NCBI GenBank assembly: GCA_009843785.1
Contig: VYCT01000369.1
Coordinates: 3,655 to 67,654 of the forward strand
Length of the DNA stretch: 64,000 nucleotides
From: Candidatus Poribacteria bacterium
Lineage (GTDB): Bacteria; Poribacteria; WGA-4E; WGA-3G
Direction: 5' to 3'
Made by a program: the position numbers and the translations under genes. The notes below the pieces were generated by a model, which worked only from the letters and a program-made list of their open reading frames with translations, did not search any database and was not told the DNA's origin. The first letter of the stretch is position 1, and each line of letters begins with the position of its first letter. Shown here one piece after another: positions 1 through 64,000 of this stretch.

Positions 1-1
1 A

Positions 2-274
2 ACATTTGCCCAACTTGACAAGGCGATGGCGCGCAAATATCAGATGCCCGGCATTATTATTACGCATGTTGATAAAGAGAGCAAATTGACGGACGTGCTT
101 AAGCGCGGGGACCTCATCTATCAAATTGACGACACTCAAATTCATTCGCTTGAGGTTTTTAAAATCGTTGATGAAAATATCCGCTTCCAATACAAGACAC
201 TCCTCTATTTTGAGCGAGACGGTGTCCATCAAGCCATCCCTGTCACTTTTAATAGAAACAATCGGCGGAGATAA
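2..274 (+). CDS. C-terminal end of a PDZ-domain protein (5' end lies outside the window)
   Basis: The frame is open from the window edge to TAA at 272-274. The segment GIIITHVDKESKLTDVLKRGDLIYQIDDTQIHSLEVF resembles a PDZ domain as found in HtrA/Prc/RseP-type proteins. Confidence 0.45.
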   Translation, partial: TFAQLDKAMARKYQMPGIIITHVDKESKLTDVLKRGDLIYQIDDTQIHSLEVFKIVDENIRFQYKTLLYFERDGVHQAIPVTFNRNNRRR

Positions 275-320
275 GTGTTCTTATAGGCATCAGTTTTCAG
301 TTAATCCACTTCACCGAATC

Positions 321-376
321 TTGACCGAAAACGCGCGCCACATCTTTTAAACATCGGAAATCGCGTTTTCGGTCAA
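321..376. repeat. Perfect 15-bp inverted repeat TTGACCGAAAACGCG ... CGCGTTTTCGGTCAA with a 26-nt spacer
   Basis: Read directly: 321-335 is the exact reverse complement of 362-376. It lies 16 nt upstream of the ATG at 392. The arms resemble the CTTAACC-GAAAACC arms of the heptad elements listed below. Confidence 0.85.
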
Positions 377-391
377 AGGAAAATTAAAAAA

Positions 392-1108
392 ATGAAATTG
401 CAACTCCCCACACTTATTGCTGTCTGCCTTGCTATTCTCCTCATTGGCAGCATCTACTTTTTTGTTGGAGACAAATCGGAGTTGGGCATCGCTGTCAACT
501 TGGAAAGTGAAGAGTTCAAACAAATTCGCACGCATGCCACAGATGCCTTCAACGCCGGACAATATCAACAAGCCATTGAACTTTACAGTCAAGCCATGAA
601 GATGCGTCCCGAAAATGCTGAAATCTTTAACGACCTTGGCGCCGTGTACTACCAACAAGGACTTAAATACGCCGGTCCGAAGTGGCCCTCATGGGAAAAA
701 GAATTGATAGACGAGGGACCTGACGCAGCAGTGACAGCACTCAAAGTCGCTATTGATAAAACAACATCAGGCGCGATCATGTTCAAAACACGCGATGAAG
801 CCGTCGCTGACGCTATCGAAAATGAAGCGAAACAACTCGGTGGCGAAGTATACAGGCAACGCTGGGAAAATGAGATTACGCTTAACATCCTCATCGGAGA
901 AACGAAAACCTATCTGTTGCGAGCCAGAGATCACTATATCTATGCCTTAGATTTGAAGCCAACACATAGCGTCGCCTATCGCAACCTCGGTTCGTTCTTT
1001 ATGAAGGTCGGTAAAACCGATACAGCAATCGATTACTTTCAAGAAGCCTACGAATTGGATCCGCGTGATACTGAACTGGAGGAATACCTCAACCAATTCA
1101 GGAAATAA
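392..1108 (+). CDS. TPR-repeat protein with N-terminal signal anchor
   Basis: Hydrophobic N-terminus LPTLIAVCLAILLIGSIYFFV. TPR-like segments are present (YQQAIELYSQAMKMRPENAEIFNDLGAVYY; AYRNLGSFFMKVGKTDTAIDYFQEAYELDP). Confidence 0.7.
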   Translation: MKLQLPTLIAVCLAILLIGSIYFFVGDKSELGIAVNLESEEFKQIRTHATDAFNAGQYQQAIELYSQAMKMRPENAEIFNDLGAVYYQQGLKYAGPKWPSWEKELIDEGPDAAVTALKVAIDKTTSGAIMFKTRDEAVADAIENEAKQLGGEVYRQRWENEITLNILIGETKTYLLRARDHYIYALDLKPTHSVAYRNLGSFFMKVGKTDTAIDYFQEAYELDPRDTELEEYLNQFRK

Positions 1109-1156
1109 AGCACAAAAATTCTCTCTCTACCTCACAGTTTGAGGAAGGCACGGCTT

Positions 1157-4100
1157 ATGCAGCACAAACTCTGCGCAAATTGTGGGTTTCTGAACCCGTC
1201 ATTTAAATTTTGCGGTGAATGCGGTATGCCGCTTGATGGCACCTCGCGTTCGGCTGAACGCCCCGCAGCAGATACGGTTTCTATTGAACAGGCTTTGCCA
1301 CACGGGGCGGAACGCCGCCAGCTAACCGTCCTTTTTTGTGATATTGTTGACTCCACCGCATTCACCGAAAAACTGGATCCTGAAGAACTCCGAAATCTCT
1401 TAGAAGTGTACCGGACATGTATCATGGAGGTGGTTTTAGCACAAAACGGGCATATCGCGCGCTACTTCGGGGACGGGATCCTCGTTTATTTCGGCTATCC
1501 GATCGCACACGAAGACACAGCCCATCGCGCCGTGAGAGCCGCGTTAGGGATCGTCGCCGCTATAGAAACACTGAATCCGTATCTCCATCAAACCTTCGGC
1601 GTAGAGATTAACGTTCGGATTAGCATCGATACAGGACGGGTTGTCGTCTGGCATATCTCAGGACAAGAAGCTCCCGAAGCGATTGACATCGTCGGGAAAA
1701 TGCCGAACGTCGCCGCAAGGATGGAAAAACTCGCGACACCGAACACCGTTGTGATTGGTGATACAACGCATCAATTGGTTGAAGGCTTTTTCAAGTGTGA
1801 GGCACTCGGGGCATCTATACTCCGCGGTATTTCGCAGCCCGTGAACATTTATCAGGTGTCGGGTGAAATCCCAGCGCAAAGCCGACTCGATATCGCCAGT
1901 GAGAGCGGATTGACACCCCTTATCGGACGAGAGCAAGAGGTTGAACTTCTCAAACAAGGGTGGGCACAAGCACTCGCCGCCAACGGACAAGCACTCCTTA
2001 TTCAAGGAGAAGCCGGTATCGGAAAATCGAGATGTGTGCAGCTGATTCAGGAGCATGTTGAGAGCCACCCGGATGCCGTCACCTTAGAAGGTCGATGCTC
2101 GCCGTATTACCAGAATAGTCCGCTGTATCCTATCCTTTCACTGTTCCAAGAACACGTCGTGCAGTTTACAAACACAGATACGGCACAGAGAAGACTCGAA
2201 AAACTTGAAAACTTGCTGCGGGACTATAACGTTTCGACTGTCGGGCAAGCGGTAGAAGCGCAAGCGGATACGCCGGAAACGCTGCCGCTCCTCGCTGAAT
2301 TATTGGACATACCTTTTGAAATACAGCGGCGCACGGAAACCGGTACGGGTGCTGGTTTATATGGTAAACCGGTCAAACAGGATACATATCCCTCCGAATG
2401 GCAACGCAGACAGCGGCGACAACAGACGTTGGAAGTACTCGTCCAAGTATTGCTGAAGATGTCAGAACGGAAACCGATCCTCTTTGTCGTGGAGGACCTC
2501 CACTGGATCGATCCGTCGAGCATAGAATTTCTTACACTCTTAATCGAAAGGATCGAAAACGCCAGAATTTTCACAATCTTGTCCTGGCGATCCGACACAC
2601 ACCGCTCAATCGTATACAAAAGCCGGCACAACGTACAGCCGAATGAAGATGGGAACCCGCAGACTGTTCCTGATGGGAACTTTACAAATCCTGCCATAGA
2701 TAGAGAAATTCTGGAGAAACTCCTGCGACCCACATGGGCGAAGACCCTGCAGTTAGAGGCACTCACACCGCCCGAAGTCGAAACAATGATTCAGCACGTT
2801 GCGGGCGACACACAACTGCCGCCAAACCTATTAACCAAGATCGTCGAAATGACTGAAGGGGTACCTCTGTTTGTTGAGGAACTCACCCAGATGATGCTGT
2901 CTGAAGTGCCCCATCCCGATGATCGGGATCGGTCGCCTTCAGAAGAAGGCGACGCACTGACACTCTCTTCTGATGCCCTGGATGCAACGCGTTCACAGCC
3001 CCAAACAATGCGGGTGCCTGTGACGCTACAAGATTTGTTGACAGCGCGTCTCGACGAACTCGGTCCCGCGAAGGAGATCATCCAACTCGGAGCGACCCTC
3101 GGTAGAGAGTGGACAGCAGAGCTGCTTCACAAGATCGCAGCCGGCGTTGATCTCGGGAATAATATCTTCACTGATTTCTCATCCTTGAAAGATGAATTGG
3201 ACAAATTAGTAAACGGATTCATCCTCAATCGCAATGAAACGACTGACAACCAGTTTCGCTATACCTTTAGGCATCCGCTTCTGCGTGAGACGGCTTATCA
3301 ATCGCTGCTAAAAAGCAGACGCCAGCAGTATCATCAACAGATTGCAGAGGTCTTGGCGCGCGCGGACGGTTTCCAACCGGAAGTCGTCGCGTACCACTAC
3401 ACCGAAGCCGGGCTGCCCGAAAAAGCCGTTGACTATTGGCACAGCGCGGCGCACCGTGCCTTAGAACGCTCCGCAAACGTGGAGGGTGTGCGCCACATCA
3501 TGCAAGGACTCGCGGCACTTGAAACGCTTTCAACAAATATCAACACCCCGGAACTGCGGGAGGCCACCGAACGGCGGGAACTGGAGCTGCAAACGACACT
3601 CGGTACCGCACTGATTGCGACTAAAGGATATGCATCGCCGGAGGTGGAAGTCGCCTATACACGCGCACGCGAACTCCTGGAAACACTTGAAAAAAGCGCG
3701 GAAGCATACCATCATGATGATCACAATCGCATGACTTCCGCAGAGGAGACCGCTTTAGCAGGCAGCTCCAATGTCTCCCTCGATGGAATAAAAGATCTTC
3801 GATTCCCGGTGCTGTTCGGGCTGTGGCTCTCTCATCTCGTCCGCGGACGCCTCCGCTCCGCCCGTGAACTCGGCGAAGCCTGTTATGCCATTGCCAAACA
3901 AGCTGAGAATCAAGCGTTTGAAGTTGAGGCCCATCGTGCCCTCGGTGCGACACTCTACTATTTGAGCGAATTTAATAGCGCATTAGCACACTTGGAGGCA
4001 GGCATTGAACGTTATCAGCCGCAGCAACATCCGGTCCCAGCGTTTCTCCACTACGCGGCAGAACCCGGAATGACACTCCTCGCCTATTCTTCACCGCTCT

Positions 4101-4867
4101 TGTGGTGCATCGGCTATCCGAGCCAAGCGGAAGAACGGATTCATCAGGCTGTGAGCATCGGAAAGGACACGAACCATCCGTTTAGTGAGGCGGTATCACT
4201 TCACTTCAAGACCGTGCTTTATCAGTACCGAGGCGAACCGGCGGAAGTAAACACCTCAGCAACACAGATGTTACAGATATGTCAAGAGCACGGGTTTTCC
4301 GCATGGGAAGCCGCAGCAACGGTACTCAAGGGTTGGGCATTCGCAGCACAGAACTTCCCTGAAGAAGGCATCGCTATAATTCGTGAAGGCATCAACGCTT
4401 GGAAAGAGACAAGAGGTGAATTACTCATGCCGCTCTTTCTCGCGCTTCTTGGACAAGCTTATCAACGCGCAGGGCAATATAATTTAGCCTTGCAGACACT
4501 TGATACTGCTTTGCATGTCATCACACGTACAGGAGAACGTACCTACGCGGCAGAACTCGCGCGACAGAAGGGCGAACTCTGTCTTATATTTGCCGAGGAA
4601 ACTGAGACCGGCAGCAACGAGAATACACAATCAACCGTCGCAGAAGCGGAATCCTATTTTCAGGAAGCGTTAGCGATCGCACGACAACAAGACGCAAAAT
4701 CATGGGAACTCCGAGCTGCACTGAGCTTAAGTGAATTATGGCGGACACAAAATCGTCGTGAAGACGCATACAATTTACTTCAACCGATATATGCATGGTT
4801 CTCAGAAGGGTTGGATACAAGTGACCTTATACGTGCCAAAAACTTCTTAAAGGAATTGGAGGAATAG
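1157..4867 (+). CDS. Class III adenylate/guanylate cyclase fused to a STAND-type P-loop ATPase and a TPR array, with an N-terminal zinc ribbon
   Basis: CANCGFLNPSFKFCGECG zinc ribbon. Cyclase core RRQLTVLFCDIVDSTAFTE...YFGDGILVYFGYP...GKMPNVAARME. Walker A is LIQGEAGIGKSR, followed by a long TPR-like C-terminus. ATG 1157 has GAGGAAGG 8 nt upstream; the ORF-track TTG at 1139 is less likely. Confidence 0.85.
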   Translation: MQHKLCANCGFLNPSFKFCGECGMPLDGTSRSAERPAADTVSIEQALPHGAERRQLTVLFCDIVDSTAFTEKLDPEELRNLLEVYRTCIMEVVLAQNGHIARYFGDGILVYFGYPIAHEDTAHRAVRAALGIVAAIETLNPYLHQTFGVEINVRISIDTGRVVVWHISGQEAPEAIDIVGKMPNVAARMEKLATPNTVVIGDTTHQLVEGFFKCEALGASILRGISQPVNIYQVSGEIPAQSRLDIASESGLTPLIGREQEVELLKQGWAQALAANGQALLIQGEAGIGKSRCVQLIQEHVESHPDAVTLEGRCSPYYQNSPLYPILSLFQEHVVQFTNTDTAQRRLEKLENLLRDYNVSTVGQAVEAQADTPETLPLLAELLDIPFEIQRRTETGTGAGLYGKPVKQDTYPSEWQRRQRRQQTLEVLVQVLLKMSERKPILFVVEDLHWIDPSSIEFLTLLIERIENARIFTILSWRSDTHRSIVYKSRHNVQPNEDGNPQTVPDGNFTNPAIDREILEKLLRPTWAKTLQLEALTPPEVETMIQHVAGDTQLPPNLLTKIVEMTEGVPLFVEELTQMMLSEVPHPDDRDRSPSEEGDALTLSSDALDATRSQPQTMRVPVTLQDLLTARLDELGPAKEIIQLGATLGREWTAELLHKIAAGVDLGNNIFTDFSSLKDELDKLVNGFILNRNETTDNQFRYTFRHPLLRETAYQSLLKSRRQQYHQQIAEVLARADGFQPEVVAYHYTEAGLPEKAVDYWHSAAHRALERSANVEGVRHIMQGLAALETLSTNINTPELREATERRELELQTTLGTALIATKGYASPEVEVAYTRARELLETLEKSAEAYHHDDHNRMTSAEETALAGSSNVSLDGIKDLRFPVLFGLWLSHLVRGRLRSARELGEACYAIAKQAENQAFEVEAHRALGATLYYLSEFNSALAHLEAGIERYQPQQHPVPAFLHYAAEPGMTLLAYSSPLLWCIGYPSQAEERIHQAVSIGKDTNHPFSEAVSLHFKTVLYQYRGEPAEVNTSATQMLQICQEHGFSAWEAAATVLKGWAFAAQNFPEEGIAIIREGINAWKETRGELLMPLFLALLGQAYQRAGQYNLALQTLDTALHVITRTGERTYAAELARQKGELCLIFAEETETGSNENTQSTVAEAESYFQEALAIARQQDAKSWELRAALSLSELWRTQNRREDAYNLLQPIYAWFSEGLDTSDLIRAKNFLKELEE

Positions 4868-5004
4868 TTATCAGTTATCGGTTATCAGTTATCGGTTAAA
4901 GAGGGCTACTCTGGCAGTAACAGAAAATGCACCTGACACAACAAACCTCTTAACCGAAGACTGAAGACCGAAAGGTTTTTTCGCAAGAAAAACCGAACCG
5001 ACAA
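4867..5004. repeat. Heptad-periodic inverted-repeat intergenic element (copy i)
   Basis: Left arm GTTATCA GTTATCG GTTATCA GTTATCG GTTAAAG (4867-4901). Right arm CTTAACC GAAGACT GAAGACC GAAAGGT (4949-4976). An AT-rich hairpin GGTTTTTTC-GCAA-GAAAAACC follows, then ACCGACAAC. Confidence 0.8.
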
Positions 5005-5016
5005 CTATTAAAAAAT

Positions 5017-5877
5017 ATGAGACTTGGCGTTGTTGGACTCTGCGGCGACTTCCGCACACTGACATCAGATGAAATCGCAAACATTAAGGCTTTGGAATTT
5101 ACGGGATTAAGCTTCCATTTCCGCAGCGCGGAAATCCCGTCTGTGCCACCCGATGCTTGTAACCGCTGTGTGCAAATGTTAGAATCAGCGAAACTTGACC
5201 TCGTGCAATTCGGCATAACTTACGACGAGTGTCTTTTTCATCCAGATGCCGCTGTCCGAGAAGCCGCTATTGAAAGCGTCCAACGCGGTATGGCAACGGC
5301 TGTTTCGCTCAACGCACATCACTATCTGTTCCGTCCGGGCAGTCTCAATCCTGATGGGGCTTGGACTTCCCACCGAGATAACCATCTCCCAGAATCGATG
5401 GAACGGTTGATTGAGACCCTGAAACCGATAGCAGCACATGCCGAACGACATGAACTGACGCTTGTCATGGAGACGCACGCCGTTTCTATTATGGGGTCAC
5501 CGGAAATCTGCCGCGAAGTTGTAGAGCAGGTCGGTTCCGATCGACTTCGCATCGTCATGGATTTCGTCAACCACTTTCAAACACTCCGACAGGTCTACGA
5601 CAGCGAAGACCGTCTGAACCACATTTTCGACGTAATGGGTCCCGTGGCACCGATGGCGCATATTAAAGACATCAGCGTTCAGAACGGTTTGGTACTTCAC
5701 CTTAATGAGGAAGTTCCTGGCGAGGGTGAATTGGCACTCGGTGTAGCACTAAAACGTTTCGACGCACTCTATCCAGACGGCTATGGATTAATAGAACATC
5801 TACCCGCGGAGAAAATTCCGCTCGCGAATCGCAACGTCCGGCGAATTGCCGCCGAAAACGGCGTTCATATCTATTGA
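5017..5877 (+). CDS. Sugar phosphate isomerase/epimerase (xylose isomerase-like TIM barrel)
   Basis: The length and the patterns LTLVMETHA and RIVMDFVNH are typical of AP-endonuclease-2/xylose-isomerase-like TIM barrels. Confidence 0.6.
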   Translation: MRLGVVGLCGDFRTLTSDEIANIKALEFTGLSFHFRSAEIPSVPPDACNRCVQMLESAKLDLVQFGITYDECLFHPDAAVREAAIESVQRGMATAVSLNAHHYLFRPGSLNPDGAWTSHRDNHLPESMERLIETLKPIAAHAERHELTLVMETHAVSIMGSPEICREVVEQVGSDRLRIVMDFVNHFQTLRQVYDSEDRLNHIFDVMGPVAPMAHIKDISVQNGLVLHLNEEVPGEGELALGVALKRFDALYPDGYGLIEHLPAEKIPLANRNVRRIAAENGVHIY

Positions 5878-5887
5878 GGATTGACCC

Positions 5888-8431
5888 ATGATTAAAAACA
5901 TTAGGATAACACATCTTCTAAGGCACCTCTTCCAATCCTATATACTGACCACTATTTTTCTGACGTTCACGCTTTTGTCTACGGCATTTGGACAAGACGA
6001 GACGATCACCGAAACTGTCACAGAAAGTGCACGCGGCCTTTGGTCGCAAGTGGAAGTTTACGGCATAGTGATTATAGTCCTCTTTCTTTTTAGTGCCTTC
6101 TTTTATCTCCTCAGACTTTTTCAGAAAGACAAACTCCTGAAGACACTCCTGAACAAATATGTCGTCTTTCAGATGAAGGAGAACAAACGTTACCGAGGCA
6201 CCATGCGGCTTGAATTCACCGGCATGGAAATTATCTCTGAAGAATCGCGACAGCGCGGACACGCCCCCAGTTATATCTTCACAAACGAGGAACGTGATAA
6301 CCAAATCCTCGCATACGTTCGCTATCATGATACAATGAACGAGCGTGAACTTAGGGAACGCGCCTGGGAGCTCGAACGCTTTTACCATCCACCCTTTATC
6401 TACAAGATACGGCGGAAAATCCGAAATATGTTCGTCGCTCTGAGAGAAGCCTCAAAAAATGCGATTAGCATGGTACTGCAAAGCGTTAAGAAAAATGTCG
6501 GTGGACAGTTTCAACGCTACAACACAGTCTACCAAAAAGCTACAGATGGGAAAGGAGATATAACAGGCCTCGATAGGTTAGACCAAACGACTGAACACTT
6601 GGATAAACAAGAGACCTATGAGCGGCTCATTGAACGCCTCGTCGGCACCCGGATCAAAGTCGAGACAGAGACCGGGGTGTATACGGCTATCCTCAAAGAC
6701 TATAATCAAAAGCATATTGCATTAATGGATGTCAAAGATGGAGACAACAATGGCTACAGAGATACTTGGAACTATGTTCACGAATATAAACACGATATTA
6801 ATGCGCTGAACCGCCGCGATGACCGCGGCTTGCGCTGTCGCGCCGAAGGCAACGATGAAAACGGATATTTTCTCGTTTTTGAAAACAATACACCTTACCA
6901 AATTCAACTCGGGCATGTCGTGCTGCACGATGGGGCCCCCGAATGGGCAAGGAACTATGAATTCAAACACCATATTCAAGCCTTCAGTGTTCAAAAACTT
7001 AAAATTGAACCGGTGGCGCAACACAACGTCGGCCCGTTTCAACGGATTAGAGCGCGTGAGCGACTCACGATCAGAAATTATAAAAAAATTAAACTCGATT
7101 TCCGCTCTTTCCGGGACGCTGACATCATTTTCCCGCGAAAATATTGTACTATTGTCGAAAGCGCAGAGAAATATCAACCCGAACTCTTCAGTCTAAGCGG
7201 CTTGACCGACACAATTCTGGACATGAGCGATACCGAGGACATCGCCATCGCAGACAAAGAGGGAAAACCCATCCACGGCATCAATGTCGTCCACGGATAC
7301 GTGACGAACGTCAACGAAGAACGCATTGATTTGAAGACAATCGATACCAGCTACAGTCGGCGCTGGGATGTTGAAAACGCCTTCCGCCGTTTTGATAATA
7401 AATTCCGTCACGGATTTCCTATTCATAAGAGGCTCCTACCGATAAATCGCGCCAAGATTACAGCGCACGCCTCTATCGTCGAGCAGATACACGATAATGC
7501 TGTTCGGCACGAGGCCTTAGCACCGCTCGTTTATCCCGGACGCAGCTTAGATACCGCAGAACAGCGCGCACGCCGCCGAAAGTTGATACGTAACCGCGTC
7601 GTCGGCGGCATCAATGCTCACTTTAACACCAAGTTTTGGAAACCGAATACGGGGGTTCCCAGGACACCCGGTGTCACGCGCGCAGAAGTCCAGATGGCAA
7701 TGCCAATCAAACTTATGGCATTTACGGGGAATACCTCTACAGTCGAATTTCCGGTACTACAACGTTTTGAATATATTCAGGAACATCATATGATTTATAG
7801 GGAGGTCCCGGATCTACGCACCGATCGACTCCCGAAAACCGATATTTTGTGGATCGGCAACGGTGAAATTTACAAAGCCGGCTACCGACTGAACATTGAT
7901 ACTGAACACCGGATCAAAAATTTCGTCAGCCAAGGGGGTGTCGCCATCGTCTCTGGACAAGAGATCACAGCCAGCACGAAACAGCGCCGTGGAACTGGAT
8001 GGATACCGGAACCACTCACCGGCATCGCATGCGACGAAAGTTACGAATTATTCCCCACATTGCGAGGGAAACGTTCACGTATCTTCCAACACCCGAATCC
8101 ACTGAATGGCAACCACCACACCGATCCGGAGGCGATGGAACAACCCCTGATTCGACTCGATGATATGTGGCTCGATCCACTCGGGAAATGGACATCTCTC
8201 GCTAAAACTAATATCGCTGCAGCCGGATTGCCAAACGACGGGCTTGAAAAGGCATCCGCGCTGCTCCTACTCCCCTTCCAGAAGGGTTTATACATCGTTA
8301 CCAGCTTGAAGAATGAGACAGAAGAGGATGTACGCATCAACGACAAAATTATGGAAAACCTGCTCCATTTCTCTGTCAAATGGCTGGATAAGCAACGTTC
8401 CCCGCGCAAGTTAGAGAGACCTATCAGGTGA
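5888..8431 (+). CDS. Large membrane-anchored protein of unknown function (847 aa)
   Basis: Two N-terminal hydrophobic helices (ILTTIFLTFTLLSTAFG; YGIVIIVLFLFSAFFYLL). No recognisable catalytic motif. The C-terminal 200 aa (DILWIGNGE...FVSQGGVAIVSGQE) faintly resemble GATase1-like/DUF4159 folds. Confidence 0.7.
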   Translation: MIKNIRITHLLRHLFQSYILTTIFLTFTLLSTAFGQDETITETVTESARGLWSQVEVYGIVIIVLFLFSAFFYLLRLFQKDKLLKTLLNKYVVFQMKENKRYRGTMRLEFTGMEIISEESRQRGHAPSYIFTNEERDNQILAYVRYHDTMNERELRERAWELERFYHPPFIYKIRRKIRNMFVALREASKNAISMVLQSVKKNVGGQFQRYNTVYQKATDGKGDITGLDRLDQTTEHLDKQETYERLIERLVGTRIKVETETGVYTAILKDYNQKHIALMDVKDGDNNGYRDTWNYVHEYKHDINALNRRDDRGLRCRAEGNDENGYFLVFENNTPYQIQLGHVVLHDGAPEWARNYEFKHHIQAFSVQKLKIEPVAQHNVGPFQRIRARERLTIRNYKKIKLDFRSFRDADIIFPRKYCTIVESAEKYQPELFSLSGLTDTILDMSDTEDIAIADKEGKPIHGINVVHGYVTNVNEERIDLKTIDTSYSRRWDVENAFRRFDNKFRHGFPIHKRLLPINRAKITAHASIVEQIHDNAVRHEALAPLVYPGRSLDTAEQRARRRKLIRNRVVGGINAHFNTKFWKPNTGVPRTPGVTRAEVQMAMPIKLMAFTGNTSTVEFPVLQRFEYIQEHHMIYREVPDLRTDRLPKTDILWIGNGEIYKAGYRLNIDTEHRIKNFVSQGGVAIVSGQEITASTKQRRGTGWIPEPLTGIACDESYELFPTLRGKRSRIFQHPNPLNGNHHTDPEAMEQPLIRLDDMWLDPLGKWTSLAKTNIAAAGLPNDGLEKASALLLLPFQKGLYIVTSLKNETEEDVRINDKIMENLLHFSVKWLDKQRSPRKLERPIR

Positions 8432-9599
8432 TATTTAGGGTTTTCACTAAAACCCTCTTAACCAACAATTCTAAAAGTTTCTCAACGTCTTCGGTGATAA
8501 CCAACGCGACCGCAAGCACAAATATCGGAAGTTCCGGGTCACCCACCAACGCTTCCAATTTTTGCTCATCTTTTTGCGTTGTGACAATTATATCCGCCTG
8601 CGCAGCTTGAAATACAGTGTCAATCCGCACGAAGTCCGCCTCAGTATAAACGTGATGATCCGGATATGCCAATAATTCTACACTTTCTGCGGAACACCGC
8701 ATGAGCGTCGTGGCAAACGCGTCTGGATTCCCTATCCCACAGACTGCAAGGATCCGTTTCCCCTCAAGTGCTTTTTCAGGATCAAGAATATTAGTTTTCT
8801 TCGTGCTTTTATCTCCTGTCAAAGGATAGACACTGACCGGTTGGTGGATACTTTCCAAAATCAGCGCATTCGGTGCTAATCGCTTCACTGTCTCTTTAGC
8901 GTGTAGCGATACGTCAGGTGTATCTGTATGTGTCAATAGGATGATGTCTGCGCGTCGGAGAGCAGTAGGTGTTTCACGTAAGGTCCCTGCGGGCAGCAAT
9001 TTCGCCGAGTTCCCGAGAGGACATCGCGTGGCGACAGTGAGAATATCAACATTACGTGCAAGCTGCCGGTGTTGGAACCCGTCATCCAGAAGTAGGACAT
9101 CTACACCAAAGCGTTTAAGCGCGACCTGTCCTGCCCGATAGCGTTGACGGCTGACAATAATCGGAATACCGCTGAGATGTTTCGCCATCATGTATGCTTC
9201 ATCGCCGCTCTCTTTTAAGGAAGCGCACACCGTTTCACCGTCCGAAACGATTGTTACCTTTTCACGCGATTGGCGCTTATAACCGCGCAACAGAATAGCG
9301 ACGCGTACCTTCTCTGCTTGAAGGTGTTTCGCAAGCGCAATAACAGCAGGTGTTTTCCCCGTTCCACCCACAACAATATTACCGACACTGATGACGCGAC
9401 ACGGCAAAGTCCGCGCTCTAAACACACCAAGGGCATAAAGTCGATTTCGTAGCCATACACTCGCACCGTATAGCCAACTGAGGGGAATTAATAGGAAGCG
9501 TATAGGGCTGAAAAGAAGGCTTTTCTGAAAGGAAGCAAGGTCGCGGGAATATGTGCGTTTCATCAGCAATTGTTCATAAGTGCCGGCAGCACGCAACAA
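8424..9599 (-). CDS. lpxK: Tetraacyldisaccharide 4'-kinase
   Basis: P-loop VISVGNIVVGGTGKTPAVIALAKHL, plus LLRGYKR and LLDDGFQH. Adjacent to lpxB. The start could be the internal MKRTY at 9563. Confidence 0.9.
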   Translation of the reverse strand: MLRAAGTYEQLLMKRTYSRDLASFQKSLLFSPIRFLLIPLSWLYGASVWLRNRLYALGVFRARTLPCRVISVGNIVVGGTGKTPAVIALAKHLQAEKVRVAILLRGYKRQSREKVTIVSDGETVCASLKESGDEAYMMAKHLSGIPIIVSRQRYRAGQVALKRFGVDVLLLDDGFQHRQLARNVDILTVATRCPLGNSAKLLPAGTLRETPTALRRADIILLTHTDTPDVSLHAKETVKRLAPNALILESIHQPVSVYPLTGDKSTKKTNILDPEKALEGKRILAVCGIGNPDAFATTLMRCSAESVELLAYPDHHVYTEADFVRIDTVFQAAQADIIVTTQKDEQKLEALVGDPELPIFVLAVALVITEDVEKLLELLVKRVLVKTLNIT

Positions 9600-9650
9600 C
9601 GGCGCGTGCGAATCTTAAGCGAAAACTGTTATCTTACCAACGGTCTGCAT

Positions 9651-10835
9651 TCACGCCTGGCGAATATTTAAAAATACTAATTCAGCAGTACGTTCAGCGG
9701 CACCGGCTGTGCCGAGCTGCGCATAAACTGCTTGAAGCGCTTCTCGTTGTGTTTCCCGTTTTTGTGGATGCTTCAGAAAATCAAGTGCCAACGCCGTCAA
9801 GGCAGTCGGTGTCAGTTCCGTCTGTAGCAGCTCCGGGACAATGTCCCGTCCAGCGATGAGATTAGGAAGTCCGCTCCGGTTTAAAGGGGTCAACGCCTTG
9901 ATGATATGCCAGTTGAATGCTGCCGTACAAAAGAGGATAATCATCGGTGCACCGATACAGGTTGCTTCAAGCGTCGCCGTGCCGGAAGTAACCAGCAGCA
10001 GGGTTGATGCCCGCATCGCTTGATAGGTCTGATTTTCCACAATCTTAATGGACGGGAGCTGTAGGGGCTGGGTTACCCAGCCCCTACACAGTTCCTGCTG
10101 GTGTTTTGCAATGAGGTCACGTGAAATACCTGGTGCTAACGGGAGAATCCAGTGCGCCTTCGGATAGACCTGAGCGATGTTCGCAGCGGCTTTTAGCATG
10201 ACTGGCAAAATGTGACGGATCTCGGAACGGCGACTCCCTGGCATCAACCCGATAACAGGTGCTTCCAGATCGTCTGCCGTTTCACATATATGAAGGCGTT
10301 CGCGTGCGGCTTGTGCACTGAGGGGTGTCTGTGCGAAATCGACGAGCGGATGTCCTACGAATTCCGCGTTCGCACCTGAGTTTCGGTAAAATTCCGCTTC
10401 AAAAGGGAAGATCGCTGCGACGACGTTTGCCCACTTTGCCAGTTTTCGGGCACGGTTCGCACGCCACGCCCACGCCTTTGGTGGAATGTAATAGACAACC
10501 GAAACACCCTGTCTCCGAGCAAATTTCGCTAACGGCATATTAAACTCAGCAAAATCTACCAGGAGGAGCACATCGGGGTGTTCCTCACGGATACGCCTTT
10601 TCAGATATGCCTGCTTGCGAAGGAACATTGGTAGGACAGTGATGACATCGGCAAAACCCATGACAGCGGAATCTCGGATGTGAAGGTCAAGTTTCACCGA
10701 TGCCGCTTCCATCTGGTCGCCGCCCATCCCGAAAAGTGTTATATCTGGACACAGTGCCTTGAGTTGCCGAGCAACATGAGAAGCGTGCAAGTCACCAGAA
10801 GGTTCCCCAGCAACAATCATAACTTTCGGAGCCAT
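9651..10835 (-). CDS. lpxB: Lipid-A-disaccharide synthase (GT19)
   Basis: N-terminal MIVAGEPSGDLHASHVARQLK and C-terminal VTSGTATLEATCIGAPMII are characteristic of LpxB. Confidence 0.9.
   Translation of the reverse strand: MAPKVMIVAGEPSGDLHASHVARQLKALCPDITLFGMGGDQMEAASVKLDLHIRDSAVMGFADVITVLPMFLRKQAYLKRRIREEHPDVLLLVDFAEFNMPLAKFARRQGVSVVYYIPPKAWAWRANRARKLAKWANVVAAIFPFEAEFYRNSGANAEFVGHPLVDFAQTPLSAQAARERLHICETADDLEAPVIGLMPGSRRSEIRHILPVMLKAAANIAQVYPKAHWILPLAPGISRDLIAKHQQELCRGWVTQPLQLPSIKIVENQTYQAMRASTLLLVTSGTATLEATCIGAPMIILFCTAAFNWHIIKALTPLNRSGLPNLIAGRDIVPELLQTELTPTALTALALDFLKHPQKRETQREALQAVYAQLGTAGAAERTAELVFLNIRQA
10061..10087. repeat. 27-bp palindrome GTAGGGGCTGGGTTACCCAGCCCCTAC inside lpxB (REP-like, in frame)
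   Basis: Read directly as 13+1+13 nt self-complementary. It is identical to 14767-14793 and is translated as (C)RGWVTQPL(Q) within LpxB. Confidence 0.9.
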
Positions 10836-10850
10836 AGTTTTCAGAGAAAG

Positions 10851-10992
10851 GGTTTTCGGTCATCCGAGTCCTGGTTTTCGGTTTTCGGTTAAGACATTGT
10901 GTTGGAAACGTTTCCTATTACTGCCACAAGAAACCTCTTTAACCGATTACTGACTACCGAAAGATTTTTTGAAAAAAATCGTACTGATAACC
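10851..10992. repeat. Heptad-periodic inverted-repeat intergenic element (copy ii)
   Basis: GTTTTCG GTTTTCG GTTAAGA (10874-10894) ... TTTAACC GATTACT GACTACC GAAAGAT (10938-10965). An AT palindrome GATTTTTTGAAAAAAATC follows. The element fills the argC-lpxB spacer. Confidence 0.8.
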
Positions 10993-10994
10993 AC

Positions 10995-12041
10995 TCACGG
11001 CATCATCCCCGGTACCTTCAGCCCATCGGTTTCATTGAAACCGAACATCAGGTTGAGATTCTGCACAACAGCACCGGCAGCACCTTTACCGAGGTTATCA
11101 ATCGCTGCCATTGCGACGACGCGGCGGGTCCGCGTATCAACTTCAAGTCCAACATCGCAATAATTACTGCCGAGCACCGCCTTTGTCTCCGGGTATGTAT
11201 TCGACGGAAGCACCCGAACAAACGGTTCATGCTCATAAAAACCTGAATAGATGCCGAGAGTTTCTTCAGTGGACATCTCCTCGGTGAGCCGCATATAGAC
11301 AGTGCTGAGAATCCCCCGCGTCATTGGAACAAGGTGTGGCGTGAACGTCACACGAACCGGGGTTTCCGATGCAACAGCACTTAATTCCTGTTCAATTTCG
11401 GGTGTATGCCGATGCGAACCGATGTTGTAGGCGACAACGTTAGACTCTCGATTCGGGTAATGTGTATTTTCACGCGGTTTCGGACCGGCACCCGAAATGC
11501 CGGATTTGGCATCAACAATGATGGAGTCCAATTCCACGATGCCTTGCGCGACTAACGGCATCGCTGCAAGTATGGCACTCGTCGGGTAACACCCCGGATT
11601 CGCTACAAGTTGGGCATCCCGAATCTTGGCACGATACCGTTCCGGCAACCCATATATCGCTTGCGGCATGAGTTCCGCGCTTGTATGTTCAGCATGGTAC
11701 CACGCTTCGTAGGTTTCGGCATCTCCGAGTCGATAGTCCGCACTGAAATCCACGACGCGCAGCCCTTGTGCCAGAATTTGTGGCACGAACGCCATCGCAA
11801 CTTTGTGCGGAACTGCAAGCACAACGACATCCACTATCTCTTTAAGGGAGTCAAGGTCTAACGGTTCAAATGCGGACGATAGAAACCCGCGGAGGTTCGG
11901 CAGGACACTCTCAATACACTGCCCCGCATAGGTTTCAGAGGTACAAAGCGCGACCTGTAACCCCCCAGAATGGTTAGCGAGAAACCGTAACAACTCACTC
12001 CCGCTATAGCCTGATGCACCAACAATCCCAACTTTTATCAT
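10995..12041 (-). CDS. argC: N-acetyl-gamma-glutamyl-phosphate reductase
   Basis: MIKVGIVGASGYSGSELLRFL Rossmann N-terminus and the active-site block NPGCYPTS. Confidence 0.9.
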   Translation of the reverse strand: MIKVGIVGASGYSGSELLRFLANHSGGLQVALCTSETYAGQCIESVLPNLRGFLSSAFEPLDLDSLKEIVDVVVLAVPHKVAMAFVPQILAQGLRVVDFSADYRLGDAETYEAWYHAEHTSAELMPQAIYGLPERYRAKIRDAQLVANPGCYPTSAILAAMPLVAQGIVELDSIIVDAKSGISGAGPKPRENTHYPNRESNVVAYNIGSHRHTPEIEQELSAVASETPVRVTFTPHLVPMTRGILSTVYMRLTEEMSTEETLGIYSGFYEHEPFVRVLPSNTYPETKAVLGSNYCDVGLEVDTRTRRVVAMAAIDNLGKGAAGAVVQNLNLMFGFNETDGLKVPGMMP

Positions 12042-12273
12042 ATTTTTAATTTACCTTGCGGAGGAACGACATGCGTCCTATCTATCACGTGCCTTTCTTA
12101 AACCCGCCCTCCACTACGTTACGGGCTTGCGTTTTTGCTTATGCCTTACTGCAGAAAACCAACCGCCACGTACCAAGTGTTATAGATTATGCAAGGAATT
12201 GTAGCACATTTCGAGTGGAATGTCAAATTATGATAGAGACATGCCATTGAACGCACGCTATTCAAGAAATAAA

Positions 12274-12302
12274 TTGACAGACCACCGTATACACGTTAAA
12301 AT
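12274..12302 (+). promoter_or_regulatory. Sigma70-type promoter TTGACA-17 nt-TAAAAT
   Basis: TTGACA at 12274-12279, a 17-nt spacer, and TAAAAT at 12297-12302. It lies about 50 nt upstream of ATG 12354. Confidence 0.6.
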
Positions 12303-12353
12303 ATGACATACCTCGGCTTGCAAACTACGCCGGAAAATCAAAAGGAGACTACT

Positions 12354-13100
12354 ATGAAATTTGCACGCTATGAATTAAATGGCACAATCGGCTACGGCAT
12401 TGTCTCAGGAGAAAATCTGAACGTCCTATCGGGATGCCCGTTTGGTGAATATAGCGAAACAGGCGATACCGTCGCATTAGCGGATGTACAACTCCTCGCA
12501 CCGACAACACCAACAAAGGTGTTGGCTGTCGGATTGAATTATCGGAGCCATTTAGATGGAGCACCGGAGCCAGAAAACCCTGAAATCTTCATCAAAACGC
12601 CTTCCTGCATCAACAACCCAGGTGGCAACATTGAATTGCCGAACGGCGATGATGACGTACACGCCGAAGGCGAACTCGTCGTCATTATGAAGAAACAGAC
12701 ACGGAAGGCAACACCTGAAGAAGCAGCCGCCAATATTTTGGGTGTGACCTGCGGCAATGATGTCAGCGCACGTACATGGCAGAGCGATGATATGCAGTGG
12801 TGGCGCGCCAAAGCATCGGATACCTTCGGACCTATCGGTCCCGTTATCGCGACTGATGTTGACTACACGGACGCACAGTTGGAGACCCGCATCAACGGCG
12901 AAGTCGTTCAGAAACAGACAACCGCAGACCTCATTTTCCCTGTAACAACCATTGTCAGTTTCATCTCACAGGCGATAACCCTGGAACCGGGAGATGCGAT
13001 CTTCACCGGTACACCCGGCACGACAACCGCTTTGAAAGCCGGTGATGTCGTCGAAATTGAGATTGAGGGTATTGGCGTTCTACAAAATAACGTCGTATAA
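12354..13100 (+). CDS. Fumarylacetoacetate hydrolase (FAH) family protein
   Basis: FAH-domain blocks KVLAVGLNYRSH, GELVVIM and FTGTPGT...GDVVEIEIEGIG. AGGAG lies 6 nt upstream of ATG 12354. The ORF-track start at 12303 abuts the -10 box and is rejected. Confidence 0.8.
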   Translation: MKFARYELNGTIGYGIVSGENLNVLSGCPFGEYSETGDTVALADVQLLAPTTPTKVLAVGLNYRSHLDGAPEPENPEIFIKTPSCINNPGGNIELPNGDDDVHAEGELVVIMKKQTRKATPEEAAANILGVTCGNDVSARTWQSDDMQWWRAKASDTFGPIGPVIATDVDYTDAQLETRINGEVVQKQTTADLIFPVTTIVSFISQAITLEPGDAIFTGTPGTTTALKAGDVVEIEIEGIGVLQNNVV

Positions 13101-13143
13101 CAGCAATTTCTGCATAGGCGCGCTCGTTTCCGACCAGTGTACT

Positions 13144-13401
13144 TTGATAAAATTTACAATTTCAGAGACTAACGCTATCACTTTCAATGAAGAGGTAACC
13201 GGAAACATCGCACTTCAAACCGAAGATGAGACTGATGTCGGTTGGATCGCAAACGTTGCTGGCACCAAAGGCACGCTTGAGTTTGTCGAAGGTAAAGAAC
13301 TCACCTACGAAACCGTTTATGTCATTGTTGGTAAAGTCTCTACTACCGATGGCACCGAAACTGAGATCAAAATCACCTTTTCAACCAAGGGTGAAGCGTA
13401 A
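13144..13401 (+). CDS. Small hypothetical protein (T/E/G-rich, beta-rich composition); start uncertain (TTG)
   Basis: This is the only open frame in the 370-nt gap. The ORF-track version starts inside the FAH gene. No ATG or clear RBS; a TTG at 13144 is the first possible start after the FAH stop. Confidence 0.25.
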   Translation: MIKFTISETNAITFNEEVTGNIALQTEDETDVGWIANVAGTKGTLEFVEGKELTYETVYVIVGKVSTTDGTETEIKITFSTKGEA

Positions 13402-13467
13402 ATTCAAATCCTGCTTTGACTCATGTTGGCGAGACTCCAAACCTTGCTGCTTCAATAAGGAGGAAAG

Positions 13468-14247
13468 ATGATTTTCACACATCTATCTCTTTTTCAAGAC
13501 AGACGAATTTTTCTGAAGACAAAATTTGCTCTTAAAATTGTTGTGTTCATACTGTGCATCGGTATAGCAACACAAACATCAGCAGAACTGCTGTTCCACG
13601 ACGACTTTGAAAAGGATAAAATCGGGAGCGAGCCAAGCAAATGGGAAGTTGGCCACGACGGCAGCACGACTGCGGAAGTCGTTGCCGATCCGAAAGACGC
13701 AAGCAATAAGGTCCTTAAAACCTCGGACAAGGCATCTAACGCATCACGGCACGATGTCGGTGGGTCCATCTACGTCGCTGGCGACAAAAACTGGGACGAT
13801 TACGTCGCTGAATGGGATATGATGTTTCCCGACGACTTTTACATGGGTGTCGTCTTTCGCTTCCAAGAGGGCGAAAAGTTCTATTTAAGCGACCGGCGGC
13901 AAGGTGGTAGAGAATACCATTTCTATAAACGCCAAGGCGGTTGGGCACAAGTCCAAGCTGGACTGGTGGAAAACGACCCCGAAGTCTGGTATCGTGCGCA
14001 GCTCATTCTTGATGGGGACAAATTTACCTTCAAGTTGAAAGAGCGGAAAGACAAGCGTTCGTTTGACAAAATCGACCCTGCGACCGAAGGTCAAGATGGA
14101 AACTTCAAAACCGGTCAGTTCGGCAACTACGGACTCGTCTATATCGATAATATCTTTGTTGGCGATTCTGTCGAAGACCTCGTTCTACCGGTCGAACCAC
14201 AGGATAAGTTAAGCACGACATGGGGTGCGATTAAGGATGCCTATTAA
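13468..14247 (+). CDS. Secreted concanavalin-A-like (LamG/DUF1080-type) domain protein
   Basis: AAGGAGG RBS and a signal-like N-terminus (FALKIVVFILCIGIATQTSA). FHDDFE...W start and NWDDY...GVVFRF...Y blocks are typical of ConA-like lectin/glucanase folds. The C-terminal tail is VEPQDKLSTTWGAIK. Confidence 0.65.
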   Translation: MIFTHLSLFQDRRIFLKTKFALKIVVFILCIGIATQTSAELLFHDDFEKDKIGSEPSKWEVGHDGSTTAEVVADPKDASNKVLKTSDKASNASRHDVGGSIYVAGDKNWDDYVAEWDMMFPDDFYMGVVFRFQEGEKFYLSDRRQGGREYHFYKRQGGWAQVQAGLVENDPEVWYRAQLILDGDKFTFKLKERKDKRSFDKIDPATEGQDGNFKTGQFGNYGLVYIDNIFVGDSVEDLVLPVEPQDKLSTTWGAIKDAY

Positions 14248-14257
14248 AGAAAAAGAT

Positions 14258-14315
14258 TGGAAGGATGGAACGGTGGAAGGATAGGTCCCCAACCTTCCAC
14301 CGTTCCATGCTTCCA
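14258..14315 (+). terminator. Long GC-rich hairpin downstream of 13468-14247
   Basis: TGGAAGGATGGAACGGTGGAAGG (14258-14280) pairs with CCTTCCACCGTTCCATGCTTCCA (14293-14315). That is 23 bp with one mismatch and a 12-nt loop. No U-tract follows. Confidence 0.5.
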
Positions 14316-14349
14316 CTTATTCGTACTGAACCGCAAGGAAAATTAAAAA

Positions 14350-15639
14350 ATGGCGACCTATACTGCCCGCGGTGGCAAAGACACCGTCATCACATCCGAC
14401 GAAAAACGCGCACTGCTACACGAAGCACTCCTCAAATTGGGCGGCATCCCGAAAAAGATTTTGGTCATCCCGCCGGATATAACACGCCTCCACTCGAACG
14501 CTGGCGAACTCACCCAAATTCTCTACGAGTTATGGGACACCGCAAACGGCACCACCTTTGATATATTGCCCGCTATCGGCACACATGCGCCGATGACCAA
14601 AGCACAGATTGCTGAAATGTACGGTGATCTATCCAAGGCGACATATCACGTCCACAACTGGCGGACCGGGTTATACCACTTCGGCGAAGTGCCATCTGAA
14701 CTCGTGCAAGAGGTTTCGGGCGGCAAGCTTGATTATAGCATACCTGTTGCCGTAAACCGCCGTATTGTAGGGGCTGGGTTACCCAGCCCCTACGAACTCA
14801 TCATCTCGGTCGGACAGGTAATCCCACACGAGGTTATCGGTATCGCCAACGGATTTAAAAACATCCTCGTCGGTGCAGGCGGGGTTGAGATGATTAACAA
14901 ATCGCACTTCCTCGGTGCCGTAGACGGCATGGAACGCCTGATGGGACGCACCGATACCTCTGTCAGGAGAGTCCTAAATTACGCGCATGCAAACTACCTA
15001 AAACAACTCGGTATTTTATATGTCATGAGCGTCATGGATGCCGATGCCTCTGGAGAACGCGTGATGCGCGGGCTTTACGTCGGCGATGATGCACAGACCT
15101 TTGAAACCGCTGCGGAATTGAGCAGAGCCGTTAATATGACGTTCTTGGACGCTCCTCTATCAAAAGTAGTCGTTTATTTGGATCCGCGGGAGTTTAAAAG
15201 CACATGGCTCGGTAACAAGGCGATCTATCGCACCCGGATGGCAATGGCGGACGACGGTGAGTTGATTATCATCGCTCCCGGACTCCGAGAGTTCGGTGAG
15301 GACGCAGAAATCGATCGTCTCATCCGAAAATACGGCTATCGGGGCACACCTGCGACCCTCAACGCTGTCTCGGAGAACCCGGAGTTGCAAGAGAACCTCT
15401 CCGCCGCTGCACACCTGATTCACGGCAGCACCGAAGGACGTTTCAAGGTTGTCTATGCGACGGAACACCTCACCCAAACCGAAATCGAATCGGTCGGCTA
15501 CCAATGGGCTCCCCTCAACGAAGTGATTGCCGAATACAACCCCGAAACGCTTACCGATGGCTTCAACGACCGTGGCTTCTTCTACATCAGCGAACCCGGA
15601 CAAGGGTTGTGGGCACTCCGCTCTCAGTTCAGTGAGTAA
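14350..15639 (+). CDS. LarA-like (DUF2088, nickel-dependent lactate racemase family) protein
   Basis: Size about 430 aa. The N-terminal pattern KILVIPPDITRLHS ... AIGTHAPM ... VGQVIPHEVIG recalls the LarA N-terminal domain. Confidence 0.6.
   Translation: MATYTARGGKDTVITSDEKRALLHEALLKLGGIPKKILVIPPDITRLHSNAGELTQILYELWDTANGTTFDILPAIGTHAPMTKAQIAEMYGDLSKATYHVHNWRTGLYHFGEVPSELVQEVSGGKLDYSIPVAVNRRIVGAGLPSPYELIISVGQVIPHEVIGIANGFKNILVGAGGVEMINKSHFLGAVDGMERLMGRTDTSVRRVLNYAHANYLKQLGILYVMSVMDADASGERVMRGLYVGDDAQTFETAAELSRAVNMTFLDAPLSKVVVYLDPREFKSTWLGNKAIYRTRMAMADDGELIIIAPGLREFGEDAEIDRLIRKYGYRGTPATLNAVSENPELQENLSAAAHLIHGSTEGRFKVVYATEHLTQTEIESVGYQWAPLNEVIAEYNPETLTDGFNDRGFFYISEPGQGLWALRSQFSE
14767..14793. 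repeat. Second copy of the 27-bp palindrome GTAGGGGCTGGGTTACCCAGCCCCTAC, inside the LarA-like gene
   Basis: Identical 27/27 to 10061-10087. Codon-aligned here and translated VGAGLPSPY. Confidence 0.9.
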
Positions 15640-15662
15640 ATTTGCCACAAGAGGAAATACAG

Positions 15663-16976
15663 ATGAACGCAGATGTCACCACTTGGGCACTTCCAGAAGG
15701 GGCGATTGCCCGATTAGGACGCGGGATAATAAGTTCGCTTGAATTTTCGCCAGATGGAAAATATCTCCTTGTCGGAACAAAGATTGGACTCTGGTGGTAT
15801 GAGCTTGCTACGATGAAACCTGTCGCGTTATGGGAAACAGAACGCGGGATGCTTTCCGCCCTTAAATTTTCATCGGCGGGTGCGCTGCTTGCTACTGGCA
15901 ATTCGGACGGTGAGATTAAAATTTGGGATGTGCAGAATCATCGTTGTCTTGCAAAAATGCAACGGATGGGTCGATTTGACCGAGTTACTGCGCTCGTTTT
16001 TTCACCCGATGGGCAATGCTTAGCCTCTTCTGGCGGAAGATACGATGCCGTTTACGTCTGGAATATCGAAACCGGTGAACAGATCGCAAAGTTCACCGTT
16101 GACGAAGAACTGAAGCCCCGTTATCGCCCTCCTGCTATTCCTCTTGCTTTTTCTCCAGACGGAAGGACCCTCATAGGCGGAACCCCCGAAAGTACCTTTT
16201 CAGTCTGGGATATCGAAACAGGCGAGCGTCGTGCGCACCTCACCGGACATTCGGCTCTGGTGATTTACCTGCTTCTTTCACCGTGCGGCGAGTTCCTAAC
16301 CTCGGTGGATTGGGATGGCGGTCTCCACAAGTGGGAAGTCGACAAACTCACCACTAAAGACCCACAACCTCTTATCACGTCAATGCCAGAGGCGACAAGA
16401 TTAGTGCTGTACACCTATTCAGCTGACGGCATTTTACTTGCTGCGATGGCCTCTGGAGCGACTCTTACCGTTTGGGATGTGGAACGTAGCAGAAAGGTAG
16501 CAACCTTAACGTATAAAGAAACGGTTCGGAGATTCCATTTTTCACAGACGGGTTCGCAGTTAGTTATTGGCGGTACAGATACAATAATGCAAGCTTGGAA
16601 CATTGGGGATCCCGCGCCTCAACCGCCTGCTATCCGGGGTCACCATTCTGTGTGCGGTTCCGTAAAATTCTCACCGGATGGGCAGACACTGGCTGCAGGA
16701 TATTGGTCAGGTGAGGTTCATTTACGGGACGTTCAGGAATTAAAACTGCAAACAACATTCAGGTGTGAAAGTCGTGAGGCGATCCGCTCTATTGATTTTT
16801 CACCGTGTGGCAACAAATTGGCAGCCACCTCTCATGATAAGATTGTGAGAGTCTGGAATCTTGAAGAACCAAAAGCACCACCGGCTGAACTCACAGGACA
16901 TCAAGCGTCCCTTTTTGCCCTCGCGTTTTCTTCAAAAGGGGACCTACTGGTGAGCGCGGATGCTAACGGTGTTTGA
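15663..16976 (+). CDS. WD40-repeat protein, N-terminal part (ends at an in-frame TGA)
   Basis: Repeated x-D-G-x-hydrophobic-x-hydrophobic-W-[DN] units (DGEIKIWDV, AVYVWNI, FSVWDI, LTVWDV, IVRVWNL). ATG 15663 has a GAGGA RBS 7 nt upstream. Confidence 0.8.
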   Translation: MNADVTTWALPEGAIARLGRGIISSLEFSPDGKYLLVGTKIGLWWYELATMKPVALWETERGMLSALKFSSAGALLATGNSDGEIKIWDVQNHRCLAKMQRMGRFDRVTALVFSPDGQCLASSGGRYDAVYVWNIETGEQIAKFTVDEELKPRYRPPAIPLAFSPDGRTLIGGTPESTFSVWDIETGERRAHLTGHSALVIYLLLSPCGEFLTSVDWDGGLHKWEVDKLTTKDPQPLITSMPEATRLVLYTYSADGILLAAMASGATLTVWDVERSRKVATLTYKETVRRFHFSQTGSQLVIGGTDTIMQAWNIGDPAPQPPAIRGHHSVCGSVKFSPDGQTLAAGYWSGEVHLRDVQELKLQTTFRCESREAIRSIDFSPCGNKLAATSHDKIVRVWNLEEPKAPPAELTGHQASLFALAFSSKGDLLVSADANGV

Positions 16977-17012
16977 GGCGTATGGGATGTCGAACACAAT
17001 TATGAACTCCAA

Positions 17013-17642
17013 ATGTTTACGGAAGAAAGCGATTGCAGCTGGTCAATCGCCTTTTCACCGGATGGAAAGCACCTTGTAAGTGCGCATGAGAAAGAAAAAG
17101 CCCAGGTATGGGATATTGAAAACGGTGAGCCAATTGCTGAACTCTCCTCAAACCGCCCCCGAGATGTTACCAAATATAAAGGCGACGACCGCCAAATTCA
17201 AAGGATACTCAAATCATTAGAGAAGGGTTCGGAAGATAAGCGTACCCCAACAAAAGCAATTGCTTTTTCTCCGAATGGCGACCTGATTGCAGGCAATGTG
17301 GGGGGGCAAATTTGGTTGTGGGATACTACGACTTATGAGATCCGTATGGTGATATGTTTGCCACAAGGATGCGGGAGAGCTGAAGCGTTAACCTTTTCTC
17401 CATGTGGACGGTATCTCGTTTCGGGGGCATCGTGGTTAGATAGATTAGGTATTGATAAGGTGTCCATCCGTTTGTGGGATGTTGCTATCGGTGAAAATAT
17501 CGCCACCTTCTGGAGTCATCCCACCGATATTCAGTCACTTGCTTTTTCTCCGGATGGCACCCTGTTAGCGAGTGGCAGCTACGATGGCACTATTCTACTA
17601 TGGGACATGAAGCCTTATTTTCCTCATATTGATACACACTAA
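17013..17642 (+). CDS. WD40-repeat protein, C-terminal part (same frame as 15663-16976)
   Basis: AQVWDI, IWLWDT, IRLWDV and ILLWDM repeats. The frame is continuous with the upstream ORF except for TGA at 16974-16976. Confidence 0.75.
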   Translation: MFTEESDCSWSIAFSPDGKHLVSAHEKEKAQVWDIENGEPIAELSSNRPRDVTKYKGDDRQIQRILKSLEKGSEDKRTPTKAIAFSPNGDLIAGNVGGQIWLWDTTTYEIRMVICLPQGCGRAEALTFSPCGRYLVSGASWLDRLGIDKVSIRLWDVAIGENIATFWSHPTDIQSLAFSPDGTLLASGSYDGTILLWDMKPYFPHIDTH

Positions 17643-17725
17643 GCCTGAGAAGGGTTTGTGGGCGTTACATTCACGATTTGGGAAATAGATTTGCTAAAGC
17701 CTCTGCTTTATGGTACACTATACAC

Positions 17726-17917
17726 ATGAAAGAGCTACTTGAACCACAGACAGATCCTATCCTTGAAGAGTGTTATCGAATGAAAGCAGAATTTGCTGCC
17801 CAATTCAATTCTTTAGAGGAACTCTACGATTACGTGAAAGCCAAAGAGAAAAAGCGCAGAGCCCAAGGTAAGATATATATAGATCCGCCTCCACCTCCCA
17901 CGGAACAGCGCAAGTAG
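17726..17917 (+). CDS. Small hypothetical protein (63 aa, helical, Pro-rich tail)
   Basis: ATG at 17726 (MKELLEPQTD...). No recognisable family. Confidence 0.35.
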   Translation: MKELLEPQTDPILEECYRMKAEFAAQFNSLEELYDYVKAKEKKRRAQGKIYIDPPPPPTEQRK

Positions 17918-18151
17918 GGTTAAAAGGTTTCGTTATGACAAGGCAACACATACCAAAAAAGTGTTGAGGACGTAACCTCTGCAATTCGGTTTTATATTCA
18001 GACTTTGGAAAAAGAAGAACTCGAAGTTGAGGAACCTGCCTTGGACGTTTTTGTAACCGAAGTGAGTATTTGATTGATGCCGCGTTTTCCAACAGATGCC
18101 AAAAAAGGGTTGCAACTCCGAAGTAAATTTCCATAGAAAGAAGGGAACGGC

Positions 18152-18838
18152 ATGCGACTCATCAAAACTATCTGCAACCGGACACCCAAAATATGGCTTC
18201 CGTTGGCAATCGTTCTGTTGAACCGCGTAATTAACGTTTTGAAGAGCCAATATATTCTTGCATATTTGGATTTAGATTTACTTGAAATCTCTCTTAATAT
18301 TCAGGTTATCGGTGGATTTTTCGCTATCGCCACGGCATTGATTGATTGGATGCTGATAAGCGTTCTCCTCTTTTTTGGGTGTCGGTTATTGTGCGGTAGC
18401 AAAGGCGTTTTCCGAAATTTCTTTAAGACTATAGGTTTATGCCATCTCGTTCTCTTGGTAGCCACATTAGCTCAATTCATTTTCATTTTAATCGGTTTGC
18501 CCGGTTTGCCACCTGAACTCACAACGCTCGAATTTAACAACACGACAAGTTTACAAGAGCCATCAGAAGCAACTACTGAGGCGTTGGCTTCAGTCGAACC
18601 GATAGTCCAACGGATTAACATTGCGGGGCAGATCTGTTTCGGTGTTATCCTAATAGCAGTCGTTCAAACCTTTTTCAAAATTAGGTCGGGCCAGGCTCTT
18701 TTTATCACATGTATCTCTTACGCTATCTATTGGGTTTTAAGCGAAGCCTTAGGGTCGGCTTTTTTGCACGTTTTTTTCTTTCTTTTCGGACAATTCTTCG
18801 TTCCGAGTTGGCAGCCAGGCGACCCGATTTCACCATAA
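18152..18838 (+). CDS. Integral membrane protein, unknown function (possibly Yip1-like)
   Basis: Four to five hydrophobic helices. No catalytic motif. Confidence 0.6.
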   Translation: MRLIKTICNRTPKIWLPLAIVLLNRVINVLKSQYILAYLDLDLLEISLNIQVIGGFFAIATALIDWMLISVLLFFGCRLLCGSKGVFRNFFKTIGLCHLVLLVATLAQFIFILIGLPGLPPELTTLEFNNTTSLQEPSEATTEALASVEPIVQRINIAGQICFGVILIAVVQTFFKIRSGQALFITCISYAIYWVLSEALGSAFLHVFFFLFGQFFVPSWQPGDPISP

Positions 18839-18839
18839 C

Positions 18840-19547
18840 CTAATGTGGTATCAACATTTCAGGCAATTCAGCGAGACTCTGAATCGTTTCCTGCCATCTA
18901 CCGGTTTGTGTGTTGGCTCGGTCAAGCAATATCGGACGAATCCCTACTCCCTGTGCGCCGACGATATCCGCCGCATAAGTATCTCCCACATGGACAGCTT
19001 CCTCTGCTGAAACTCCGACTGCTGCGAGCGCGTAGTTGAAGATATGTGGATCCGGCTTTTCGGAACGAACGCGCGCATCATGTGAGGCGACAATGGCATC
19101 AAAATACTCGGCGATCCCCAACCGTTCGGTGAGCGGATCCAACGGCGTATCCCAATTGGAAACAATCGCTAATTTGAAGCCTGCATCTCGGAAACGCTGA
19201 AGTGTCGGAACGACATCTTCGTAGAGGGTAGCACTATTCGCAGCAAAGAGGTAATGCCCAGATTGCAACAACTCCCACGCGATCTGTTCCACGTGCTTCT
19301 CAATGCCGACTTCTCTTATAAATTCGCATTCTCGCGACATCACGGCTACCAACGATTCCAGCAGAGAATGATCGGTAGTAGGGGCGGGTGCTGATGTACT
19401 GGTAAAGAGATTTTTCAACGCTGCGTCACAGCGTTCCCAATTAACCTCAACGCCATATCTTTCAGCAATTCTTTCAAGGTTTTCCTCAAGTGAATGCCTA
19501 TGAAAACACAACGTTTCATAAAAATCAAAGAAAACAGCTTGGACCAT
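18840..19547 (-). CDS. HAD-superfamily hydrolase (paralog A)
   Basis: Motif I is AVFFDFYETL, motif II is IVSNWD, and motif III/IV is KPDPHIF ... HVGDTYAADIVGA. ATG 19547 (MVQAVFFDF) is preferred over the longer ORF-track start. Confidence 0.8.
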   Translation of the reverse strand: MVQAVFFDFYETLCFHRHSLEENLERIAERYGVEVNWERCDAALKNLFTSTSAPAPTTDHSLLESLVAVMSRECEFIREVGIEKHVEQIAWELLQSGHYLFAANSATLYEDVVPTLQRFRDAGFKLAIVSNWDTPLDPLTERLGIAEYFDAIVASHDARVRSEKPDPHIFNYALAAVGVSAEEAVHVGDTYAADIVGAQGVGIRPILLDRANTQTGRWQETIQSLAELPEMLIPH

Positions 19548-19581
19548 AATTTTTTGGTGAACACTCGCGCTTTCAGCTGTC

Positions 19582-20013
19582 CTATTCAAAAAGCACTCCC
19601 GTGAAATCTTCAAGGCTTTTCACGTTAACAGCAATGAAATGCAGCTGCTCAAGACGTTGCAAATCGTCTATATTTTCAAGGGCTGGCGTTAGGGCGCGCA
19701 CTGCTTCTCTGTGGAATTTCGTATTGAGGACTGTCAAAAGGTTTTTGCGAGTAGCCTCTTTCGCACCTTGCTCAATACCTTGTGCCATAAATTTTTCGCG
19801 TTGGTGTTGCCAAACAGAAGATTCTTGCATGAGTTCCTCCGGTATGCGTTCAAATAAACTTCGATCATGGACAAGCCCACCAAAGAGGGAGAGCCCGTAG
19901 AGTAAGTTCCCTTTTGTTGGTGCCTCAATAGATGTGGCCACCGTTGCATCAATGCATTGTTGCACCCACCGGTCAAGGGGCATATCGTCAGGCGGTTTCA
20001 TCAGTTGCGCCAT
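19582..20013 (-). CDS. DUF4351-type protein. It resembles the C-terminal part of Rpn-family recombination-promoting nuclease/transposase-like proteins and lacks the N-terminal nuclease domain.
   Basis: QGIEQGAKEATRKNLLTVLNTKFHREAVRALTPALENIDDLQRLEQLHFIAVNVKSLEDF matches the EG..EG...LL..L..RFG......I..L....LE.L......F.SL.D pattern of DUF4351. Start taken at ATG 20013. Confidence 0.5.
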   Translation of the reverse strand: MAQLMKPPDDMPLDRWVQQCIDATVATSIEAPTKGNLLYGLSLFGGLVHDRSLFERIPEELMQESSVWQHQREKFMAQGIEQGAKEATRKNLLTVLNTKFHREAVRALTPALENIDDLQRLEQLHFIAVNVKSLEDFTGVLFE

Positions 20014-20035
20014 AGAGATATTATATAACAGGTCG

Positions 20036-20746
20036 TTAGCAGATGTCAAGGTCAAGCAACGCTGGCAACTCAGACAAGCTCCGAATTGTCTCCCCCCATC
20101 TGCCTATTTGGGTGCCGTCTCGGTCAATGAGTATTGGACGAATTCCTGCGTTTTTCGCACCGATGATATCCGCTTCGTAGGTATCGCCTACGTGGACGGC
20201 TTCCTCTGCCGAAACACCGACCTGTTTCAGCGTCCACTCGAAAATATGCGGATCCGGCTTCGCAGACCGGACACGTTCATCATGTGAAGAGGTAATCGTG
20301 TCAAAATAGTCGGCAATTCCCAACCGTTCGGTGAGTGGATCCAACGGTGTATCCCAATTGGAAACAATCGCTAACTTGAAACCCTTGTCTCGTAAATGCT
20401 CAAGGGTCGGAACCGTGTCATCGTAGAGCGTTGCAGCATTGGCAGCAAAAAGGGAGTGCTCAGACTGTAGCAACTCCCATGTCATTTGGTCCAAGTAGTC
20501 CCGAACACCGAGCGCCGCCAGAAACTCACGGTAACTATCAATGATCTGCTGCATCGTCTCCAGCAGGTCATGGGTCATCGGATCCGATCCTGATGCATCC
20601 GCATAGAGATTCTCGCGTGCTGTGTCATAGTGTTCCCAATCGACTTCACAAGCATACCGCTCTACGATTTTTTGAACTCTCGGTCTAAGTGATTGTCCCC
20701 AAACCCCTAATGTCTGGTAAAAATCAAAGAAAACAGCTTTTATCAT
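20036..20746 (-). CDS. HAD-superfamily hydrolase (paralog B)
   Basis: MIKAVFFDFYQTLG, IVSNWD, KPDPHIF, HVGDTYEADIIGA. It shares a near-identical 62-nt tract with paralog A. Confidence 0.8.
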   Translation of the reverse strand: MIKAVFFDFYQTLGVWGQSLRPRVQKIVERYACEVDWEHYDTARENLYADASGSDPMTHDLLETMQQIIDSYREFLAALGVRDYLDQMTWELLQSEHSLFAANAATLYDDTVPTLEHLRDKGFKLAIVSNWDTPLDPLTERLGIADYFDTITSSHDERVRSAKPDPHIFEWTLKQVGVSAEEAVHVGDTYEADIIGAKNAGIRPILIDRDGTQIGRWGETIRSLSELPALLDLDIC

Positions 20747-20752
20747 TCTAAT

Positions 20753-20833
20753 GGTTGTCAGTTATCGGCTATCAGTTATCAGTCAGAGAATACTCTTCTT
20801 TCTGACAACCGATAGCTAAGCACTGATAGTGAC
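20753..20833. repeat. Heptad-periodic inverted-repeat intergenic element (copy iii, short)
   Basis: GTTGTCA GTTATCG GCTATCA GTTATCA GTCAGAG (20754-20788) ... CTGACAA CCGATAG CTAAGCA CTGATAG (20802-20829). Confidence 0.75.
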
Positions 20834-20923
20834 TCCTTTTTTATACAGAAATGGCAAGTTAGGCAGTTTTTGTGAGCGTACCGCGCGTCATGCAAAGTTG
20901 AATACCACACCTATTGAAGCATC

Positions 20924-21616
20924 CTAATGACGCATATAGCGGGTCGGATCCGGAATACCGGCATCTTTAAAGCCTTTCTTTCGGAGCAGGCAACTATCAC
21001 AACCACCACACGCTCTACCTTCCGCATCAGGGTCGTAGCAGCTGAAGGTGAGACTATAATCCACACCGAGTGCCGCGCCAATTTGGATAATCTCCGCCTT
21101 CGTTTTATCAATCAGTGGTGAGCGGATTTTCAGCTTTGTTTTCCCTTCAACACCCGCTTGCGTGGCAAAGTTCGCCATCGTTTGATAGGCATTTATATAT
21201 TCGGGACGACAATCCGGATAACCGCTGTAATCCATGGCGTTGACACCGATAAAAATAGTATCCGCGACAAGGACTTCAGCATAAGCGAGGGCGTAGGAGA
21301 GAAAAATTGTGTTTCGGGCGGGGACGTAAGTTATCGGTATGTCATCCTCCATTTCCATATCAGAACGGTTTTTGGGAACAGCTATATCTGCCGTCAATGC
21401 GGATCCGCCAAAGGTCCGAAGGTCGATGTCAACGACTCTATGCTGTTTCACACCCAGCGCCTTTGCGACGTTTTTTGCGCACTGTAGTTCCACAGCGTGT
21501 CGTTGACCATACCGAAAACTCATCGCGTAAGTTTCGTAACCTTCATCGTGCGCGATGGCGAGGGTTGTTGTTGAATCTAAGCCGCCACTTAGTAAGACGA
21601 CTGCCTTTTTAAGCAC
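20924..21616 (-). CDS. queC: 7-cyano-7-deazaguanine synthase
   Basis: [12 protein letters not shown]-loop and the C-terminal zinc cluster [14 protein letters not shown]. Confidence 0.9.
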
Positions 21617-21752
21617 TGATTGCCTTCCGAAAAGAAGCAGAAAGTTGACAAGTTTGAAAGTGTTCTAAAGTTTTGCAAGTTATGTTTGATACACAACCCA
21701 ACTTTAGTTCACTTTAGCTACACTTCACAACTTTCCACCTTTTTAATTTTTT

Positions 21753-22295
21753 CTATTCTCGCTCAAACTCTAATTTCGCGAAACGCAGGAAGATACCGCC
21801 ACCCGGTCTGGCGAGGGGCCCATTGATCGCCAAACACGCGATGACATGTTTCGCACCCGGCTCCGCGCTTTCGGTGACAACGACGCGTTGAGGGGTGTTG
21901 AAACCGGAGGCGGCACCACGCCCCGACTCCCCGAAGGCCAGGTCAATCTCGCCATCGACCCAGACTTCACCGTAGTCGTCAATACACGTGTGGAACCACA
22001 CCTTTGAACCGGCGACCGAAACGCCATCAACTTCTTCAGGAAGTGTCACGGTAATCCGATACCAACCGAAGCAGAGTCCTTCGGAGACGACTGCTTGGAT
22101 GTCTTCACAAGTTCCCCAGTCTGAATCGTCATAATCGGCATGACGGGCGGGACTCTCTTTCATCAGATTAACTAAACCGCCATTGGGTTCACCCGGAACG
22201 AGTCCATCGGCATAACGCCACTCGGAATTGGTGAGTTCACGATGTTCTGCATTTTCTAAATCAAGTTCTGCAATAACCATTATGCTTTCCTTCAT
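21753..22295 (-). CDS. Hypothetical protein, galactose-binding-domain-like (GH2 N-terminal sugar-binding type) fold suspected
   Basis: GWYRITVTLPEEVDGVSVAGSKVWFHTCIDDYGEVWVDGE resembles the WYR..F.lP...g..v.L.F.gvd..a.VwvNG block. ATG 22295 was chosen because the longer ORF-track start runs through a REP-like hairpin. Confidence 0.5.
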   Translation of the reverse strand: MKESIMVIAELDLENAEHRELTNSEWRYADGLVPGEPNGGLVNLMKESPARHADYDDSDWGTCEDIQAVVSEGLCFGWYRITVTLPEEVDGVSVAGSKVWFHTCIDDYGEVWVDGEIDLAFGESGRGAASGFNTPQRVVVTESAEPGAKHVIACLAINGPLARPGGGIFLRFAKLEFERE

Positions 22296-22297
22296 TT

Positions 22298-22321
22298 TGT
22301 AGTCGCGGCTCCTAACCGCGG
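22298..22321 (+). repeat. GTAG-headed REP-like hairpin TGTAG-TCGCGG-CTCCTAA-CCGCGG
   Basis: Read directly. GTAG is at 22299-22302, followed by a short GC stem. It lies immediately 5' of the 21753-22295 start codon. Confidence 0.5.
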
Positions 22322-22427
22322 TTTTTGTGATGCCGTGCACACATATAAAGTGCACCTACCGGTTTATGAAATTAAGTGGTAATCCTCGATAAAAAGGGAA
22401 CGAACAAATGGAAAACCTGGCAAAGAC

Positions 22428-23603
22428 CTAATCGTTAGAGGACCAGAGTCTATAGGCAACGCCCGTTGAAAGAATCAAGGAAATTCCCGCGACAATAAAT
22501 GGCACTTGAACAGAGATATTAATTAGATAGCCGCTTGCGACGTAGCCGAGAAGAAATCCGGTGCTCCATGCTAAATGTGTGAGACCCACACCATGCCCTT
22601 TCTCATGCGGTTCGGTAAATTCATTGATAAACCTCGGAATCGTTGTCGAAAGTGACCACGCTGCACCTGCGCCGAGGACTCCGAAAACTTCCAGAGCGAT
22701 TAATGAGTCGTGAAAGAACGCCACACCAAAAGCGAGGAGTGTAACGATTGCGTTCGCCACGAGCGCGGGCGTGCGATGCCCAATCCTATCGCATATTCTC
22801 CCGACAGCCAGTTGGCACCCAAAAGCGAACAGTAGGCTCACTGCACCGTAATAACCTGTCGCTTTAACGCCAGCGATACGCGCAATCAAGATCGGCATGA
22901 GCAGGTTTACAGAGCCCCAATAATAAGTCGGGAAAACTCGTAAACCGATTAGCATCTGCATGTTTCGCCGCCGACTCAGGTTTAGGTATGCGTCAATATT
23001 AAGGGCTGATTTCCATATCCCACCTTGCCCCTGCTGCCTATTGGAAGACCGCTGCATCAACCGCGGTAAAAAGAGGCAGGCACCGACAAACAGTAAGCCG
23101 GATAGAACGATCGCACCGATCCCGAAAACCCTATAGTCAATACGATCAATGACCTCGCCTGCGATGGCACTGCCAACTGCCCCCCCAACAGTCATGTTGA
23201 TAAAGTACAGTCCCGTCGCCAAACCCAAGCGGTTCGATGGCACAACACTGATAAGATAGGTTTGCCCACCCGCAGTTTTGAACCCAGATGCGATGCCTTC
23301 ATAACAGAGAATGCCCCAGATGAACAGCGGCGTTTCTGTTGTGAAAAGTGCACCTATGACGATCGCGCCTGTCACCCCGATGAGTATCGTCGGTTTCCGT
23401 CCGAACCGGTCGCAGAGTGTTCCGCCAATCAGTGCTGAGATGCCACCGAGTCCGATAGGCAAGGCGCGTAACAACGCTGCGAAGAGCGCAGTCTCTTCTA
23501 AAATCGTCTCCGCGTAGACCGGAAACAGCATCTGTACCGGTCCCGTCACCAAACCGACAACAAACACGATGGCGCAAAGAAGTATAAATCCGCGACTCCA
23601 CAT
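22428..23603 (-). CDS. MFS transporter
   Basis: About 12 hydrophobic helices and the MFS motif A-like GGTLCDRFGRKPTILIG. Confidence 0.8.
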   Translation of the reverse strand: MWSRGFILLCAIVFVVGLVTGPVQMLFPVYAETILEETALFAALLRALPIGLGGISALIGGTLCDRFGRKPTILIGVTGAIVIGALFTTETPLFIWGILCYEGIASGFKTAGGQTYLISVVPSNRLGLATGLYFINMTVGGAVGSAIAGEVIDRIDYRVFGIGAIVLSGLLFVGACLFLPRLMQRSSNRQQGQGGIWKSALNIDAYLNLSRRRNMQMLIGLRVFPTYYWGSVNLLMPILIARIAGVKATGYYGAVSLLFAFGCQLAVGRICDRIGHRTPALVANAIVTLLAFGVAFFHDSLIALEVFGVLGAGAAWSLSTTIPRFINEFTEPHEKGHGVGLTHLAWSTGFLLGYVASGYLINISVQVPFIVAGISLILSTGVAYRLWSSND

Positions 23604-23614
23604 TCTTTTTATTC

Positions 23615-23743
23615 GTTGTCGGTTATCGGTTATCAGTTGTTAGTTAAGGGCGGTTTAGAACAACTTACCCCAATTTGGAGTATTCCAGAAAGTTGTGAAT
23701 TTTACACCAAAATTTCTTAACCGATAACTGACGACTGACACCC
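23615..23743. repeat. Heptad-periodic inverted-repeat intergenic element (copy iv)
   Basis: GTTGTCG GTTATCG GTTATCA GTTGTTA GTTAAGG (23615-23649) ... CTTAACC GATAACT GACGACT GACACCC (23716-23743). It fills the spacer between the NuoEF stop and the MFS start. Confidence 0.8.
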
Positions 23744-23744
23744 C

Positions 23745-25403
23745 TTAGAAATACCTTATCAGACTGTCTGTAATGTTTGGTGCAGCGGTGCCGAGTCCAC
23801 ACGCGCTCGTTGCCTTCATGACTGCTCCAATTTCCGAGATGAGTGTTTCCGAATTCGGGTCCAACGGTGCAGACAAAAGTTCTGTCAATCGCTGTGTACC
23901 GATCCGACATGGGAAACATTTACCGCAGGATTCTTCAGCGAAAAATTCCATCGCATTGCGTGCGACATCAAGCATATCCCGTGTGTCATCAAACACCATA
24001 ATCCCTGCCGCGCCGAGCATCGCGCCCACTTTTTGAAAACTCGGTTCATCAATCGTAATGTCCAGATCGTCGCCAGCAATAAACCCACCAGAAAGACCCG
24101 CTGTCGTAATCGCTTGAATCTCGCGTCCTTCTGTAGCACCCCCTGCCCATTCATAGAGCAGCGTCTTTAATGGCAGCCCAAACGGGACTTCGTAATTCCC
24201 TGGTCTCTGAATGTCGCCAGACAGGCTAATAATCTTTGTGCCTGCTAAATTTTCGTCATAACTGAGATTCTTATACCATGCTGCACCGTGTCGTAGAATT
24301 TGGACAGCAGCGGCGAGTGTCTCCACATTGTTTACAGCAGTAGGTAAGTCCTCAAACCCGTGTGTCACAGGGTAAGGCGGACGGTTCCTTGGAAACGGAT
24401 GTTTCCCTTCCAGACTGTTCAACAGCGAGCCTTCTTCGCCGCAGACGTAAGCACCCGCGCCGCGTCGAATGTAGATGTGGAAATTGAAATCTTCACCCGC
24501 ATGCTTATCTCCAAAGATAGCATCGCCGAGCAATCCCGCTGCTTCTGCCTCCGCAAGTGCCCGTTCGAGTATTTTTACGGTTTCTGGGTACTCATATCGG
24601 AGATAAATAAAGCCGCGTGTTGCGCCTGTCGCGTAGGCGGCGAGTGTCATCCCTTCAATCACAGCGTGTGGGTCATAATCAAGAATAACCCGATCTTTGA
24701 AGCAACCCGGTTCACCCTCATCTGCGTTGCAGACGATAGTTTTCGGTTCACCCGGAGCATTCAAAACCGATTCCCATTTCATACCGGTTGGAAACCCTGC
24801 ACCACCCCTACCTGCAAGTTGACTCTCTTTGAGCGTGTCAATTACATCTGCCGGTGTGAGCGTTGTTACCGCACGCGTTAGTGCTTCATAGCCACCCGTA
24901 CGCTGATAACCTGTCAACGTCCTACGTTCGGGTTCACGTATCTCAGCGAAGATACATTCTTCACCATCACCCGGATATGGCGGGGGTAAAGGGGAGGGCT
25001 GTACAGAGAGCGTGTCTACTTGCTTTCCAACGAATACCTCATGTCCTTTCAGTACGGGTACACAATCGTCGCACCTTCCAGCACACGGCATCTCGGTCGC
25101 GCCTTCAACTTGAAGTGCCTCAAGAATTTCCAAACCGCCTTGCAACCGACAGACAGGGCCGGTACAGACGCGCGGTGCCTTTTGTCCCGGTGCCTCGCTC
25201 GCAAAATGGTGATAGAACGTTAGCGTGCCAAAAAGTTCAGCAAGCGGAATCCGAAGCCCGACAGCAATATCGCGAAGGACTGTCTCCGAAATAAATCCGT
25301 CTCGGTCGTGGAACGCGTGTAACAATGCAAGCAGCGGGGCGGGTTCATCGCGCCACTGGGCAATGACTTCTCGATTTGTCGGGACTGCCATCCATCTCTC
25401 CAA
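23745..25403 (-). CDS. Fused NuoE-like [2Fe-2S] / NuoF-like NAD(H)- and FMN-binding [4Fe-4S] subunit (diaphorase module)
   Basis: N-terminal thioredoxin-like 2Fe-2S region (LLHAFHDRDGFI...VCTGPVCRLQG). NuoF blocks GRGGAGFPTGMKW, ADEGEPG, ESCGKCFPCRIGT and SACGLG. No other complex I genes are nearby. Confidence 0.85.
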   Translation of the reverse strand: MERWMAVPTNREVIAQWRDEPAPLLALLHAFHDRDGFISETVLRDIAVGLRIPLAELFGTLTFYHHFASEAPGQKAPRVCTGPVCRLQGGLEILEALQVEGATEMPCAGRCDDCVPVLKGHEVFVGKQVDTLSVQPSPLPPPYPGDGEECIFAEIREPERRTLTGYQRTGGYEALTRAVTTLTPADVIDTLKESQLAGRGGAGFPTGMKWESVLNAPGEPKTIVCNADEGEPGCFKDRVILDYDPHAVIEGMTLAAYATGATRGFIYLRYEYPETVKILERALAEAEAAGLLGDAIFGDKHAGEDFNFHIYIRRGAGAYVCGEEGSLLNSLEGKHPFPRNRPPYPVTHGFEDLPTAVNNVETLAAAVQILRHGAAWYKNLSYDENLAGTKIISLSGDIQRPGNYEVPFGLPLKTLLYEWAGGATEGREIQAITTAGLSGGFIAGDDLDITIDEPSFQKVGAMLGAAGIMVFDDTRDMLDVARNAMEFFAEESCGKCFPCRIGTQRLTELLSAPLDPNSETLISEIGAVMKATSACGLGTAAPNITDSLIRYF

Positions 25404-25493
25404 TACGGGAAAACAAAGATAATTTCTTTGTGTATCTTATCAATTTTCCGACTTCAGGTCAACGCTTTTCTGAAATTTTGCTGCGTAGATCGC

Positions 25494-26312
25494 TTATTCT
25501 GGCACGTCCACTTTAAACGGAGCTATGAGCTCATTTAACGCCTTCCGCTGTCCATGGTCGCGACTTTCAAGCTCGTGAAGTGCTTCTGGGATTTCGTCTT
25601 TATGGGCATCAAACGGAAACCAGCGAGACGCATCGACGTGATGAAACTGTTTTGAATAGATCCAGCGTAAAAACACCGTCATTCGCGGATAGGCTTCATG
25701 GGTCCAGCGTCGTCCGGCGTGCCGCAGGTTCGGCAGAAACACGATGAAGTCGCCAGCGTTCACTGGAACATTGTGAACTGTCGGCGGCGGATCGTCCATC
25801 GTGATGTGTTCAGGATACTGGAAGTTGGATTTGTGGCTTCCCGGAATACAGGCAAACCCGTTGCCGGGCGGGACATCCACTAACGAAACGGAGAGATTAA
25901 AGAAACTCGCGAAGACCTCATCGTTGGCGACCTGGTATTGGTGGTGCGGACTTCTAAACCAGCCTTTATGTCCACCGTGGAGTTCCAAACCGTCAGCATT
26001 GGGATAGCAAATATTCGCCACGACATCAAAAACGCGTGGATAGTTCCAAGTCAACGCAGTCACAACCCGTAATATCTCTGGGTTCAAAATAAGGCGTTGG
26101 AACGCCTCATGCCCGTAATGCATGTTATAGACCCACCACGGTTTTCCCTCCGGCGTATTGATTCGCATAGGTGGCTTGAAATCTGCCTCGTCCCATTCGT
26201 ACCACGCAAAGATCTGCGCCTTCATCAATTCGACATCCGCCTTCGGTACAGCGTTTCGGACCACAAAATAACCGAGCAGATCAAAACACCATTTTTCTTC
26301 CTGTGTTAGCAT
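25494..26312 (-). CDS. Phytanoyl-CoA dioxygenase (PhyH) family Fe(II)/2-oxoglutarate oxygenase
   Basis: FACIPGSHKS and FLPNLRHAG blocks. Paralogous to 26306-27178. Confidence 0.7.
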   Translation of the reverse strand: MLTQEEKWCFDLLGYFVVRNAVPKADVELMKAQIFAWYEWDEADFKPPMRINTPEGKPWWVYNMHYGHEAFQRLILNPEILRVVTALTWNYPRVFDVVANICYPNADGLELHGGHKGWFRSPHHQYQVANDEVFASFFNLSVSLVDVPPGNGFACIPGSHKSNFQYPEHITMDDPPPTVHNVPVNAGDFIVFLPNLRHAGRRWTHEAYPRMTVFLRWIYSKQFHHVDASRWFPFDAHKDEIPEALHELESRDHGQRKALNELIAPFKVDVPE

Positions 26313-27178
26313 AGTCCCTCTCCCTTCTCGATTTTTTCGAGGATCCGTTTGGCAAACCTCTTTTCGCTTCGTTGGACTGATTCCAATTCGTATTGATCGT
26401 CAGAAATGCAGTGCCGGTGTGCTTCTATAGGGAGGTTATAGTTCTCATTGAAGTAGAAACTAAATTGATACCGATTGAAAACGACGCGACGTGGATAATC
26501 TTCTTTCCAAAACTTTGCGCCGTGCATCAGTCGTGATGAGAAAATGAGGCAATCCCCTGCTTTCAATTCAAACGTAATTGCGGGTGCCCATTCGTTATCA
26601 ATGTCAAGCGTCGTAGGGAGTTTGATCTGCGATTTATGTGTGCCGGGAATGCACATAAAACCGTTATCCTGTGGCACATCAACGAGCGTTATGGCCGTAT
26701 TGACATAATTGCTATAGATCTGACCATTACCAGCTTGATAATCGTTATGCGGGTTCCGGAACCCATCAGGAAAGTCAAAACCGCTTGTGTCGCGGTGAAG
26801 TCTCTCCTTTTCGTCTTCAGGAATAGGACGTTGCTTCTGCAAGACGAGCGCGCAATTGAAAAGTCTCGGACGGTTCCACATCAAGCCCATCACAATCCGT
26901 AAGGCTTTCTCGTTGAGCGATAACCGCTCGAAAATCCGATCCCCGTACTGAACATTGTTTAACACACCGCTATATTCGTCTTGAGTGACATTTACGGGTT
27001 CAGGCACGATTTCAGGGTGCGCAAACCATCTATTTGCAATCTCAAGCATCTGTTCAACTTCTGCTGGTGACACCACCTGCCGAAGCACTAAATAGCCAAA
27101 CAGATCGTAGTGCCATTTCTCTTCTTCTGTTAGCGTAGATGGAAGATCAATCGCACTGTCTTCACCGCGAATTAGCAT
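26306..27178 (-). CDS. Phytanoyl-CoA dioxygenase (PhyH) family protein
   Basis: LHRDTS, FMCIPGTHKS and FSSRLMHGA blocks. Overlaps the downstream paralog by 7 nt. Confidence 0.7.
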   Translation of the reverse strand: MLIRGEDSAIDLPSTLTEEEKWHYDLFGYLVLRQVVSPAEVEQMLEIANRWFAHPEIVPEPVNVTQDEYSGVLNNVQYGDRIFERLSLNEKALRIVMGLMWNRPRLFNCALVLQKQRPIPEDEKERLHRDTSGFDFPDGFRNPHNDYQAGNGQIYSNYVNTAITLVDVPQDNGFMCIPGTHKSQIKLPTTLDIDNEWAPAITFELKAGDCLIFSSRLMHGAKFWKEDYPRRVVFNRYQFSFYFNENYNLPIEAHRHCISDDQYELESVQRSEKRFAKRILEKIEKGEGLC

Positions 27179-27197
27179 ACTCTCTCCTATTCCATAT

Positions 27198-27310
27198 CAA
27201 ATAATCGTAACCACCAGGCCCCCATGACAAAGCACCATGGGTTGTCCAATGCCTTGAATGGCTGTCCAAAGCCGAACACCGTTAATCGGAAGTATCTGTT
27301 CTTGGTACAT
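27198..27310 (-). pseudogene. Short remnant of an alpha/beta-hydrolase N-terminus
   Basis: The reverse strand reads MYQEQILPINGVRLWTAIQGIGQP. After a 1-nt frame slip it reads MVLCHGG, the classic INGxxL...G.G.PxVLLHGG start of alpha/beta hydrolases. A stop follows immediately, and there is no body of the gene. Confidence 0.3.
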
Positions 27311-27481
27311 ATCTCCTCAATTCTAAGCGAGGTTGGTTTATCCTGATTTGACGCAGGCCCAAGTTTCTGTTCACGATTTCATCAAATCGGATAGATTGCA
27401 ATTGGTGTAACTATATTATCTGATTAAATCATTGTCAACTGAAATTTCTGACATCGGGATGGGTCAGTGCAGCCCTACCCC

Positions 27482-27510
27482 TTGACATGAAGACGAAATT
27501 AGTAGATAAT
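27482..27510 (+). promoter_or_regulatory. Sigma70-type promoter TTGACA-17 nt-GATAAT
   Basis: TTGACA at 27482-27487 and GATAAT at 27505-27510, about 85 nt upstream of ATG 27597. Confidence 0.55.
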
Positions 27511-27596
27511 CTAAGCAGCAGTCGGAAGAGTTATGTCCATTAACAACTCGATGAATTCGACGTGAACGGCACGCTTAACTTAAAAGGGGGCTGACA

Positions 27597-28817
27597 ATGA
27601 AGGTAGATCCACAGCAACTTATTGATGATGGCTACATTGTGCTACGGCAGGTCGTTCCACCTGATCAGTTGGAAGAACTGAGGACGAATTTTGAAATCCT
27701 CCTCGAAAAACAAAAAGTCGTCTGGGCAAGAGAACGAAAACCGGACGAACAACCCGGTGGCGTTTGGACAACGAGTGCGCAGCCGAGAGTGTTTTTTGAT
27801 GAGGTTGTTGACACTGCGACCGCCAATACTGTTGAATTTTGTCTGCATGAGAACACCCTCGGTGTGAGCCAACAACTCATGAGGGCACCCGAAGCGGCGA
27901 TAACATTAATGGCATTGATGTGTAATCCTGTGCAAGATCATGGTCCGGCGAGTTGGCATCGTGATATTGATCCCACGGTACAGGCACCGCTCAAGGGCAT
28001 GCAGATGGATTATGTTAAAAACGGACCAGGATATGTCCAATGGAACATTCCACTTTATGACGATAGCGTGTTTTGGCTCGTGCCGAAAAGTTATTGTCGT
28101 CCGAACACACCAGAGGAACACCAACACCTATTGACACGTGCCCAAGAACCGATGCCGGGTGGAATGCCAATCGAACTCTCAGCAGGCGATGGCGTTGTCT
28201 ATAGCCACATGGGTTTGCATTGGGGCAGCAATTACAGCACAAAACTGCGCCGGACTGTTCATCTCGGATATCGCGCCTTCGGTGGGGATTCGTATCCAAT
28301 TGTTGATCACTTTTATTGGAACCTGGAATTCACACAGCACCTTCCGACTGAAGTTCGCACTCAATTTGAACGTTTTTCCCAACTTCACCAACAGCAGTGT
28401 GATGTGATTGAGGCAACCTTTCACGCCATCCGTAACAAGGACGCTAACGGTTTTCGGAATACATTGGCGAAGCTGCACCCGGGTGAAAAGGAACGCATGG
28501 TCGCGGTCATATTCCTTTCAAAATTGGCGGACAAGGTTCGCAAACTCAAAGCTCCTGAAATTAACAAGTTGTCAGTTGAAGCGCGCATCGGGGAAATCTC
28601 TGCACATCGACTCAACTTCCATCTTTATGAGGATTTCGCACACCGTTTCTCTACTAAAGATGCCGAAAGCATTTGGAAAAGGTTCTCGACGCTTTACGAG
28701 AAAATTGAGGCAGAAATTATCCGATCCGTTCCAGAAAGAACATCCCGTGTGATGCGCTATCAACTGACCGATATGCCAGCGAATTTTGAAGTAGAGGACT
28801 TCATTCAGAGTTGGTAG
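27597..28817 (+). CDS. PhyH-like dioxygenase with extended helical C-terminus
   Basis: SWHRDIDP (HxD) and GDGVVYSHMGLHWGS blocks in the first 230 aa. The C-terminal 170 aa have no recognisable motif. Confidence 0.6.
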   Translation: MKVDPQQLIDDGYIVLRQVVPPDQLEELRTNFEILLEKQKVVWARERKPDEQPGGVWTTSAQPRVFFDEVVDTATANTVEFCLHENTLGVSQQLMRAPEAAITLMALMCNPVQDHGPASWHRDIDPTVQAPLKGMQMDYVKNGPGYVQWNIPLYDDSVFWLVPKSYCRPNTPEEHQHLLTRAQEPMPGGMPIELSAGDGVVYSHMGLHWGSNYSTKLRRTVHLGYRAFGGDSYPIVDHFYWNLEFTQHLPTEVRTQFERFSQLHQQQCDVIEATFHAIRNKDANGFRNTLAKLHPGEKERMVAVIFLSKLADKVRKLKAPEINKLSVEARIGEISAHRLNFHLYEDFAHRFSTKDAESIWKRFSTLYEKIEAEIIRSVPERTSRVMRYQLTDMPANFEVEDFIQSW

Positions 28818-28857
28818 AAATGTAGAACAACTTTCAAACAACCTGCGTCAATCAGAT

Positions 28858-30081
28858 ATGTCCATTGCGCAAAAGGTATGCGACTTGCGCTGGACGATTG
28901 AACAATTTCACCGTGAAGCGAACAGGAGGAAACCATTGGCACAAAATCAAAGTGTAATCATCAAAATTGAAGCGGGTTCGGTCAATCGGCACAATGACCT
29001 TGTCCGCTTGCGTTTCAAGCCGAAACGTTATTTTCCCGATTGGCAAGAAGGCACCTCAGCACTTGCGATGTCTATAACGGATGCAGACGGTCATGCTCCC
29101 GGTAAGGATGTCCCCTGTCAATTCGAGCCGACGCTACGCGAGCTCGCATGGCAGACAGGCGAACTTCCGGCGGGGACATCGGCACATTATGCGATCCGAC
29201 ACATCAATAGACCACCGCCAAAAGCGCGTTATCAAATCGAACAGAAACCTGCACATCTGCTCATTTCTGCCGATGACGCGGTATTCGCACGATACAACTT
29301 CCTCGGTGTCTGGAAGCCCTACTTTTGGCCCCTCAACGGGAACCACGGGACTGTAGTCCGAGGCGCAGGCGGCGAGGATCATCCGCATCACACAGGACTT
29401 TACCTTGCCTACGGAGGGCACGGTGAAGGCGGATCTGCAAACATCTGGTCCGATTGGGATGAACCCCCTTATGGTCCCTGCGGGAAGATGTTGCACCAAC
29501 GCTTTGTCCGCATCACTGAAGGAGATGTCTACGCTGAATTTGTCGAAGACCTGATCCATGTCAAGGGAGATGGTGAGGTTATTATGACAGAAACGCGGAC
29601 CGCCCGGGTATGGTATGCGGACGATACGCGACGGTTTCTGGAAATTACGCACGAAACGACACCACCGCTGGACATCGGCGATCGGCAATTCCTCTGTGTC
29701 GCGCGTTTGAATCCGTCAATGGGTATCCCAGAAAAAGGGCATGTTGAAAATTCTGAAGGACAGATCGGCAGAACAGCAGTGCATCACCAACGCGCACGGT
29801 GGTGCGATTTAGGCGGCACGGTGGGAAACGGCGTGAGCGGTATTGCGCTGTTTGATCACCCAGAAAACGCTGAACATCCGGGCTTTTTCGGGGAAATCGC
29901 TGTACCGGAACAGATGAGCATCCTCCACCATCCGCCCGATGAGTTGGAAGATGACCGTTTCCGTCTGCGATTCGGGGTTTATGTCCACGAAGGTGTTACA
30001 CCCGCGGCAGATGTCGAACGGCATTATCAGTGCTACATAAATCCGGTGCAGGCGGAGGTCTTGAGGAACTTAGAACTTTAG
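28858..30081 (+). CDS. DUF6807 (PmoA-like) family protein
   Basis: YFWPLNGNHGTVVRGAGGEDHPHHTGLYLAYGGHGEGGSANIWS matches the P.DHpHHRGl...FW signature of this family. Its usual neighbour, a Gfo/Idh/MocA oxidoreductase, is 1 kb away. The start is uncertain. Confidence 0.6.
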   Translation: MSIAQKVCDLRWTIEQFHREANRRKPLAQNQSVIIKIEAGSVNRHNDLVRLRFKPKRYFPDWQEGTSALAMSITDADGHAPGKDVPCQFEPTLRELAWQTGELPAGTSAHYAIRHINRPPPKARYQIEQKPAHLLISADDAVFARYNFLGVWKPYFWPLNGNHGTVVRGAGGEDHPHHTGLYLAYGGHGEGGSANIWSDWDEPPYGPCGKMLHQRFVRITEGDVYAEFVEDLIHVKGDGEVIMTETRTARVWYADDTRRFLEITHETTPPLDIGDRQFLCVARLNPSMGIPEKGHVENSEGQIGRTAVHHQRARWCDLGGTVGNGVSGIALFDHPENAEHPGFFGEIAVPEQMSILHHPPDELEDDRFRLRFGVYVHEGVTPAADVERHYQCYINPVQAEVLRNLEL

Positions 30082-30113
30082 GCGATAACAGCACCAAGCA
30101 GACCGTCGCCAAT

Positions 30114-30932
30114 TTACTCCGGCCGCTTGCGGTGCTTGACATCGAGTTCGCGAAGGAGCACCAAAGTGTCCTCAAACGACAGTTCACCCGTTGAAGCCGT
30201 GTGTTCGAGGTAGTCGCGCGTTTTGTTGTTGAATACACTATAAAAGGCGCGTGCTTCAGGATCTGGATGGTCTCGCCACAGTGCAACAGGTATGATGGAA
30301 TCCTCGCTCAAGTACCGACGGTTCGGATGCCCATAATAGACTTGCACCGTCTTGCGTTCTGCCTGTGTGGGACGGGTCGTAGCCGTGTGTAAAACACCGA
30401 TGTTGAAGAGTATAGCTGTCCCAGCGGGACCGTACAAATCGACAATTCCGCCACGCGCTAACTGCGCATCTGTTTCGAGAATCTCAGCATCCACCGATTC
30501 TGGTGATAAGGAGAAACAGTGCGTCGTTTCATCAACATCGGTCAGATACAGCATCAACTGGACGAACCCGATGCGCAACGGATGCTCAAGCCAGTGCCTC
30601 GGGCCATCTCGATGCCAGCCGCGATTCAGTTCACCCTCGTATGCTGCCATGTGCCGGATGCAGATTTCCGAAAAGCAAGGGGCATTGCCCATCAGTGCGT
30701 GTAGGCAATCCATGACGATCGGATGCCGAATCACATTGTCGAATTCAGGTGAAGTCAGAAGTGCATCGCAATTCACGGTCTGGTAATGTCCGATACGATA
30801 CCAGTGATCTTCAACGTCAGTCCGGTCCCGGTCAAAGACATGAACAAAATGCGCAACCTCGGCATCGCTGAGAATCTTACCGAGTGAAACGTAGCCATTT
30901 TCTTTAAAAAACGCATAATCCGCTGGTTTCAT
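30114..30932 (-). CDS. Phytanoyl-CoA dioxygenase (PhyH) family protein
   Basis: GWHRDGP and AILFNIGVLHTA blocks. Confidence 0.7.
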   Translation of the reverse strand: MKPADYAFFKENGYVSLGKILSDAEVAHFVHVFDRDRTDVEDHWYRIGHYQTVNCDALLTSPEFDNVIRHPIVMDCLHALMGNAPCFSEICIRHMAAYEGELNRGWHRDGPRHWLEHPLRIGFVQLMLYLTDVDETTHCFSLSPESVDAEILETDAQLARGGIVDLYGPAGTAILFNIGVLHTATTRPTQAERKTVQVYYGHPNRRYLSEDSIIPVALWRDHPDPEARAFYSVFNNKTRDYLEHTASTGELSFEDTLVLLRELDVKHRKRPE

Positions 30933-30960
30933 GTAATTTTCCTCGCCTCGATCCTCTGCG

Positions 30961-30986
30961 GGCGCGGTCGGGAGACCGCGCCTACA
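30961..30986 (-). repeat. GTAG-headed REP-like hairpin (minus strand TGTAG-GCGCGGTC-TCCC-GACCGCGCC)
   Basis: Read directly. A 9-bp perfect GC stem (30961-30969 with 30974-30982) and a 4-nt loop, with CTACA at 30982-30986 on the plus strand. Confidence 0.7.
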
Positions 30987-31035
30987 AGAGTTTGTGGGTT
31001 CACTGTTTTGGGGATTTTTAGTGCATCAATGCTTT

Positions 31036-32142
31036 CTATCGACTCGCTTGTAAGCGTCGAACCCGAGCCGGTGTGTCATCGCCTTGGATCTCCGAGGAAA
31101 GAATGCGGAGGCTCCGATCTTCGACCGGTAACTCAACCTTTACGCAGCCACGGCGATGCGATTCTCGGAGCGCGACGGCTACCTCTAACGCAGCACGACC
31201 ATCTTCACCTGAACACTTCGGCGAAGTCCCGTTCTCAATGGCGTCAATGAGATCTTCAACGATTGTGATGCCCATGCCTTGCATCCGTACAGGGATCGGG
31301 AATGGACATTGTGCAGGCACGCCGCGTCCGCGCCGTCCGCCCGGAATCACACGAATCAACTCAAATGTTTCAGCGTTGTTGACAGAACGGATACGTCCGG
31401 TTGTGCCGATGACATCGACTTCCCACGGTGCCGCGCCACACGACGTGCTGCGGAGATACGCACGCACACCGTTATCAAAAACGAGATAGCCGTTTCCTTG
31501 CAGGTCACTTTCACCTGCAGCGGCTGCATCGGACTGCATCTCACCGAAAACCCACTCAACGTTCCCACCTGCCATATAGCGCAGAATGTCAATCGCATGG
31601 CTGCCGTTATGTGAGAGTCCACACTGGGCATAGACAGTCACCTGCAGCACATCACCGATTTCGCCTTCGTCGATGAGTTTTCGGGCTTCGCTAAAGAACG
31701 GATTCCAGCGTCGCGCACAATTGATTGCCAGCGCGACACCTTCTGTTCGGCAGGTCTCCACTATCTCATCCGCCTCGGCGAGACTGAGCGAAATTGGTTT
31801 CTCTGCCCAGATCGCTTTGACCCTGGAGCGCGCCACATCTTGAACGATAGTTGACCGAATCCGTGCTGTCGTACAGACGCTAACAAGGTCCAGATTTTCC
31901 TTCTCCAGCATCTCACGATAGTCGCTATAGATATGTTCTGCATCCAATCCCCACCGTTCACCGAAAATTGCCCCTTGTTCGGCATGTAGATCAGCCCCGG
32001 CGACCAGTTCTACATTCGGTGCAGCGTGATAAGTTGGACCGTGGCAATACGGTAAAAAGAGCGATCCCCCTTGCGTGATTTCGTCGTCAAAGGTGCTGCC
32101 CATACGTCCTAAACCGATTACACCTGCTCGATAAGTTGTCAT
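31036..32142 (-). CDS. Gfo/Idh/MocA family oxidoreductase
   Basis: N-terminal Rossmann YRAGVIGLGRMGS and the length and architecture typical of the family. Confidence 0.8.
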   Translation of the reverse strand: MTTYRAGVIGLGRMGSTFDDEITQGGSLFLPYCHGPTYHAAPNVELVAGADLHAEQGAIFGERWGLDAEHIYSDYREMLEKENLDLVSVCTTARIRSTIVQDVARSRVKAIWAEKPISLSLAEADEIVETCRTEGVALAINCARRWNPFFSEARKLIDEGEIGDVLQVTVYAQCGLSHNGSHAIDILRYMAGGNVEWVFGEMQSDAAAAGESDLQGNGYLVFDNGVRAYLRSTSCGAAPWEVDVIGTTGRIRSVNNAETFELIRVIPGGRRGRGVPAQCPFPIPVRMQGMGITIVEDLIDAIENGTSPKCSGEDGRAALEVAVALRESHRRGCVKVELPVEDRSLRILSSEIQGDDTPARVRRLQASR

Positions 32143-32166
32143 CTTTTTCTCCTTTTTCGGTAAAAT

Positions 32167-33323
32167 TCAAAGATCACTCTCCCACATAACTTCCGTGACA
32201 ACATCAGCTGTCTTAGTGCTAAATAGTGTAAGACCACCCCAATCCGACACGGCTTCATCTGGATCTTCAGCATCTAAGGTTGAAATGTCTTTGACACCCA
32301 TAACACTCTCCTGACGAGAGAAATAATAGGTTTTGAAAGTTTTTTCATTCAAGATTGTTTCCGAGAGGTTTTTGGAATAGACATTTGCATTCAAATCCAA
32401 CAACTGTCTTAACCGTGCCGGAGCAGTTTTTGATTTAGCAATAAGTCGAATCGCCCAGATAAGTTCTAAGATTTGGGATGAATGCGTAGAAACGATAATT
32501 TTGTAGCCCCGCCGCAAGAGGTCAAAAAGAATAATGAACAAAACCGAAATGGATTGCGGGTGTAATCCCATTTCTGGTTCTTCAATTACAACCCAATTGA
32601 GATTATTTTTTTTCGCGCGCCACCTGAAGGCATTGATTGATACAAGCCCATCAAAAGCGGCACAAATTCTCGCTGCCCCGTGGACCAGGTCATAAAAGGG
32701 AGATGACTACCTGCAACGTCCAAAACGATACGTTTTCGCAAACCGGAACGGTCGAGCTTAACTTGAGCCCCGCCAAAGATATTTTCTCCAATTGTATCTC
32801 GTATGATTTTATTCATACGGCCGGCCTGTGGAAAAATGATGTCCTCACTGGAACCTGAACTCATTTCCAATAGTAAACGCAAATGCTCACTGAATTGCTT
32901 AACAACGTACGGGTCGCCGATAGCGTAGTCAGTAAACGCTCGAGGCCAGCCATCTTTGAGCGTCATCGCCCGATGGGCAGGTATCAGGAACAAGGATTCC
33001 GCTTTTCTCTTTTCTTTTTTCGTTAACACCTCCTCAAGTTCAAATATTTCGTTGTCCACAGTGATTTTTGTTGCTGCGGTGCTCCAAATCTTTTCCATCC
33101 CCTCACCGAAATAGAGGGATAAAAAATGCTCGGTTTTTCCGTGCCAATCAAAGCCGTGCTTCTTAAGAGTCCGAGTAATATCATTTCTATCTAAAATTAA
33201 CTTCACAAGTTGGAGCAGAATGCTTTTCCCACTCGCTTGCTCACCGACAAATACTGTTAAATCGCCAAAGGAAATATCGGCTTCACGAATTTGCCCCAAT
33301 GAAGTTAGTTCAATACGTTCCAT
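32167..33323 (-). pseudogene. ABC/SMC-like AAA ATPase (AAA_15/21-type) split by a frameshift in an A8 run
   Basis: The N-terminal ORF carries Walker A FVGEQASGKS. The C-terminal ORF carries VVIEEPEMGLHP (Walker B/D-loop) and IIVSTHS. The two frames meet at the T8 run 32606-32613, and one extra A would fuse them as ...GGARKKNNLNWVVIEEPEMGLHP. Confidence 0.75.
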
Positions 33324-33366
33324 AATTATCTTGTTCCCCTTTCTAATATGCTAACTGGGTTAATAT

Positions 33367-34005
33367 CTATTTTACTACAATTCGGATTTTTTCATAGACA
33401 AAATCCAGCCACTTGTCTTGTGGTGGTATAATTTTGGGTTTCGGCGAAAGCGGTGTCCAATATGGCTTGAAAATGTGTCCTCTATCGCTCTTTAATTCCC
33501 ATGCATCTTCTGTTTCCTCTTGTGTGCTTAATAGAAAAAAATGCCTCGTTTTCTGCACACCTATGTTTTCATTTGGCACCCATCCGGTAATGTTATAGCA
33601 GATACATGTCGGATTAGGATGTTTGTCGTATTCGATATATGAAATATGCGTAAAATCTGCCCGTATGGAATGGTAATTGACAGTCATCCCCTTTGTGAGT
33701 TTTTCTTTGTAAGGCATCGCGTTTAAATCAGGTTGAATATAAACCTGCGTTGTTTCCACTATTATTCGCTCCCCTTCCGCCAACTCATTCTCAAAACAAC
33801 CCAGATAGCCTTCAATTTCCACAAACTGTAAGCCTGTTTCTTCATAAACTTCTCGCTTTACAGCGGTTTCAAGGTCTTCACTCTTTTCAACAGTCCCTGC
33901 CGGGATCTGGACACCCGCAGTCGGATGTTTGAAAACAAGCAATTCTTTGACACCATTTCTCTCACGTACGATAAAGGCAGTAACCTTTTGGACAACTTCA
34001 TTCAT
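33367..34005 (-). CDS. NUDIX hydrolase with a C-terminal extension
   Basis: Nudix box GTVEKSEDLETAVKREVYEETGL (G-x5-E-x7-REVxEETG). Confidence 0.75.
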   Translation of the reverse strand: MNEVVQKVTAFIVRERNGVKELLVFKHPTAGVQIPAGTVEKSEDLETAVKREVYEETGLQFVEIEGYLGCFENELAEGERIIVETTQVYIQPDLNAMPYKEKLTKGMTVNYHSIRADFTHISYIEYDKHPNPTCICYNITGWVPNENIGVQKTRHFFLLSTQEETEDAWELKSDRGHIFKPYWTPLSPKPKIIPPQDKWLDFVYEKIRIVVK

Positions 34006-34041
34006 TTGTATTTCCCTTAGCTTGTGAAAAGAAAATATCTC

Positions 34042-35187
34042 TTATTTTAACCCTTTAGGTGCCAATTCGCCAATGGAACTTTCCAGAATATCGGAGGCTT
34101 CGGTGGGTATATGCTTAGCCGTTGGCGGAAGCGGTGTATCAAAAAAGTAGTCAGGGTCGGCTTTCTGTCGTTGCCAAGTTTCGCGCATCTCTCGCCAAGC
34201 CCCAAAAAGCGTGCGCGGTTCGGGCATGTCTTCGGCAATTAGATGGTGCAATTTTTTCAAATTGTAGCAGGGCACGCCCGCAAACATGTGATGCTCAATG
34301 TGCCAATTCATACGCCAATACAAAAACTCTGCGACCGGATTCAGCTTGATTGACCGTGCACATTTACGGAAGTCAGGGTCATTTTCCTTTAAACCACAAT
34401 GTTGGGGCATAGAAACGAGGTAGGACCCCCAGTTTGCAATAAATGCGCTGGCAGTGACGATGAGCGGAAACACCCAATAGCCTGTGGCGAGTGAAACGAC
34501 AAACAGTGCACCGTGAAAAAGGAGTAGCATCCGAGACCACCAAATCGAATTTTGATGTTCTTCGGGTTGGTCGGCATGTAGTGATGCCAACCACTCCTGA
34601 CTCGGAATATCTGGCGGTCCTTCTTTGCCAAAGGCACTACGGGTGGTGCAGATAACCGCAGCCATAAGACCGCCTTTGCTAAAGGTGCGACCGGGTTGCG
34701 TGAGCAAATTTATGGTAAACAGTTGAAGCACAAACAGGGAACCCAACTTCGGTTCAAGCGGGAGAAGGTTTTCGCGATCGCCTTCGGGGTATAAGGTGTA
34801 GCGATGATGATAGGTATGGCTACTGGCGTAGTCAAAATGATCCCACCAACTGATGAGGCTAAAGAGATAAAGAAAAAATTTGTTCAACCACTTGGTCCGA
34901 AATACGGTGCCGTGTCCCAATTCGTGATTGGCTGTCCCTTTGAAAAAACTGGCGACCGTGCCATGCACAAATAAGGCAATGCAAAAGCCAAGCCACATCG
35001 CTTGCGACCAAAAGAAGTAGACCCAACTCCCCGTCAATAGCCAGAGGGCAAGATGTCCGCCTGCCTGAAACCAACCTTGCAAATCACTTCGTTTTGATAG
35101 ATCACGTAAGGTGGTGTGGTCTATTCTGCTCCGGTACCATTTTACACGAAGCACTTCGCGTACTTCAGCAAGGGGCTGATAAGTCAT
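34042..35187 (-). CDS. Membrane fatty-acid desaturase family protein
   Basis: Three histidine boxes, HELGHG, HTYHH and HIEHH, interleaved with hydrophobic helices. Confidence 0.8.
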   Translation of the reverse strand: MTYQPLAEVREVLRVKWYRSRIDHTTLRDLSKRSDLQGWFQAGGHLALWLLTGSWVYFFWSQAMWLGFCIALFVHGTVASFFKGTANHELGHGTVFRTKWLNKFFLYLFSLISWWDHFDYASSHTYHHRYTLYPEGDRENLLPLEPKLGSLFVLQLFTINLLTQPGRTFSKGGLMAAVICTTRSAFGKEGPPDIPSQEWLASLHADQPEEHQNSIWWSRMLLLFHGALFVVSLATGYWVFPLIVTASAFIANWGSYLVSMPQHCGLKENDPDFRKCARSIKLNPVAEFLYWRMNWHIEHHMFAGVPCYNLKKLHHLIAEDMPEPRTLFGAWREMRETWQRQKADPDYFFDTPLPPTAKHIPTEASDILESSIGELAPKGLK

Positions 35188-35294
35188 TTGAATCTCCTCT
35201 TTATCGCCAATATTTATTCAACATTTGCCACACTGCCGTCTATTCAACAGCTGCTTTGGAAAATGGTGCCCCTGTATTATACCATTAGGGAAAT

Positions 35295-36533
35295 TTAGTT
35301 TCCATCTTCTGCACTCGGAGATGCTACACCAACAAGTGCGCGTCCGGTCCTTTCCTCAGCACGGAATACAGCGAGGTTATATCCGTTCACGTCTTTGATG
35401 AGCCAGATATGCCCCGCAAACGTGTGCTGATTCACAAAGGTATCAACAGCAACCTTACCATAGTACTTTTCTTCACCGTTACCATCTACCCAATAATAGG
35501 CGATCTCGGTTTCCTTGCCGCCATTCACGAAAATGATTGCGGTTTCGGTGTCGCTGCCTCCTGATCTGAGATTTGGCAGCAGACTCGGATCGTGCTGCTT
35601 TAAGTCTATCCACTTGCCACCGCCATCGCTCTCTGGGTTCTTCAATTGTTGGTGGAATTCTGTCAACTCTATTAACTCGGCAGGCCATTCAAACTTCGGG
35701 GAATCCTCAGGATCGAACCCTTGGAGATGTGAAAGCCTTAAACGTGTCACCGCTCGCGTATATCGCCAGTCCATATCGCCATAAACTTCAGTGAGCAGTG
35801 CTGCAAGCGCGGGGTCGTATTCTTTTAATTTGTCGCGGGTATCAACATGGTTATGTTGGTCGTCGTTTGCCCGGTTCGTGTCAAACCAAGACTGCGTACC
35901 TTCAGCCCAATATTCTGCTCTGTTCGTAATGGCATAGGTATCTTTCCACAACCCTTTTTCAACTGCAGCATCATATAGTACCTTAAGACGGTCATCAAAA
36001 CTCGGATCCACTGTCTTTAATCCCATCTGGTGAATCGCATGCGCGAATTCATGCACCAGAATATTTTCAGTCGAATACGGATCGCCTTCGTAATTAAGCA
36101 AGTTCTCCTCACCACAACTGACAGCGGGTCGGGATGGCGTGGAACCCAAACCGCGTGCGCGCCGGTCCCAATAGTAATCGGGTTGCAGATCGCTGTGTTC
36201 GGGAATCTGCGTCGTCAGTTCGTTATGTGCCATCACAGCAAAACGCACGTTATTTTGTGCGAGTGCCTGTAGTATATCCTGCCGATGCCCGATCATCTGC
36301 TGAATAAGCCAAGCCGCTTCCTTCAGCGCATAAGGACTCACCTTCGCTGATGCGACAACAGGCAACCCCTCCACATCAAGCGACTGCACATAAAACGGAT
36401 CCAAGTTAAAAGTTTCGCGAACATCATTCGGCGGAGGTATAGGTTGAGAAATATTGACGCTTTGCGCTGTTGCAGTTAGTTGAATGGAAAAAAACAGGAC
36501 GTAGATTGTTAAAATGGCAGTCAAATAAAGCAT
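35295..36533 (-). CDS. Secreted HExxH zinc metallopeptidase-like protein with a C-terminal VHL-beta-like domain
   Basis: Signal-like N-terminus and HEFAHAIH. The C-terminal IIFVNGGKETEIAYYWVDGNGEEKYYGKVAVDTFVNQHTFAGHIWLIKD parallels human VHL [48 protein letters not shown] (recalled from memory). Confidence 0.6.
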   Translation of the reverse strand: MLYLTAILTIYVLFFSIQLTATAQSVNISQPIPPPNDVRETFNLDPFYVQSLDVEGLPVVASAKVSPYALKEAAWLIQQMIGHRQDILQALAQNNVRFAVMAHNELTTQIPEHSDLQPDYYWDRRARGLGSTPSRPAVSCGEENLLNYEGDPYSTENILVHEFAHAIHQMGLKTVDPSFDDRLKVLYDAAVEKGLWKDTYAITNRAEYWAEGTQSWFDTNRANDDQHNHVDTRDKLKEYDPALAALLTEVYGDMDWRYTRAVTRLRLSHLQGFDPEDSPKFEWPAELIELTEFHQQLKNPESDGGGKWIDLKQHDPSLLPNLRSGGSDTETAIIFVNGGKETEIAYYWVDGNGEEKYYGKVAVDTFVNQHTFAGHIWLIKDVNGYNLAVFRAEERTGRALVGVASPSAEDGN

Positions 36534-36594
36534 AAGTCAGTCTTCCTTTGGTATTAAGGACTATGTTAAAGTTGAGAGCACATTTGAAAACGTT

Positions 36595-37572
36595 TTATTT
36601 TGATTCTCGAAATAGAAGTAACTGAACAGATTGCTGATCAATTGGATCTAAAGGGTCTTCCTTTTCTGAGATATAGGTGTTAATGCAACGTGCAATATAC
36701 TCTGCCTGTTTCACTGGTACAGCATTCCCAATCATCTGCTCCAAATCGGTTTTCGATCCAGTGAAACAAAAGTCTTTTGGAAAGGTTTGGAGATAACTTC
36801 GTTCTAATGTTGTGAGTGGACGCACTTTTTCTGAAATAAGTGCAGTGTCCTTCGGATGCGCCTTGTATGTTTTTGGAATTGGGCGATTAACGCCTCTTAC
36901 TGTTGGACTCGGTTCATCAATGCTAAAGACAGCGCGGCGGCTATAGTTGCGAGGATGTCGGTAGTAGTGGGCAACGTCAAGACTATCCCCCAAGTAATCA
37001 CGCACTGTCATCGGTTTGGTAATCAGATTGTTATCCAAATAACTCGCGAGAGATCTGCTATCCACAGAGATAGATAGCCCTAATTCACCTATAAGAAAAA
37101 GCCGTTTCCGTCTTTGTGGAACACCACACTGGTTTGCGTCTAAAATTCGCTGTGTTAGTGAATATCCTGCACCTCTTAAAATTTCACCAGCACTACGATA
37201 TCGCTGACTTTTCACAGTTCTATCCACATTTTCCATGACAAACCACTTTGGTTTTGTATGTGCGACAATCTGTGCGAAACTCACAGTCAAATCCGCTCTA
37301 CCTAAATTTTCGTCCCGTTTACCGGCATGCGAAAAATCTTGGCACGGCGGTCCACCAATAATCATATCAAATTGATATGCGTTTAATATTCCTAAACTTT
37401 CTTGCCAATTACCGAGATCTAACTTGTGTATATCATGCGTAAAGTTAGCACGATAAACCTTGATTGCCGGTTCCCAATTATCGAAAGCAGCTACTGCTTC
37501 AAAGCCCGCATTTTGGAATCCGAGTGTCATGCCACCACATCCAGCAAAAAGATCTATAAACTTCATAGACAT
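36595..37572 (-). CDS. dcm: DNA (cytosine-5)-methyltransferase
   Basis: Motif I FIDLFAGCGGMTLGF, motif IV GGPPCQDFS, motif VI ENV, QRRKRLF, and C-terminal GNAVPV. Confidence 0.9.
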   Translation of the reverse strand: MSMKFIDLFAGCGGMTLGFQNAGFEAVAAFDNWEPAIKVYRANFTHDIHKLDLGNWQESLGILNAYQFDMIIGGPPCQDFSHAGKRDENLGRADLTVSFAQIVAHTKPKWFVMENVDRTVKSQRYRSAGEILRGAGYSLTQRILDANQCGVPQRRKRLFLIGELGLSISVDSRSLASYLDNNLITKPMTVRDYLGDSLDVAHYYRHPRNYSRRAVFSIDEPSPTVRGVNRPIPKTYKAHPKDTALISEKVRPLTTLERSYLQTFPKDFCFTGSKTDLEQMIGNAVPVKQAEYIARCINTYISEKEDPLDPIDQQSVQLLLFRESK

Positions 37573-37587
37573 TTGTGTTTTTACCTC

Positions 37588-38688
37588 TTACATGAAAAGT
37601 TCAGGAGAATTAGCCAGAATAGCATCAAATCGTCTTTCTGGACTAAGCATCTTTTCGCCCTGCCCTAAGATAATGTTTTTGATTTCAGTTTTCTTGATTC
37701 TTGGATGTGTGAGTTCTACACAAGACATATAAGGATGAGTCTTTCTTCCACTCAAGGCAAAGGCTTTGTCCGTTTGTCTCGTAAATCCGACACTAACGGT
37801 CTGCGGGTCAATTTTCTCGTCTGTGGCAAAGTCAGAAAGCATTTTCACGATCCACAAAACTGCCCGTTTTGCTCGTGAGAATCCGCGAGTACGTCCTTGT
37901 TCAACTGCATCTAAAAGCAGCTTCGCAAAAGCGAACGTACTCCAGACAAAAACATCCAAACAATTTTCATGAAGTTGAGCAGATTTCCCAACAGTCTTCC
38001 AAATAGGTTGTATAACCAATGGAATCTGATCGTCTATTTTCCCAAGTAACAGAATCTTGATAGTTTGAATAATATGCGGTATCTTCTCCAGCATGCTATC
38101 TTCTGATTCCCAGTCGAAGTTATTCTGAAAGATCGGGCGTAGAGCCTCAGAAAGTTCGTTTTGACGTTCAGCGTACCGCTTAGCAATTTCAAGTGTTAAA
38201 TGGATAATCGTATTCGGACGCACCACAAGTTCACAGCCGTATCCTTCTTCAGGAAAGTTGTAAGTTGAATTATCAGGCAAAGCTGTCAATTTAATCTCCA
38301 ATGCTCGTAGCCAAGGATTTTCAGAATCAGAATTATCCATTACCACTAAATCAATACGAGGTAAAGTTCCTTTGACAAATTGCTGATTTTGTCCATAAGT
38401 ATACTCAAAAGCAAAGTAAATATCTTCAGAATCATACGCATGTCCAAATATAGAGTTCACGTCAATCTTCTCAGGAACGATATTCCAATTCTGATCTAAC
38501 GCCAAGTAAACAGGCGCGATATTTTGACTTTGCATATAACATAATAAGGCGATTGGGAAACAGTTATTAAAGCTGTTTTTGCCCCACGCTTTTGCTTCAC
38601 TGAAGTCCTTGTTTGTGTTAGATGGATTTAACCCAAACAAGGCAGGTCTGTTACCTATTGATGTGAATTTCATCGGATTGGTTACCAT
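37588..38688 (-). CDS. Putative type II restriction endonuclease (PD-(D/E)XK)
   Basis: RIDLVVMD ... ALEIKLTALPD gives a D...ExK signature. It lies 15 nt upstream of the C5 methyltransferase in the same operon. Specificity and family could not be assigned by eye. Confidence 0.55.
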   Translation of the reverse strand: MVTNPMKFTSIGNRPALFGLNPSNTNKDFSEAKAWGKNSFNNCFPIALLCYMQSQNIAPVYLALDQNWNIVPEKIDVNSIFGHAYDSEDIYFAFEYTYGQNQQFVKGTLPRIDLVVMDNSDSENPWLRALEIKLTALPDNSTYNFPEEGYGCELVVRPNTIIHLTLEIAKRYAERQNELSEALRPIFQNNFDWESEDSMLEKIPHIIQTIKILLLGKIDDQIPLVIQPIWKTVGKSAQLHENCLDVFVWSTFAFAKLLLDAVEQGRTRGFSRAKRAVLWIVKMLSDFATDEKIDPQTVSVGFTRQTDKAFALSGRKTHPYMSCVELTHPRIKKTEIKNIILGQGEKMLSPERRFDAILANSPELFM

Positions 38689-38703
38689 TCCTCCAATAGA
38701 ACG

Positions 38704-41700
38704 CTAGACAGGTATTCCATGTGCCGTTATCTCTGAAAGCGGAACCTGATATCTGACATCCTCCATTGGGCTTACCTTATCTGTGGGATTCTGAATGATA
38801 TAGAGTTCTGGTTGCGTTGCGGCGTTAAGGACAATATAAAGAAAATAGTCATCTTTGAGTTCCTGCGCTACGGACCACTCGTTGGATGTGAGGAGGACAG
38901 GATCACGGTAGGCACGGGCTTTTACCTCAATATATCGATTTTTACCATCCGGTGCTGTTGAATGAAGATCGTAACCAAGGTTTTTTGTGGAGACATCTTT
39001 GACAGTACGCTCTCGCTCCTCTTCATACTCGCGAGCATGTTTCATACCGATGTGTTCAATTTCCTTTCTGTCATGCGGAGATGTACTTGTCTCCACCATG
39101 TGTGTATCATCCTCCGTGCCACCACTGCGACCACTACTATGACTGGTGTCTCGATTTCTATTAGGTGTATTGATCCCTTTGCCACCACGCGAGCGTGTTC
39201 TACTTCCACCCGGATGTGATTGACTCGTTGAGGTTTCAAATTCATTCTCCGTTGAATCGTTGTTTTCACTTCCAGTTTCTGGCTCCTCGTGAATTGTTGG
39301 CGTTCCAACATCAGAGTCATTCGGTCTTAAGTCGTCCTCGCTACCAGTCTCACATGAGCATTTCTCATCAACAGATTCTGACGCATTCTCTTCATCTTCT
39401 TTAGAATCTGACTCTGGAGGTAACAGACAGCAATTAGGTTGGAAACCTCTGCGTTTCCAACTCAATAGAGCAGTATTAGACAGATTTACTGCCGATAATA
39501 GATCCTTGACAAACTCGCGGAGTTGGTCAATACGAAAATAATCTTGTAGGGCATCGCCGATTAGATCTGGGTACGCTTTCTCGTCCTCTTCTAATCCTAA
39601 CCAGAGCGTTTGATTCCTCTCATCCAAAAAACTCTGACGCGGGTTTGGATCGGGAGCACGAAATTCTCTCAGTGTGTATTCCACCTCTAATTTTTCGGTT
39701 CGGCAAACTGACATTCGATCCAAAATTTCAGCAGATTTTTTCACTTCGTGCCCTTGGCACAGACGCTGTGAATGGAGGAAATCATGAATGTATGGACGCA
39801 GATTTCGCACCTTTTCAGATAAAATTCTATCTTCTCTTTGCTCACCGGAACAGTTAAATTCAACATCTGATGCTTCACAGCAACCCTCTATCCTTAAATG
39901 CTGCTTCGCAAACTCTAACAAATCACCATCAAACGACCAAAATGGAATGTGTTCCTCCATAAAAAGTCGAGAACGATAATCATCGTCCTTCCAAACCAAT
40001 TCACGCAAACAGAAAAAGTCCCATTTATCTCCCTCTTCGCCAAGCCAACATTTATCTTTAAGCACTTGTCCCCACTCTTTCCACCAATCTTCATTTACCA
40101 GAAAACTTCCGCCTTCTCGCAGTGCCTGCCATAAACGATGGTAAAGGATCTTAACACGTTCACGAACATTCACGTCCTCAGTTTTCCCTACAGATGCAAT
40201 CTTTTGAATGACGCGGACGTAATGTGACGGTGCGGCACCCTCCAAAACCCCCAATCCGATGAAAAACCCTTTCAACGTTTCCTCGTAATCATCTATGAGG
40301 TAACCGCAATGGTTACCAAAGACTGGGCTCTCATCCTTCCAAAACACTTCATGTGCTTTCCACCAATTCGGTTCTGGATTGGAAGTAAAGATAAGTGGTT
40401 TTTGCTTGAATTCCTCGCTTCGACGTGCATCTTGACGCGCAAGAAAACGATAGAGTGGTTCAACCTTTTCAACACTAACTTCCGTGCCACTCAAGGTTTG
40501 AAGATAGTTGAGTACACTATCCGTATTTGCATTCAGATGTATTCCCAATTTCTCAGCCAACCATCGTGCAGCTTCGTTGTCTTGGCTGATATCAAAATCA
40601 GGATGTAGGTAAGCGACACTTTCACCTAACACTCTACGATTCCCATCAGTTGGGGCAAAGCACTTGGAAGGCGTATGAAGCTTGCCGTGTTCATCGGGAA
40701 TCCATGCCGTTTCCTTGAGTTGACAATAGAATGTAGCATCAAAGAGTTTTGATTGATTCTTGCGAAAGTACCAACGATAAATACCTCGAAAGTGGTTATC
40801 AAAGAAAGTTTGGCGGTTCCATTCTCCCGACGGGAGAGGCTTAACCCTTTTAACTAATAGGTGCCAAAGGACATGCGAAAGATTTATTTTTTTATGGTCA
40901 CTAATCTCAACTAACGCCTCCGACAAACCAGGGAAATTGAAGTCTTTAATATTAGTTTGCAGCCCCCACGTAGTTCGTTCCAGTTCAACATTTCGTTTAC
41001 TAAGTTCTTTGTTAAATGCTTGATCGTTTTCGGATTTGGCAGAGATGTTCTTTTCGATAACACACGGAATATCCATAGCCCCAATCGCTTTCAAAAACTG
41101 AAGCCAATCTCTCCGATTGGAATCATTTTCCAGATAGGTATCATCCACAAACCAAATGTCGCTATTGGATACCGAAAAATAGGTTTCCAAATCCGCATTA
41201 CCTGTGTAGGCCTTTGGTAAGTAAATATCACAAGGTTTTACAAAATCATAGGTTTCTGGTTGACGGCTGTTATAAGCCAGCAGGATTGAAACCTTGCTGA
41301 GCTCTTCCCTCAATTGCCTATGCTCATTTCCCGAAAGTTCATTCCAAACTCTGAAAATGTAACGTACATGCAAACGGTTTTGTTCTTTAGAAGGTTTGTC
41401 AGACCAACGATATTGCCGGATAATCCATTTGCTAATCATTTCTTCAGAGTTTGAAATCCTAACGTCCAGCTTCCCGAGGAAAGCTTTGATGTCGTTCCCT
41501 TCTTCTCCTTTAAGAAGAATCGACTGAAGAATAGGTAAATCCATGAGAAACGGTTTGAGATCTTCACGCCCTTCATCGGTATCCGGCGGGAAGAACACCA
41601 ATTTATAATTTGTAGACACATGCCGCCCATTTTCAAGGCGAACCAATGGTAGTCTTTTGATACGACCCAATTCAGAGTTCTGACTATTTAAATAGACATA

Positions 41701-43155
41701 CAAAAAACGCAGCCATTCTTCGCATCTACTCTCAAACCAGTTATTGTCTTGCTTTTCCAGCCAACCCAACACTTGGCTGATCCCTATTTCTCTCACCCCT
41801 GCCTCACGCATTACCTTAAAGCACCGACGAAACTCTTCCGTTTCTCCTATTTCAGGATGTAACCAACCGCTGTTCGGATACAACCAACGACTTTCAACCA
41901 ATTCTCGCAAGGACTCACGGTGTGGATAAAATACGTTCTCAGCTTTTGCATACCCACCGTCTTGTGTTGGTACAAAAACTCTTTCTTGCATTGCTTTTTG
42001 TAATGCGTCAGCAATAGGTTTAAACTCATTTTCCACTTCGCCTTTCAGAGGTAATATATTGAAAAATGCTGGTTCAAGTAAATCGTTTACCTTCAACTGT
42101 TCCAAAATTTTAGGGAGAAATTTAGCCGTTTCCTGCACTAACCATTTATTCCATGGATTTTCACTTGGATCTTGGATATCCGCACGTCCTGATGTTGTCT
42201 GATACCGTGCCTGAATGAGGAATTTCAGGTGTGTCTCTTTCTGCGTAGGAAGATAAGCGAATAGGACAGAGTTATCATCCATTGCTGTGATACTACCGTC
42301 ATGCAGTTTGAACGCGATTTCAATTGGTTGTTGTTTTTTCGCTGATTGCTGAATTTTCTGTCGTTTTTCGTCATGTTTAGTCTGTTTTAAAAGCGCATCA
42401 ATCACATTTTCTGGTGGTTGAACCGCCTTGTGGAAAACGAGGAACATCTCTGATAATTGATTTTCACCATTCAGGGACATTGTCAACTCAACTTCAGACG
42501 CGTCCTGAATCTTACTATGAGGATGATGGATACAAGAACAAATTCCAGTTCGACCCTCACGCTCATCAATCCATCTAATTGTTTTGAAGTCTTTTTTGAA
42601 ATCTCGTTGGAGATCACGTAGGAATAACAAAACATACCTCTCACCTAATTTGCAGAACTGATCTTTCAAGAGCACGATGTCTTCCTGGCTCAGATCATCT
42701 TTAAAAGGCAGGCGGAAGACTGTTCGACCTTGGCTAACTTGTTCTACAATTTGCGGTGTTGTCTTATCAATGCCTTCAGGCTGCGTAAGATCTCGGATAC
42801 GAAAATGTTCATCGTCAGAGTATATTTCTGGGCAATCTGTGTAGTTGTAAACCGACTTGAAACCGATGCCAAAAGTCCCAATTTGCGTTAAGTCTTTACT
42901 ACTTGAACCTAATGAACAGATGCTACGTACATCTTTTTCGCTGAACTGATCCCCATCGTTCCAAACGAATAGTTCATTCTCTCCTAATCGCAGTTCCAAT
43001 TGAGAACTTTTGCTGTCAACAGCGTTCTGGATAAACTCATAGACGAAATGCGTTTTTTCTTTGTAAAGTTGTTCATAGAAGAAGCGACGGTACTCTGGAT
43101 CTGAGCCGTAGCGCACTTGGTTTTCTTCAGCTATCTTTTTGTAATCTGTTGCCAT
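38704..43155 (-). CDS. NO VEIN/sacsin-like GHKL ATPase with C-terminal DUF3883 (NOV_C, restriction-endonuclease-like) domain, 1483 aa
   Basis: N-terminal Bergerat-fold motifs FVYEFIQNAVDS, WNDGDQFSEKD and IGTFGIGFKSVY. C-terminal GMKHAREYEEE...GYDLHS...RYIEVKA...LTSNEW....DYFLYIV is typical of DUF3883. An acidic/Ser-rich linker lies at 39067-39420. Confidence 0.75.
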   Translation of the reverse strand: MATDYKKIAEENQVRYGSDPEYRRFFYEQLYKEKTHFVYEFIQNAVDSKSSQLELRLGENELFVWNDGDQFSEKDVRSICSLGSSSKDLTQIGTFGIGFKSVYNYTDCPEIYSDDEHFRIRDLTQPEGIDKTTPQIVEQVSQGRTVFRLPFKDDLSQEDIVLLKDQFCKLGERYVLLFLRDLQRDFKKDFKTIRWIDEREGRTGICSCIHHPHSKIQDASEVELTMSLNGENQLSEMFLVFHKAVQPPENVIDALLKQTKHDEKRQKIQQSAKKQQPIEIAFKLHDGSITAMDDNSVLFAYLPTQKETHLKFLIQARYQTTSGRADIQDPSENPWNKWLVQETAKFLPKILEQLKVNDLLEPAFFNILPLKGEVENEFKPIADALQKAMQERVFVPTQDGGYAKAENVFYPHRESLRELVESRWLYPNSGWLHPEIGETEEFRRCFKVMREAGVREIGISQVLGWLEKQDNNWFESRCEEWLRFLYVYLNSQNSELGRIKRLPLVRLENGRHVSTNYKLVFFPPDTDEGREDLKPFLMDLPILQSILLKGEEGNDIKAFLGKLDVRISNSEEMISKWIIRQYRWSDKPSKEQNRLHVRYIFRVWNELSGNEHRQLREELSKVSILLAYNSRQPETYDFVKPCDIYLPKAYTGNADLETYFSVSNSDIWFVDDTYLENDSNRRDWLQFLKAIGAMDIPCVIEKNISAKSENDQAFNKELSKRNVELERTTWGLQTNIKDFNFPGLSEALVEISDHKKINLSHVLWHLLVKRVKPLPSGEWNRQTFFDNHFRGIYRWYFRKNQSKLFDATFYCQLKETAWIPDEHGKLHTPSKCFAPTDGNRRVLGESVAYLHPDFDISQDNEAARWLAEKLGIHLNANTDSVLNYLQTLSGTEVSVEKVEPLYRFLARQDARRSEEFKQKPLIFTSNPEPNWWKAHEVFWKDESPVFGNHCGYLIDDYEETLKGFFIGLGVLEGAAPSHYVRVIQKIASVGKTEDVNVRERVKILYHRLWQALREGGSFLVNEDWWKEWGQVLKDKCWLGEEGDKWDFFCLRELVWKDDDYRSRLFMEEHIPFWSFDGDLLEFAKQHLRIEGCCEASDVEFNCSGEQREDRILSEKVRNLRPYIHDFLHSQRLCQGHEVKKSAEILDRMSVCRTEKLEVEYTLREFRAPDPNPRQSFLDERNQTLWLGLEEDEKAYPDLIGDALQDYFRIDQLREFVKDLLSAVNLSNTALLSWKRRGFQPNCCLLPPESDSKEDEENASESVDEKCSCETGSEDDLRPNDSDVGTPTIHEEPETGSENNDSTENEFETSTSQSHPGGSRTRSRGGKGINTPNRNRDTSHSSGRSGGTEDDTHMVETSTSPHDRKEIEHIGMKHAREYEEERERTVKDVSTKNLGYDLHSTAPDGKNRYIEVKARAYRDPVLLTSNEWSVAQELKDDYFLYIVLNAATQPELYIIQNPTDKVSPMEDVRYQVPLSEITAHGIPV

Positions 43156-43207
43156 AATTTGTTTCCTTATAGAATCTGGTTGAAACTTCAGCTAACACCT
43201 TTTACAT

Positions 43208-43423
43208 TCACCGACTCATTGAACGGGAATCAAAACGCATCGGAATTTCTCCTTCTTTAATTGCGTTTAGCAATGCCTCCGCGTCCTCCAGAGTTACATC
43301 ATGTGATTTGTTAATAGCTGCTAAGATCCGCTTGGGTTGGCCTTTTCGTTTAAGTTTGGACAAATCCTGCAGGTTCCCTAAATTTTCTGTTGGAATTTCT
43401 GATTTCCAGACGAGATATTCCAA
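43208..43423 (-). CDS. Small hypothetical protein (71 aa, TTG start), possibly a decayed antitoxin-like gene
   Basis: An open frame with only a TTG start. An ATG-initiated 35-codon ORF in another frame overlaps its 5' end, which suggests decay. Confidence 0.25.
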   Translation of the reverse strand: MEYLVWKSEIPTENLGNLQDLSKLKRKGQPKRILAAINKSHDVTLEDAEALLNAIKEGEIPMRFDSRSMSR

Positions 43424-43784
43424 AGTAACGCTTCAATTCTTCGATCCCAGAAGTAGATAATTTCTCGATGGTATTCAGTATCCATTTTTCCTGTAACTGA
43501 CACGGTTTTTCTCCTTCTTCGCAATGCGGAGATGCTGCTTGCCAATAAACGGATCGCGCAACCCTCTCAGCAAATCTACTATAAGAGCTTATCAGAATTT
43601 ACGACCCGCGTCAAACGCTTCTGCGTTTTCACAAGGCTATTTCCTATCCGGCAAGCACTACGTCCTTTCCTGATACTTCAGTTCTTGCCAGATGGCGCGC
43701 ATCTGCCACACATCCATTAAAACGACCTTTGCCTTCTCACCAATTCGGAGTTCTTCCTATGTATCTGCCATATCAGGTTATCCG

Positions 43785-44483
43785 TTACTTAGAAATTTCT
43801 TTGTAAGTCTTTGATTTTGCGTGGCGGGACTTATTTCTCAGACTCCATACGCTGCCAACAAAATTGCTGTCAATCAGTTGTTGAAAAATTTGATGGCGCG
43901 CGGACGGTTTGAGTTCAAACTGATCTGTTTCCGGTGAAAATGGATAAAGGTCGGCTTCACCCGCCAGCAGAAGAAAATATTTACCGCGGTTATCCGGAAG
44001 GAAAATAGGGCCTTTCCATTCCAAATATTCAACTACCGGTGGTGTCCCCGGGATAGACATTCTCGCGTGGAGGAGAACCTCTGTCCTGTCCTGTAGTTTG
44101 ATAGAAGCAGGGAGTTTGTTTTCGAGTCGGATGTCACCGTGAAAATATGGGGTCCGAAAGAACATCCGCGCCGAGAAAGCCAAAAACTTGGATGAATTAA
44201 ATGCGTACGGCAGATAGTATCCGTCCAAACTCATCTCGTCTTCATTAAGGCAAATCCCAATGGCAATACCAAACTCCCTAAACTTGAATCCCCTCCACTT
44301 CGCATCTATCGCGCTGAGTCGGAGAACCGCCCTACCCGCTTCCTTGTATGGGAGGAGATTCTCCTTGCGCAATACGGCTTCCCAGAACGATAAGTCCGCT
44401 GTGCCGTGAAGGGTTACCTCTTTGACATTATAAAGATCTGCGGCGTATTCGACAGGGGTGTTTGCAGCTGCATTGTTAGGCAT
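43785..44483 (-). CDS. Hypothetical protein (233 aa)
   Basis: ATG 44483 gives an 8-nt overlap with the GH32 stop. The longer ORF-track version overlaps GH32 by 270 nt with an Arg/Cys-rich, non-protein-like N-terminus. Confidence 0.55.
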   Translation of the reverse strand: MPNNAAANTPVEYAADLYNVKEVTLHGTADLSFWEAVLRKENLLPYKEAGRAVLRLSAIDAKWRGFKFREFGIAIGICLNEDEMSLDGYYLPYAFNSSKFLAFSARMFFRTPYFHGDIRLENKLPASIKLQDRTEVLLHARMSIPGTPPVVEYLEWKGPIFLPDNRGKYFLLLAGEADLYPFSPETDQFELKPSARHQIFQQLIDSNFVGSVWSLRNKSRHAKSKTYKEISK

Positions 44484-46032
44484 AGATGTCCTGCATCTGC
44501 CAAGCATCCAGCGATTTGAGTTCACACGCTTGCCCTTGCGAACGCAAAGATACACCAACACTCTCTTCTTTGTCCGGATAGACACGCATTGCGACGCACT
44601 GCTTCCCGTTCGCGAACACCTCCACAACACTTTTGTCAACGAACACCCGCAGCTTGAGGGTTTCGTCTCGCGCGATAGAGACCGCCCCGGTTTCAGGGGC
44701 GCGTGAAAGGACATCTGAGGCAACTGACGAATACGAGGAATCAATCGTTAGCAGACTATCACGTACGTCAACACCAGGATTCAGGTTGCGTAAGCCACGT
44801 TCTCTGAAGAACGCAATACGGGTAAACTCCTCTTTCTGCGGTGAACGGAGCACATTCAGTTCAACCATCGGTGCGAATTTCGGGTCAATTTCGAGTTCAA
44901 GTTCCATCGCATTGCCATTGATGCCTTCCAGTACGACCTCTTCGTTCGCGGGGAGTGTCATCGCATTGACATGCTGATGGTCGGACCGTAACGATTCAAT
45001 ATCACCCGCAGGTTCAATGCCGACTTCATCTCTGGAGAGCAGTGTCAAGCGACGCGGCAGCGTCATGATCTGATTCCAACCCTTGGTAGGCTTCGCCGGA
45101 TTCATGTTATAGATAACGATCAGTCCACCGTTGCCATCAGGTGTTGCCGAGGGCGCGTGAACACCCGCTGGAGATGCTGCCCCGAAATTGTTCTTCGCAC
45201 CTGCTGTCACGACGAACTTGTCGCGTTCGGTGTCATAATCACCGAGCAGATATTGCCCGCCGCTCATGTGACTAAAGAAAAGGAGCATGTGTCGGTCACC
45301 GATAGGCCAGAAATACGGACACGCCCCATCATCGCCTACCAATGTGAACATATCGTCTTCAACGAAGGGGTGTAGATAGACCCAGTTCGCTAAATCGGCT
45401 GAACGGAGCAGGAAGTTGGCGCGAATCGGTTTGCCACCGGGGCCGTGTGGAAGTGTACCACCGGAAAGCGAATAATACATGTCGTCTTTCTTCCAGATAC
45501 ACGGGTCAAAGACGCGGTAGACCGGAGTCGTGCCGTCCGCGTGTTTCGCCGGGATGACCGCTTCGCCGGACACCTTCTCCCAATTCAGGAGCAACGGATC
45601 GCTTGACACGGCAACCATATTGCCGACAACCGTGCCGTGATACATTGCGATCACACGGTCTTCTTCTACAAGCGTCGCCCCGGAGAAACAGCACCTTTCA
45701 GGGTTTGGGTAAATCGCATACGGCAAATCGCGCCAATGGATAAGGTCGTCGCTAATCGCGTGTCCCCAATGTTGTCGTGTATCTTCAGGTGGATACGCCT
45801 GATAGAAGAGATGCCAGCGTCCCTGCCAGAAACAGAGACCGTTCGGATCATTAAGCATCGCTTCGGGGTTGATATAGTGATAAATCGGACGGTGCGGATC
45901 GCCTTCATACGTTTTCCGATAAGCGTTAAGCCGTTGCATCAGTGGATTCGTTTCCAACTCTGCCTCTTGCGCTTCCAGCGTCTCCGCAAACGTATAATAC
46001 GGTACACGCGATGTGTAATCTTCGTTTTCCAT
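44476..46032 (-). CDS. Glycoside hydrolase family 32-like protein (beta-fructofuranosidase/levanase type)
   Basis: MLNDPNGLCFWQGRWHLFYQ, HWGHAISDDLIHW and CFSGATL blocks. The RDP and EC motifs appear as FDP and ACP (see findings). Confidence 0.8.
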   Translation of the reverse strand: MENEDYTSRVPYYTFAETLEAQEAELETNPLMQRLNAYRKTYEGDPHRPIYHYINPEAMLNDPNGLCFWQGRWHLFYQAYPPEDTRQHWGHAISDDLIHWRDLPYAIYPNPERCCFSGATLVEEDRVIAMYHGTVVGNMVAVSSDPLLLNWEKVSGEAVIPAKHADGTTPVYRVFDPCIWKKDDMYYSLSGGTLPHGPGGKPIRANFLLRSADLANWVYLHPFVEDDMFTLVGDDGACPYFWPIGDRHMLLFFSHMSGGQYLLGDYDTERDKFVVTAGAKNNFGAASPAGVHAPSATPDGNGGLIVIYNMNPAKPTKGWNQIMTLPRRLTLLSRDEVGIEPAGDIESLRSDHQHVNAMTLPANEEVVLEGINGNAMELELEIDPKFAPMVELNVLRSPQKEEFTRIAFFRERGLRNLNPGVDVRDSLLTIDSSYSSVASDVLSRAPETGAVSIARDETLKLRVFVDKSVVEVFANGKQCVAMRVYPDKEESVGVSLRSQGQACELKSLDAWQMQDIYA

Positions 46033-46127
46033 CGTTTCTCCTCTGTGTAATTTCTATAAAATTCTATAGTTTCAGCATATCACAGAATTGATCGTATGTC
46101 CAAAAAATTTTCTGTTGATTTTTTGAA

Positions 46128-46156
46128 TTGACACGATTTTTAGCGCATGCTATACT
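46128..46156 (+). promoter_or_regulatory. Sigma70-type promoter TTGACA-17 nt-TATACT
   Basis: TTGACA at 46128-46133 and TATACT at 46151-46156, upstream of uxuA. Confidence 0.6.
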
Positions 46157-46213
46157 GCACAAATCTTTTCTGCTTCAAAAATGATATTGTAATCGTTGAA
46201 GGAGGGTAGAGCG

Positions 46214-47212
46214 ATGAATAAAACTGAGAAACACCGCAGCAAAAAAGCGGAGATGCACGTCGGTGTTCAAGGGATCGGGACATCTTCCAAAGAGTTGGCA
46301 TTCCTCGTTCGCCACGGCGTAACGCACATGGATGCTTCCGTTAAAGACACTGAGACCGAAACATTGATTCGACACAAGGAAGAAGCGGCAGAAACTGGTG
46401 TTAGCCTTGAAATGATTCATATCGGGCTTCCGAGGAGCATCACGCTTGCCCAGGACCCACAGCGAGACAAGGATATTGATGCGGTTTGCAAAATGATTGA
46501 GAATGCCGCTGCTGCAGGATTACGAGGGTTGAATTATAACTTCTGTATCCTCAACCATCAGCGAACCGAGAGCACACCTGGGCGCGGTGGCTCAAACTAC
46601 AGCACCTTCGACTTTTCCAAGTATGATAACGAAACACTTTCAGAGGCGGGTGAGGTGAGTCGCGAAGAGGCGTTTGATCGGATCGCATACTTTCTCGAAC
46701 GGGTCATTCCTGTCGCTGAAGAGAACAAAGTCCAGATGGCGTGTCACCCGAACGATCCGCCCGCGCCTATTTTAAGAGGCGTTGAGCGGTGGAATTACCC
46801 CATCTTTGACGGCTTGAAACGCTTCGCTGAGATTGCAGAGAGTCCGTATCACGGCTTTAACTTCTGCTGTGGGACAGTATCAGAAGGTTTAGAAGATCCG
46901 GGCACCGAATTCTATGAGATTCTTGAATATTTCGGTGAGCGAAAGAAGATTTTCAACATTCACTTCCGCAATATTCGCGGCGGATTGCACAACTTCCAAG
47001 AGGTCTGGCCCGACGAGGGACACCTCGATATGCACAGAGTTGCGCAGGTCCTTCGGGATGTGGAATACCCGTACATGCTAATGCCTGACCACGCGCCAGG
47101 GCATCCAGACGATCCATCGCCGCCGGGTGTTTCCGGCAGAGTCCGACAGGCGTGGGCATTCCAGTTCGGATATATTATCGCCCTAATTCAGGCGGTGAAT
47201 TCGGTAGCGTAG
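46214..47212 (+). CDS. uxuA: Mannonate dehydratase
   Basis: VIPVAEENKVQMACHPNDPPAPILRG and LMPDHAPGH parallel E. coli UxuA [25 protein letters not shown] and MRPDHGH. A GGAGG RBS lies 8 nt upstream of ATG 46214. Confidence 0.8.
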   Translation: MNKTEKHRSKKAEMHVGVQGIGTSSKELAFLVRHGVTHMDASVKDTETETLIRHKEEAAETGVSLEMIHIGLPRSITLAQDPQRDKDIDAVCKMIENAAAAGLRGLNYNFCILNHQRTESTPGRGGSNYSTFDFSKYDNETLSEAGEVSREEAFDRIAYFLERVIPVAEENKVQMACHPNDPPAPILRGVERWNYPIFDGLKRFAEIAESPYHGFNFCCGTVSEGLEDPGTEFYEILEYFGERKKIFNIHFRNIRGGLHNFQEVWPDEGHLDMHRVAQVLRDVEYPYMLMPDHAPGHPDDPSPPGVSGRVRQAWAFQFGYIIALIQAVNSVA

Positions 47213-47227
47213 GTTAATTTAGGAACC

Positions 47228-47293
47228 GTAGGGGTTGGGAATGTAATACAAGGAATGGATTTAGTCTATTCCCAGACTAAATCCCCCAATCCC
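47228..47293 (+). repeat. Composite GTAG-headed hairpin just after the uxuA stop
   Basis: GTAGGGGTTGGG (one mismatch to the first 12 nt of the 27-bp palindrome). The outer stem GGGGTTGGG (47231-47239) pairs with CCCAATCCC (47285-47293). The inner perfect 11-bp stem is GGATTTAGTCT (47257-47267) with AGACTAAATCC (47274-47284). Confidence 0.6.
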
Positions 47294-47447
47294 GACGAGC
47301 AACAGGTGTAAACTTATTTTCGGATTTTACTATAATAACCTAACTTGCTACCTATGTGATTTTAGACGCACGAATACCATTTTTCAGTGAAAATCTGTCA
47401 TTTTTGCGAAAAACTTGGCGTGTTTCTTACCATTTTCGGCACGAAGA

Positions 47448-47473
47448 GGCACAGGCTAACAGCCTATGCTACA
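47448..47473 (-). repeat. GTAG-headed REP-like hairpin (minus strand TGTAG-CATAGGCT-GTT-AGCCTGTGCC)
   Basis: Read directly. A 9-bp stem with one mismatch, a 3-nt loop, and CTACA on the plus strand at 47469-47473. Confidence 0.55.
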
Positions 47474-47522
47474 AAGTGGCAACTTGGGTTATAATAGCAA
47501 ATTCAACCTGTAGGAGAGAAAA

Positions 47523-48308
47523 ATGAAATCCATTATAACGCGATTAGCGATCATCACCATCAGTCTCAGCCTGATCTTCACAGTACATACGTATGCGGAG
47601 ATCGATTTTAGCACTGCAAGAGGCATTTGGCTACTTGATGAAGGTGATGGTAATGTTATCAACGATATGTCTGGAAACGAGAATCACGGTGAACTTCAAG
47701 GCGGAGAATGGGTCGAAGGGCCTGATGGGCCTGCCTTAAGTCTAAATGGACAAAATGACCGGGTGATCATCGCAGACTCCGATAGTTTGTATCTCGAAGA
47801 GGCATGGACGATTACTGCTTGGGCTTTTGTGAATACAACCGAGACCGGTTTTGGACATATTCTCGGCAAAAGACCCGCATCTGGAACCGTGGCGAATTAC
47901 GCGTTCAGGACAAGCGGCAGTGGCACTGGCTGGGAAGCTTACTATGCACGAGACGGTTGGAAAGGTGCCTGGAATCAAGGTTCAGTCAAGAAAGGTGAAT
48001 GGTTGTATATGACGGCAACATACGACGGAACGGATACCATTAAAATCTATGAAAATGGCACTGAAATCGGTTCCGTTGGCGGGATGGGTGCACCGGCTCC
48101 CCGGAATGACACCGAGGTCAACATTGGCGGTTGGACTGACAACACTTCAGAGACACTTGACGGTATGCTCGCTCAGGTCGCGCTTTTCAGTGTCGCCTTG
48201 GCGGAAGAAGATATAAACACCCTGATGGAGGACGGGCTGTCATCCTTAGCGGCTGTTGAGCCTTCTAACAAACTCGCAACGACGTGGGCAAACATCAAAT
48301 CTCAATAA
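47523..48308 (+). CDS. Secreted LamG (laminin-G_3 / ConA-like lectin) domain protein, tandem paralog 1
   Basis: Signal peptide MKSIITRLAIITISLSLIFTVHTYA. GNENHGELQGGEWVEGPDGPALSLNG..DRV, W.ITAW and LDG.LA.VALF are typical of LamG_3. The tail is VEPSNKLATTWANIK. Confidence 0.75.
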   Translation: MKSIITRLAIITISLSLIFTVHTYAEIDFSTARGIWLLDEGDGNVINDMSGNENHGELQGGEWVEGPDGPALSLNGQNDRVIIADSDSLYLEEAWTITAWAFVNTTETGFGHILGKRPASGTVANYAFRTSGSGTGWEAYYARDGWKGAWNQGSVKKGEWLYMTATYDGTDTIKIYENGTEIGSVGGMGAPAPRNDTEVNIGGWTDNTSETLDGMLAQVALFSVALAEEDINTLMEDGLSSLAAVEPSNKLATTWANIKSQ

Positions 48309-48324
48309 TAGATTCGGACCCATC

Positions 48325-48362
48325 ATCGCCCTAATTCAGGCGGTCAATTCGGAACAGTAAGT
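48325..48362 (+). other. Relic copy of the last 38 nt of uxuA (non-coding duplicate)
   Basis: ATCGCCCTAATTCAGGCGGTCAATTCGGAACAGTAAGT versus uxuA 47177-47214 ATCGCCCTAATTCAGGCGGTGAATTCGGTAGCGTAGGT. The first 20 nt are identical and 33 of 38 match overall. Confidence 0.8.
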
Positions 48363-48436
48363 GATTGGTTTCAGTTAAAGTGGCGTATTGAGTCAAAACG
48401 TATCTTAATGGTAAATTCAACCTGTAGGAGGGAAAA

Positions 48437-49219
48437 ATGAAATCCATTATAGTTTGCTTAGCGATCATCACCCTCAGTCTGACCTTCGCCGTACATACTT
48501 ATGCGGAGATCGACTTTGAAACCGCAAGGGGTATTTGGTTACTCGATGAAGGCAAAGGCGATGATATCGAAGATATTTCGGGCAACGACAACCACGGTGA
48601 ACTTCAGGGCGGTGAATGGGTCAAAGGTCCTGATGGGCCTGCCCTCAGTTTAAACGGCGTAAATGATCGGGTTATTATTCCGGACTCCAAGAGTTTGTAT
48701 CTCGAAGATGCGTGGTCAATCACTTCATGGGTATATGTCAACAAATCCGAGAACGGTTACGGACATATCCTCGGCAAAAGACCCGCAGCGGGTACGATAG
48801 CAAATTACGCATTCAGGACAAGCTCCAGCGGCGCCGGCTGGGAAGCTTACTTTGCAAACAACGGTTGGAAAGGTGCCTGGAATCAAGGAAATGTGAAAAA
48901 AGATGTCTGGTTGTATATGACCGCAACTTATGACGCAAAAGACACCATTAAAATCTACGAAAATGGTGTCGAAATCGCGTCTGTTGGCGGGATGGGTAAA
49001 CCGGGTCCCCAAAACGACACGGATGTCAACATCGGCGGTTGGACCAACAACACTTCGGAGACGCTTGACGGTATACTCTATGAAGTCGCACTCTTCGATT
49101 CCGTACTGGCAGAAGACGATATAAATGAGCTGATGGAGAAGGGGCTCGTAACACTCATGCCTGTTGAGCCTTCTGGCAAACTTGCCACGACATGGGCAAG
49201 CATCAAATCTCGGCAATAG
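48437..49219 (+). CDS. Secreted LamG domain protein, tandem paralog 2
   Basis: Collinear with 47523-48308 along the whole length, including the RBS region AATTCAACCTGTAGGAGgGAAAAATG. The tail is VEPSGKLATTWASIK. Confidence 0.75.
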   Translation: MKSIIVCLAIITLSLTFAVHTYAEIDFETARGIWLLDEGKGDDIEDISGNDNHGELQGGEWVKGPDGPALSLNGVNDRVIIPDSKSLYLEDAWSITSWVYVNKSENGYGHILGKRPAAGTIANYAFRTSSSGAGWEAYFANNGWKGAWNQGNVKKDVWLYMTATYDAKDTIKIYENGVEIASVGGMGKPGPQNDTDVNIGGWTNNTSETLDGILYEVALFDSVLAEDDINELMEKGLVTLMPVEPSGKLATTWASIKSRQ

Positions 49220-49297
49220 ATTCGGCAAATCAAGTGCAGCTGGTGTATTCACTGAACGACTGGCTGCACACATTTGATATTTGCTTTAAAAAATAGC

Positions 49298-50446
49298 ATG
49301 ACCGAACATATTGAACGCGCAAGAACATTGAACCGTCAAGCATGTGACGACGTTGACCACGGACGGCTTGATGCGGCGAAAGTTGCCTTAAATGAAGCCA
49401 TTCGTCTCGCACCTGATTTGGCAGCACCGCACACTAATTTGGGTGTCTTGCACTGTTGGGAAGGTGCGTTAGACAAAGCCATCGGTTTACATCTTAAAGC
49501 ACGTCGCCTCGATCCGAACCTCTCAGCACCGCACACGAATCTTGGTGTCGTTTATGCGTGGCAGGGGAAACTTGACGCAGCATTTCAATCGCTTCAGACA
49601 GCACTCGAGTGCAATCCAGACGCCGCTGAGGCATATACGAACTTAGGGTTCGTCTATATCTCTCAGGGGAAGCTTGATGCCGCGATAACCGCATCAAAAA
49701 AGGCAATTCAACTTGGCGATGGTGGAGAAGCACAACTCAACCTCGGATTGATTTATAGTTGGCAAGGACGGTTCGATGAAGCCATTGAACTTTACCAAAA
49801 AGCACTTGATACCGACCCAACGCTGACGGAACCCCACAACAACCTCGGACTCGTTTATCTGTTGCAAGGTGAACTTGCGCGTGCTATTGAGGCATTCAAG
49901 ACTTCAATTAAACTCGATGGCGGTGAAGAACCGCATACAAATCTTGGACTCGTGTACAGCTGGCAAGGAAAACACGACGAGGCAATCGCGTTGCACAAGG
50001 CAGCACTGGATATGGCACCTGATTCAGCAGAAGCGCAGATCAACCTCGGTTTCGTTTACATCTGCCAAAATCGGCTTGATGAAGCAAAGGTTATGTTAGA
50101 AGGCGCACTCCGCAGTGACCCAGATTCCGGAGAAGCACATACCAACCTCGGCATTATCCTTTTCCACGAAGGCAGCATTGAAGCGGCTGTTGCTGCATAC
50201 AAAAAAGCCGGAGCAATGGCTGAAGCGCGCAACAACCTTGGCATCGCCTACTATCAACAAGGCAAACGTGATGCTGCAATCGCTGAGTTCAAAGCGGCGA
50301 TTGCAGCCGAAGATTTACAGGAAGCACATACTAATCTGTCAATCGTGACGGGTAGTGTAGGAAATATAGACACGTCAGAACTCCTGACTTCGCCAATTGG
50401 CGTGCCAGTCGGTGTCCCGGCTGTATGGTGTGAATTCGTCAATTGA
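49298..50446 (+). CDS. TPR-repeat protein (about nine 34-aa repeats)
   Basis: Recurrent HTNLG-hydrophobic-Y..QG+LD.AI..... units. ATG 49298 is preferred to the ORF-track TTG at 49274. Confidence 0.8.
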   Translation: MTEHIERARTLNRQACDDVDHGRLDAAKVALNEAIRLAPDLAAPHTNLGVLHCWEGALDKAIGLHLKARRLDPNLSAPHTNLGVVYAWQGKLDAAFQSLQTALECNPDAAEAYTNLGFVYISQGKLDAAITASKKAIQLGDGGEAQLNLGLIYSWQGRFDEAIELYQKALDTDPTLTEPHNNLGLVYLLQGELARAIEAFKTSIKLDGGEEPHTNLGLVYSWQGKHDEAIALHKAALDMAPDSAEAQINLGFVYICQNRLDEAKVMLEGALRSDPDSGEAHTNLGIILFHEGSIEAAVAAYKKAGAMAEARNNLGIAYYQQGKRDAAIAEFKAAIAAEDLQEAHTNLSIVTGSVGNIDTSELLTSPIGVPVGVPAVWCEFVN

Positions 50447-50501
50447 AAAACTAACGCTATACCAACATGCCTCGCGCGACACTATATTTTTGGAAAGAAC
50501 T

Positions 50502-51785
50502 ATGACACAATTGCCCAACGTCCTTCTTATTCTCGCTGACGACCACGGTTATGGCGATATTTCGGCACACAACGGTCCCGCAATCCAGACCCCGAATATT
50601 GACCGGATCGCTGAACACGGAACACGGTTTACCAGATTTTACGCGAACTCTTCGGTCTGTTCGCCAAGCCGGGCATCTCTCATGACCGGACGCTATCCCG
50701 ATAGGGTCGGAGTGCCAGGTGTGATTCGCACCCATCCAGAAAACAGTTGGGGGTACTTCCGACAGGATGCAGTCACGCTCCCTGCAGCCTTAAAACCCAA
50801 AGATTATCGGACGGCACTCATCGGTAAGTGGCACCTTGGACTCGAACCGGAGAATCACCCTTGCAAACGCGGATTCGATCATTTTCACGGTTTCCTCGGC
50901 GATATGATGGACGACTACTACACACACCGCAGACACGATATCAACTACATGCGGCACGGTTTGGATACCATTGATCCGAGGGGCCACGCGACAGACCTCT
51001 TTACAGAATGGAGTATGGACTTCATTCGCGCAGAAGCACAGTCGTTTGACCCTTTTTTTCTTTATCTTGCCTACAACGCGCCGCATACGCCGATCCAACC
51101 CCCAGATGAATGGATTGCGCGGATCCAGGAACGCGAACCCGATATTTCACCGCAACGCGCAAAATACATCGCGCTTGTCGAGCACATGGACGCTGGCATC
51201 GGACGCGTCCTTGATACGCTTGAAGACACTGATCAATTGTCGAATACGCTCGTTATCTACACATCTGACAACGGCGGTGCAATGAACGTTGGTGCCCACA
51301 ACGGTCCCTTGCGCGGGCAAAAAGGTGAGATGTACGAAGGCGGCATCCGAGTCCCGACGTGCGCGATGTGGCCTGGGTATATCCAAGATGGACATGTTAC
51401 GGATCAGGTTGCGCTGCTCATGGATCTGTTTCCGACAATCTGTGAAGTGGCGGGCGCGTCAATTCCCGAAGGCATCGAAGGACGCTCAATGTGGCAGACG
51501 CTGCAAGGCGAACAGCAGGATTTCTCGGAGCGTATCCTCTATTGGCTACGCAGAGAAGGGGGACAACGCTTTCTCGGACAGTGTCAACATGCCATCCGGC
51601 GTGGAGACACGAAATTGTTGCACAACAGTCCCTTTGAACCCTTGGAGCTCTACAATCTGTCAGACGACCCACTGGAAACAACGGACAACGCACAGACGGA
51701 GACAGCACTCTTCAGAGAAATGAGTCAGCTATTTCAAGCAGAAACACAGAAGGCAGGGAGTGTGCCTTGGCAACGAGGAAATTAG
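50502..51785 (+). CDS. Arylsulfatase (Cys-type, formylglycine-dependent)
   Basis: PNVLLILADDHGYGD, CSPSRASLMTGR (C-x-P-x-R FGly motif), GKWHLG and YTSDNGG. ATG 50502 is preferred because the longer start overlaps the TPR gene. Confidence 0.85.
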   Translation: MTQLPNVLLILADDHGYGDISAHNGPAIQTPNIDRIAEHGTRFTRFYANSSVCSPSRASLMTGRYPDRVGVPGVIRTHPENSWGYFRQDAVTLPAALKPKDYRTALIGKWHLGLEPENHPCKRGFDHFHGFLGDMMDDYYTHRRHDINYMRHGLDTIDPRGHATDLFTEWSMDFIRAEAQSFDPFFLYLAYNAPHTPIQPPDEWIARIQEREPDISPQRAKYIALVEHMDAGIGRVLDTLEDTDQLSNTLVIYTSDNGGAMNVGAHNGPLRGQKGEMYEGGIRVPTCAMWPGYIQDGHVTDQVALLMDLFPTICEVAGASIPEGIEGRSMWQTLQGEQQDFSERILYWLRREGGQRFLGQCQHAIRRGDTKLLHNSPFEPLELYNLSDDPLETTDNAQTETALFREMSQLFQAETQKAGSVPWQRGN

Positions 51786-51797
51786 GAGGATATTATT

Positions 51798-52697
51798 TTG
51801 AAACAACAAAACGGACCTGAAGTATCAGAACCGGACGACACTTTCGGCATGCACATCAACTCGCAGAGCGCAGATACCAACAATACAATTAAACGCGTAC
51901 ACAAACACGGCTATGCTACCCTTCACGATGCTGCGCGAGACAATGCCTATGAAGCAGTGGCAGCGTTGGTAGAAAATGGGGCCGATGTCAACGCAGGCGA
52001 CCAATATGGCTATCCACCTTTGCACTGGGCAGCGTGGCACAACGCTTATGAAGCGGCAGCAGTGTTAATAGAAAATGGGGCCGATGTCAACGCAACGAAT
52101 GATAAGCATTTTGCCCCGTTACACTGGGCAGCGTGGAATAATGGACACGAAACAGCAGCGGTGTTAATGAAAAATGGAGCAGATGTTAGCGCGAGGAACG
52201 CAGATGGAGACACGCCACTGCACTGGGCAGCATGGCGCAATGTCTATGAGGCTGAAGGCGTATCGCTCGAAAGCAACACAAACATCAACCCGAGGGACAA
52301 ATCGGGTTATACCCTTCTGCACTGGGCAGCATGGCGTAACGCCTATAAAACAGCGGAAATCCTCATCGAAAATGGGGCTGATACGAACGCAGCGAATAAC
52401 AGAGGCCTCACGCCGCTGCACATCGCAGCCGAGGATGATACCGCTGAAGTCGCGAGGGTATTGGTAAAAAATAGCGCACAGGTTAACATAAAGGACAAAA
52501 ACGGCGATACACCGCTGCATATCGCAGCAGCACACAATGCATACGAGACAGCCGGAGTCCTGCTTGAAAACGGTGCAGATACCAGCACAGCGAACGATAA
52601 GGGTCATACGCCTTTGCATATCGCAGCAGAAAAGAAGGCACACGAAACGGTCAAGGTACTCTGTGATCACCGAGAGCAAAAGGGCTGGTCATGGTAA
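51798..52697 (+). CDS. Ankyrin-repeat protein (about 7-8 repeats)
   Basis: Repeated G.TPLHWAAW.NA.E.A..L.ENGADVNA units. TTG start with an AGGAGG RBS 8 nt upstream. Confidence 0.85.
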   Translation: MKQQNGPEVSEPDDTFGMHINSQSADTNNTIKRVHKHGYATLHDAARDNAYEAVAALVENGADVNAGDQYGYPPLHWAAWHNAYEAAAVLIENGADVNATNDKHFAPLHWAAWNNGHETAAVLMKNGADVSARNADGDTPLHWAAWRNVYEAEGVSLESNTNINPRDKSGYTLLHWAAWRNAYKTAEILIENGADTNAANNRGLTPLHIAAEDDTAEVARVLVKNSAQVNIKDKNGDTPLHIAAAHNAYETAGVLLENGADTSTANDKGHTPLHIAAEKKAHETVKVLCDHREQKGWSW

Positions 52698-52792
52698 TCG
52701 TCTTTCTATCCAGCAAAAGCATCACACCCAGAAATACTTACCAAAAAGCTGCATATATACACCACCGATGACCGAAGGAGGGAAAGAGACAG

Positions 52793-54388
52793 ATGGGTAA
52801 AGTTGTTGGTATCGATTTGGGAACAACGTTTTCAGCCATCGCACACATTGACGAACATGGAGAGCCAGAGATTATACCGAACGCCGAAAATGATCGGATG
52901 ACCCCTTCGGTGGTTATGTTTGAAGAGGACCTCGTCACGGTTGGGAAAATCGCCAAACAGAACGCCAGGGCAGTCCCCGAACAAATTGTCGAATTCGCCA
53001 AGCGCGAGATGGGAAAATCAAAAGAGACGTTTTTCCGCACCTTTGATGACAAGAACTATTCACCCGAAGAACTCTCCGCGCTGGTTTTGACGAAACTCAA
53101 ACAGGATGCCGAAGCCTATCTCAATACCGAAGTCACCGATGCTGTTATCACTGTTCCCGCCTATTTTCGCGATGCTGAACGTGAAGCCACACGCAACGCC
53201 GGTAAAATTGCTGGGTTGAACGTCTTGCAAGTATTGAACGAACCGACGGCGGCCGCGCTCGCTTACGGAATAGATCAACTCGGCACCGACCAGAACGTAT
53301 TTGTGTTCGACCTTGGCGGTGGCACATTCGATGTCACCCTTATGAGAGTCTCCCAATCCACGATACAGATGCTCGCGACGAACGGTGATCACAGGCTCGG
53401 TGGTAAAGATTGGGACGATAAAATTATTACCTATGTCGCCGAGATGTTTGAGATTGAACACGGCGAAAACCCATTACAGGACCTTCACGCGTACCAAGAC
53501 CTTCAACTTAATGCAATCGGCGCGAAAGAGTCTTTATCAAGGCGAGAAATCGCACGTATTGTTTGTGGATATAACGGTAAAACAACACTTGTAGAATTGA
53601 CGCGTGAAAAATTTCAGGAACTCACTGCAGAACTCCTCGAGAGATGCCGAGTCCTCTGCGACGTAGTCCTCTCTGAAGGCAACATGACATGGACAGATAT
53701 TGACACCGTACTGTTAGTAGGTGGATCCACCCGGATGCCAATGGTGCGAGAGATGATTGCCAACATGAGTGGTAAAGAGATCAACCCCAATGAAATCAAT
53801 CCTGACGAAGCTGTTGCTCTCGGTGCAGCGATTCAGGGGACACTCCGTCAAATCTCTGAAGGCGATGCGGCAACAGCAGATGTGTCTGACGCGGTTATCG
53901 AACGGTTCATCGGACCGGACGGCGCGCCTAAAGTGACCGTGACCGATGGTGCCACGCATAACCTTGGGCTTGTTGTGCTTAACACAGCGCGCGAGTCTAT
54001 TATTCACGTCATGATCCCGAAAATGACCGCCGTCCCCTGTGAGATGGCAGACCAGTTTGGAACAGTAGAAAACAACCAAGGTTCGGTCTTGATTGAGGTT
54101 GTCCAGAGCCTTGAACAGGATCAACGCAAGGCTGAGATAGACCTGTTTGACCAATATAAATTGGGTGAATGTACCCTTGAACTCCCGCCAGGGCTACCAG
54201 AAGGATCGCCGATTCATGTTACTTACAAATACAACTTAGACCAAGTACTTGAGGTGACAGCAAAATCCCTTAGTAGGGCTGGCGCAAGAGCCGTTTATGA
54301 TGTCTTTACCATCATTAAGCGACCGACGCTTGACGATGATAGCGTTGCAAAGGCGCGAACAGATCTACAAGATTTGACAGTTGAGTAA
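52793..54388 (+). CDS. Hsp70-family ATPase lacking the C-terminal helical lid
   Basis: VGIDLGTTFS, VITVPAYF...NEPTAAALAYG, VFDLGGGTFDV and LLVGGSTRMPMV form an intact actin-like NBD. A beta-sandwich SBD-like region follows (NQGSVLIEVVQS...GSPIHVTYKYNLDQVLEVTA). The protein ends at 531 aa, with no SBD-alpha or EEVD. Confidence 0.85.
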   Translation: MGKVVGIDLGTTFSAIAHIDEHGEPEIIPNAENDRMTPSVVMFEEDLVTVGKIAKQNARAVPEQIVEFAKREMGKSKETFFRTFDDKNYSPEELSALVLTKLKQDAEAYLNTEVTDAVITVPAYFRDAEREATRNAGKIAGLNVLQVLNEPTAAALAYGIDQLGTDQNVFVFDLGGGTFDVTLMRVSQSTIQMLATNGDHRLGGKDWDDKIITYVAEMFEIEHGENPLQDLHAYQDLQLNAIGAKESLSRREIARIVCGYNGKTTLVELTREKFQELTAELLERCRVLCDVVLSEGNMTWTDIDTVLLVGGSTRMPMVREMIANMSGKEINPNEINPDEAVALGAAIQGTLRQISEGDAATADVSDAVIERFIGPDGAPKVTVTDGATHNLGLVVLNTARESIIHVMIPKMTAVPCEMADQFGTVENNQGSVLIEVVQSLEQDQRKAEIDLFDQYKLGECTLELPPGLPEGSPIHVTYKYNLDQVLEVTAKSLSRAGARAVYDVFTIIKRPTLDDDSVAKARTDLQDLTVE

Positions 54389-54478
54389 CCCGAATTACTA
54401 ACATATAATAGCGTTTCTGGTAGCAGCAATTTATGATTTCAATTCTCAACACCTTTGCATACACACAAGGACTACAGT

Positions 54479-55699
54479 ATGTCCAAACGCGATGAATTCA
54501 TTACAGTTATCCGCACACTGAAGGCGGCTTCGCCGACCATTACTGACAAACAACGCATCGGGCTTCTCCAACAAGCCACCCAGAATTACGGGCTTTCTGC
54601 TCAGGAAGCCACCGAAATTCTGAAAGATTTAGATTTGGTTGTCGGCGAGGGGGTAAACTACTTTGACGTTTTGGGATTTTCGATTGAAGAGATCCAAAGC
54701 CTCAACGAGAATGCCATCGTCAATCTCGTTGAGGCTGCTCACAAGAAACGCTATAGCGCGTCGTTACGCGCAGGTGGACGCATCCGATCTGATGGCAAAA
54801 CAGAAGAACAGTGGCGGACTCTTTTGAATCGAGCATGCGATACCCTCAAAAATCCTCAACAGAGACGAAAACACATCGATTCACTTAAAAACGAGAGACA
54901 CGCACGACACACTGAATTAACAGGTTCAGTACCTGATGACATGGCACTCATCCCGGCAGGTGAGTTTCTCATGGGCAGCAATGACGACGAAGCCCACAAA
55001 GACGAAAAACCGGTGCATACCGTTTATCTCGATGCATTCTATATGGACATACACCCAGTAACCAATGCACAATACAAGGCATTTGTGGATGCAAATCCAC
55101 AGTGGAGCAAACCGGAGATGCTCACAGAACACATTTGGACAAAATACCACGATGGCTATTACCTACATCATTGGTATACAGATAACTATCCTTTCATAAT
55201 AGGTGACCATCCAGTTGTTCATGTCAGTTGGTATGCGGCGATGGCTTATGCGCAATGGGTAGGTAAACGGCTGCCAACAGAGGCAGAATGGGAGAAGGCA
55301 GCACGTGGTGGGTTAATGAACCAAAAATACGCGTGCGGAAATTCAATAGATGAAAGTAAGGCGAATTATGGTAGAAATGTTGATGAAACTACGCCTATAG
55401 CGAAGTATGCTGAGAACGGCTACGGTTTGTACGATATGACAGGTAACGTATTTGAGTGGTGTTTGGATAAATGGGATAAGAATTTCTATAGGTCTTCGCC
55501 ACGCAACAACCCCGTTTCCGACCATAGCATAATAGGTATCATAAACAATTTCACAAAAACCAAGGCGTTTCGTGTCTTGCGTGGAGGCTCTTGGTATAAT
55601 AAAGTACACAACGTGCGCGTTGCTGCTCGCACCGCGGCACACCCAACGTACGCGAACAGCCACCTCGGTTTTCGTTGTGTGATGGATGTGACACCTTAA
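54479..55699 (+). CDS. J-like domain / FGE-sulfatase-fold (SUMF1/PvdO-type) fusion protein, paralog 1
   Basis: NYFDVLGFS...KKRYSASLRAGGRIRSDGKTEEQWRTLLNRACDTLKNPQQRR is J-like without HPD. PAGEFLMGS, EKPVHTVYLDAFYMD.HPVTNAQYKAF, HPVVHVSWY.AMAYAQW.GKRLPTEAEWEKAARGG, GNVFEW, RVLRGGSW and LGFRCV indicate an FGE-sulfatase fold. Confidence 0.8.
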   Translation: MSKRDEFITVIRTLKAASPTITDKQRIGLLQQATQNYGLSAQEATEILKDLDLVVGEGVNYFDVLGFSIEEIQSLNENAIVNLVEAAHKKRYSASLRAGGRIRSDGKTEEQWRTLLNRACDTLKNPQQRRKHIDSLKNERHARHTELTGSVPDDMALIPAGEFLMGSNDDEAHKDEKPVHTVYLDAFYMDIHPVTNAQYKAFVDANPQWSKPEMLTEHIWTKYHDGYYLHHWYTDNYPFIIGDHPVVHVSWYAAMAYAQWVGKRLPTEAEWEKAARGGLMNQKYACGNSIDESKANYGRNVDETTPIAKYAENGYGLYDMTGNVFEWCLDKWDKNFYRSSPRNNPVSDHSIIGIINNFTKTKAFRVLRGGSWYNKVHNVRVAARTAAHPTYANSHLGFRCVMDVTP

Positions 55700-55775
55700 C
55701 TCTTCATTCATTTACCATTTTTGCCATTTTTGATATGCTCGCAAATCCGAATAATGCTTAGAAAAGGAATAACAC

Positions 55776-57077
55776 GTGTCCAAACGTGAGGAATTTATAG
55801 CATTTATTAACACACTCAAAACGGTTTCACCGGCTATTACGGATGAACAACGGATTGGACTCCTCAGGCAGGCAGGACAACAGTACGGTCTTACTGTAGA
55901 TGCGGCGACTGAAATTTTGAAAGCATCGGGTTTAGTTATTGGTCAAGGTGTAAACTATTTTGAGGTACTCGGGCTTTCAATCGCAGAAATTCAAAACCGA
56001 AGTGAAACGGGCATCACAACTCTCGTTGAGACAGCACACAAAACACGCTATAGCGCATCGTTACGTGCCGGTGCTCGCCTCCGACCAGACGGTAAAACAG
56101 AAGAGCAGTGGCGGATGCTTTTGAATGAAGCACGCGATACCTTGATAGATGCCAAAAGACGACGCGAACACATCAACGCACTCGAACACGATGAAGCCGA
56201 CATATCTGTAGAAGAAAATGTGGATATCCTTCTCAAATCCGCTGACATCCCTGAAACTATGATTCAGGAATTAAGACACAACGGTGTTACAAGTGATGTT
56301 GATGCCCCTGCTGACATGGTATTCATCCCGGCGGGTGAGTTCCAGATGGGAAGTAGGGACGAGAAGGCAAGCGATAGTGAAAAGCCCGTACATACTGTTT
56401 ACGTTGACGCATTTTACATGGATAAATATTTGGTAACCAACGAACAATACAAGGCTTTTCTGGACGAAAACCCGCAATGGCGCAAGCCACAATTGTTCAA
56501 AGATCGTATCCCTACCGAGTATCATGACGGTGCCTATTTGAACCATTGGGACAGAACCACTTATCCAAAAGGGGAAATCTATCATCCCGTTACGAAGGTA
56601 GGCTGGTATGCAGCGATGGCATACGCGCAATGGATAGGCAAACGGCTTCCAACGGAAGCAGAATGGGAAAAAGCTGCACGCGGTGGCTTGGACGGAAAAC
56701 AATACCCTTGGGGCGATGCAGTAGATCTGAACAAGGCAAATTACGCTTATAATGCACATGGAACCACCCCGGTTGGACGCTACCCCGCGAACGGGTACGG
56801 TCTACATGACATGAGTGGCAACGTCTGGGAATGGTGCCTCGATGCGTATGACGCGGACTTCTATATGAATTCGCCGCGTCGGAACCCGTTTTCCGGTACG
56901 AACACCCCGGAATGGGTAACAGCCAATTTTAGAAGCATTCAATCTGCTCGCGTGTTGCGCGGCGGTTCTTGGCTGATGGATCCGCAAGGTATCCGAGTTG
57001 CTTACCGATTTAGAGGGAGTCCATCAGACACACACTCCGCCTTTGGGTTCCGTTGTGTCATCCCCATGAATCCTTAA
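55776..57077 (+). CDS. J-like domain / FGE-sulfatase-fold fusion protein, paralog 2 (GTG start)
   Basis: Same architecture: NYFEVLGLS...KTRYSASLRAGARLRPDGKTEEQWRMLLNEARDTL, PAGEFQMGS, RLPTEAEWEKAARGG, RVLRGGSW, FGFRCV. Confidence 0.8.
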   Translation: MSKREEFIAFINTLKTVSPAITDEQRIGLLRQAGQQYGLTVDAATEILKASGLVIGQGVNYFEVLGLSIAEIQNRSETGITTLVETAHKTRYSASLRAGARLRPDGKTEEQWRMLLNEARDTLIDAKRRREHINALEHDEADISVEENVDILLKSADIPETMIQELRHNGVTSDVDAPADMVFIPAGEFQMGSRDEKASDSEKPVHTVYVDAFYMDKYLVTNEQYKAFLDENPQWRKPQLFKDRIPTEYHDGAYLNHWDRTTYPKGEIYHPVTKVGWYAAMAYAQWIGKRLPTEAEWEKAARGGLDGKQYPWGDAVDLNKANYAYNAHGTTPVGRYPANGYGLHDMSGNVWEWCLDAYDADFYMNSPRRNPFSGTNTPEWVTANFRSIQSARVLRGGSWLMDPQGIRVAYRFRGSPSDTHSAFGFRCVIPMNP

Positions 57078-57145
57078 ATTTCTACTGCTTCATGCCTTCG
57101 GATCCGCTTGCGAATTCAGCATATCACTAAAAGGTAAACAGAGAC

Positions 57146-58483
57146 ATGTCCAGACGCGATGAGTTCATTACAGTCATCAACACATTTAAAACTGTCTCAC
57201 CAACTATTACGGATGAACAACGTATCGGACTCTTGAGACAAGCCGTTCAGAATTATGAACTTTCTATCGAGGAAGCCTCTGAAGTTCTGACGGCTTTGGG
57301 CTTGGTTGTCGGAGAAGAGGTAAACTATTTTGAGGTTTTAGGTTTTTCAATTGAAGTGATTCAGAAGTTAGATGAAGACGCTATTGTGAGTTTAATTGAG
57401 ACGGCTCATAAGAAATTTTATAGCACGTCGTTGCGTGCCGGTGCTCGTGTCCGTCCAGATGGCAGAACAGAAGAACAGTGGCGACACATCCTGAACCAAG
57501 CGCGCGATACTTTGAAAGATCCGGAAAAAAGAGAAGAATACCTCACAACCCTAACATCTCAGGAAGATGTCCATGAGAAGACATCCCTCGACACAGAACC
57601 CATATCGATAAACACACCTGAAACTGATGCAGCGTCAATACTTTCAGTAAACACATTGCAGCATGCGGAGCCGATGGCGCCAGCGACACCTGAGATCATC
57701 TCTGCACCAACACTTTCAAATGTTAATGTACCTGCTGACATGGTCATCATTCCTGCAAGTGAATTTCTGATGGGAAGCAATGACACAGACGCAAATAACA
57801 GTGAAAAGCCTGTCCATCCTGCTTACATTGACGCATTCTTTATCGATAAACATCTGGTGACCAACGCGCAATACAAAGCATTCCTTGATGCCAACCCACA
57901 ATGGCAGAAAGGCAATATGCTGACGGACTATCACAACGGTAATTATCTGAGAACTTGGAATGGAAACAACTATCCTACGGATAAAGCGAATCACCCTGTT
58001 GTGTATGTAAGTTGGTACGCAGCGATGGCTTACGCGCTATGGGTAGAAAAGCGTTTACCAACGGAGGCGGAATGGGAAAAAGCTGCACGTGGTGGCTTAA
58101 CTGGCAAAAAATATCCGTGGGGAGATCAGATTGACACGACAAGAGCAAACTACGGTGAGAACATTGGACAGACAACGCCTATCGGTGAATATCCGCCTAA
58201 TGATTATGGTCTGTATGACATCGTGGGTAACGTGTGGGAATGGTGTATTGATGAACATATTTTGGATTTTTATGCCAATTCACCATACCAAAATCCGATT
58301 GCTGACAATGATATAAACTACGTGCTTACCAATTTTACAACTCTTAAAACTTACCGCGTGTTACGCGGGGGTTCTTGGATGAGCATACCCCGGTACGTAC
58401 GCGTTGCCCCGCGTTTCAGATTTTCGCCCGCACACTCGATTCACAACGTCGGTTTTCGCTGCGTAAGGACTATCTCTCTTTAA
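57146..58483 (+). CDS. J-like domain / FGE-sulfatase-fold fusion protein, paralog 3 (longest linker)
   Basis: NYFEVLGFS...KKFYSTSLRAGARVRPDGRTEEQWRHILNQARDTLKDPEKREEY, then a Pro/Thr/Ser linker, then PASEFLMGS, RLPTEAEWEKAARGG, RVLRGGSW and VGFRCV. Confidence 0.8.
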   Translation: MSRRDEFITVINTFKTVSPTITDEQRIGLLRQAVQNYELSIEEASEVLTALGLVVGEEVNYFEVLGFSIEVIQKLDEDAIVSLIETAHKKFYSTSLRAGARVRPDGRTEEQWRHILNQARDTLKDPEKREEYLTTLTSQEDVHEKTSLDTEPISINTPETDAASILSVNTLQHAEPMAPATPEIISAPTLSNVNVPADMVIIPASEFLMGSNDTDANNSEKPVHPAYIDAFFIDKHLVTNAQYKAFLDANPQWQKGNMLTDYHNGNYLRTWNGNNYPTDKANHPVVYVSWYAAMAYALWVEKRLPTEAEWEKAARGGLTGKKYPWGDQIDTTRANYGENIGQTTPIGEYPPNDYGLYDIVGNVWEWCIDEHILDFYANSPYQNPIADNDINYVLTNFTTLKTYRVLRGGSWMSIPRYVRVAPRFRFSPAHSIHNVGFRCVRTISL

Positions 58484-58543
58484 ATACCTATTCTTCTCCA
58501 TTTTCAATGCGCGATTGCAGACGGAAATTAGCCATCAACTGTT

Positions 58544-58572
58544 TTGACAGTATAATCTTTATCTGGTATAAT
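58544..58572 (+). promoter_or_regulatory. Consensus sigma70-type promoter TTGACA-17 nt-TATAAT
   Basis: TTGACA at 58544-58549 and TATAAT at 58567-58572, about 105 nt upstream of the GH95 start. Confidence 0.65.
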
Positions 58573-58681
58573 GGTTCAGCATCAATATCCAATACATATT
58601 ATTTTCAGAAATCATTTTAGGAAATTCACATTCGGCACAAAACCTCGATCAGAAGCTTGAAACTATTAAAGGGATTTATTA

Positions 58682-60979
58682 ATGACAAACACAGATAATC
58701 TTGTTTTATGGTATCAGAAACCAGCCGAAGCATGGACAGACGCGCTCCCCCTCGGAAATGGGCGGCTCGGTGCTATGGTGTTCGGCGGCGTAGAACGCGA
58801 ACGCATTCAACTCAACGAAGATACCCTTTGGGATGGCGGCCCCCGAGATACCAATAATCCAAAGGCTTTGGCAGCACTCCCGAAGGTGCAACAACTCCTT
58901 TTCGAGGATAAAAATGAAGAAGCAACGCAACTTGCCGGAGAAACGATGCTCGGAGTCCCCGAACGCATCAAATCCTACCAGTCTCTCGGCGATCTGTTCC
59001 TCGAATTCTCACACAAGGGTGCAACACACTATCGCCGCGAACTTGATTTAAACACCGGCATCGCAAAAACAGCATATCGCTGCGGCGATGTCACTTTCAC
59101 AAGAGAAGCCTTCGCGACAGCCGTAGATAACCTCATCGTTATCAGAATCGAAGCTGACGCGACCGAACACATCGGTTTTGATATAACGATGACACGCGAA
59201 CAGGATGCCAGCGTCGAAGCAATCGCCGCCAATATCCTTCGACTTGACGGACAGTGTGGCGATGACGGGGTACGGTTTTCAGCCTATCTACAAGTGCATA
59301 CCGAAGGCGGAAAAGTCGAGTCAACAGGAGATAGCCTGTCTGTCAATGGTGCCGATGCTGTTACGCTCTTTCTCTCCGCGGCAACCAGCTACGTCCATCA
59401 GACGGATACAAGCGGAAATCCACACGCGCTTTGCGAAAATTATCTGACAAATATTGATACAAGACCTTATGCAGATATTCGGGACGATCACATCGCTGAA
59501 CATCAATACTTCTTCCAACGCGTTGATTTAGACCTCGGCTCCACAGAGGCAGTTAATCTCCCGACTGATCAACGGTTAACTGCAGTCAAAGCAGGTGCGT
59601 CAGATCCAGCACTCATCGTACTTTATTTTCAATATGGACGCTATCTGCTGATGGGAAGTTCGCGACCCGGGTGCCTCCCCGCCAATCTGCAAGGCATCTG
59701 GAACGAGCACATGAACGCACCTTGGAACAGCGATTTCCATACCAATATCAACCTCCAAATGAACTATTGGGTCCCCGAAATTTGTAACCTCCCGGAGTGC
59801 CATACCCCCTTGTTTGACTACATGGACACACTCGTTGAACCGGGGAACCGGACAGCCAAAATCCATTACGGTGCTGATGGCTGGGTCGTTCACCATCTCT
59901 CTGATATTTGGGGTTTCACAACGCCCGCTGATGGTATTTGGGGGATTTCGCCTGTCGGTGCTGCATGGTTATGTGAACATGTGTGGGAACACTACCTTTT
60001 CGGCGGTGATAAGGATTTTCTGATTGAACAAGGTTACGCCTTGATGAAAGGTGCCGCTCGCTTCATGCTCGACTTCCTCGTTGAAGCCCCGGAAGGCACA
60101 CCTTTTCCTGGGAAACTCGTCACCAATCCGTCGCACTCACCGGAAAATAGCTTTCTGAAACCAGACGGCACGCGCTCCCTCTTCACCTATGCCGCAACAA
60201 TCGATCTGGAAATTATACATGAACTCTTCACGAACTGCATCGCTTGCATTGATGTCCTCGGAGAAGATGCGGAATTCCGCGCTGAGTTGGTCTCCGCTTT
60301 AGAACGGCTTGCACCGCTCCAGATTAGCGAAAAAACAGGACGACTACAGGAATGGGTGTTCGATTATGACGAACCGGAGCCGGGGCATCGGCACATGTCG
60401 CACATGTATGGCCTCCATCCGAGTTGTCAGATTACACTGCGCGGGACACCTGAACTGGCAGCGGCTGCTAAGAAATCGTTGGAATATCGGCTGGCACACG
60501 GCGGCGGACACACAGGGTGGAGCCGCGCATGGCTCATCAACTTCTGGGCGCGACTTGAAGATGCTGAAGAGGCATACACCCATCTCCAGGCACTTCTCGC
60601 GAAATGCACCTTGACGAACCTGTTTGATACACATCCACCGTTCCAGATTGACGGCAATTTCGGCGGAGTCTCCGGTATCGCGGAGATGCTGCTACACAGC
60701 CACGCCGGTGAGATTCACCTACTCCCCGCACTTCCGAAGGCATGGCGCACCGGACACGTCAAAGGCTTACGCGCCCGCGGCGGCTTTGAAGTGGATATGG
60801 CATGGGAGAATGGACAACTCACTGACGCACGACTTTATTCCACCTTAGGAAATGACTGTACTGTCCGAACAACAACTTCCGTTAGGGTGACATGTGACGG
60901 TCAATCGGTTGACACAGCGCAATCGGATTCGGTTATAACGTTTGGAACCGAGGCAGAGAAAACATATATCTTGGCGTGA
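58682..60979 (+). CDS. Glycoside hydrolase family 95 (alpha-L-fucosidase type)
   Basis: The N-terminal [42 protein letters not shown] is the hallmark GH95 start. The length (765 aa) and the NLQGIWN and [11 protein letters not shown] blocks also fit. Confidence 0.85.
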
Positions 60980-60985
60980 GTCTGT

Positions 60986-61957
60986 TTATATGGATAAACG
61001 GGGTTGATCGCTATACTGTTTAATCCGTTCCTCCGCGAGCGTAATATACTTTTCCTCAATATCGTAACCGATATAATGGCGTCCCGATTTTAACGCACTC
61101 AAACACGTCGTGCCGCTGCCACAGAACGGATCCAAAACGACATCGCCAACGAAGGTATAGAGCTGGATTAACCGATGTGGCAGTGCCTCAGGAAAAGGCG
61201 CGGGATGTCCGATACGTTTCGCTGAAACAGCAGGAAACGTCCAGACGCTTTTTGTCCACTCCAAGAAGTCCTCTTTACAGATTGAATTCTCTTTTCCGTT
61301 GCGTTTTCGAGAGAAGGCATCTTTGGAGAAAACGAGGATGTACTCATGAACGTCTCTCAGCACCGGATTCGCCGCCGATAACCAACTGCCCCACGCCGTT
61401 GAACTCCCGGCACTTGAGGCTTTGTCCCAAATGATTTCACCCCGCATGTGATAGCCTATCGCTAACATGTCTTCTATGATGTAACTATGCAATGGGATGT
61501 AGGGTTTCCGACCTAAGTTGGCAATATTAATGCATGCCCTGCCGCCAGTGACCAATTTCTTATAGGTCTCGGCGAAGACAGCGTATAGAAGCTCTCTATA
61601 TTCCGCGAGCGACAGATCATCGTCATATTCCTTTTTGGCATTGTAAGGCGGGGACGTAACCATCAAGTGGACGCTTGCGTCCGGGATTTCGGACATCTGT
61701 GCGCTGGACGCACAATAGAGTCGATCAAGGTTTTCAGCAGGGATCGGGTTTTCAATCCATTCATCAGGCTCCGGCGGCTCCTGATCAGCGTAGAGCTTGC
61801 TCCCATAAAACGCACTCGCATCGAGATTAATTCTGCCGGATGTTCCAAACGCGCTCGTTTGCGTGCCATCTTTCCTGTTTTTACGATTACGTTCCATACG
61901 CTTTCTACCTGCGTTTGTCTGTTTTTTAATACTGGTCTGGAACCCAGAAGATGACAT
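60986..61957 (-). CDS. Beta-class DNA methyltransferase (N4-cytosine or N6-adenine; SPPY motif)
   Basis: Motif IV MVTSPPYNAKKEYDDD precedes motif I VLDPFCGSGTTCLSA, which is the beta-class order. The start is either 61957 (32-nt overlap with the GNAT gene) or the internal ATG at 61897. Confidence 0.8.
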   Translation of the reverse strand: MSSSGFQTSIKKQTNAGRKRMERNRKNRKDGTQTSAFGTSGRINLDASAFYGSKLYADQEPPEPDEWIENPIPAENLDRLYCASSAQMSEIPDASVHLMVTSPPYNAKKEYDDDLSLAEYRELLYAVFAETYKKLVTGGRACINIANLGRKPYIPLHSYIIEDMLAIGYHMRGEIIWDKASSAGSSTAWGSWLSAANPVLRDVHEYILVFSKDAFSRKRNGKENSICKEDFLEWTKSVWTFPAVSAKRIGHPAPFPEALPHRLIQLYTFVGDVVLDPFCGSGTTCLSALKSGRHYIGYDIEEKYITLAEERIKQYSDQPRLSI

Positions 61958-63158
61958 CGCGTTTGGGAAACAGTGTCTCTAAGAACGCCGAGATTTCAGG
62001 GGATACTGAAGCGTCAGGGCTCACGTGCTCCCACCCGATTTCGCCGAACAGGAGTTGCCAGAAATCTGCTTCGGATAGATCAACGCCTAAGTCAACTGCG
62101 TCGGCATCTTCAGGAACGATTTGCAGCGTGCCATCGGCATTGTGTCGTATCACTATCTGTTGGTTGTTGGGGACAGGTAGTTTGACGGCGAGCGGTGTAA
62201 ATGTTTCTTTGGCATCCGCAATTCGCGATTCCCACCCGACGACAAGGCGACGCAAAAGCACCGATAAGTCCACAGCATAGAGCATCATCTTCGATCGTTC
62301 TGTTGGCGTTACGGGACTGTTACACGCTGCTATCAGGCGTTCCGCAAACGGATGCTGAGACGGAAATTTGACCTCTATCTTCTCAATCTCTTGTGCTGCA
62401 CACGCTTTCAGCAGGTGAGATACGAGCGCATTCAAGACTTCTAACTTGTTAGGGACACATCCTACCTCATGCACTTCCACAGTTTTTTCGTCCATCTCAT
62501 AATTGAGATACCCGCTGATGTGTCCATCTCGGCGTGCAATGACGGTTGGAAGGACACCTCGGATACGGCACGGTGCCATATCCCAATAAGCACGCGTCCT
62601 CGCGATAGTCCCGCTCTGCTGTGCATTAGCGATGTCATATAGTTCGGCTACAGCATCTAAATCTGTCTCCGGATTAAAATCGGTTACCTGCCACTCCGAC
62701 GAGGCTGCCGCCTGTGCTGCTGCATCGCACGCTATACTGAAGCCGTGTAGCGGAAAAGATGTCCATCCGAGTTGCCGATAAAACGCCTCGGGGATGATAG
62801 TGAAAAGCACACCCAGATCACATCCGATTGTCCGTAGATAGTCAATAGTATCCCGCATGAGCGCGGACGCGTAACCAACGCTACGATAGTTCGGATGTGT
62901 GCAGACACCCCCAATACCGCCCATTGTTACGAGGGACGCGCCGACCCACATCCGCCGTTCCCAGACGCGCAAGGTCGAAACAACTCTATCGTTCACGACA
63001 ACAACACGGGTTTGTGAGGGACGATAACTGCTATCGCCTTTTATATACTGCCAATAGCGTTCATGACCCTCTGGGTTAAACGCTACGCAGCTAAGTTCAA
63101 CGACTTGTTCTAATTCTGATTCACGCGCGCCTCTAATTTCCATATTCTGAATAATCAC
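61926..63158 (-). CDS. GNAT N-acetyltransferase, Eis-like (GNAT plus SCP2-like C-terminus)
   Basis: GIGGVCTHPNYRSVGYASALMRD acetyl-CoA motif A. The 410-aa length and two-lobed layout fit the Eis family. Confidence 0.65.
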   Translation of the reverse strand: MIIQNMEIRGARESELEQVVELSCVAFNPEGHERYWQYIKGDSSYRPSQTRVVVVNDRVVSTLRVWERRMWVGASLVTMGGIGGVCTHPNYRSVGYASALMRDTIDYLRTIGCDLGVLFTIIPEAFYRQLGWTSFPLHGFSIACDAAAQAAASSEWQVTDFNPETDLDAVAELYDIANAQQSGTIARTRAYWDMAPCRIRGVLPTVIARRDGHISGYLNYEMDEKTVEVHEVGCVPNKLEVLNALVSHLLKACAAQEIEKIEVKFPSQHPFAERLIAACNSPVTPTERSKMMLYAVDLSVLLRRLVVGWESRIADAKETFTPLAVKLPVPNNQQIVIRHNADGTLQIVPEDADAVDLGVDLSEADFWQLLFGEIGWEHVSPDASVSPEISAFLETLFPKRDVIFWVPDQY

Positions 63159-63303
63159 CTTTCATTAACAAAAAACTCGTTCGTAGTAGCGCAATTCTGC
63201 GGCGTACTCGCCCAAATGCGACGTGCATTATTGCGCCTTGGACATGCGACATTACCTATGCGTTTCAAAATCTCTGAAATGCGATTTTTTTTCAGATTTG
63301 GTA

Positions 63304-64000
63304 TTACATCGAAAAAACAACACCTAACGCTTCATTTGGGGTTTGGATCAATTTCTCACACGCCTCGGAGGCTTGATCAATCGGCACAACATCCGTAATC
63401 AATGGTTGCACCTGAATTTTGCCTTCGGACATCAGCCGCAGCGATAACTCTAAATTGCGCTGTGTCGGCCACGGCACAAACACCGGCGGGTAATCCGCGC
63501 CGTGCTCATAATCTTCGTCGTGGTAGCCGGGTCCGGTACGTGCCGCGCTGATAACATCTACATTGCCGAGGCCTGCCGCAAAGCCGTGCGTAATGCTCGC
63601 ACCACCGACAATAACAATCCGTCCCATCTTGTGCGTATCGGGTGCTGTCTTCAGCATTGCCCGGATCTGCTGAAACGCGCTGGTCGCATCACCACCGAAA
63701 GCGATAATCCCACAATCCATGCCGTAACCATTGGTAAACTCATTTGCGATGGGAATCGGATCCGTTTCCGATACGTTTATTGCGCGGTGTATCCCAGCCC
63801 CATCGTTTAGACAAAAGTCAGCAATCCCTATCCGTAATGGCAATTGGTCTAAACCGATAACGTAAGCACCCGCTGTTTTGGCAATTTGGCACGCAAATTG
63901 CCCAACGATACCCAACCCTGCAACGACAACGTTCTCACCGATACGGATACGCCCGCGTTGTACGGCGTGCAATGCCGTTGCCGCAAGGTGAATAGAAGCA
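63304..64000 (-). CDS. Medium-chain (zinc-type) alcohol dehydrogenase family protein, 5' end outside the window
   Basis: VVVAGLGIVGQFACQIAKTAGAYVIGLD Rossmann GxGxxG. The reading frame stays open up to position 64000, so the ORF-track TTG start at 63972 is probably internal. Confidence 0.7.
   Translation of the reverse strand, partial: ASIHLAATALHAVQRGRIRIGENVVVAGLGIVGQFACQIAKTAGAYVIGLDQLPLRIGIADFCLNDGAGIHRAINVSETDPIPIANEFTNGYGMDCGIIAFGGDATSAFQQIRAMLKTAPDTHKMGRIVIVGGASITHGFAAGLGNVDVISAARTGPGYHDEDYEHGADYPPVFVPWPTQRNLELSLRLMSEGKIQVQPLITDVVPIDQASEACEKLIQTPNEALGVVFSM

Follow-up and report, generated by a model that had tools for sequence, protein, structure and literature searches.

The window, a 64,000-nucleotide stretch of a Candidatus Poribacteria contig, carries a gene for a specialised Hsp70 paralog followed by three adaptor genes. 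All four ORFs were found on the + strand, as the sequence-only reading of this DNA had claimed. Their close spacing also agrees with that reading, but the intergenic gaps from hsp70 through paralogs 1, 2 and 3 are 90, 76 and 68 nt rather than 69-88 nt. The features of the locus are as follows.

50397..51785, + strand: Cys-type sulfatase with a CSPSR motif, left flank (Pfam Sulfatase, E=3e-63)
51798..52697, + strand: ankyrin-repeat gene, 299 aa, between the sulfatase gene and hsp70 (Pfam Ank, E=1e-51)
52756..52797, + strand: grpE 3'-end remnant that overlaps the hsp70 start (match to a relative's GrpE C-terminus)
52793..54388, + strand: specialised Hsp70 paralog, 531 aa (Pfam HSP70, E=4e-122)
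54479..55699, + strand: adaptor paralog 1, 406 aa from ATG (FGE-sulfatase match, layout common to the paralogs)
aa 1-57 of paralog 1, + strand: N-helical domain
54650-54889, + strand: paralog 1 J-like domain (aa 58-137), motif IRSDG
54935-55681, + strand: paralog 1 FGE-fold domain, after a short linker
55776..57077, + strand: adaptor paralog 2, 433 aa, GTG start, with N-helical domain (FGE-sulfatase, E=5e-67)
55947-56186, + strand: paralog 2 J-like domain, motif LRPDG (predicted structure and Foldseek)
56310-57059, + strand: paralog 2 FGE-fold domain, after a 41-aa linker
57146..58483, + strand: adaptor paralog 3, 445 aa, with N-helical domain (weak DnaJ and HscB matches)
57317-57556, + strand: paralog 3 J-like domain, motif VRPDG
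57734-58468, + strand: paralog 3 FGE-fold domain, after a 59-aa linker
58682..60979, + strand: GH95 glycoside hydrolase, right flank (Pfam GH95, E=1e-173)

The three adaptors are 59-60% identical to one another and all match Pfam FGE-sulfatase (E=1e-62 to 5e-67), which bears out the earlier view of three paralogs with one layout and an FGE fold. This layout consists, in order, of a three-helix N-domain, a degenerate J-domain, a linker and an FGE-fold domain. The N-domain and J-like part are conserved (1.3 bits of variability), whereas the linker is hypervariable (3.1 bits). The program-made ORF list starts paralog 1 at an upstream TTG (54455) instead of the ATG at 54479. By position, paralog 3 is orthologous to the adaptor that comes last, ahead of GH95, in relatives.

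The Pfam HSP70 match spans profile positions 1-489 of 599 in the 531-aa Hsp70, and its end at position 489 indicates that the lid is missing. The protein comprises an NBD with a 26-aa insert at aa 354-379 next in order, a linker that reads VTVTD where the alignment has VLLLD in E. coli DnaK, and a beta-sandwich SBD; of the lid, just the beginning of helix A is present. It scores below both the DnaK and the HscA cut-offs of NCBIfam (for HscA, 328 bits versus 709). D8, K70, E171, D194 and T199 are invariant in an alignment of this protein, E. coli DnaK and 118 orthologs. Thus, intact ATPase residues and the lack of a helical lid, both read earlier from the sequence, hold up. The truncation is not an assembly artefact, because the 119 aligned orthologs are 515-550 aa long (mostly 523 or 531-532 aa) and share the same C-terminal end. 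A canonical DnaK of 642 aa occurs in one Poribacteria genome (L027); it has Arg167 and a lid, and its linker reads ILLLD. The lid-less Hsp70 is an extra paralog beside canonical DnaK, and its residues predict that it is ATPase-competent. Its Gln146 occupies the position of the J-contacting Arg167 of DnaK, and the same replacement is found in 117 of the 119 aligned orthologs, which suggests a private J-Hsp70 pair.

None of the three paralogs reaches the Pfam DnaJ threshold, with paralog 3 coming closest (E=0.064). The proposed J-like segment is nevertheless corroborated by more sensitive comparisons. When the AF2 model of paralog 2 (aa 2-150, pLDDT 83.7) was compared with the PDB by Foldseek, the top 17 matches were all J-domains (probability up to 1.0, TM 0.44-0.69 per J-domain length), and some of these targets consist essentially of a J-domain alone. 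In hhalign, a match to a J-domain alignment has 95% probability and sets R103-x-D105 opposite H33-P-D35. Furthermore, a search of 1.84 billion proteins with the adaptor family HMM extends to Pfam-positive DnaJ proteins, and a search of the PDB with the J-like profile places Jac1 and HscB first. R103, D105 and G106 are invariant or nearly so among 168 unique adaptors (G106 in 167/168). By sequence and model, the segment is best described as a genuine J-domain that has degenerated, with HPD changed to R-x-D-G. The HPD motif is normally essential to J-domain function. Since R-x-D-G stands in its place, classical ATPase stimulation cannot be assumed, and the module could tether Hsp70 without stimulating it.

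The FGE-fold domains have lost the copper-binding cysteine pair, Cys269 being deleted and Cys274 variable. True FGE contacts its CxPxR motif through F38, W84, F86, W109 and Y273 (PMC6676471), and the counterparts of these residues are deleted or replaced in the adaptors. Judged by these positions, the adaptor FGE domain is non-catalytic. Its variable patches coincide with the substrate-groove segments where true FGE binds peptide, and its PDB matches include TvpA (2y3c), PorK and SUMF2. Variable and non-catalytic domains are as expected for putative binding modules, the role that had been proposed for them.

There are 59 loci with matches to the adaptor N-module among GTDB species genomes, and all of them are found in Candidatus Poribacteria or sponge-type MAGs. 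Their common frame is sulfatase-(GrpE)-Hsp70-(J-like adaptor)xN-GH95, where N ranges from 1 to at least 9. An Hsp70 that is at least 70% identical lies immediately upstream of the adaptors at 46 of the 59 loci, and the remaining loci, which lack Hsp70 in the compared stretch, are mostly the far ends of long arrays. The adjacency of Hsp70 and J-like-FGE genes is therefore a conserved unit, as anticipated. The three adaptors of the window are a low copy number: relatives have up to nine or more. In some members FGE is replaced by WD40, ankyrin, TPR, HEAT, PG-binding or HNH domains. Two independent assemblies encode an Hsp70 that bears the J-like domain as an in-frame N-terminal fusion (L063:7735-9528 and L069:5722-7629).

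Neither GrpE nor a canonical DnaJ is encoded near the locus within the window, as had been noted, but this does not extend to relatives, where grpE lies directly upstream of hsp70 and overlaps its start. A grpE remnant of 14 codons precedes hsp70 in the window, and its translation 'YTPPMTEGGKETDG*' matches the GrpE C-terminus 'RYTPSIGEKGGKTDG' of a relative (L002). With a dedicated GrpE at 26 of the 59 loci, the suggestion of a machine that is self-contained without GrpE fails: GrpE is ancestral to the locus and was deleted in the lineage of the window. Because GrpE has been lost at least twice, the chaperone cycle may differ from the classical one.

The sulfatase is found upstream at 36/59 loci, and its membership of the Hsp70-adaptor system is uncertain. 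The ankyrin gene is a clade-specific addition to the locus; it is present in the GrpE-less clade (70-93% identity), and two further loci have the order SULF-ANK-GrpE-Hsp70 (L007 and L028). GH95 lies downstream at 25/59 loci. In the window it is preceded by a consensus -35/-10 at 58544-58572 in which 12/12 consensus positions are matched, and it is probably under its own putative promoter. In genomes whose Hsp70, sulfatase and GH95 share 87-97% identity with those of the window, the FGE domains of the adaptors often reach no more than 57-68%, and the adaptors of such close genomes form mosaic combinations. Adaptor turnover is thus much faster than Hsp70 turnover. The locus has no TR/VR repeat as the signature of a DGR. 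Errors of long-read assembly, as opposed to pseudogene formation, may account for some of the truncated adaptors.

In the explanation that we favour, the lid-less, ATPase-competent Hsp70 would serve as an engine, with its own GrpE in most lineages but not in that of the window, and specificity would come from the tandem adaptor array. Each FGE-fold domain might bind one particular ligand, whether peptide, protein or glycan, via the substrate groove of true FGE, while the J-like domain would dock on its cognate Hsp70. The Arg167 to Gln change might insulate this pair from housekeeping DnaK/DnaJ. Docking would commit Hsp70 to an ATP-driven action on the captured target, which it would clamp, hold or remodel; alternatively, the substrate could be the adaptor's own linker, which would then act as a switch. 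Where present, GrpE would reset the cycle. The array would constitute a germline specificity repertoire that is rapidly exchanged between strains.

It is scarcely credible that the locus is an ordinary truncated dnaK pseudogene that lies by chance, or by annotation artefact, beside unrelated FGE-family genes. The sub-threshold Pfam DnaJ score is the only observation in favour of this idea, which is contradicted by the Hsp70 length and end point kept in 119 orthologs, by synteny in dozens of species-level genomes and by the J-like::Hsp70 fusions. It is also quite improbable that the adaptors belong to a sponge symbiont arsenal of 'eukaryote-like proteins' with FGE-lectin, WD40, ankyrin or TPR domains, with Hsp70 as their folding or secretion escort and with diversification driven by the host rather than by phage. 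The restriction of the family to sponge-associated Poribacteria, the C-terminal domains of typical eukaryote-like repeat types and the recruitment of the ankyrin gene would fit this idea. However, inspection of the adaptor and locus sequences revealed no signal peptide or secretion-system gene, and the J-like::Hsp70 fusions speak for a machine that works inside the cell.

Non-catalytic SUMF2/pFGE associates with sulfatases, Poribacteria encode Cys-type sulfatases in large numbers, the adaptor domain is an FGE homolog and the CSPSR sulfatase is a conserved upstream neighbour. These points would suit a sulfatase holdase or maturation escort, wherein FGE-like domains recognise nascent Cys-type sulfatases, the J-like domain passes them to Hsp70, which keeps them unfolded for formylglycine modification or export, and the array matches sulfatase diversity. 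We consider this unlikely. Loss of the residues that recognise the sulfatase motif, namely the Pro/Arg readers of CxPxR, weakens this reading, and their segments are the most variable of the family. Moreover, both copper-binding cysteines are missing, FGE gives way to WD40, ankyrin, TPR or HNH domains in sister adaptors, and the flanking sulfatase turns over far more slowly than the adaptors. A further explanation, which we regard as possible but rather doubtful, is that the R-x-D-G domain binds Hsp70 without activating it. Hsp70 would then keep the adaptors inactive as clients via their linkers, and a ligand, or titration of the chaperone by stress or infection, would free them for sequestration or oligomerisation. 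The absence of HPD and the long, disordered, hypervariable linkers favour such a switch. In addition, lid-less DnaK-like domains have been proposed as misfolded-protein sensors in EACC1-protease fusions (PMC12642450), and chaperone thresholding is the logic proposed for MoxR-vWA systems (PMC7159879). However, the loop with R103, D105 and G106 is invariant, and its Asp lies opposite D35, which is essential for catalysis. Most lineages have a dedicated GrpE, which implies that nucleotide is really cycled, and the Hsp70 catalytic residues are all conserved.

With moderate confidence, we favour a Poribacteria-specific system in which a dedicated Hsp70 engine is served by a range of specificity adaptors; it is probably a surveillance or conflict system. 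We infer that the system most probably serves to monitor or neutralise foreign molecules of phage or host origin. Several observations count against this reading: PADLOC defence models do not match the adaptors and match Hsp70 only marginally, no toxic effector is present in the window locus, the locus is absent from the viral contigs searched, and it sits in stable synteny between metabolic genes (sulfatase and GH95) and is not obviously a mobile island. No published description of an Hsp70 with a J-like/FGE adaptor array was found in the literature, and the locus seems to represent a hitherto undescribed means of directing a chaperone motor to a large number of specific targets.

HscA-HscB (Ssq1-Jac1) is a specialised pair for Fe-S cluster transfer. 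The likeness lies in a dedicated Hsp70 paralog and a dedicated J-protein whose C-terminal domain brings one client, and among PDB sequences the J-like profile matches HscB/Jac1 best. However, HscB has HPD, HscA has a lid and the canonical linker, and there is one adaptor with no FGE fold instead of an array; no isc genes lie near the window locus. HscC of E. coli is likewise an extra Hsp70 paralog, genetically linked to its own J-proteins DjlB/DjlC and insulated from DnaK/DnaJ. DjlB/DjlC have canonical HPD J-domains and membrane anchors where the window adaptors carry lectin-fold domains, and neither tandem diversification nor a dedicated GrpE is known for that system. Pam16/Tim16 are J-fold proteins whose HPD is degenerate; instead of stimulating Hsp70 in the classical way, they regulate or tether it. 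In the adaptors, by comparison, R-x-D-G is invariant, the Asp is kept and the contact residue of the partner Hsp70 is changed, which points to an interface that is re-tuned rather than dead. SUMF2/pFGE, the DGR variable protein TvpA (PDB 2y3c) and PorK/GldK use the FGE/C-type-lectin fold as a binding scaffold without formylglycine chemistry, and FGE-like proteins are reportedly T6SS immunity proteins, going by the title of a bioRxiv T6SS preprint (10.1101/2021.05.21.445229). In contrast to the window adaptors, these proteins have no fused J-like domain and no link to Hsp70.

Lid-less DnaK-like domains are also fused to EACC1-protease defence modules, for which FGE domains are listed as sensors fused to proteases (PMC12642450). 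This resembles the window locus in having an Hsp70 without lid helices in a putative immune context, but those chaperone domains are joined to a protease and a pore former, neither of which is present at the window locus, where Hsp70 is free-standing with J-like adaptors. Kaur, Burroughs, Iyer and Aravind (2020) described MoxR-vWA ternary systems with FGS effectors and GAP1-N2 GTPase systems with HSP70, GrpE and FNIII-DnaJ, and proposed FGS domains as non-enzymatic binders of invader molecules (PMC7159879); the sequence-only reading had referred to this proposal correctly. Effectors with superstructure-forming repeats (WD40, TPR, ankyrin, HEAT) accompany FGS in these chaperone-based conflict systems, which are themselves computational predictions (PMC7159879). 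The shared features are an NTPase chaperone, a co-chaperone domain fused N-terminally to variable binders or effectors and diversification among close strains, and one theme pairs HSP70-GrpE with a DnaJ fusion. In contrast, the window locus has no MoxR, vWA or GTPase, its coupling domain is the R-x-D-G J-like domain, it is confined to Poribacteria and its diversity comes from tandem germline paralogs rather than a DGR. If the surveillance role is true, the locus would be an Hsp70/J-domain analogue of chaperone-based, NTP-dependent conflict systems with FGS binders.

There are four co-directional genes in the chaperone locus of the window, namely an Hsp70 gene followed by three adaptor paralogs, each with an N-helical domain, a J-like segment, a linker and an FGE-fold domain:

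52793-54388, plus strand: Hsp70, 531 aa (Pfam HSP70)
54479-55699, plus strand: adaptor paralog 1, 406 aa (Pfam FGE-sulfatase)
55776-57077, plus strand: adaptor paralog 2, 433 aa, GTG start (Pfam FGE-sulfatase)
57146-58483, plus strand: adaptor paralog 3, 445 aa (Pfam FGE-sulfatase)

This arrangement had been proposed in the sequence-only reading, and it is confirmed by the ORFs, by the Pfam matches of the four proteins (HSP70, E=4e-122; FGE-sulfatase, PF03781, E=1e-62 to 5e-67 in all three paralogs) and by the paralogs themselves, which show 59-60% pairwise identity and a common N-terminal layout. The intergenic gaps leading from Hsp70 to paralogs 1, 2 and 3 are 90, 76 and 68 nucleotides, and terminator-like sites are absent from the plus strand between the Hsp70 and adaptor genes. 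The sole position with a perfect sigma-70 consensus promoter is located 3′ of the last adaptor gene, ahead of a gene for a GH95 hydrolase.

According to Pfam, the 5′ neighbours of hsp70 encode a TPR protein, a Cys-type sulfatase and an ankyrin-repeat protein, and the 3′ neighbours of the adaptors are the GH95 hydrolase and a DNA methyltransferase. The ankyrin-repeat gene (51798-52697), with repeats of 99-nt periodicity, is found between the sulfatase gene and hsp70. The methyltransferase is of the N6/N4 type (60986-61957, minus strand) and lies directly 3′ of GH95; an adjoining restriction-enzyme partner was not identified. Some 9.6 kb upstream of hsp70 there is a low-GC islet (36595-43155, minus strand; GC ~0.42, compared with ~0.49 elsewhere) with genes for a HindVP-type restriction endonuclease (E=1e-126), a C5 cytosine DNA methylase and a 1483-aa Sacsin/NOV_C-domain protein; it looks like a defence islet. 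Farther away, a 1242-aa protein (1139-4867, plus strand) combines an adenylate/guanylate cyclase domain with an AAA_16 (STAND-like) ATPase and TPR repeats, and two tandem paralogs of 261 and 260 aa (47523-48308 and 48437-49219, plus strand) have apparent signal peptides and Laminin_G_3 (concanavalin-like lectin) domains.

The match of the Hsp70 to Pfam PF00012 covers profile positions 1-489 of 599. Its actin-like nucleotide-binding domain retains residues equivalent to DnaK D8, K70, E171, D194 and T199, all invariant across 119 orthologs, and the protein is predicted to be ATPase-competent. A beta-sandwich substrate-binding domain is also present, with the DnaK alignment continuing through beta-8. 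The alpha-helical lid (DnaK ~509-605) and the C-terminal tail are missing, and the protein stops 19 residues into helix A. Thus, the earlier description of an Hsp70 without a helical lid is upheld, and the end point is conserved in the 119 orthologs, which are 515-550 aa long and mostly 523 or 531-532 aa. This conserved length and end point rule out an assembly artefact as the origin of the short protein. Among the Hsp70 matches listed (at least 120 in total), all are at least 71% identical to the window protein.

Further conserved departures from DnaK include a 19-residue deletion in subdomain IB, a 26-residue insert ahead of the interdomain linker, and a change of the hydrophobic linker itself from VLLLD to VTVTD. 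At the position of DnaK Arg167, which pairs with DnaJ Asp35 according to the DnaK-DnaJ literature, 117 of the 119 orthologs have Gln, and several acidic residues that contact the J-domain in DnaK are gone. The protein scores below the NCBIfam cut-offs for both DnaK (420 bits vs 648) and HscA (328 bits vs 709). One Poribacteria genome (L027) encodes a canonical full-length DnaK (642 aa; 60% identity to the E. coli protein), which keeps Arg167, an ILLLD linker and the lid. These comparisons identify the lid-less Hsp70 as an extra, specialised paralog rather than a broken dnaK.

The adaptor N-termini had been read as containing a J-domain-like segment. Pfam searches with the isolated N-termini (E<=10) returned just one marginal DnaJ match, for paralog 3 (E=0.064), which does not reach the gathering score. 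Homology to J-domains is nevertheless supported by four independent lines, namely structure prediction, profile-profile alignment, a profile search of the PDB and the family HMM. The first 149 residues, modelled with AlphaFold2 (pLDDT 83.7), have the J fold, with helices I-IV and an antiparallel II/III hairpin. The best 17 Foldseek matches of the model in the PDB are all J-domains, with probabilities up to 1.0 and, for targets that consist of little more than a J-domain, TM-scores per J-domain length of 0.44-0.69. Aligned by hhalign to a small set of canonical J-domains, the family reaches 95% probability (E=4e-8). In searches of the PDB, Jac1 (0.007) and HscB rank first with the profile of the longer alignment (A2), and the profile of the trimmed module (A3) finds HscB at E=0.39 and nothing else. 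The adaptor-family HMM returned 133 of 1.84 billion representative proteins, and the weakest of these matches include proteins that Pfam calls DnaJ (P0264, P0272 and P0274). On these profile and model comparisons, homology can be regarded as established, and the segment is best described as a real but degenerate J-domain.

The helix II-III loop is lengthened and lacks the HPD tripeptide. There is an R-[PASV]-D-G sequence instead, and hhalign places R103-x-D105 of the adaptors on H33-P34-D35 of DnaJ. All 168 unique adaptors have R103 and D105, 167 have G106, and the residue between R103 and D105 is P, A, S or V. The positive charge of helix II is also lost (net charge ~0 in adaptors vs +4 in DnaJ). 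Residues 1-57, which precede this domain, are modelled as a separate three-helix bundle (pLDDT 90.9) for which Foldseek found no specific structural relative, and which can precede or follow the J-like domain in other proteins. The change from HPD to RxD and the change from Arg167 to Gln fall on opposite sides of the presumed interface, and this suggests that the J-like domain and the Hsp70 form a private pair.

In two proteins, the J-like domain is fused in frame to the N-terminus of an Hsp70 of this family (L063:7735-9528 and L069:5722-7629). They come from different assemblies and have different linkers, and by Rosetta-stone reasoning they are evidence for joint action of the J-like domain and this Hsp70. 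The second fusion was located through the genomic context of protein P0203; a protein search with the fusion junction gave nothing beyond short fragments, each matching a single side of the junction. Both fusions, of 597 and 635 aa, are encoded on Poribacteria metagenome contigs within a second, larger type of Hsp70-centred locus (L063:2638-16899 and L069:1-15892). This locus type has several Hsp70 paralogs, one of them of the 531-aa type, as well as Hsp70 fused or adjacent to vWA, GrpE, stand-alone J-like, J-like-ankyrin, membrane-anchored FGE and WD40 proteins.

The best PDB matches of the FGE-fold domains are FGEs. We aligned these domains to the enzymes of T. curvata and S. coelicolor and read the residue states in 168 adaptors, taking residue roles, including the CxPxR contacts F38, W84, F86, W109, Y273 and S290, from the substrate complex (PMC6676471). 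True FGE activity is rejected because both Cu(I)-binding cysteines (tcFGE numbering) are lost, C269 within a three-residue deletion and C274 by replacement with P, A, E or V. Recognition of the sulfatase motif is also weakened, as deletions remove F38 and most of the W84/F86 segment, L takes the place of W109 and Y273 is variable. S290, as T or S, is the sole CxPxR contact retained, and Arg276 varies among the 168 adaptors.

Column entropy is lowest in the N-helical and J-like parts (1.3 bits) and highest in the linker (3.1 bits). The FGE scaffold is strongly conserved, with variable patches at approximately 194-200, 236-248, 359-392 and 400-424 (paralog 2 numbering). Three of these patches match segments that line the peptide groove of a true FGE, corresponding to the F38 loop (194-200), the W84/F86 segment (236-248) and the Cys loop with the S290 segment (400-424); no groove element was assigned to patch 359-392. 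The adaptor FGE-fold domains are therefore predicted to be binding modules, not enzymes. Diversification by a DGR was rejected, since no TR/VR-like pair and no TR-like copy of the adaptor 3′ ends is found in the 51-61 kb region, where the repeats are of paralog level only (62-80% identity). Adaptor diversity takes the form of germline paralogs.

With one genome scanned for each GTDB species, the adaptor module was found at 59 loci; nearly all are labelled Poribacteria, and three of the 59 are ‘uncultured bacterium’ MAGs. A protein search with the N-module gave 29 proteins, and the two with a source name are both from Candidatus Poribacteria. JGI metagenomes contributed five loci only. IMG/VR yielded no relatives of the module, on which ground a phage origin was rejected. 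The common frame runs from a sulfatase through GrpE (in many loci), Hsp70 and a tandem adaptor array to GH95. The Hsp70-adaptor neighbourhood is conserved, its linkage being tight and ancient, with Hsp70 present in 46/59 loci; those that lack it are mostly the far ends of arrays exceeding the 10-kb flank. One to eight adaptors are present in the 19 fully captured arrays, and partly captured ones reach at least nine.

The sequence-only reading had noted that no GrpE gene is nearby, which is true for the window. However, GrpE belongs to the locus, as it is present in 26 of the 59 loci and the last 14 codons of grpE remain in the window at 52756-52797, immediately 5′ of the hsp70 start. Two related loci (L007 and L028) have the order sulfatase-ankyrin-GrpE-Hsp70. 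Together with the remnant, this order indicates that the ankyrin gene came first and that GrpE was deleted later in the clade of the window. A second clade (L031, L038 and L054) lost GrpE independently. Most lineages nevertheless have a GrpE dedicated to the system. A further locus, on a 61-kb contig (L070:1-417 and 7468-10771), has GrpE, an Hsp70 of 533 aa with His at the DnaK Arg167 position, and a J-like protein. The same contig has a gene for a Rep3-type plasmid replication protein, which means that the variant may be plasmid-borne.

Within this stable frame, adaptor evolution is marked by rapid turnover. Compared with the window, the closest genomes show 87-97% identity in Hsp70, sulfatase and GH95, and often just 57-68% in the FGE domains of adaptors 1 and 2. 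Adaptor combinations differ by genome, such that one related locus (L010) has 95% identity for adaptor 1 and 62% for adaptor 2, and another (L004) shows the reverse. Paralogs within a locus have a median identity of 51%. The arrays also include insertion sequences and truncated adaptor copies, some of which may be long-read errors.

The C-terminal domain can be exchanged altogether. Among 271 complete ORFs that start with the J-like module, 228 end in FGE and about 20 in a WD40 propeller; other C-termini are a helical domain with ankyrin repeats, TPR, an HNH nuclease or transmembrane segments. A set of 67 longer representatives includes 19 with FGE, 11 with ankyrin and a few with WD40, HEAT, PG-binding/SH3 or PEGA domains. 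Such domain combinations identify the J-like module as a putative general coupling device. One relative (P0022, L003:10001-10735) joins the N-helical and J-like domains to an HNH-nuclease-like C-terminus and has no Hsp70 nearby in 20 kb. The window itself has WD40 genes (15642-17642, plus strand) that lack the J-like module and are ~26% identical to the WD40 domains replacing FGE in adaptors of relatives.

The most likely mechanism, which we consider reasonably probable, is that the Hsp70 is an engine served by J-like specificity adaptors. Each adaptor would bind a distinct ligand via its FGE groove, and the J-like domain would recruit and commit the private Hsp70. In a next step, the Hsp70 would clamp or remodel either its captured target or the linker of the adaptor itself, and GrpE would reset the Hsp70. 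The partner link is drawn from conserved synteny and the J-like::Hsp70 fusions, and stimulation of the Hsp70 ATPase itself is putative. One rival is that the J-like domain, which lacks HPD, acts as a non-stimulating tether or threshold switch.

For the biological role, we tentatively favour surveillance or neutralisation in conflict, with low confidence, based on the likeness of the locus to chaperone-based conflict systems and to defence modules with lid-less DnaK-like domains and FGE sensors. The absence of HPD counts against this role, as do the lack of a toxic effector in the window locus, the lack of a PADLOC match and the stable synteny between metabolic genes. Two further rivals are a holdase for sulfatases and a cargo system for host interaction. 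A bolder version of the favoured conflict role seems unlikely. It would define a so far unrecognised immune-like class in Poribacteria, in which an Hsp70/GrpE ATPase and an orthogonal ‘RPD-type’ J-domain serve germline arrays of hypervariable FGE (lectin-fold), WD40 and ankyrin receptors, a chaperone-driven and antibody-like repertoire for recognising and neutralising phage or host molecules, and in which HPD->RxD with R167Q would be the first re-engineering of this interface to insulate a private circuit.

If the adaptor-engine model holds, the principle of one Hsp70 motor with many J adaptors has become, in bacteria, a rapidly diversifying, locus-encoded specificity repertoire. The locus would also supply a natural insulated J-Hsp70 pair (HPD to R-x-D with Arg167 to Gln), which is directly relevant to the way in which J-domains signal to Hsp70 and might serve orthogonal chaperone engineering. 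Likewise, it would be a chaperone-centred addition to the prokaryotic systems that use non-catalytic FGE/lectin-fold sensors. The model also draws attention to a feature that is conserved and phylum-specific in an uncultivated, dominant sponge symbiont, one whose phage and host interactions are of ecological interest.

In PADLOC-DB 2.0, the adaptors have no match, the Hsp70 has just a marginal match to PDC-M61B (E=1e-4), and the ankyrin matches reflect repeat composition. Neither PADLOC nor NCBIfam assigns the adaptors to a family beyond the generic FGE fold. In the literature covered by the search, no paper joins Poribacteria with FGE domains, and J-like-FGE adaptors of an Hsp70 are not described. 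Among the parts, specialised Hsp70s with J-proteins of their own and non-catalytic FGE folds that act as binders are already known; their combination, the RxD/R167Q interface, the tandem diversifying arrays and the phylum-restricted distribution appear to be undescribed.

Some protease-effector defence modules are reported to contain lid-less DnaK-like domains and FGE sensors (PMC12642450). Moreover, Kaur et al. 2020 proposed that FGS domains are non-enzymatic binders of invader molecules in chaperone-based, NTP-dependent conflict systems, and one of their themes joins HSP70, GrpE and a DnaJ fusion (PMC7159879). Unlike those systems, the window locus is without the defining MoxR-vWA or GTPase cores, although a vWA-Hsp70 variant is present in the larger loci (L063 and L069). 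It is a possible member of this group, whose logic of an NTPase chaperone plus a co-chaperone domain fused to variable effectors or binders agrees with that proposed for the window locus. It resembles those systems in its choice of C-terminal domains and in its pairing of a conserved engine with diversifying binders that turn over at the strain level.
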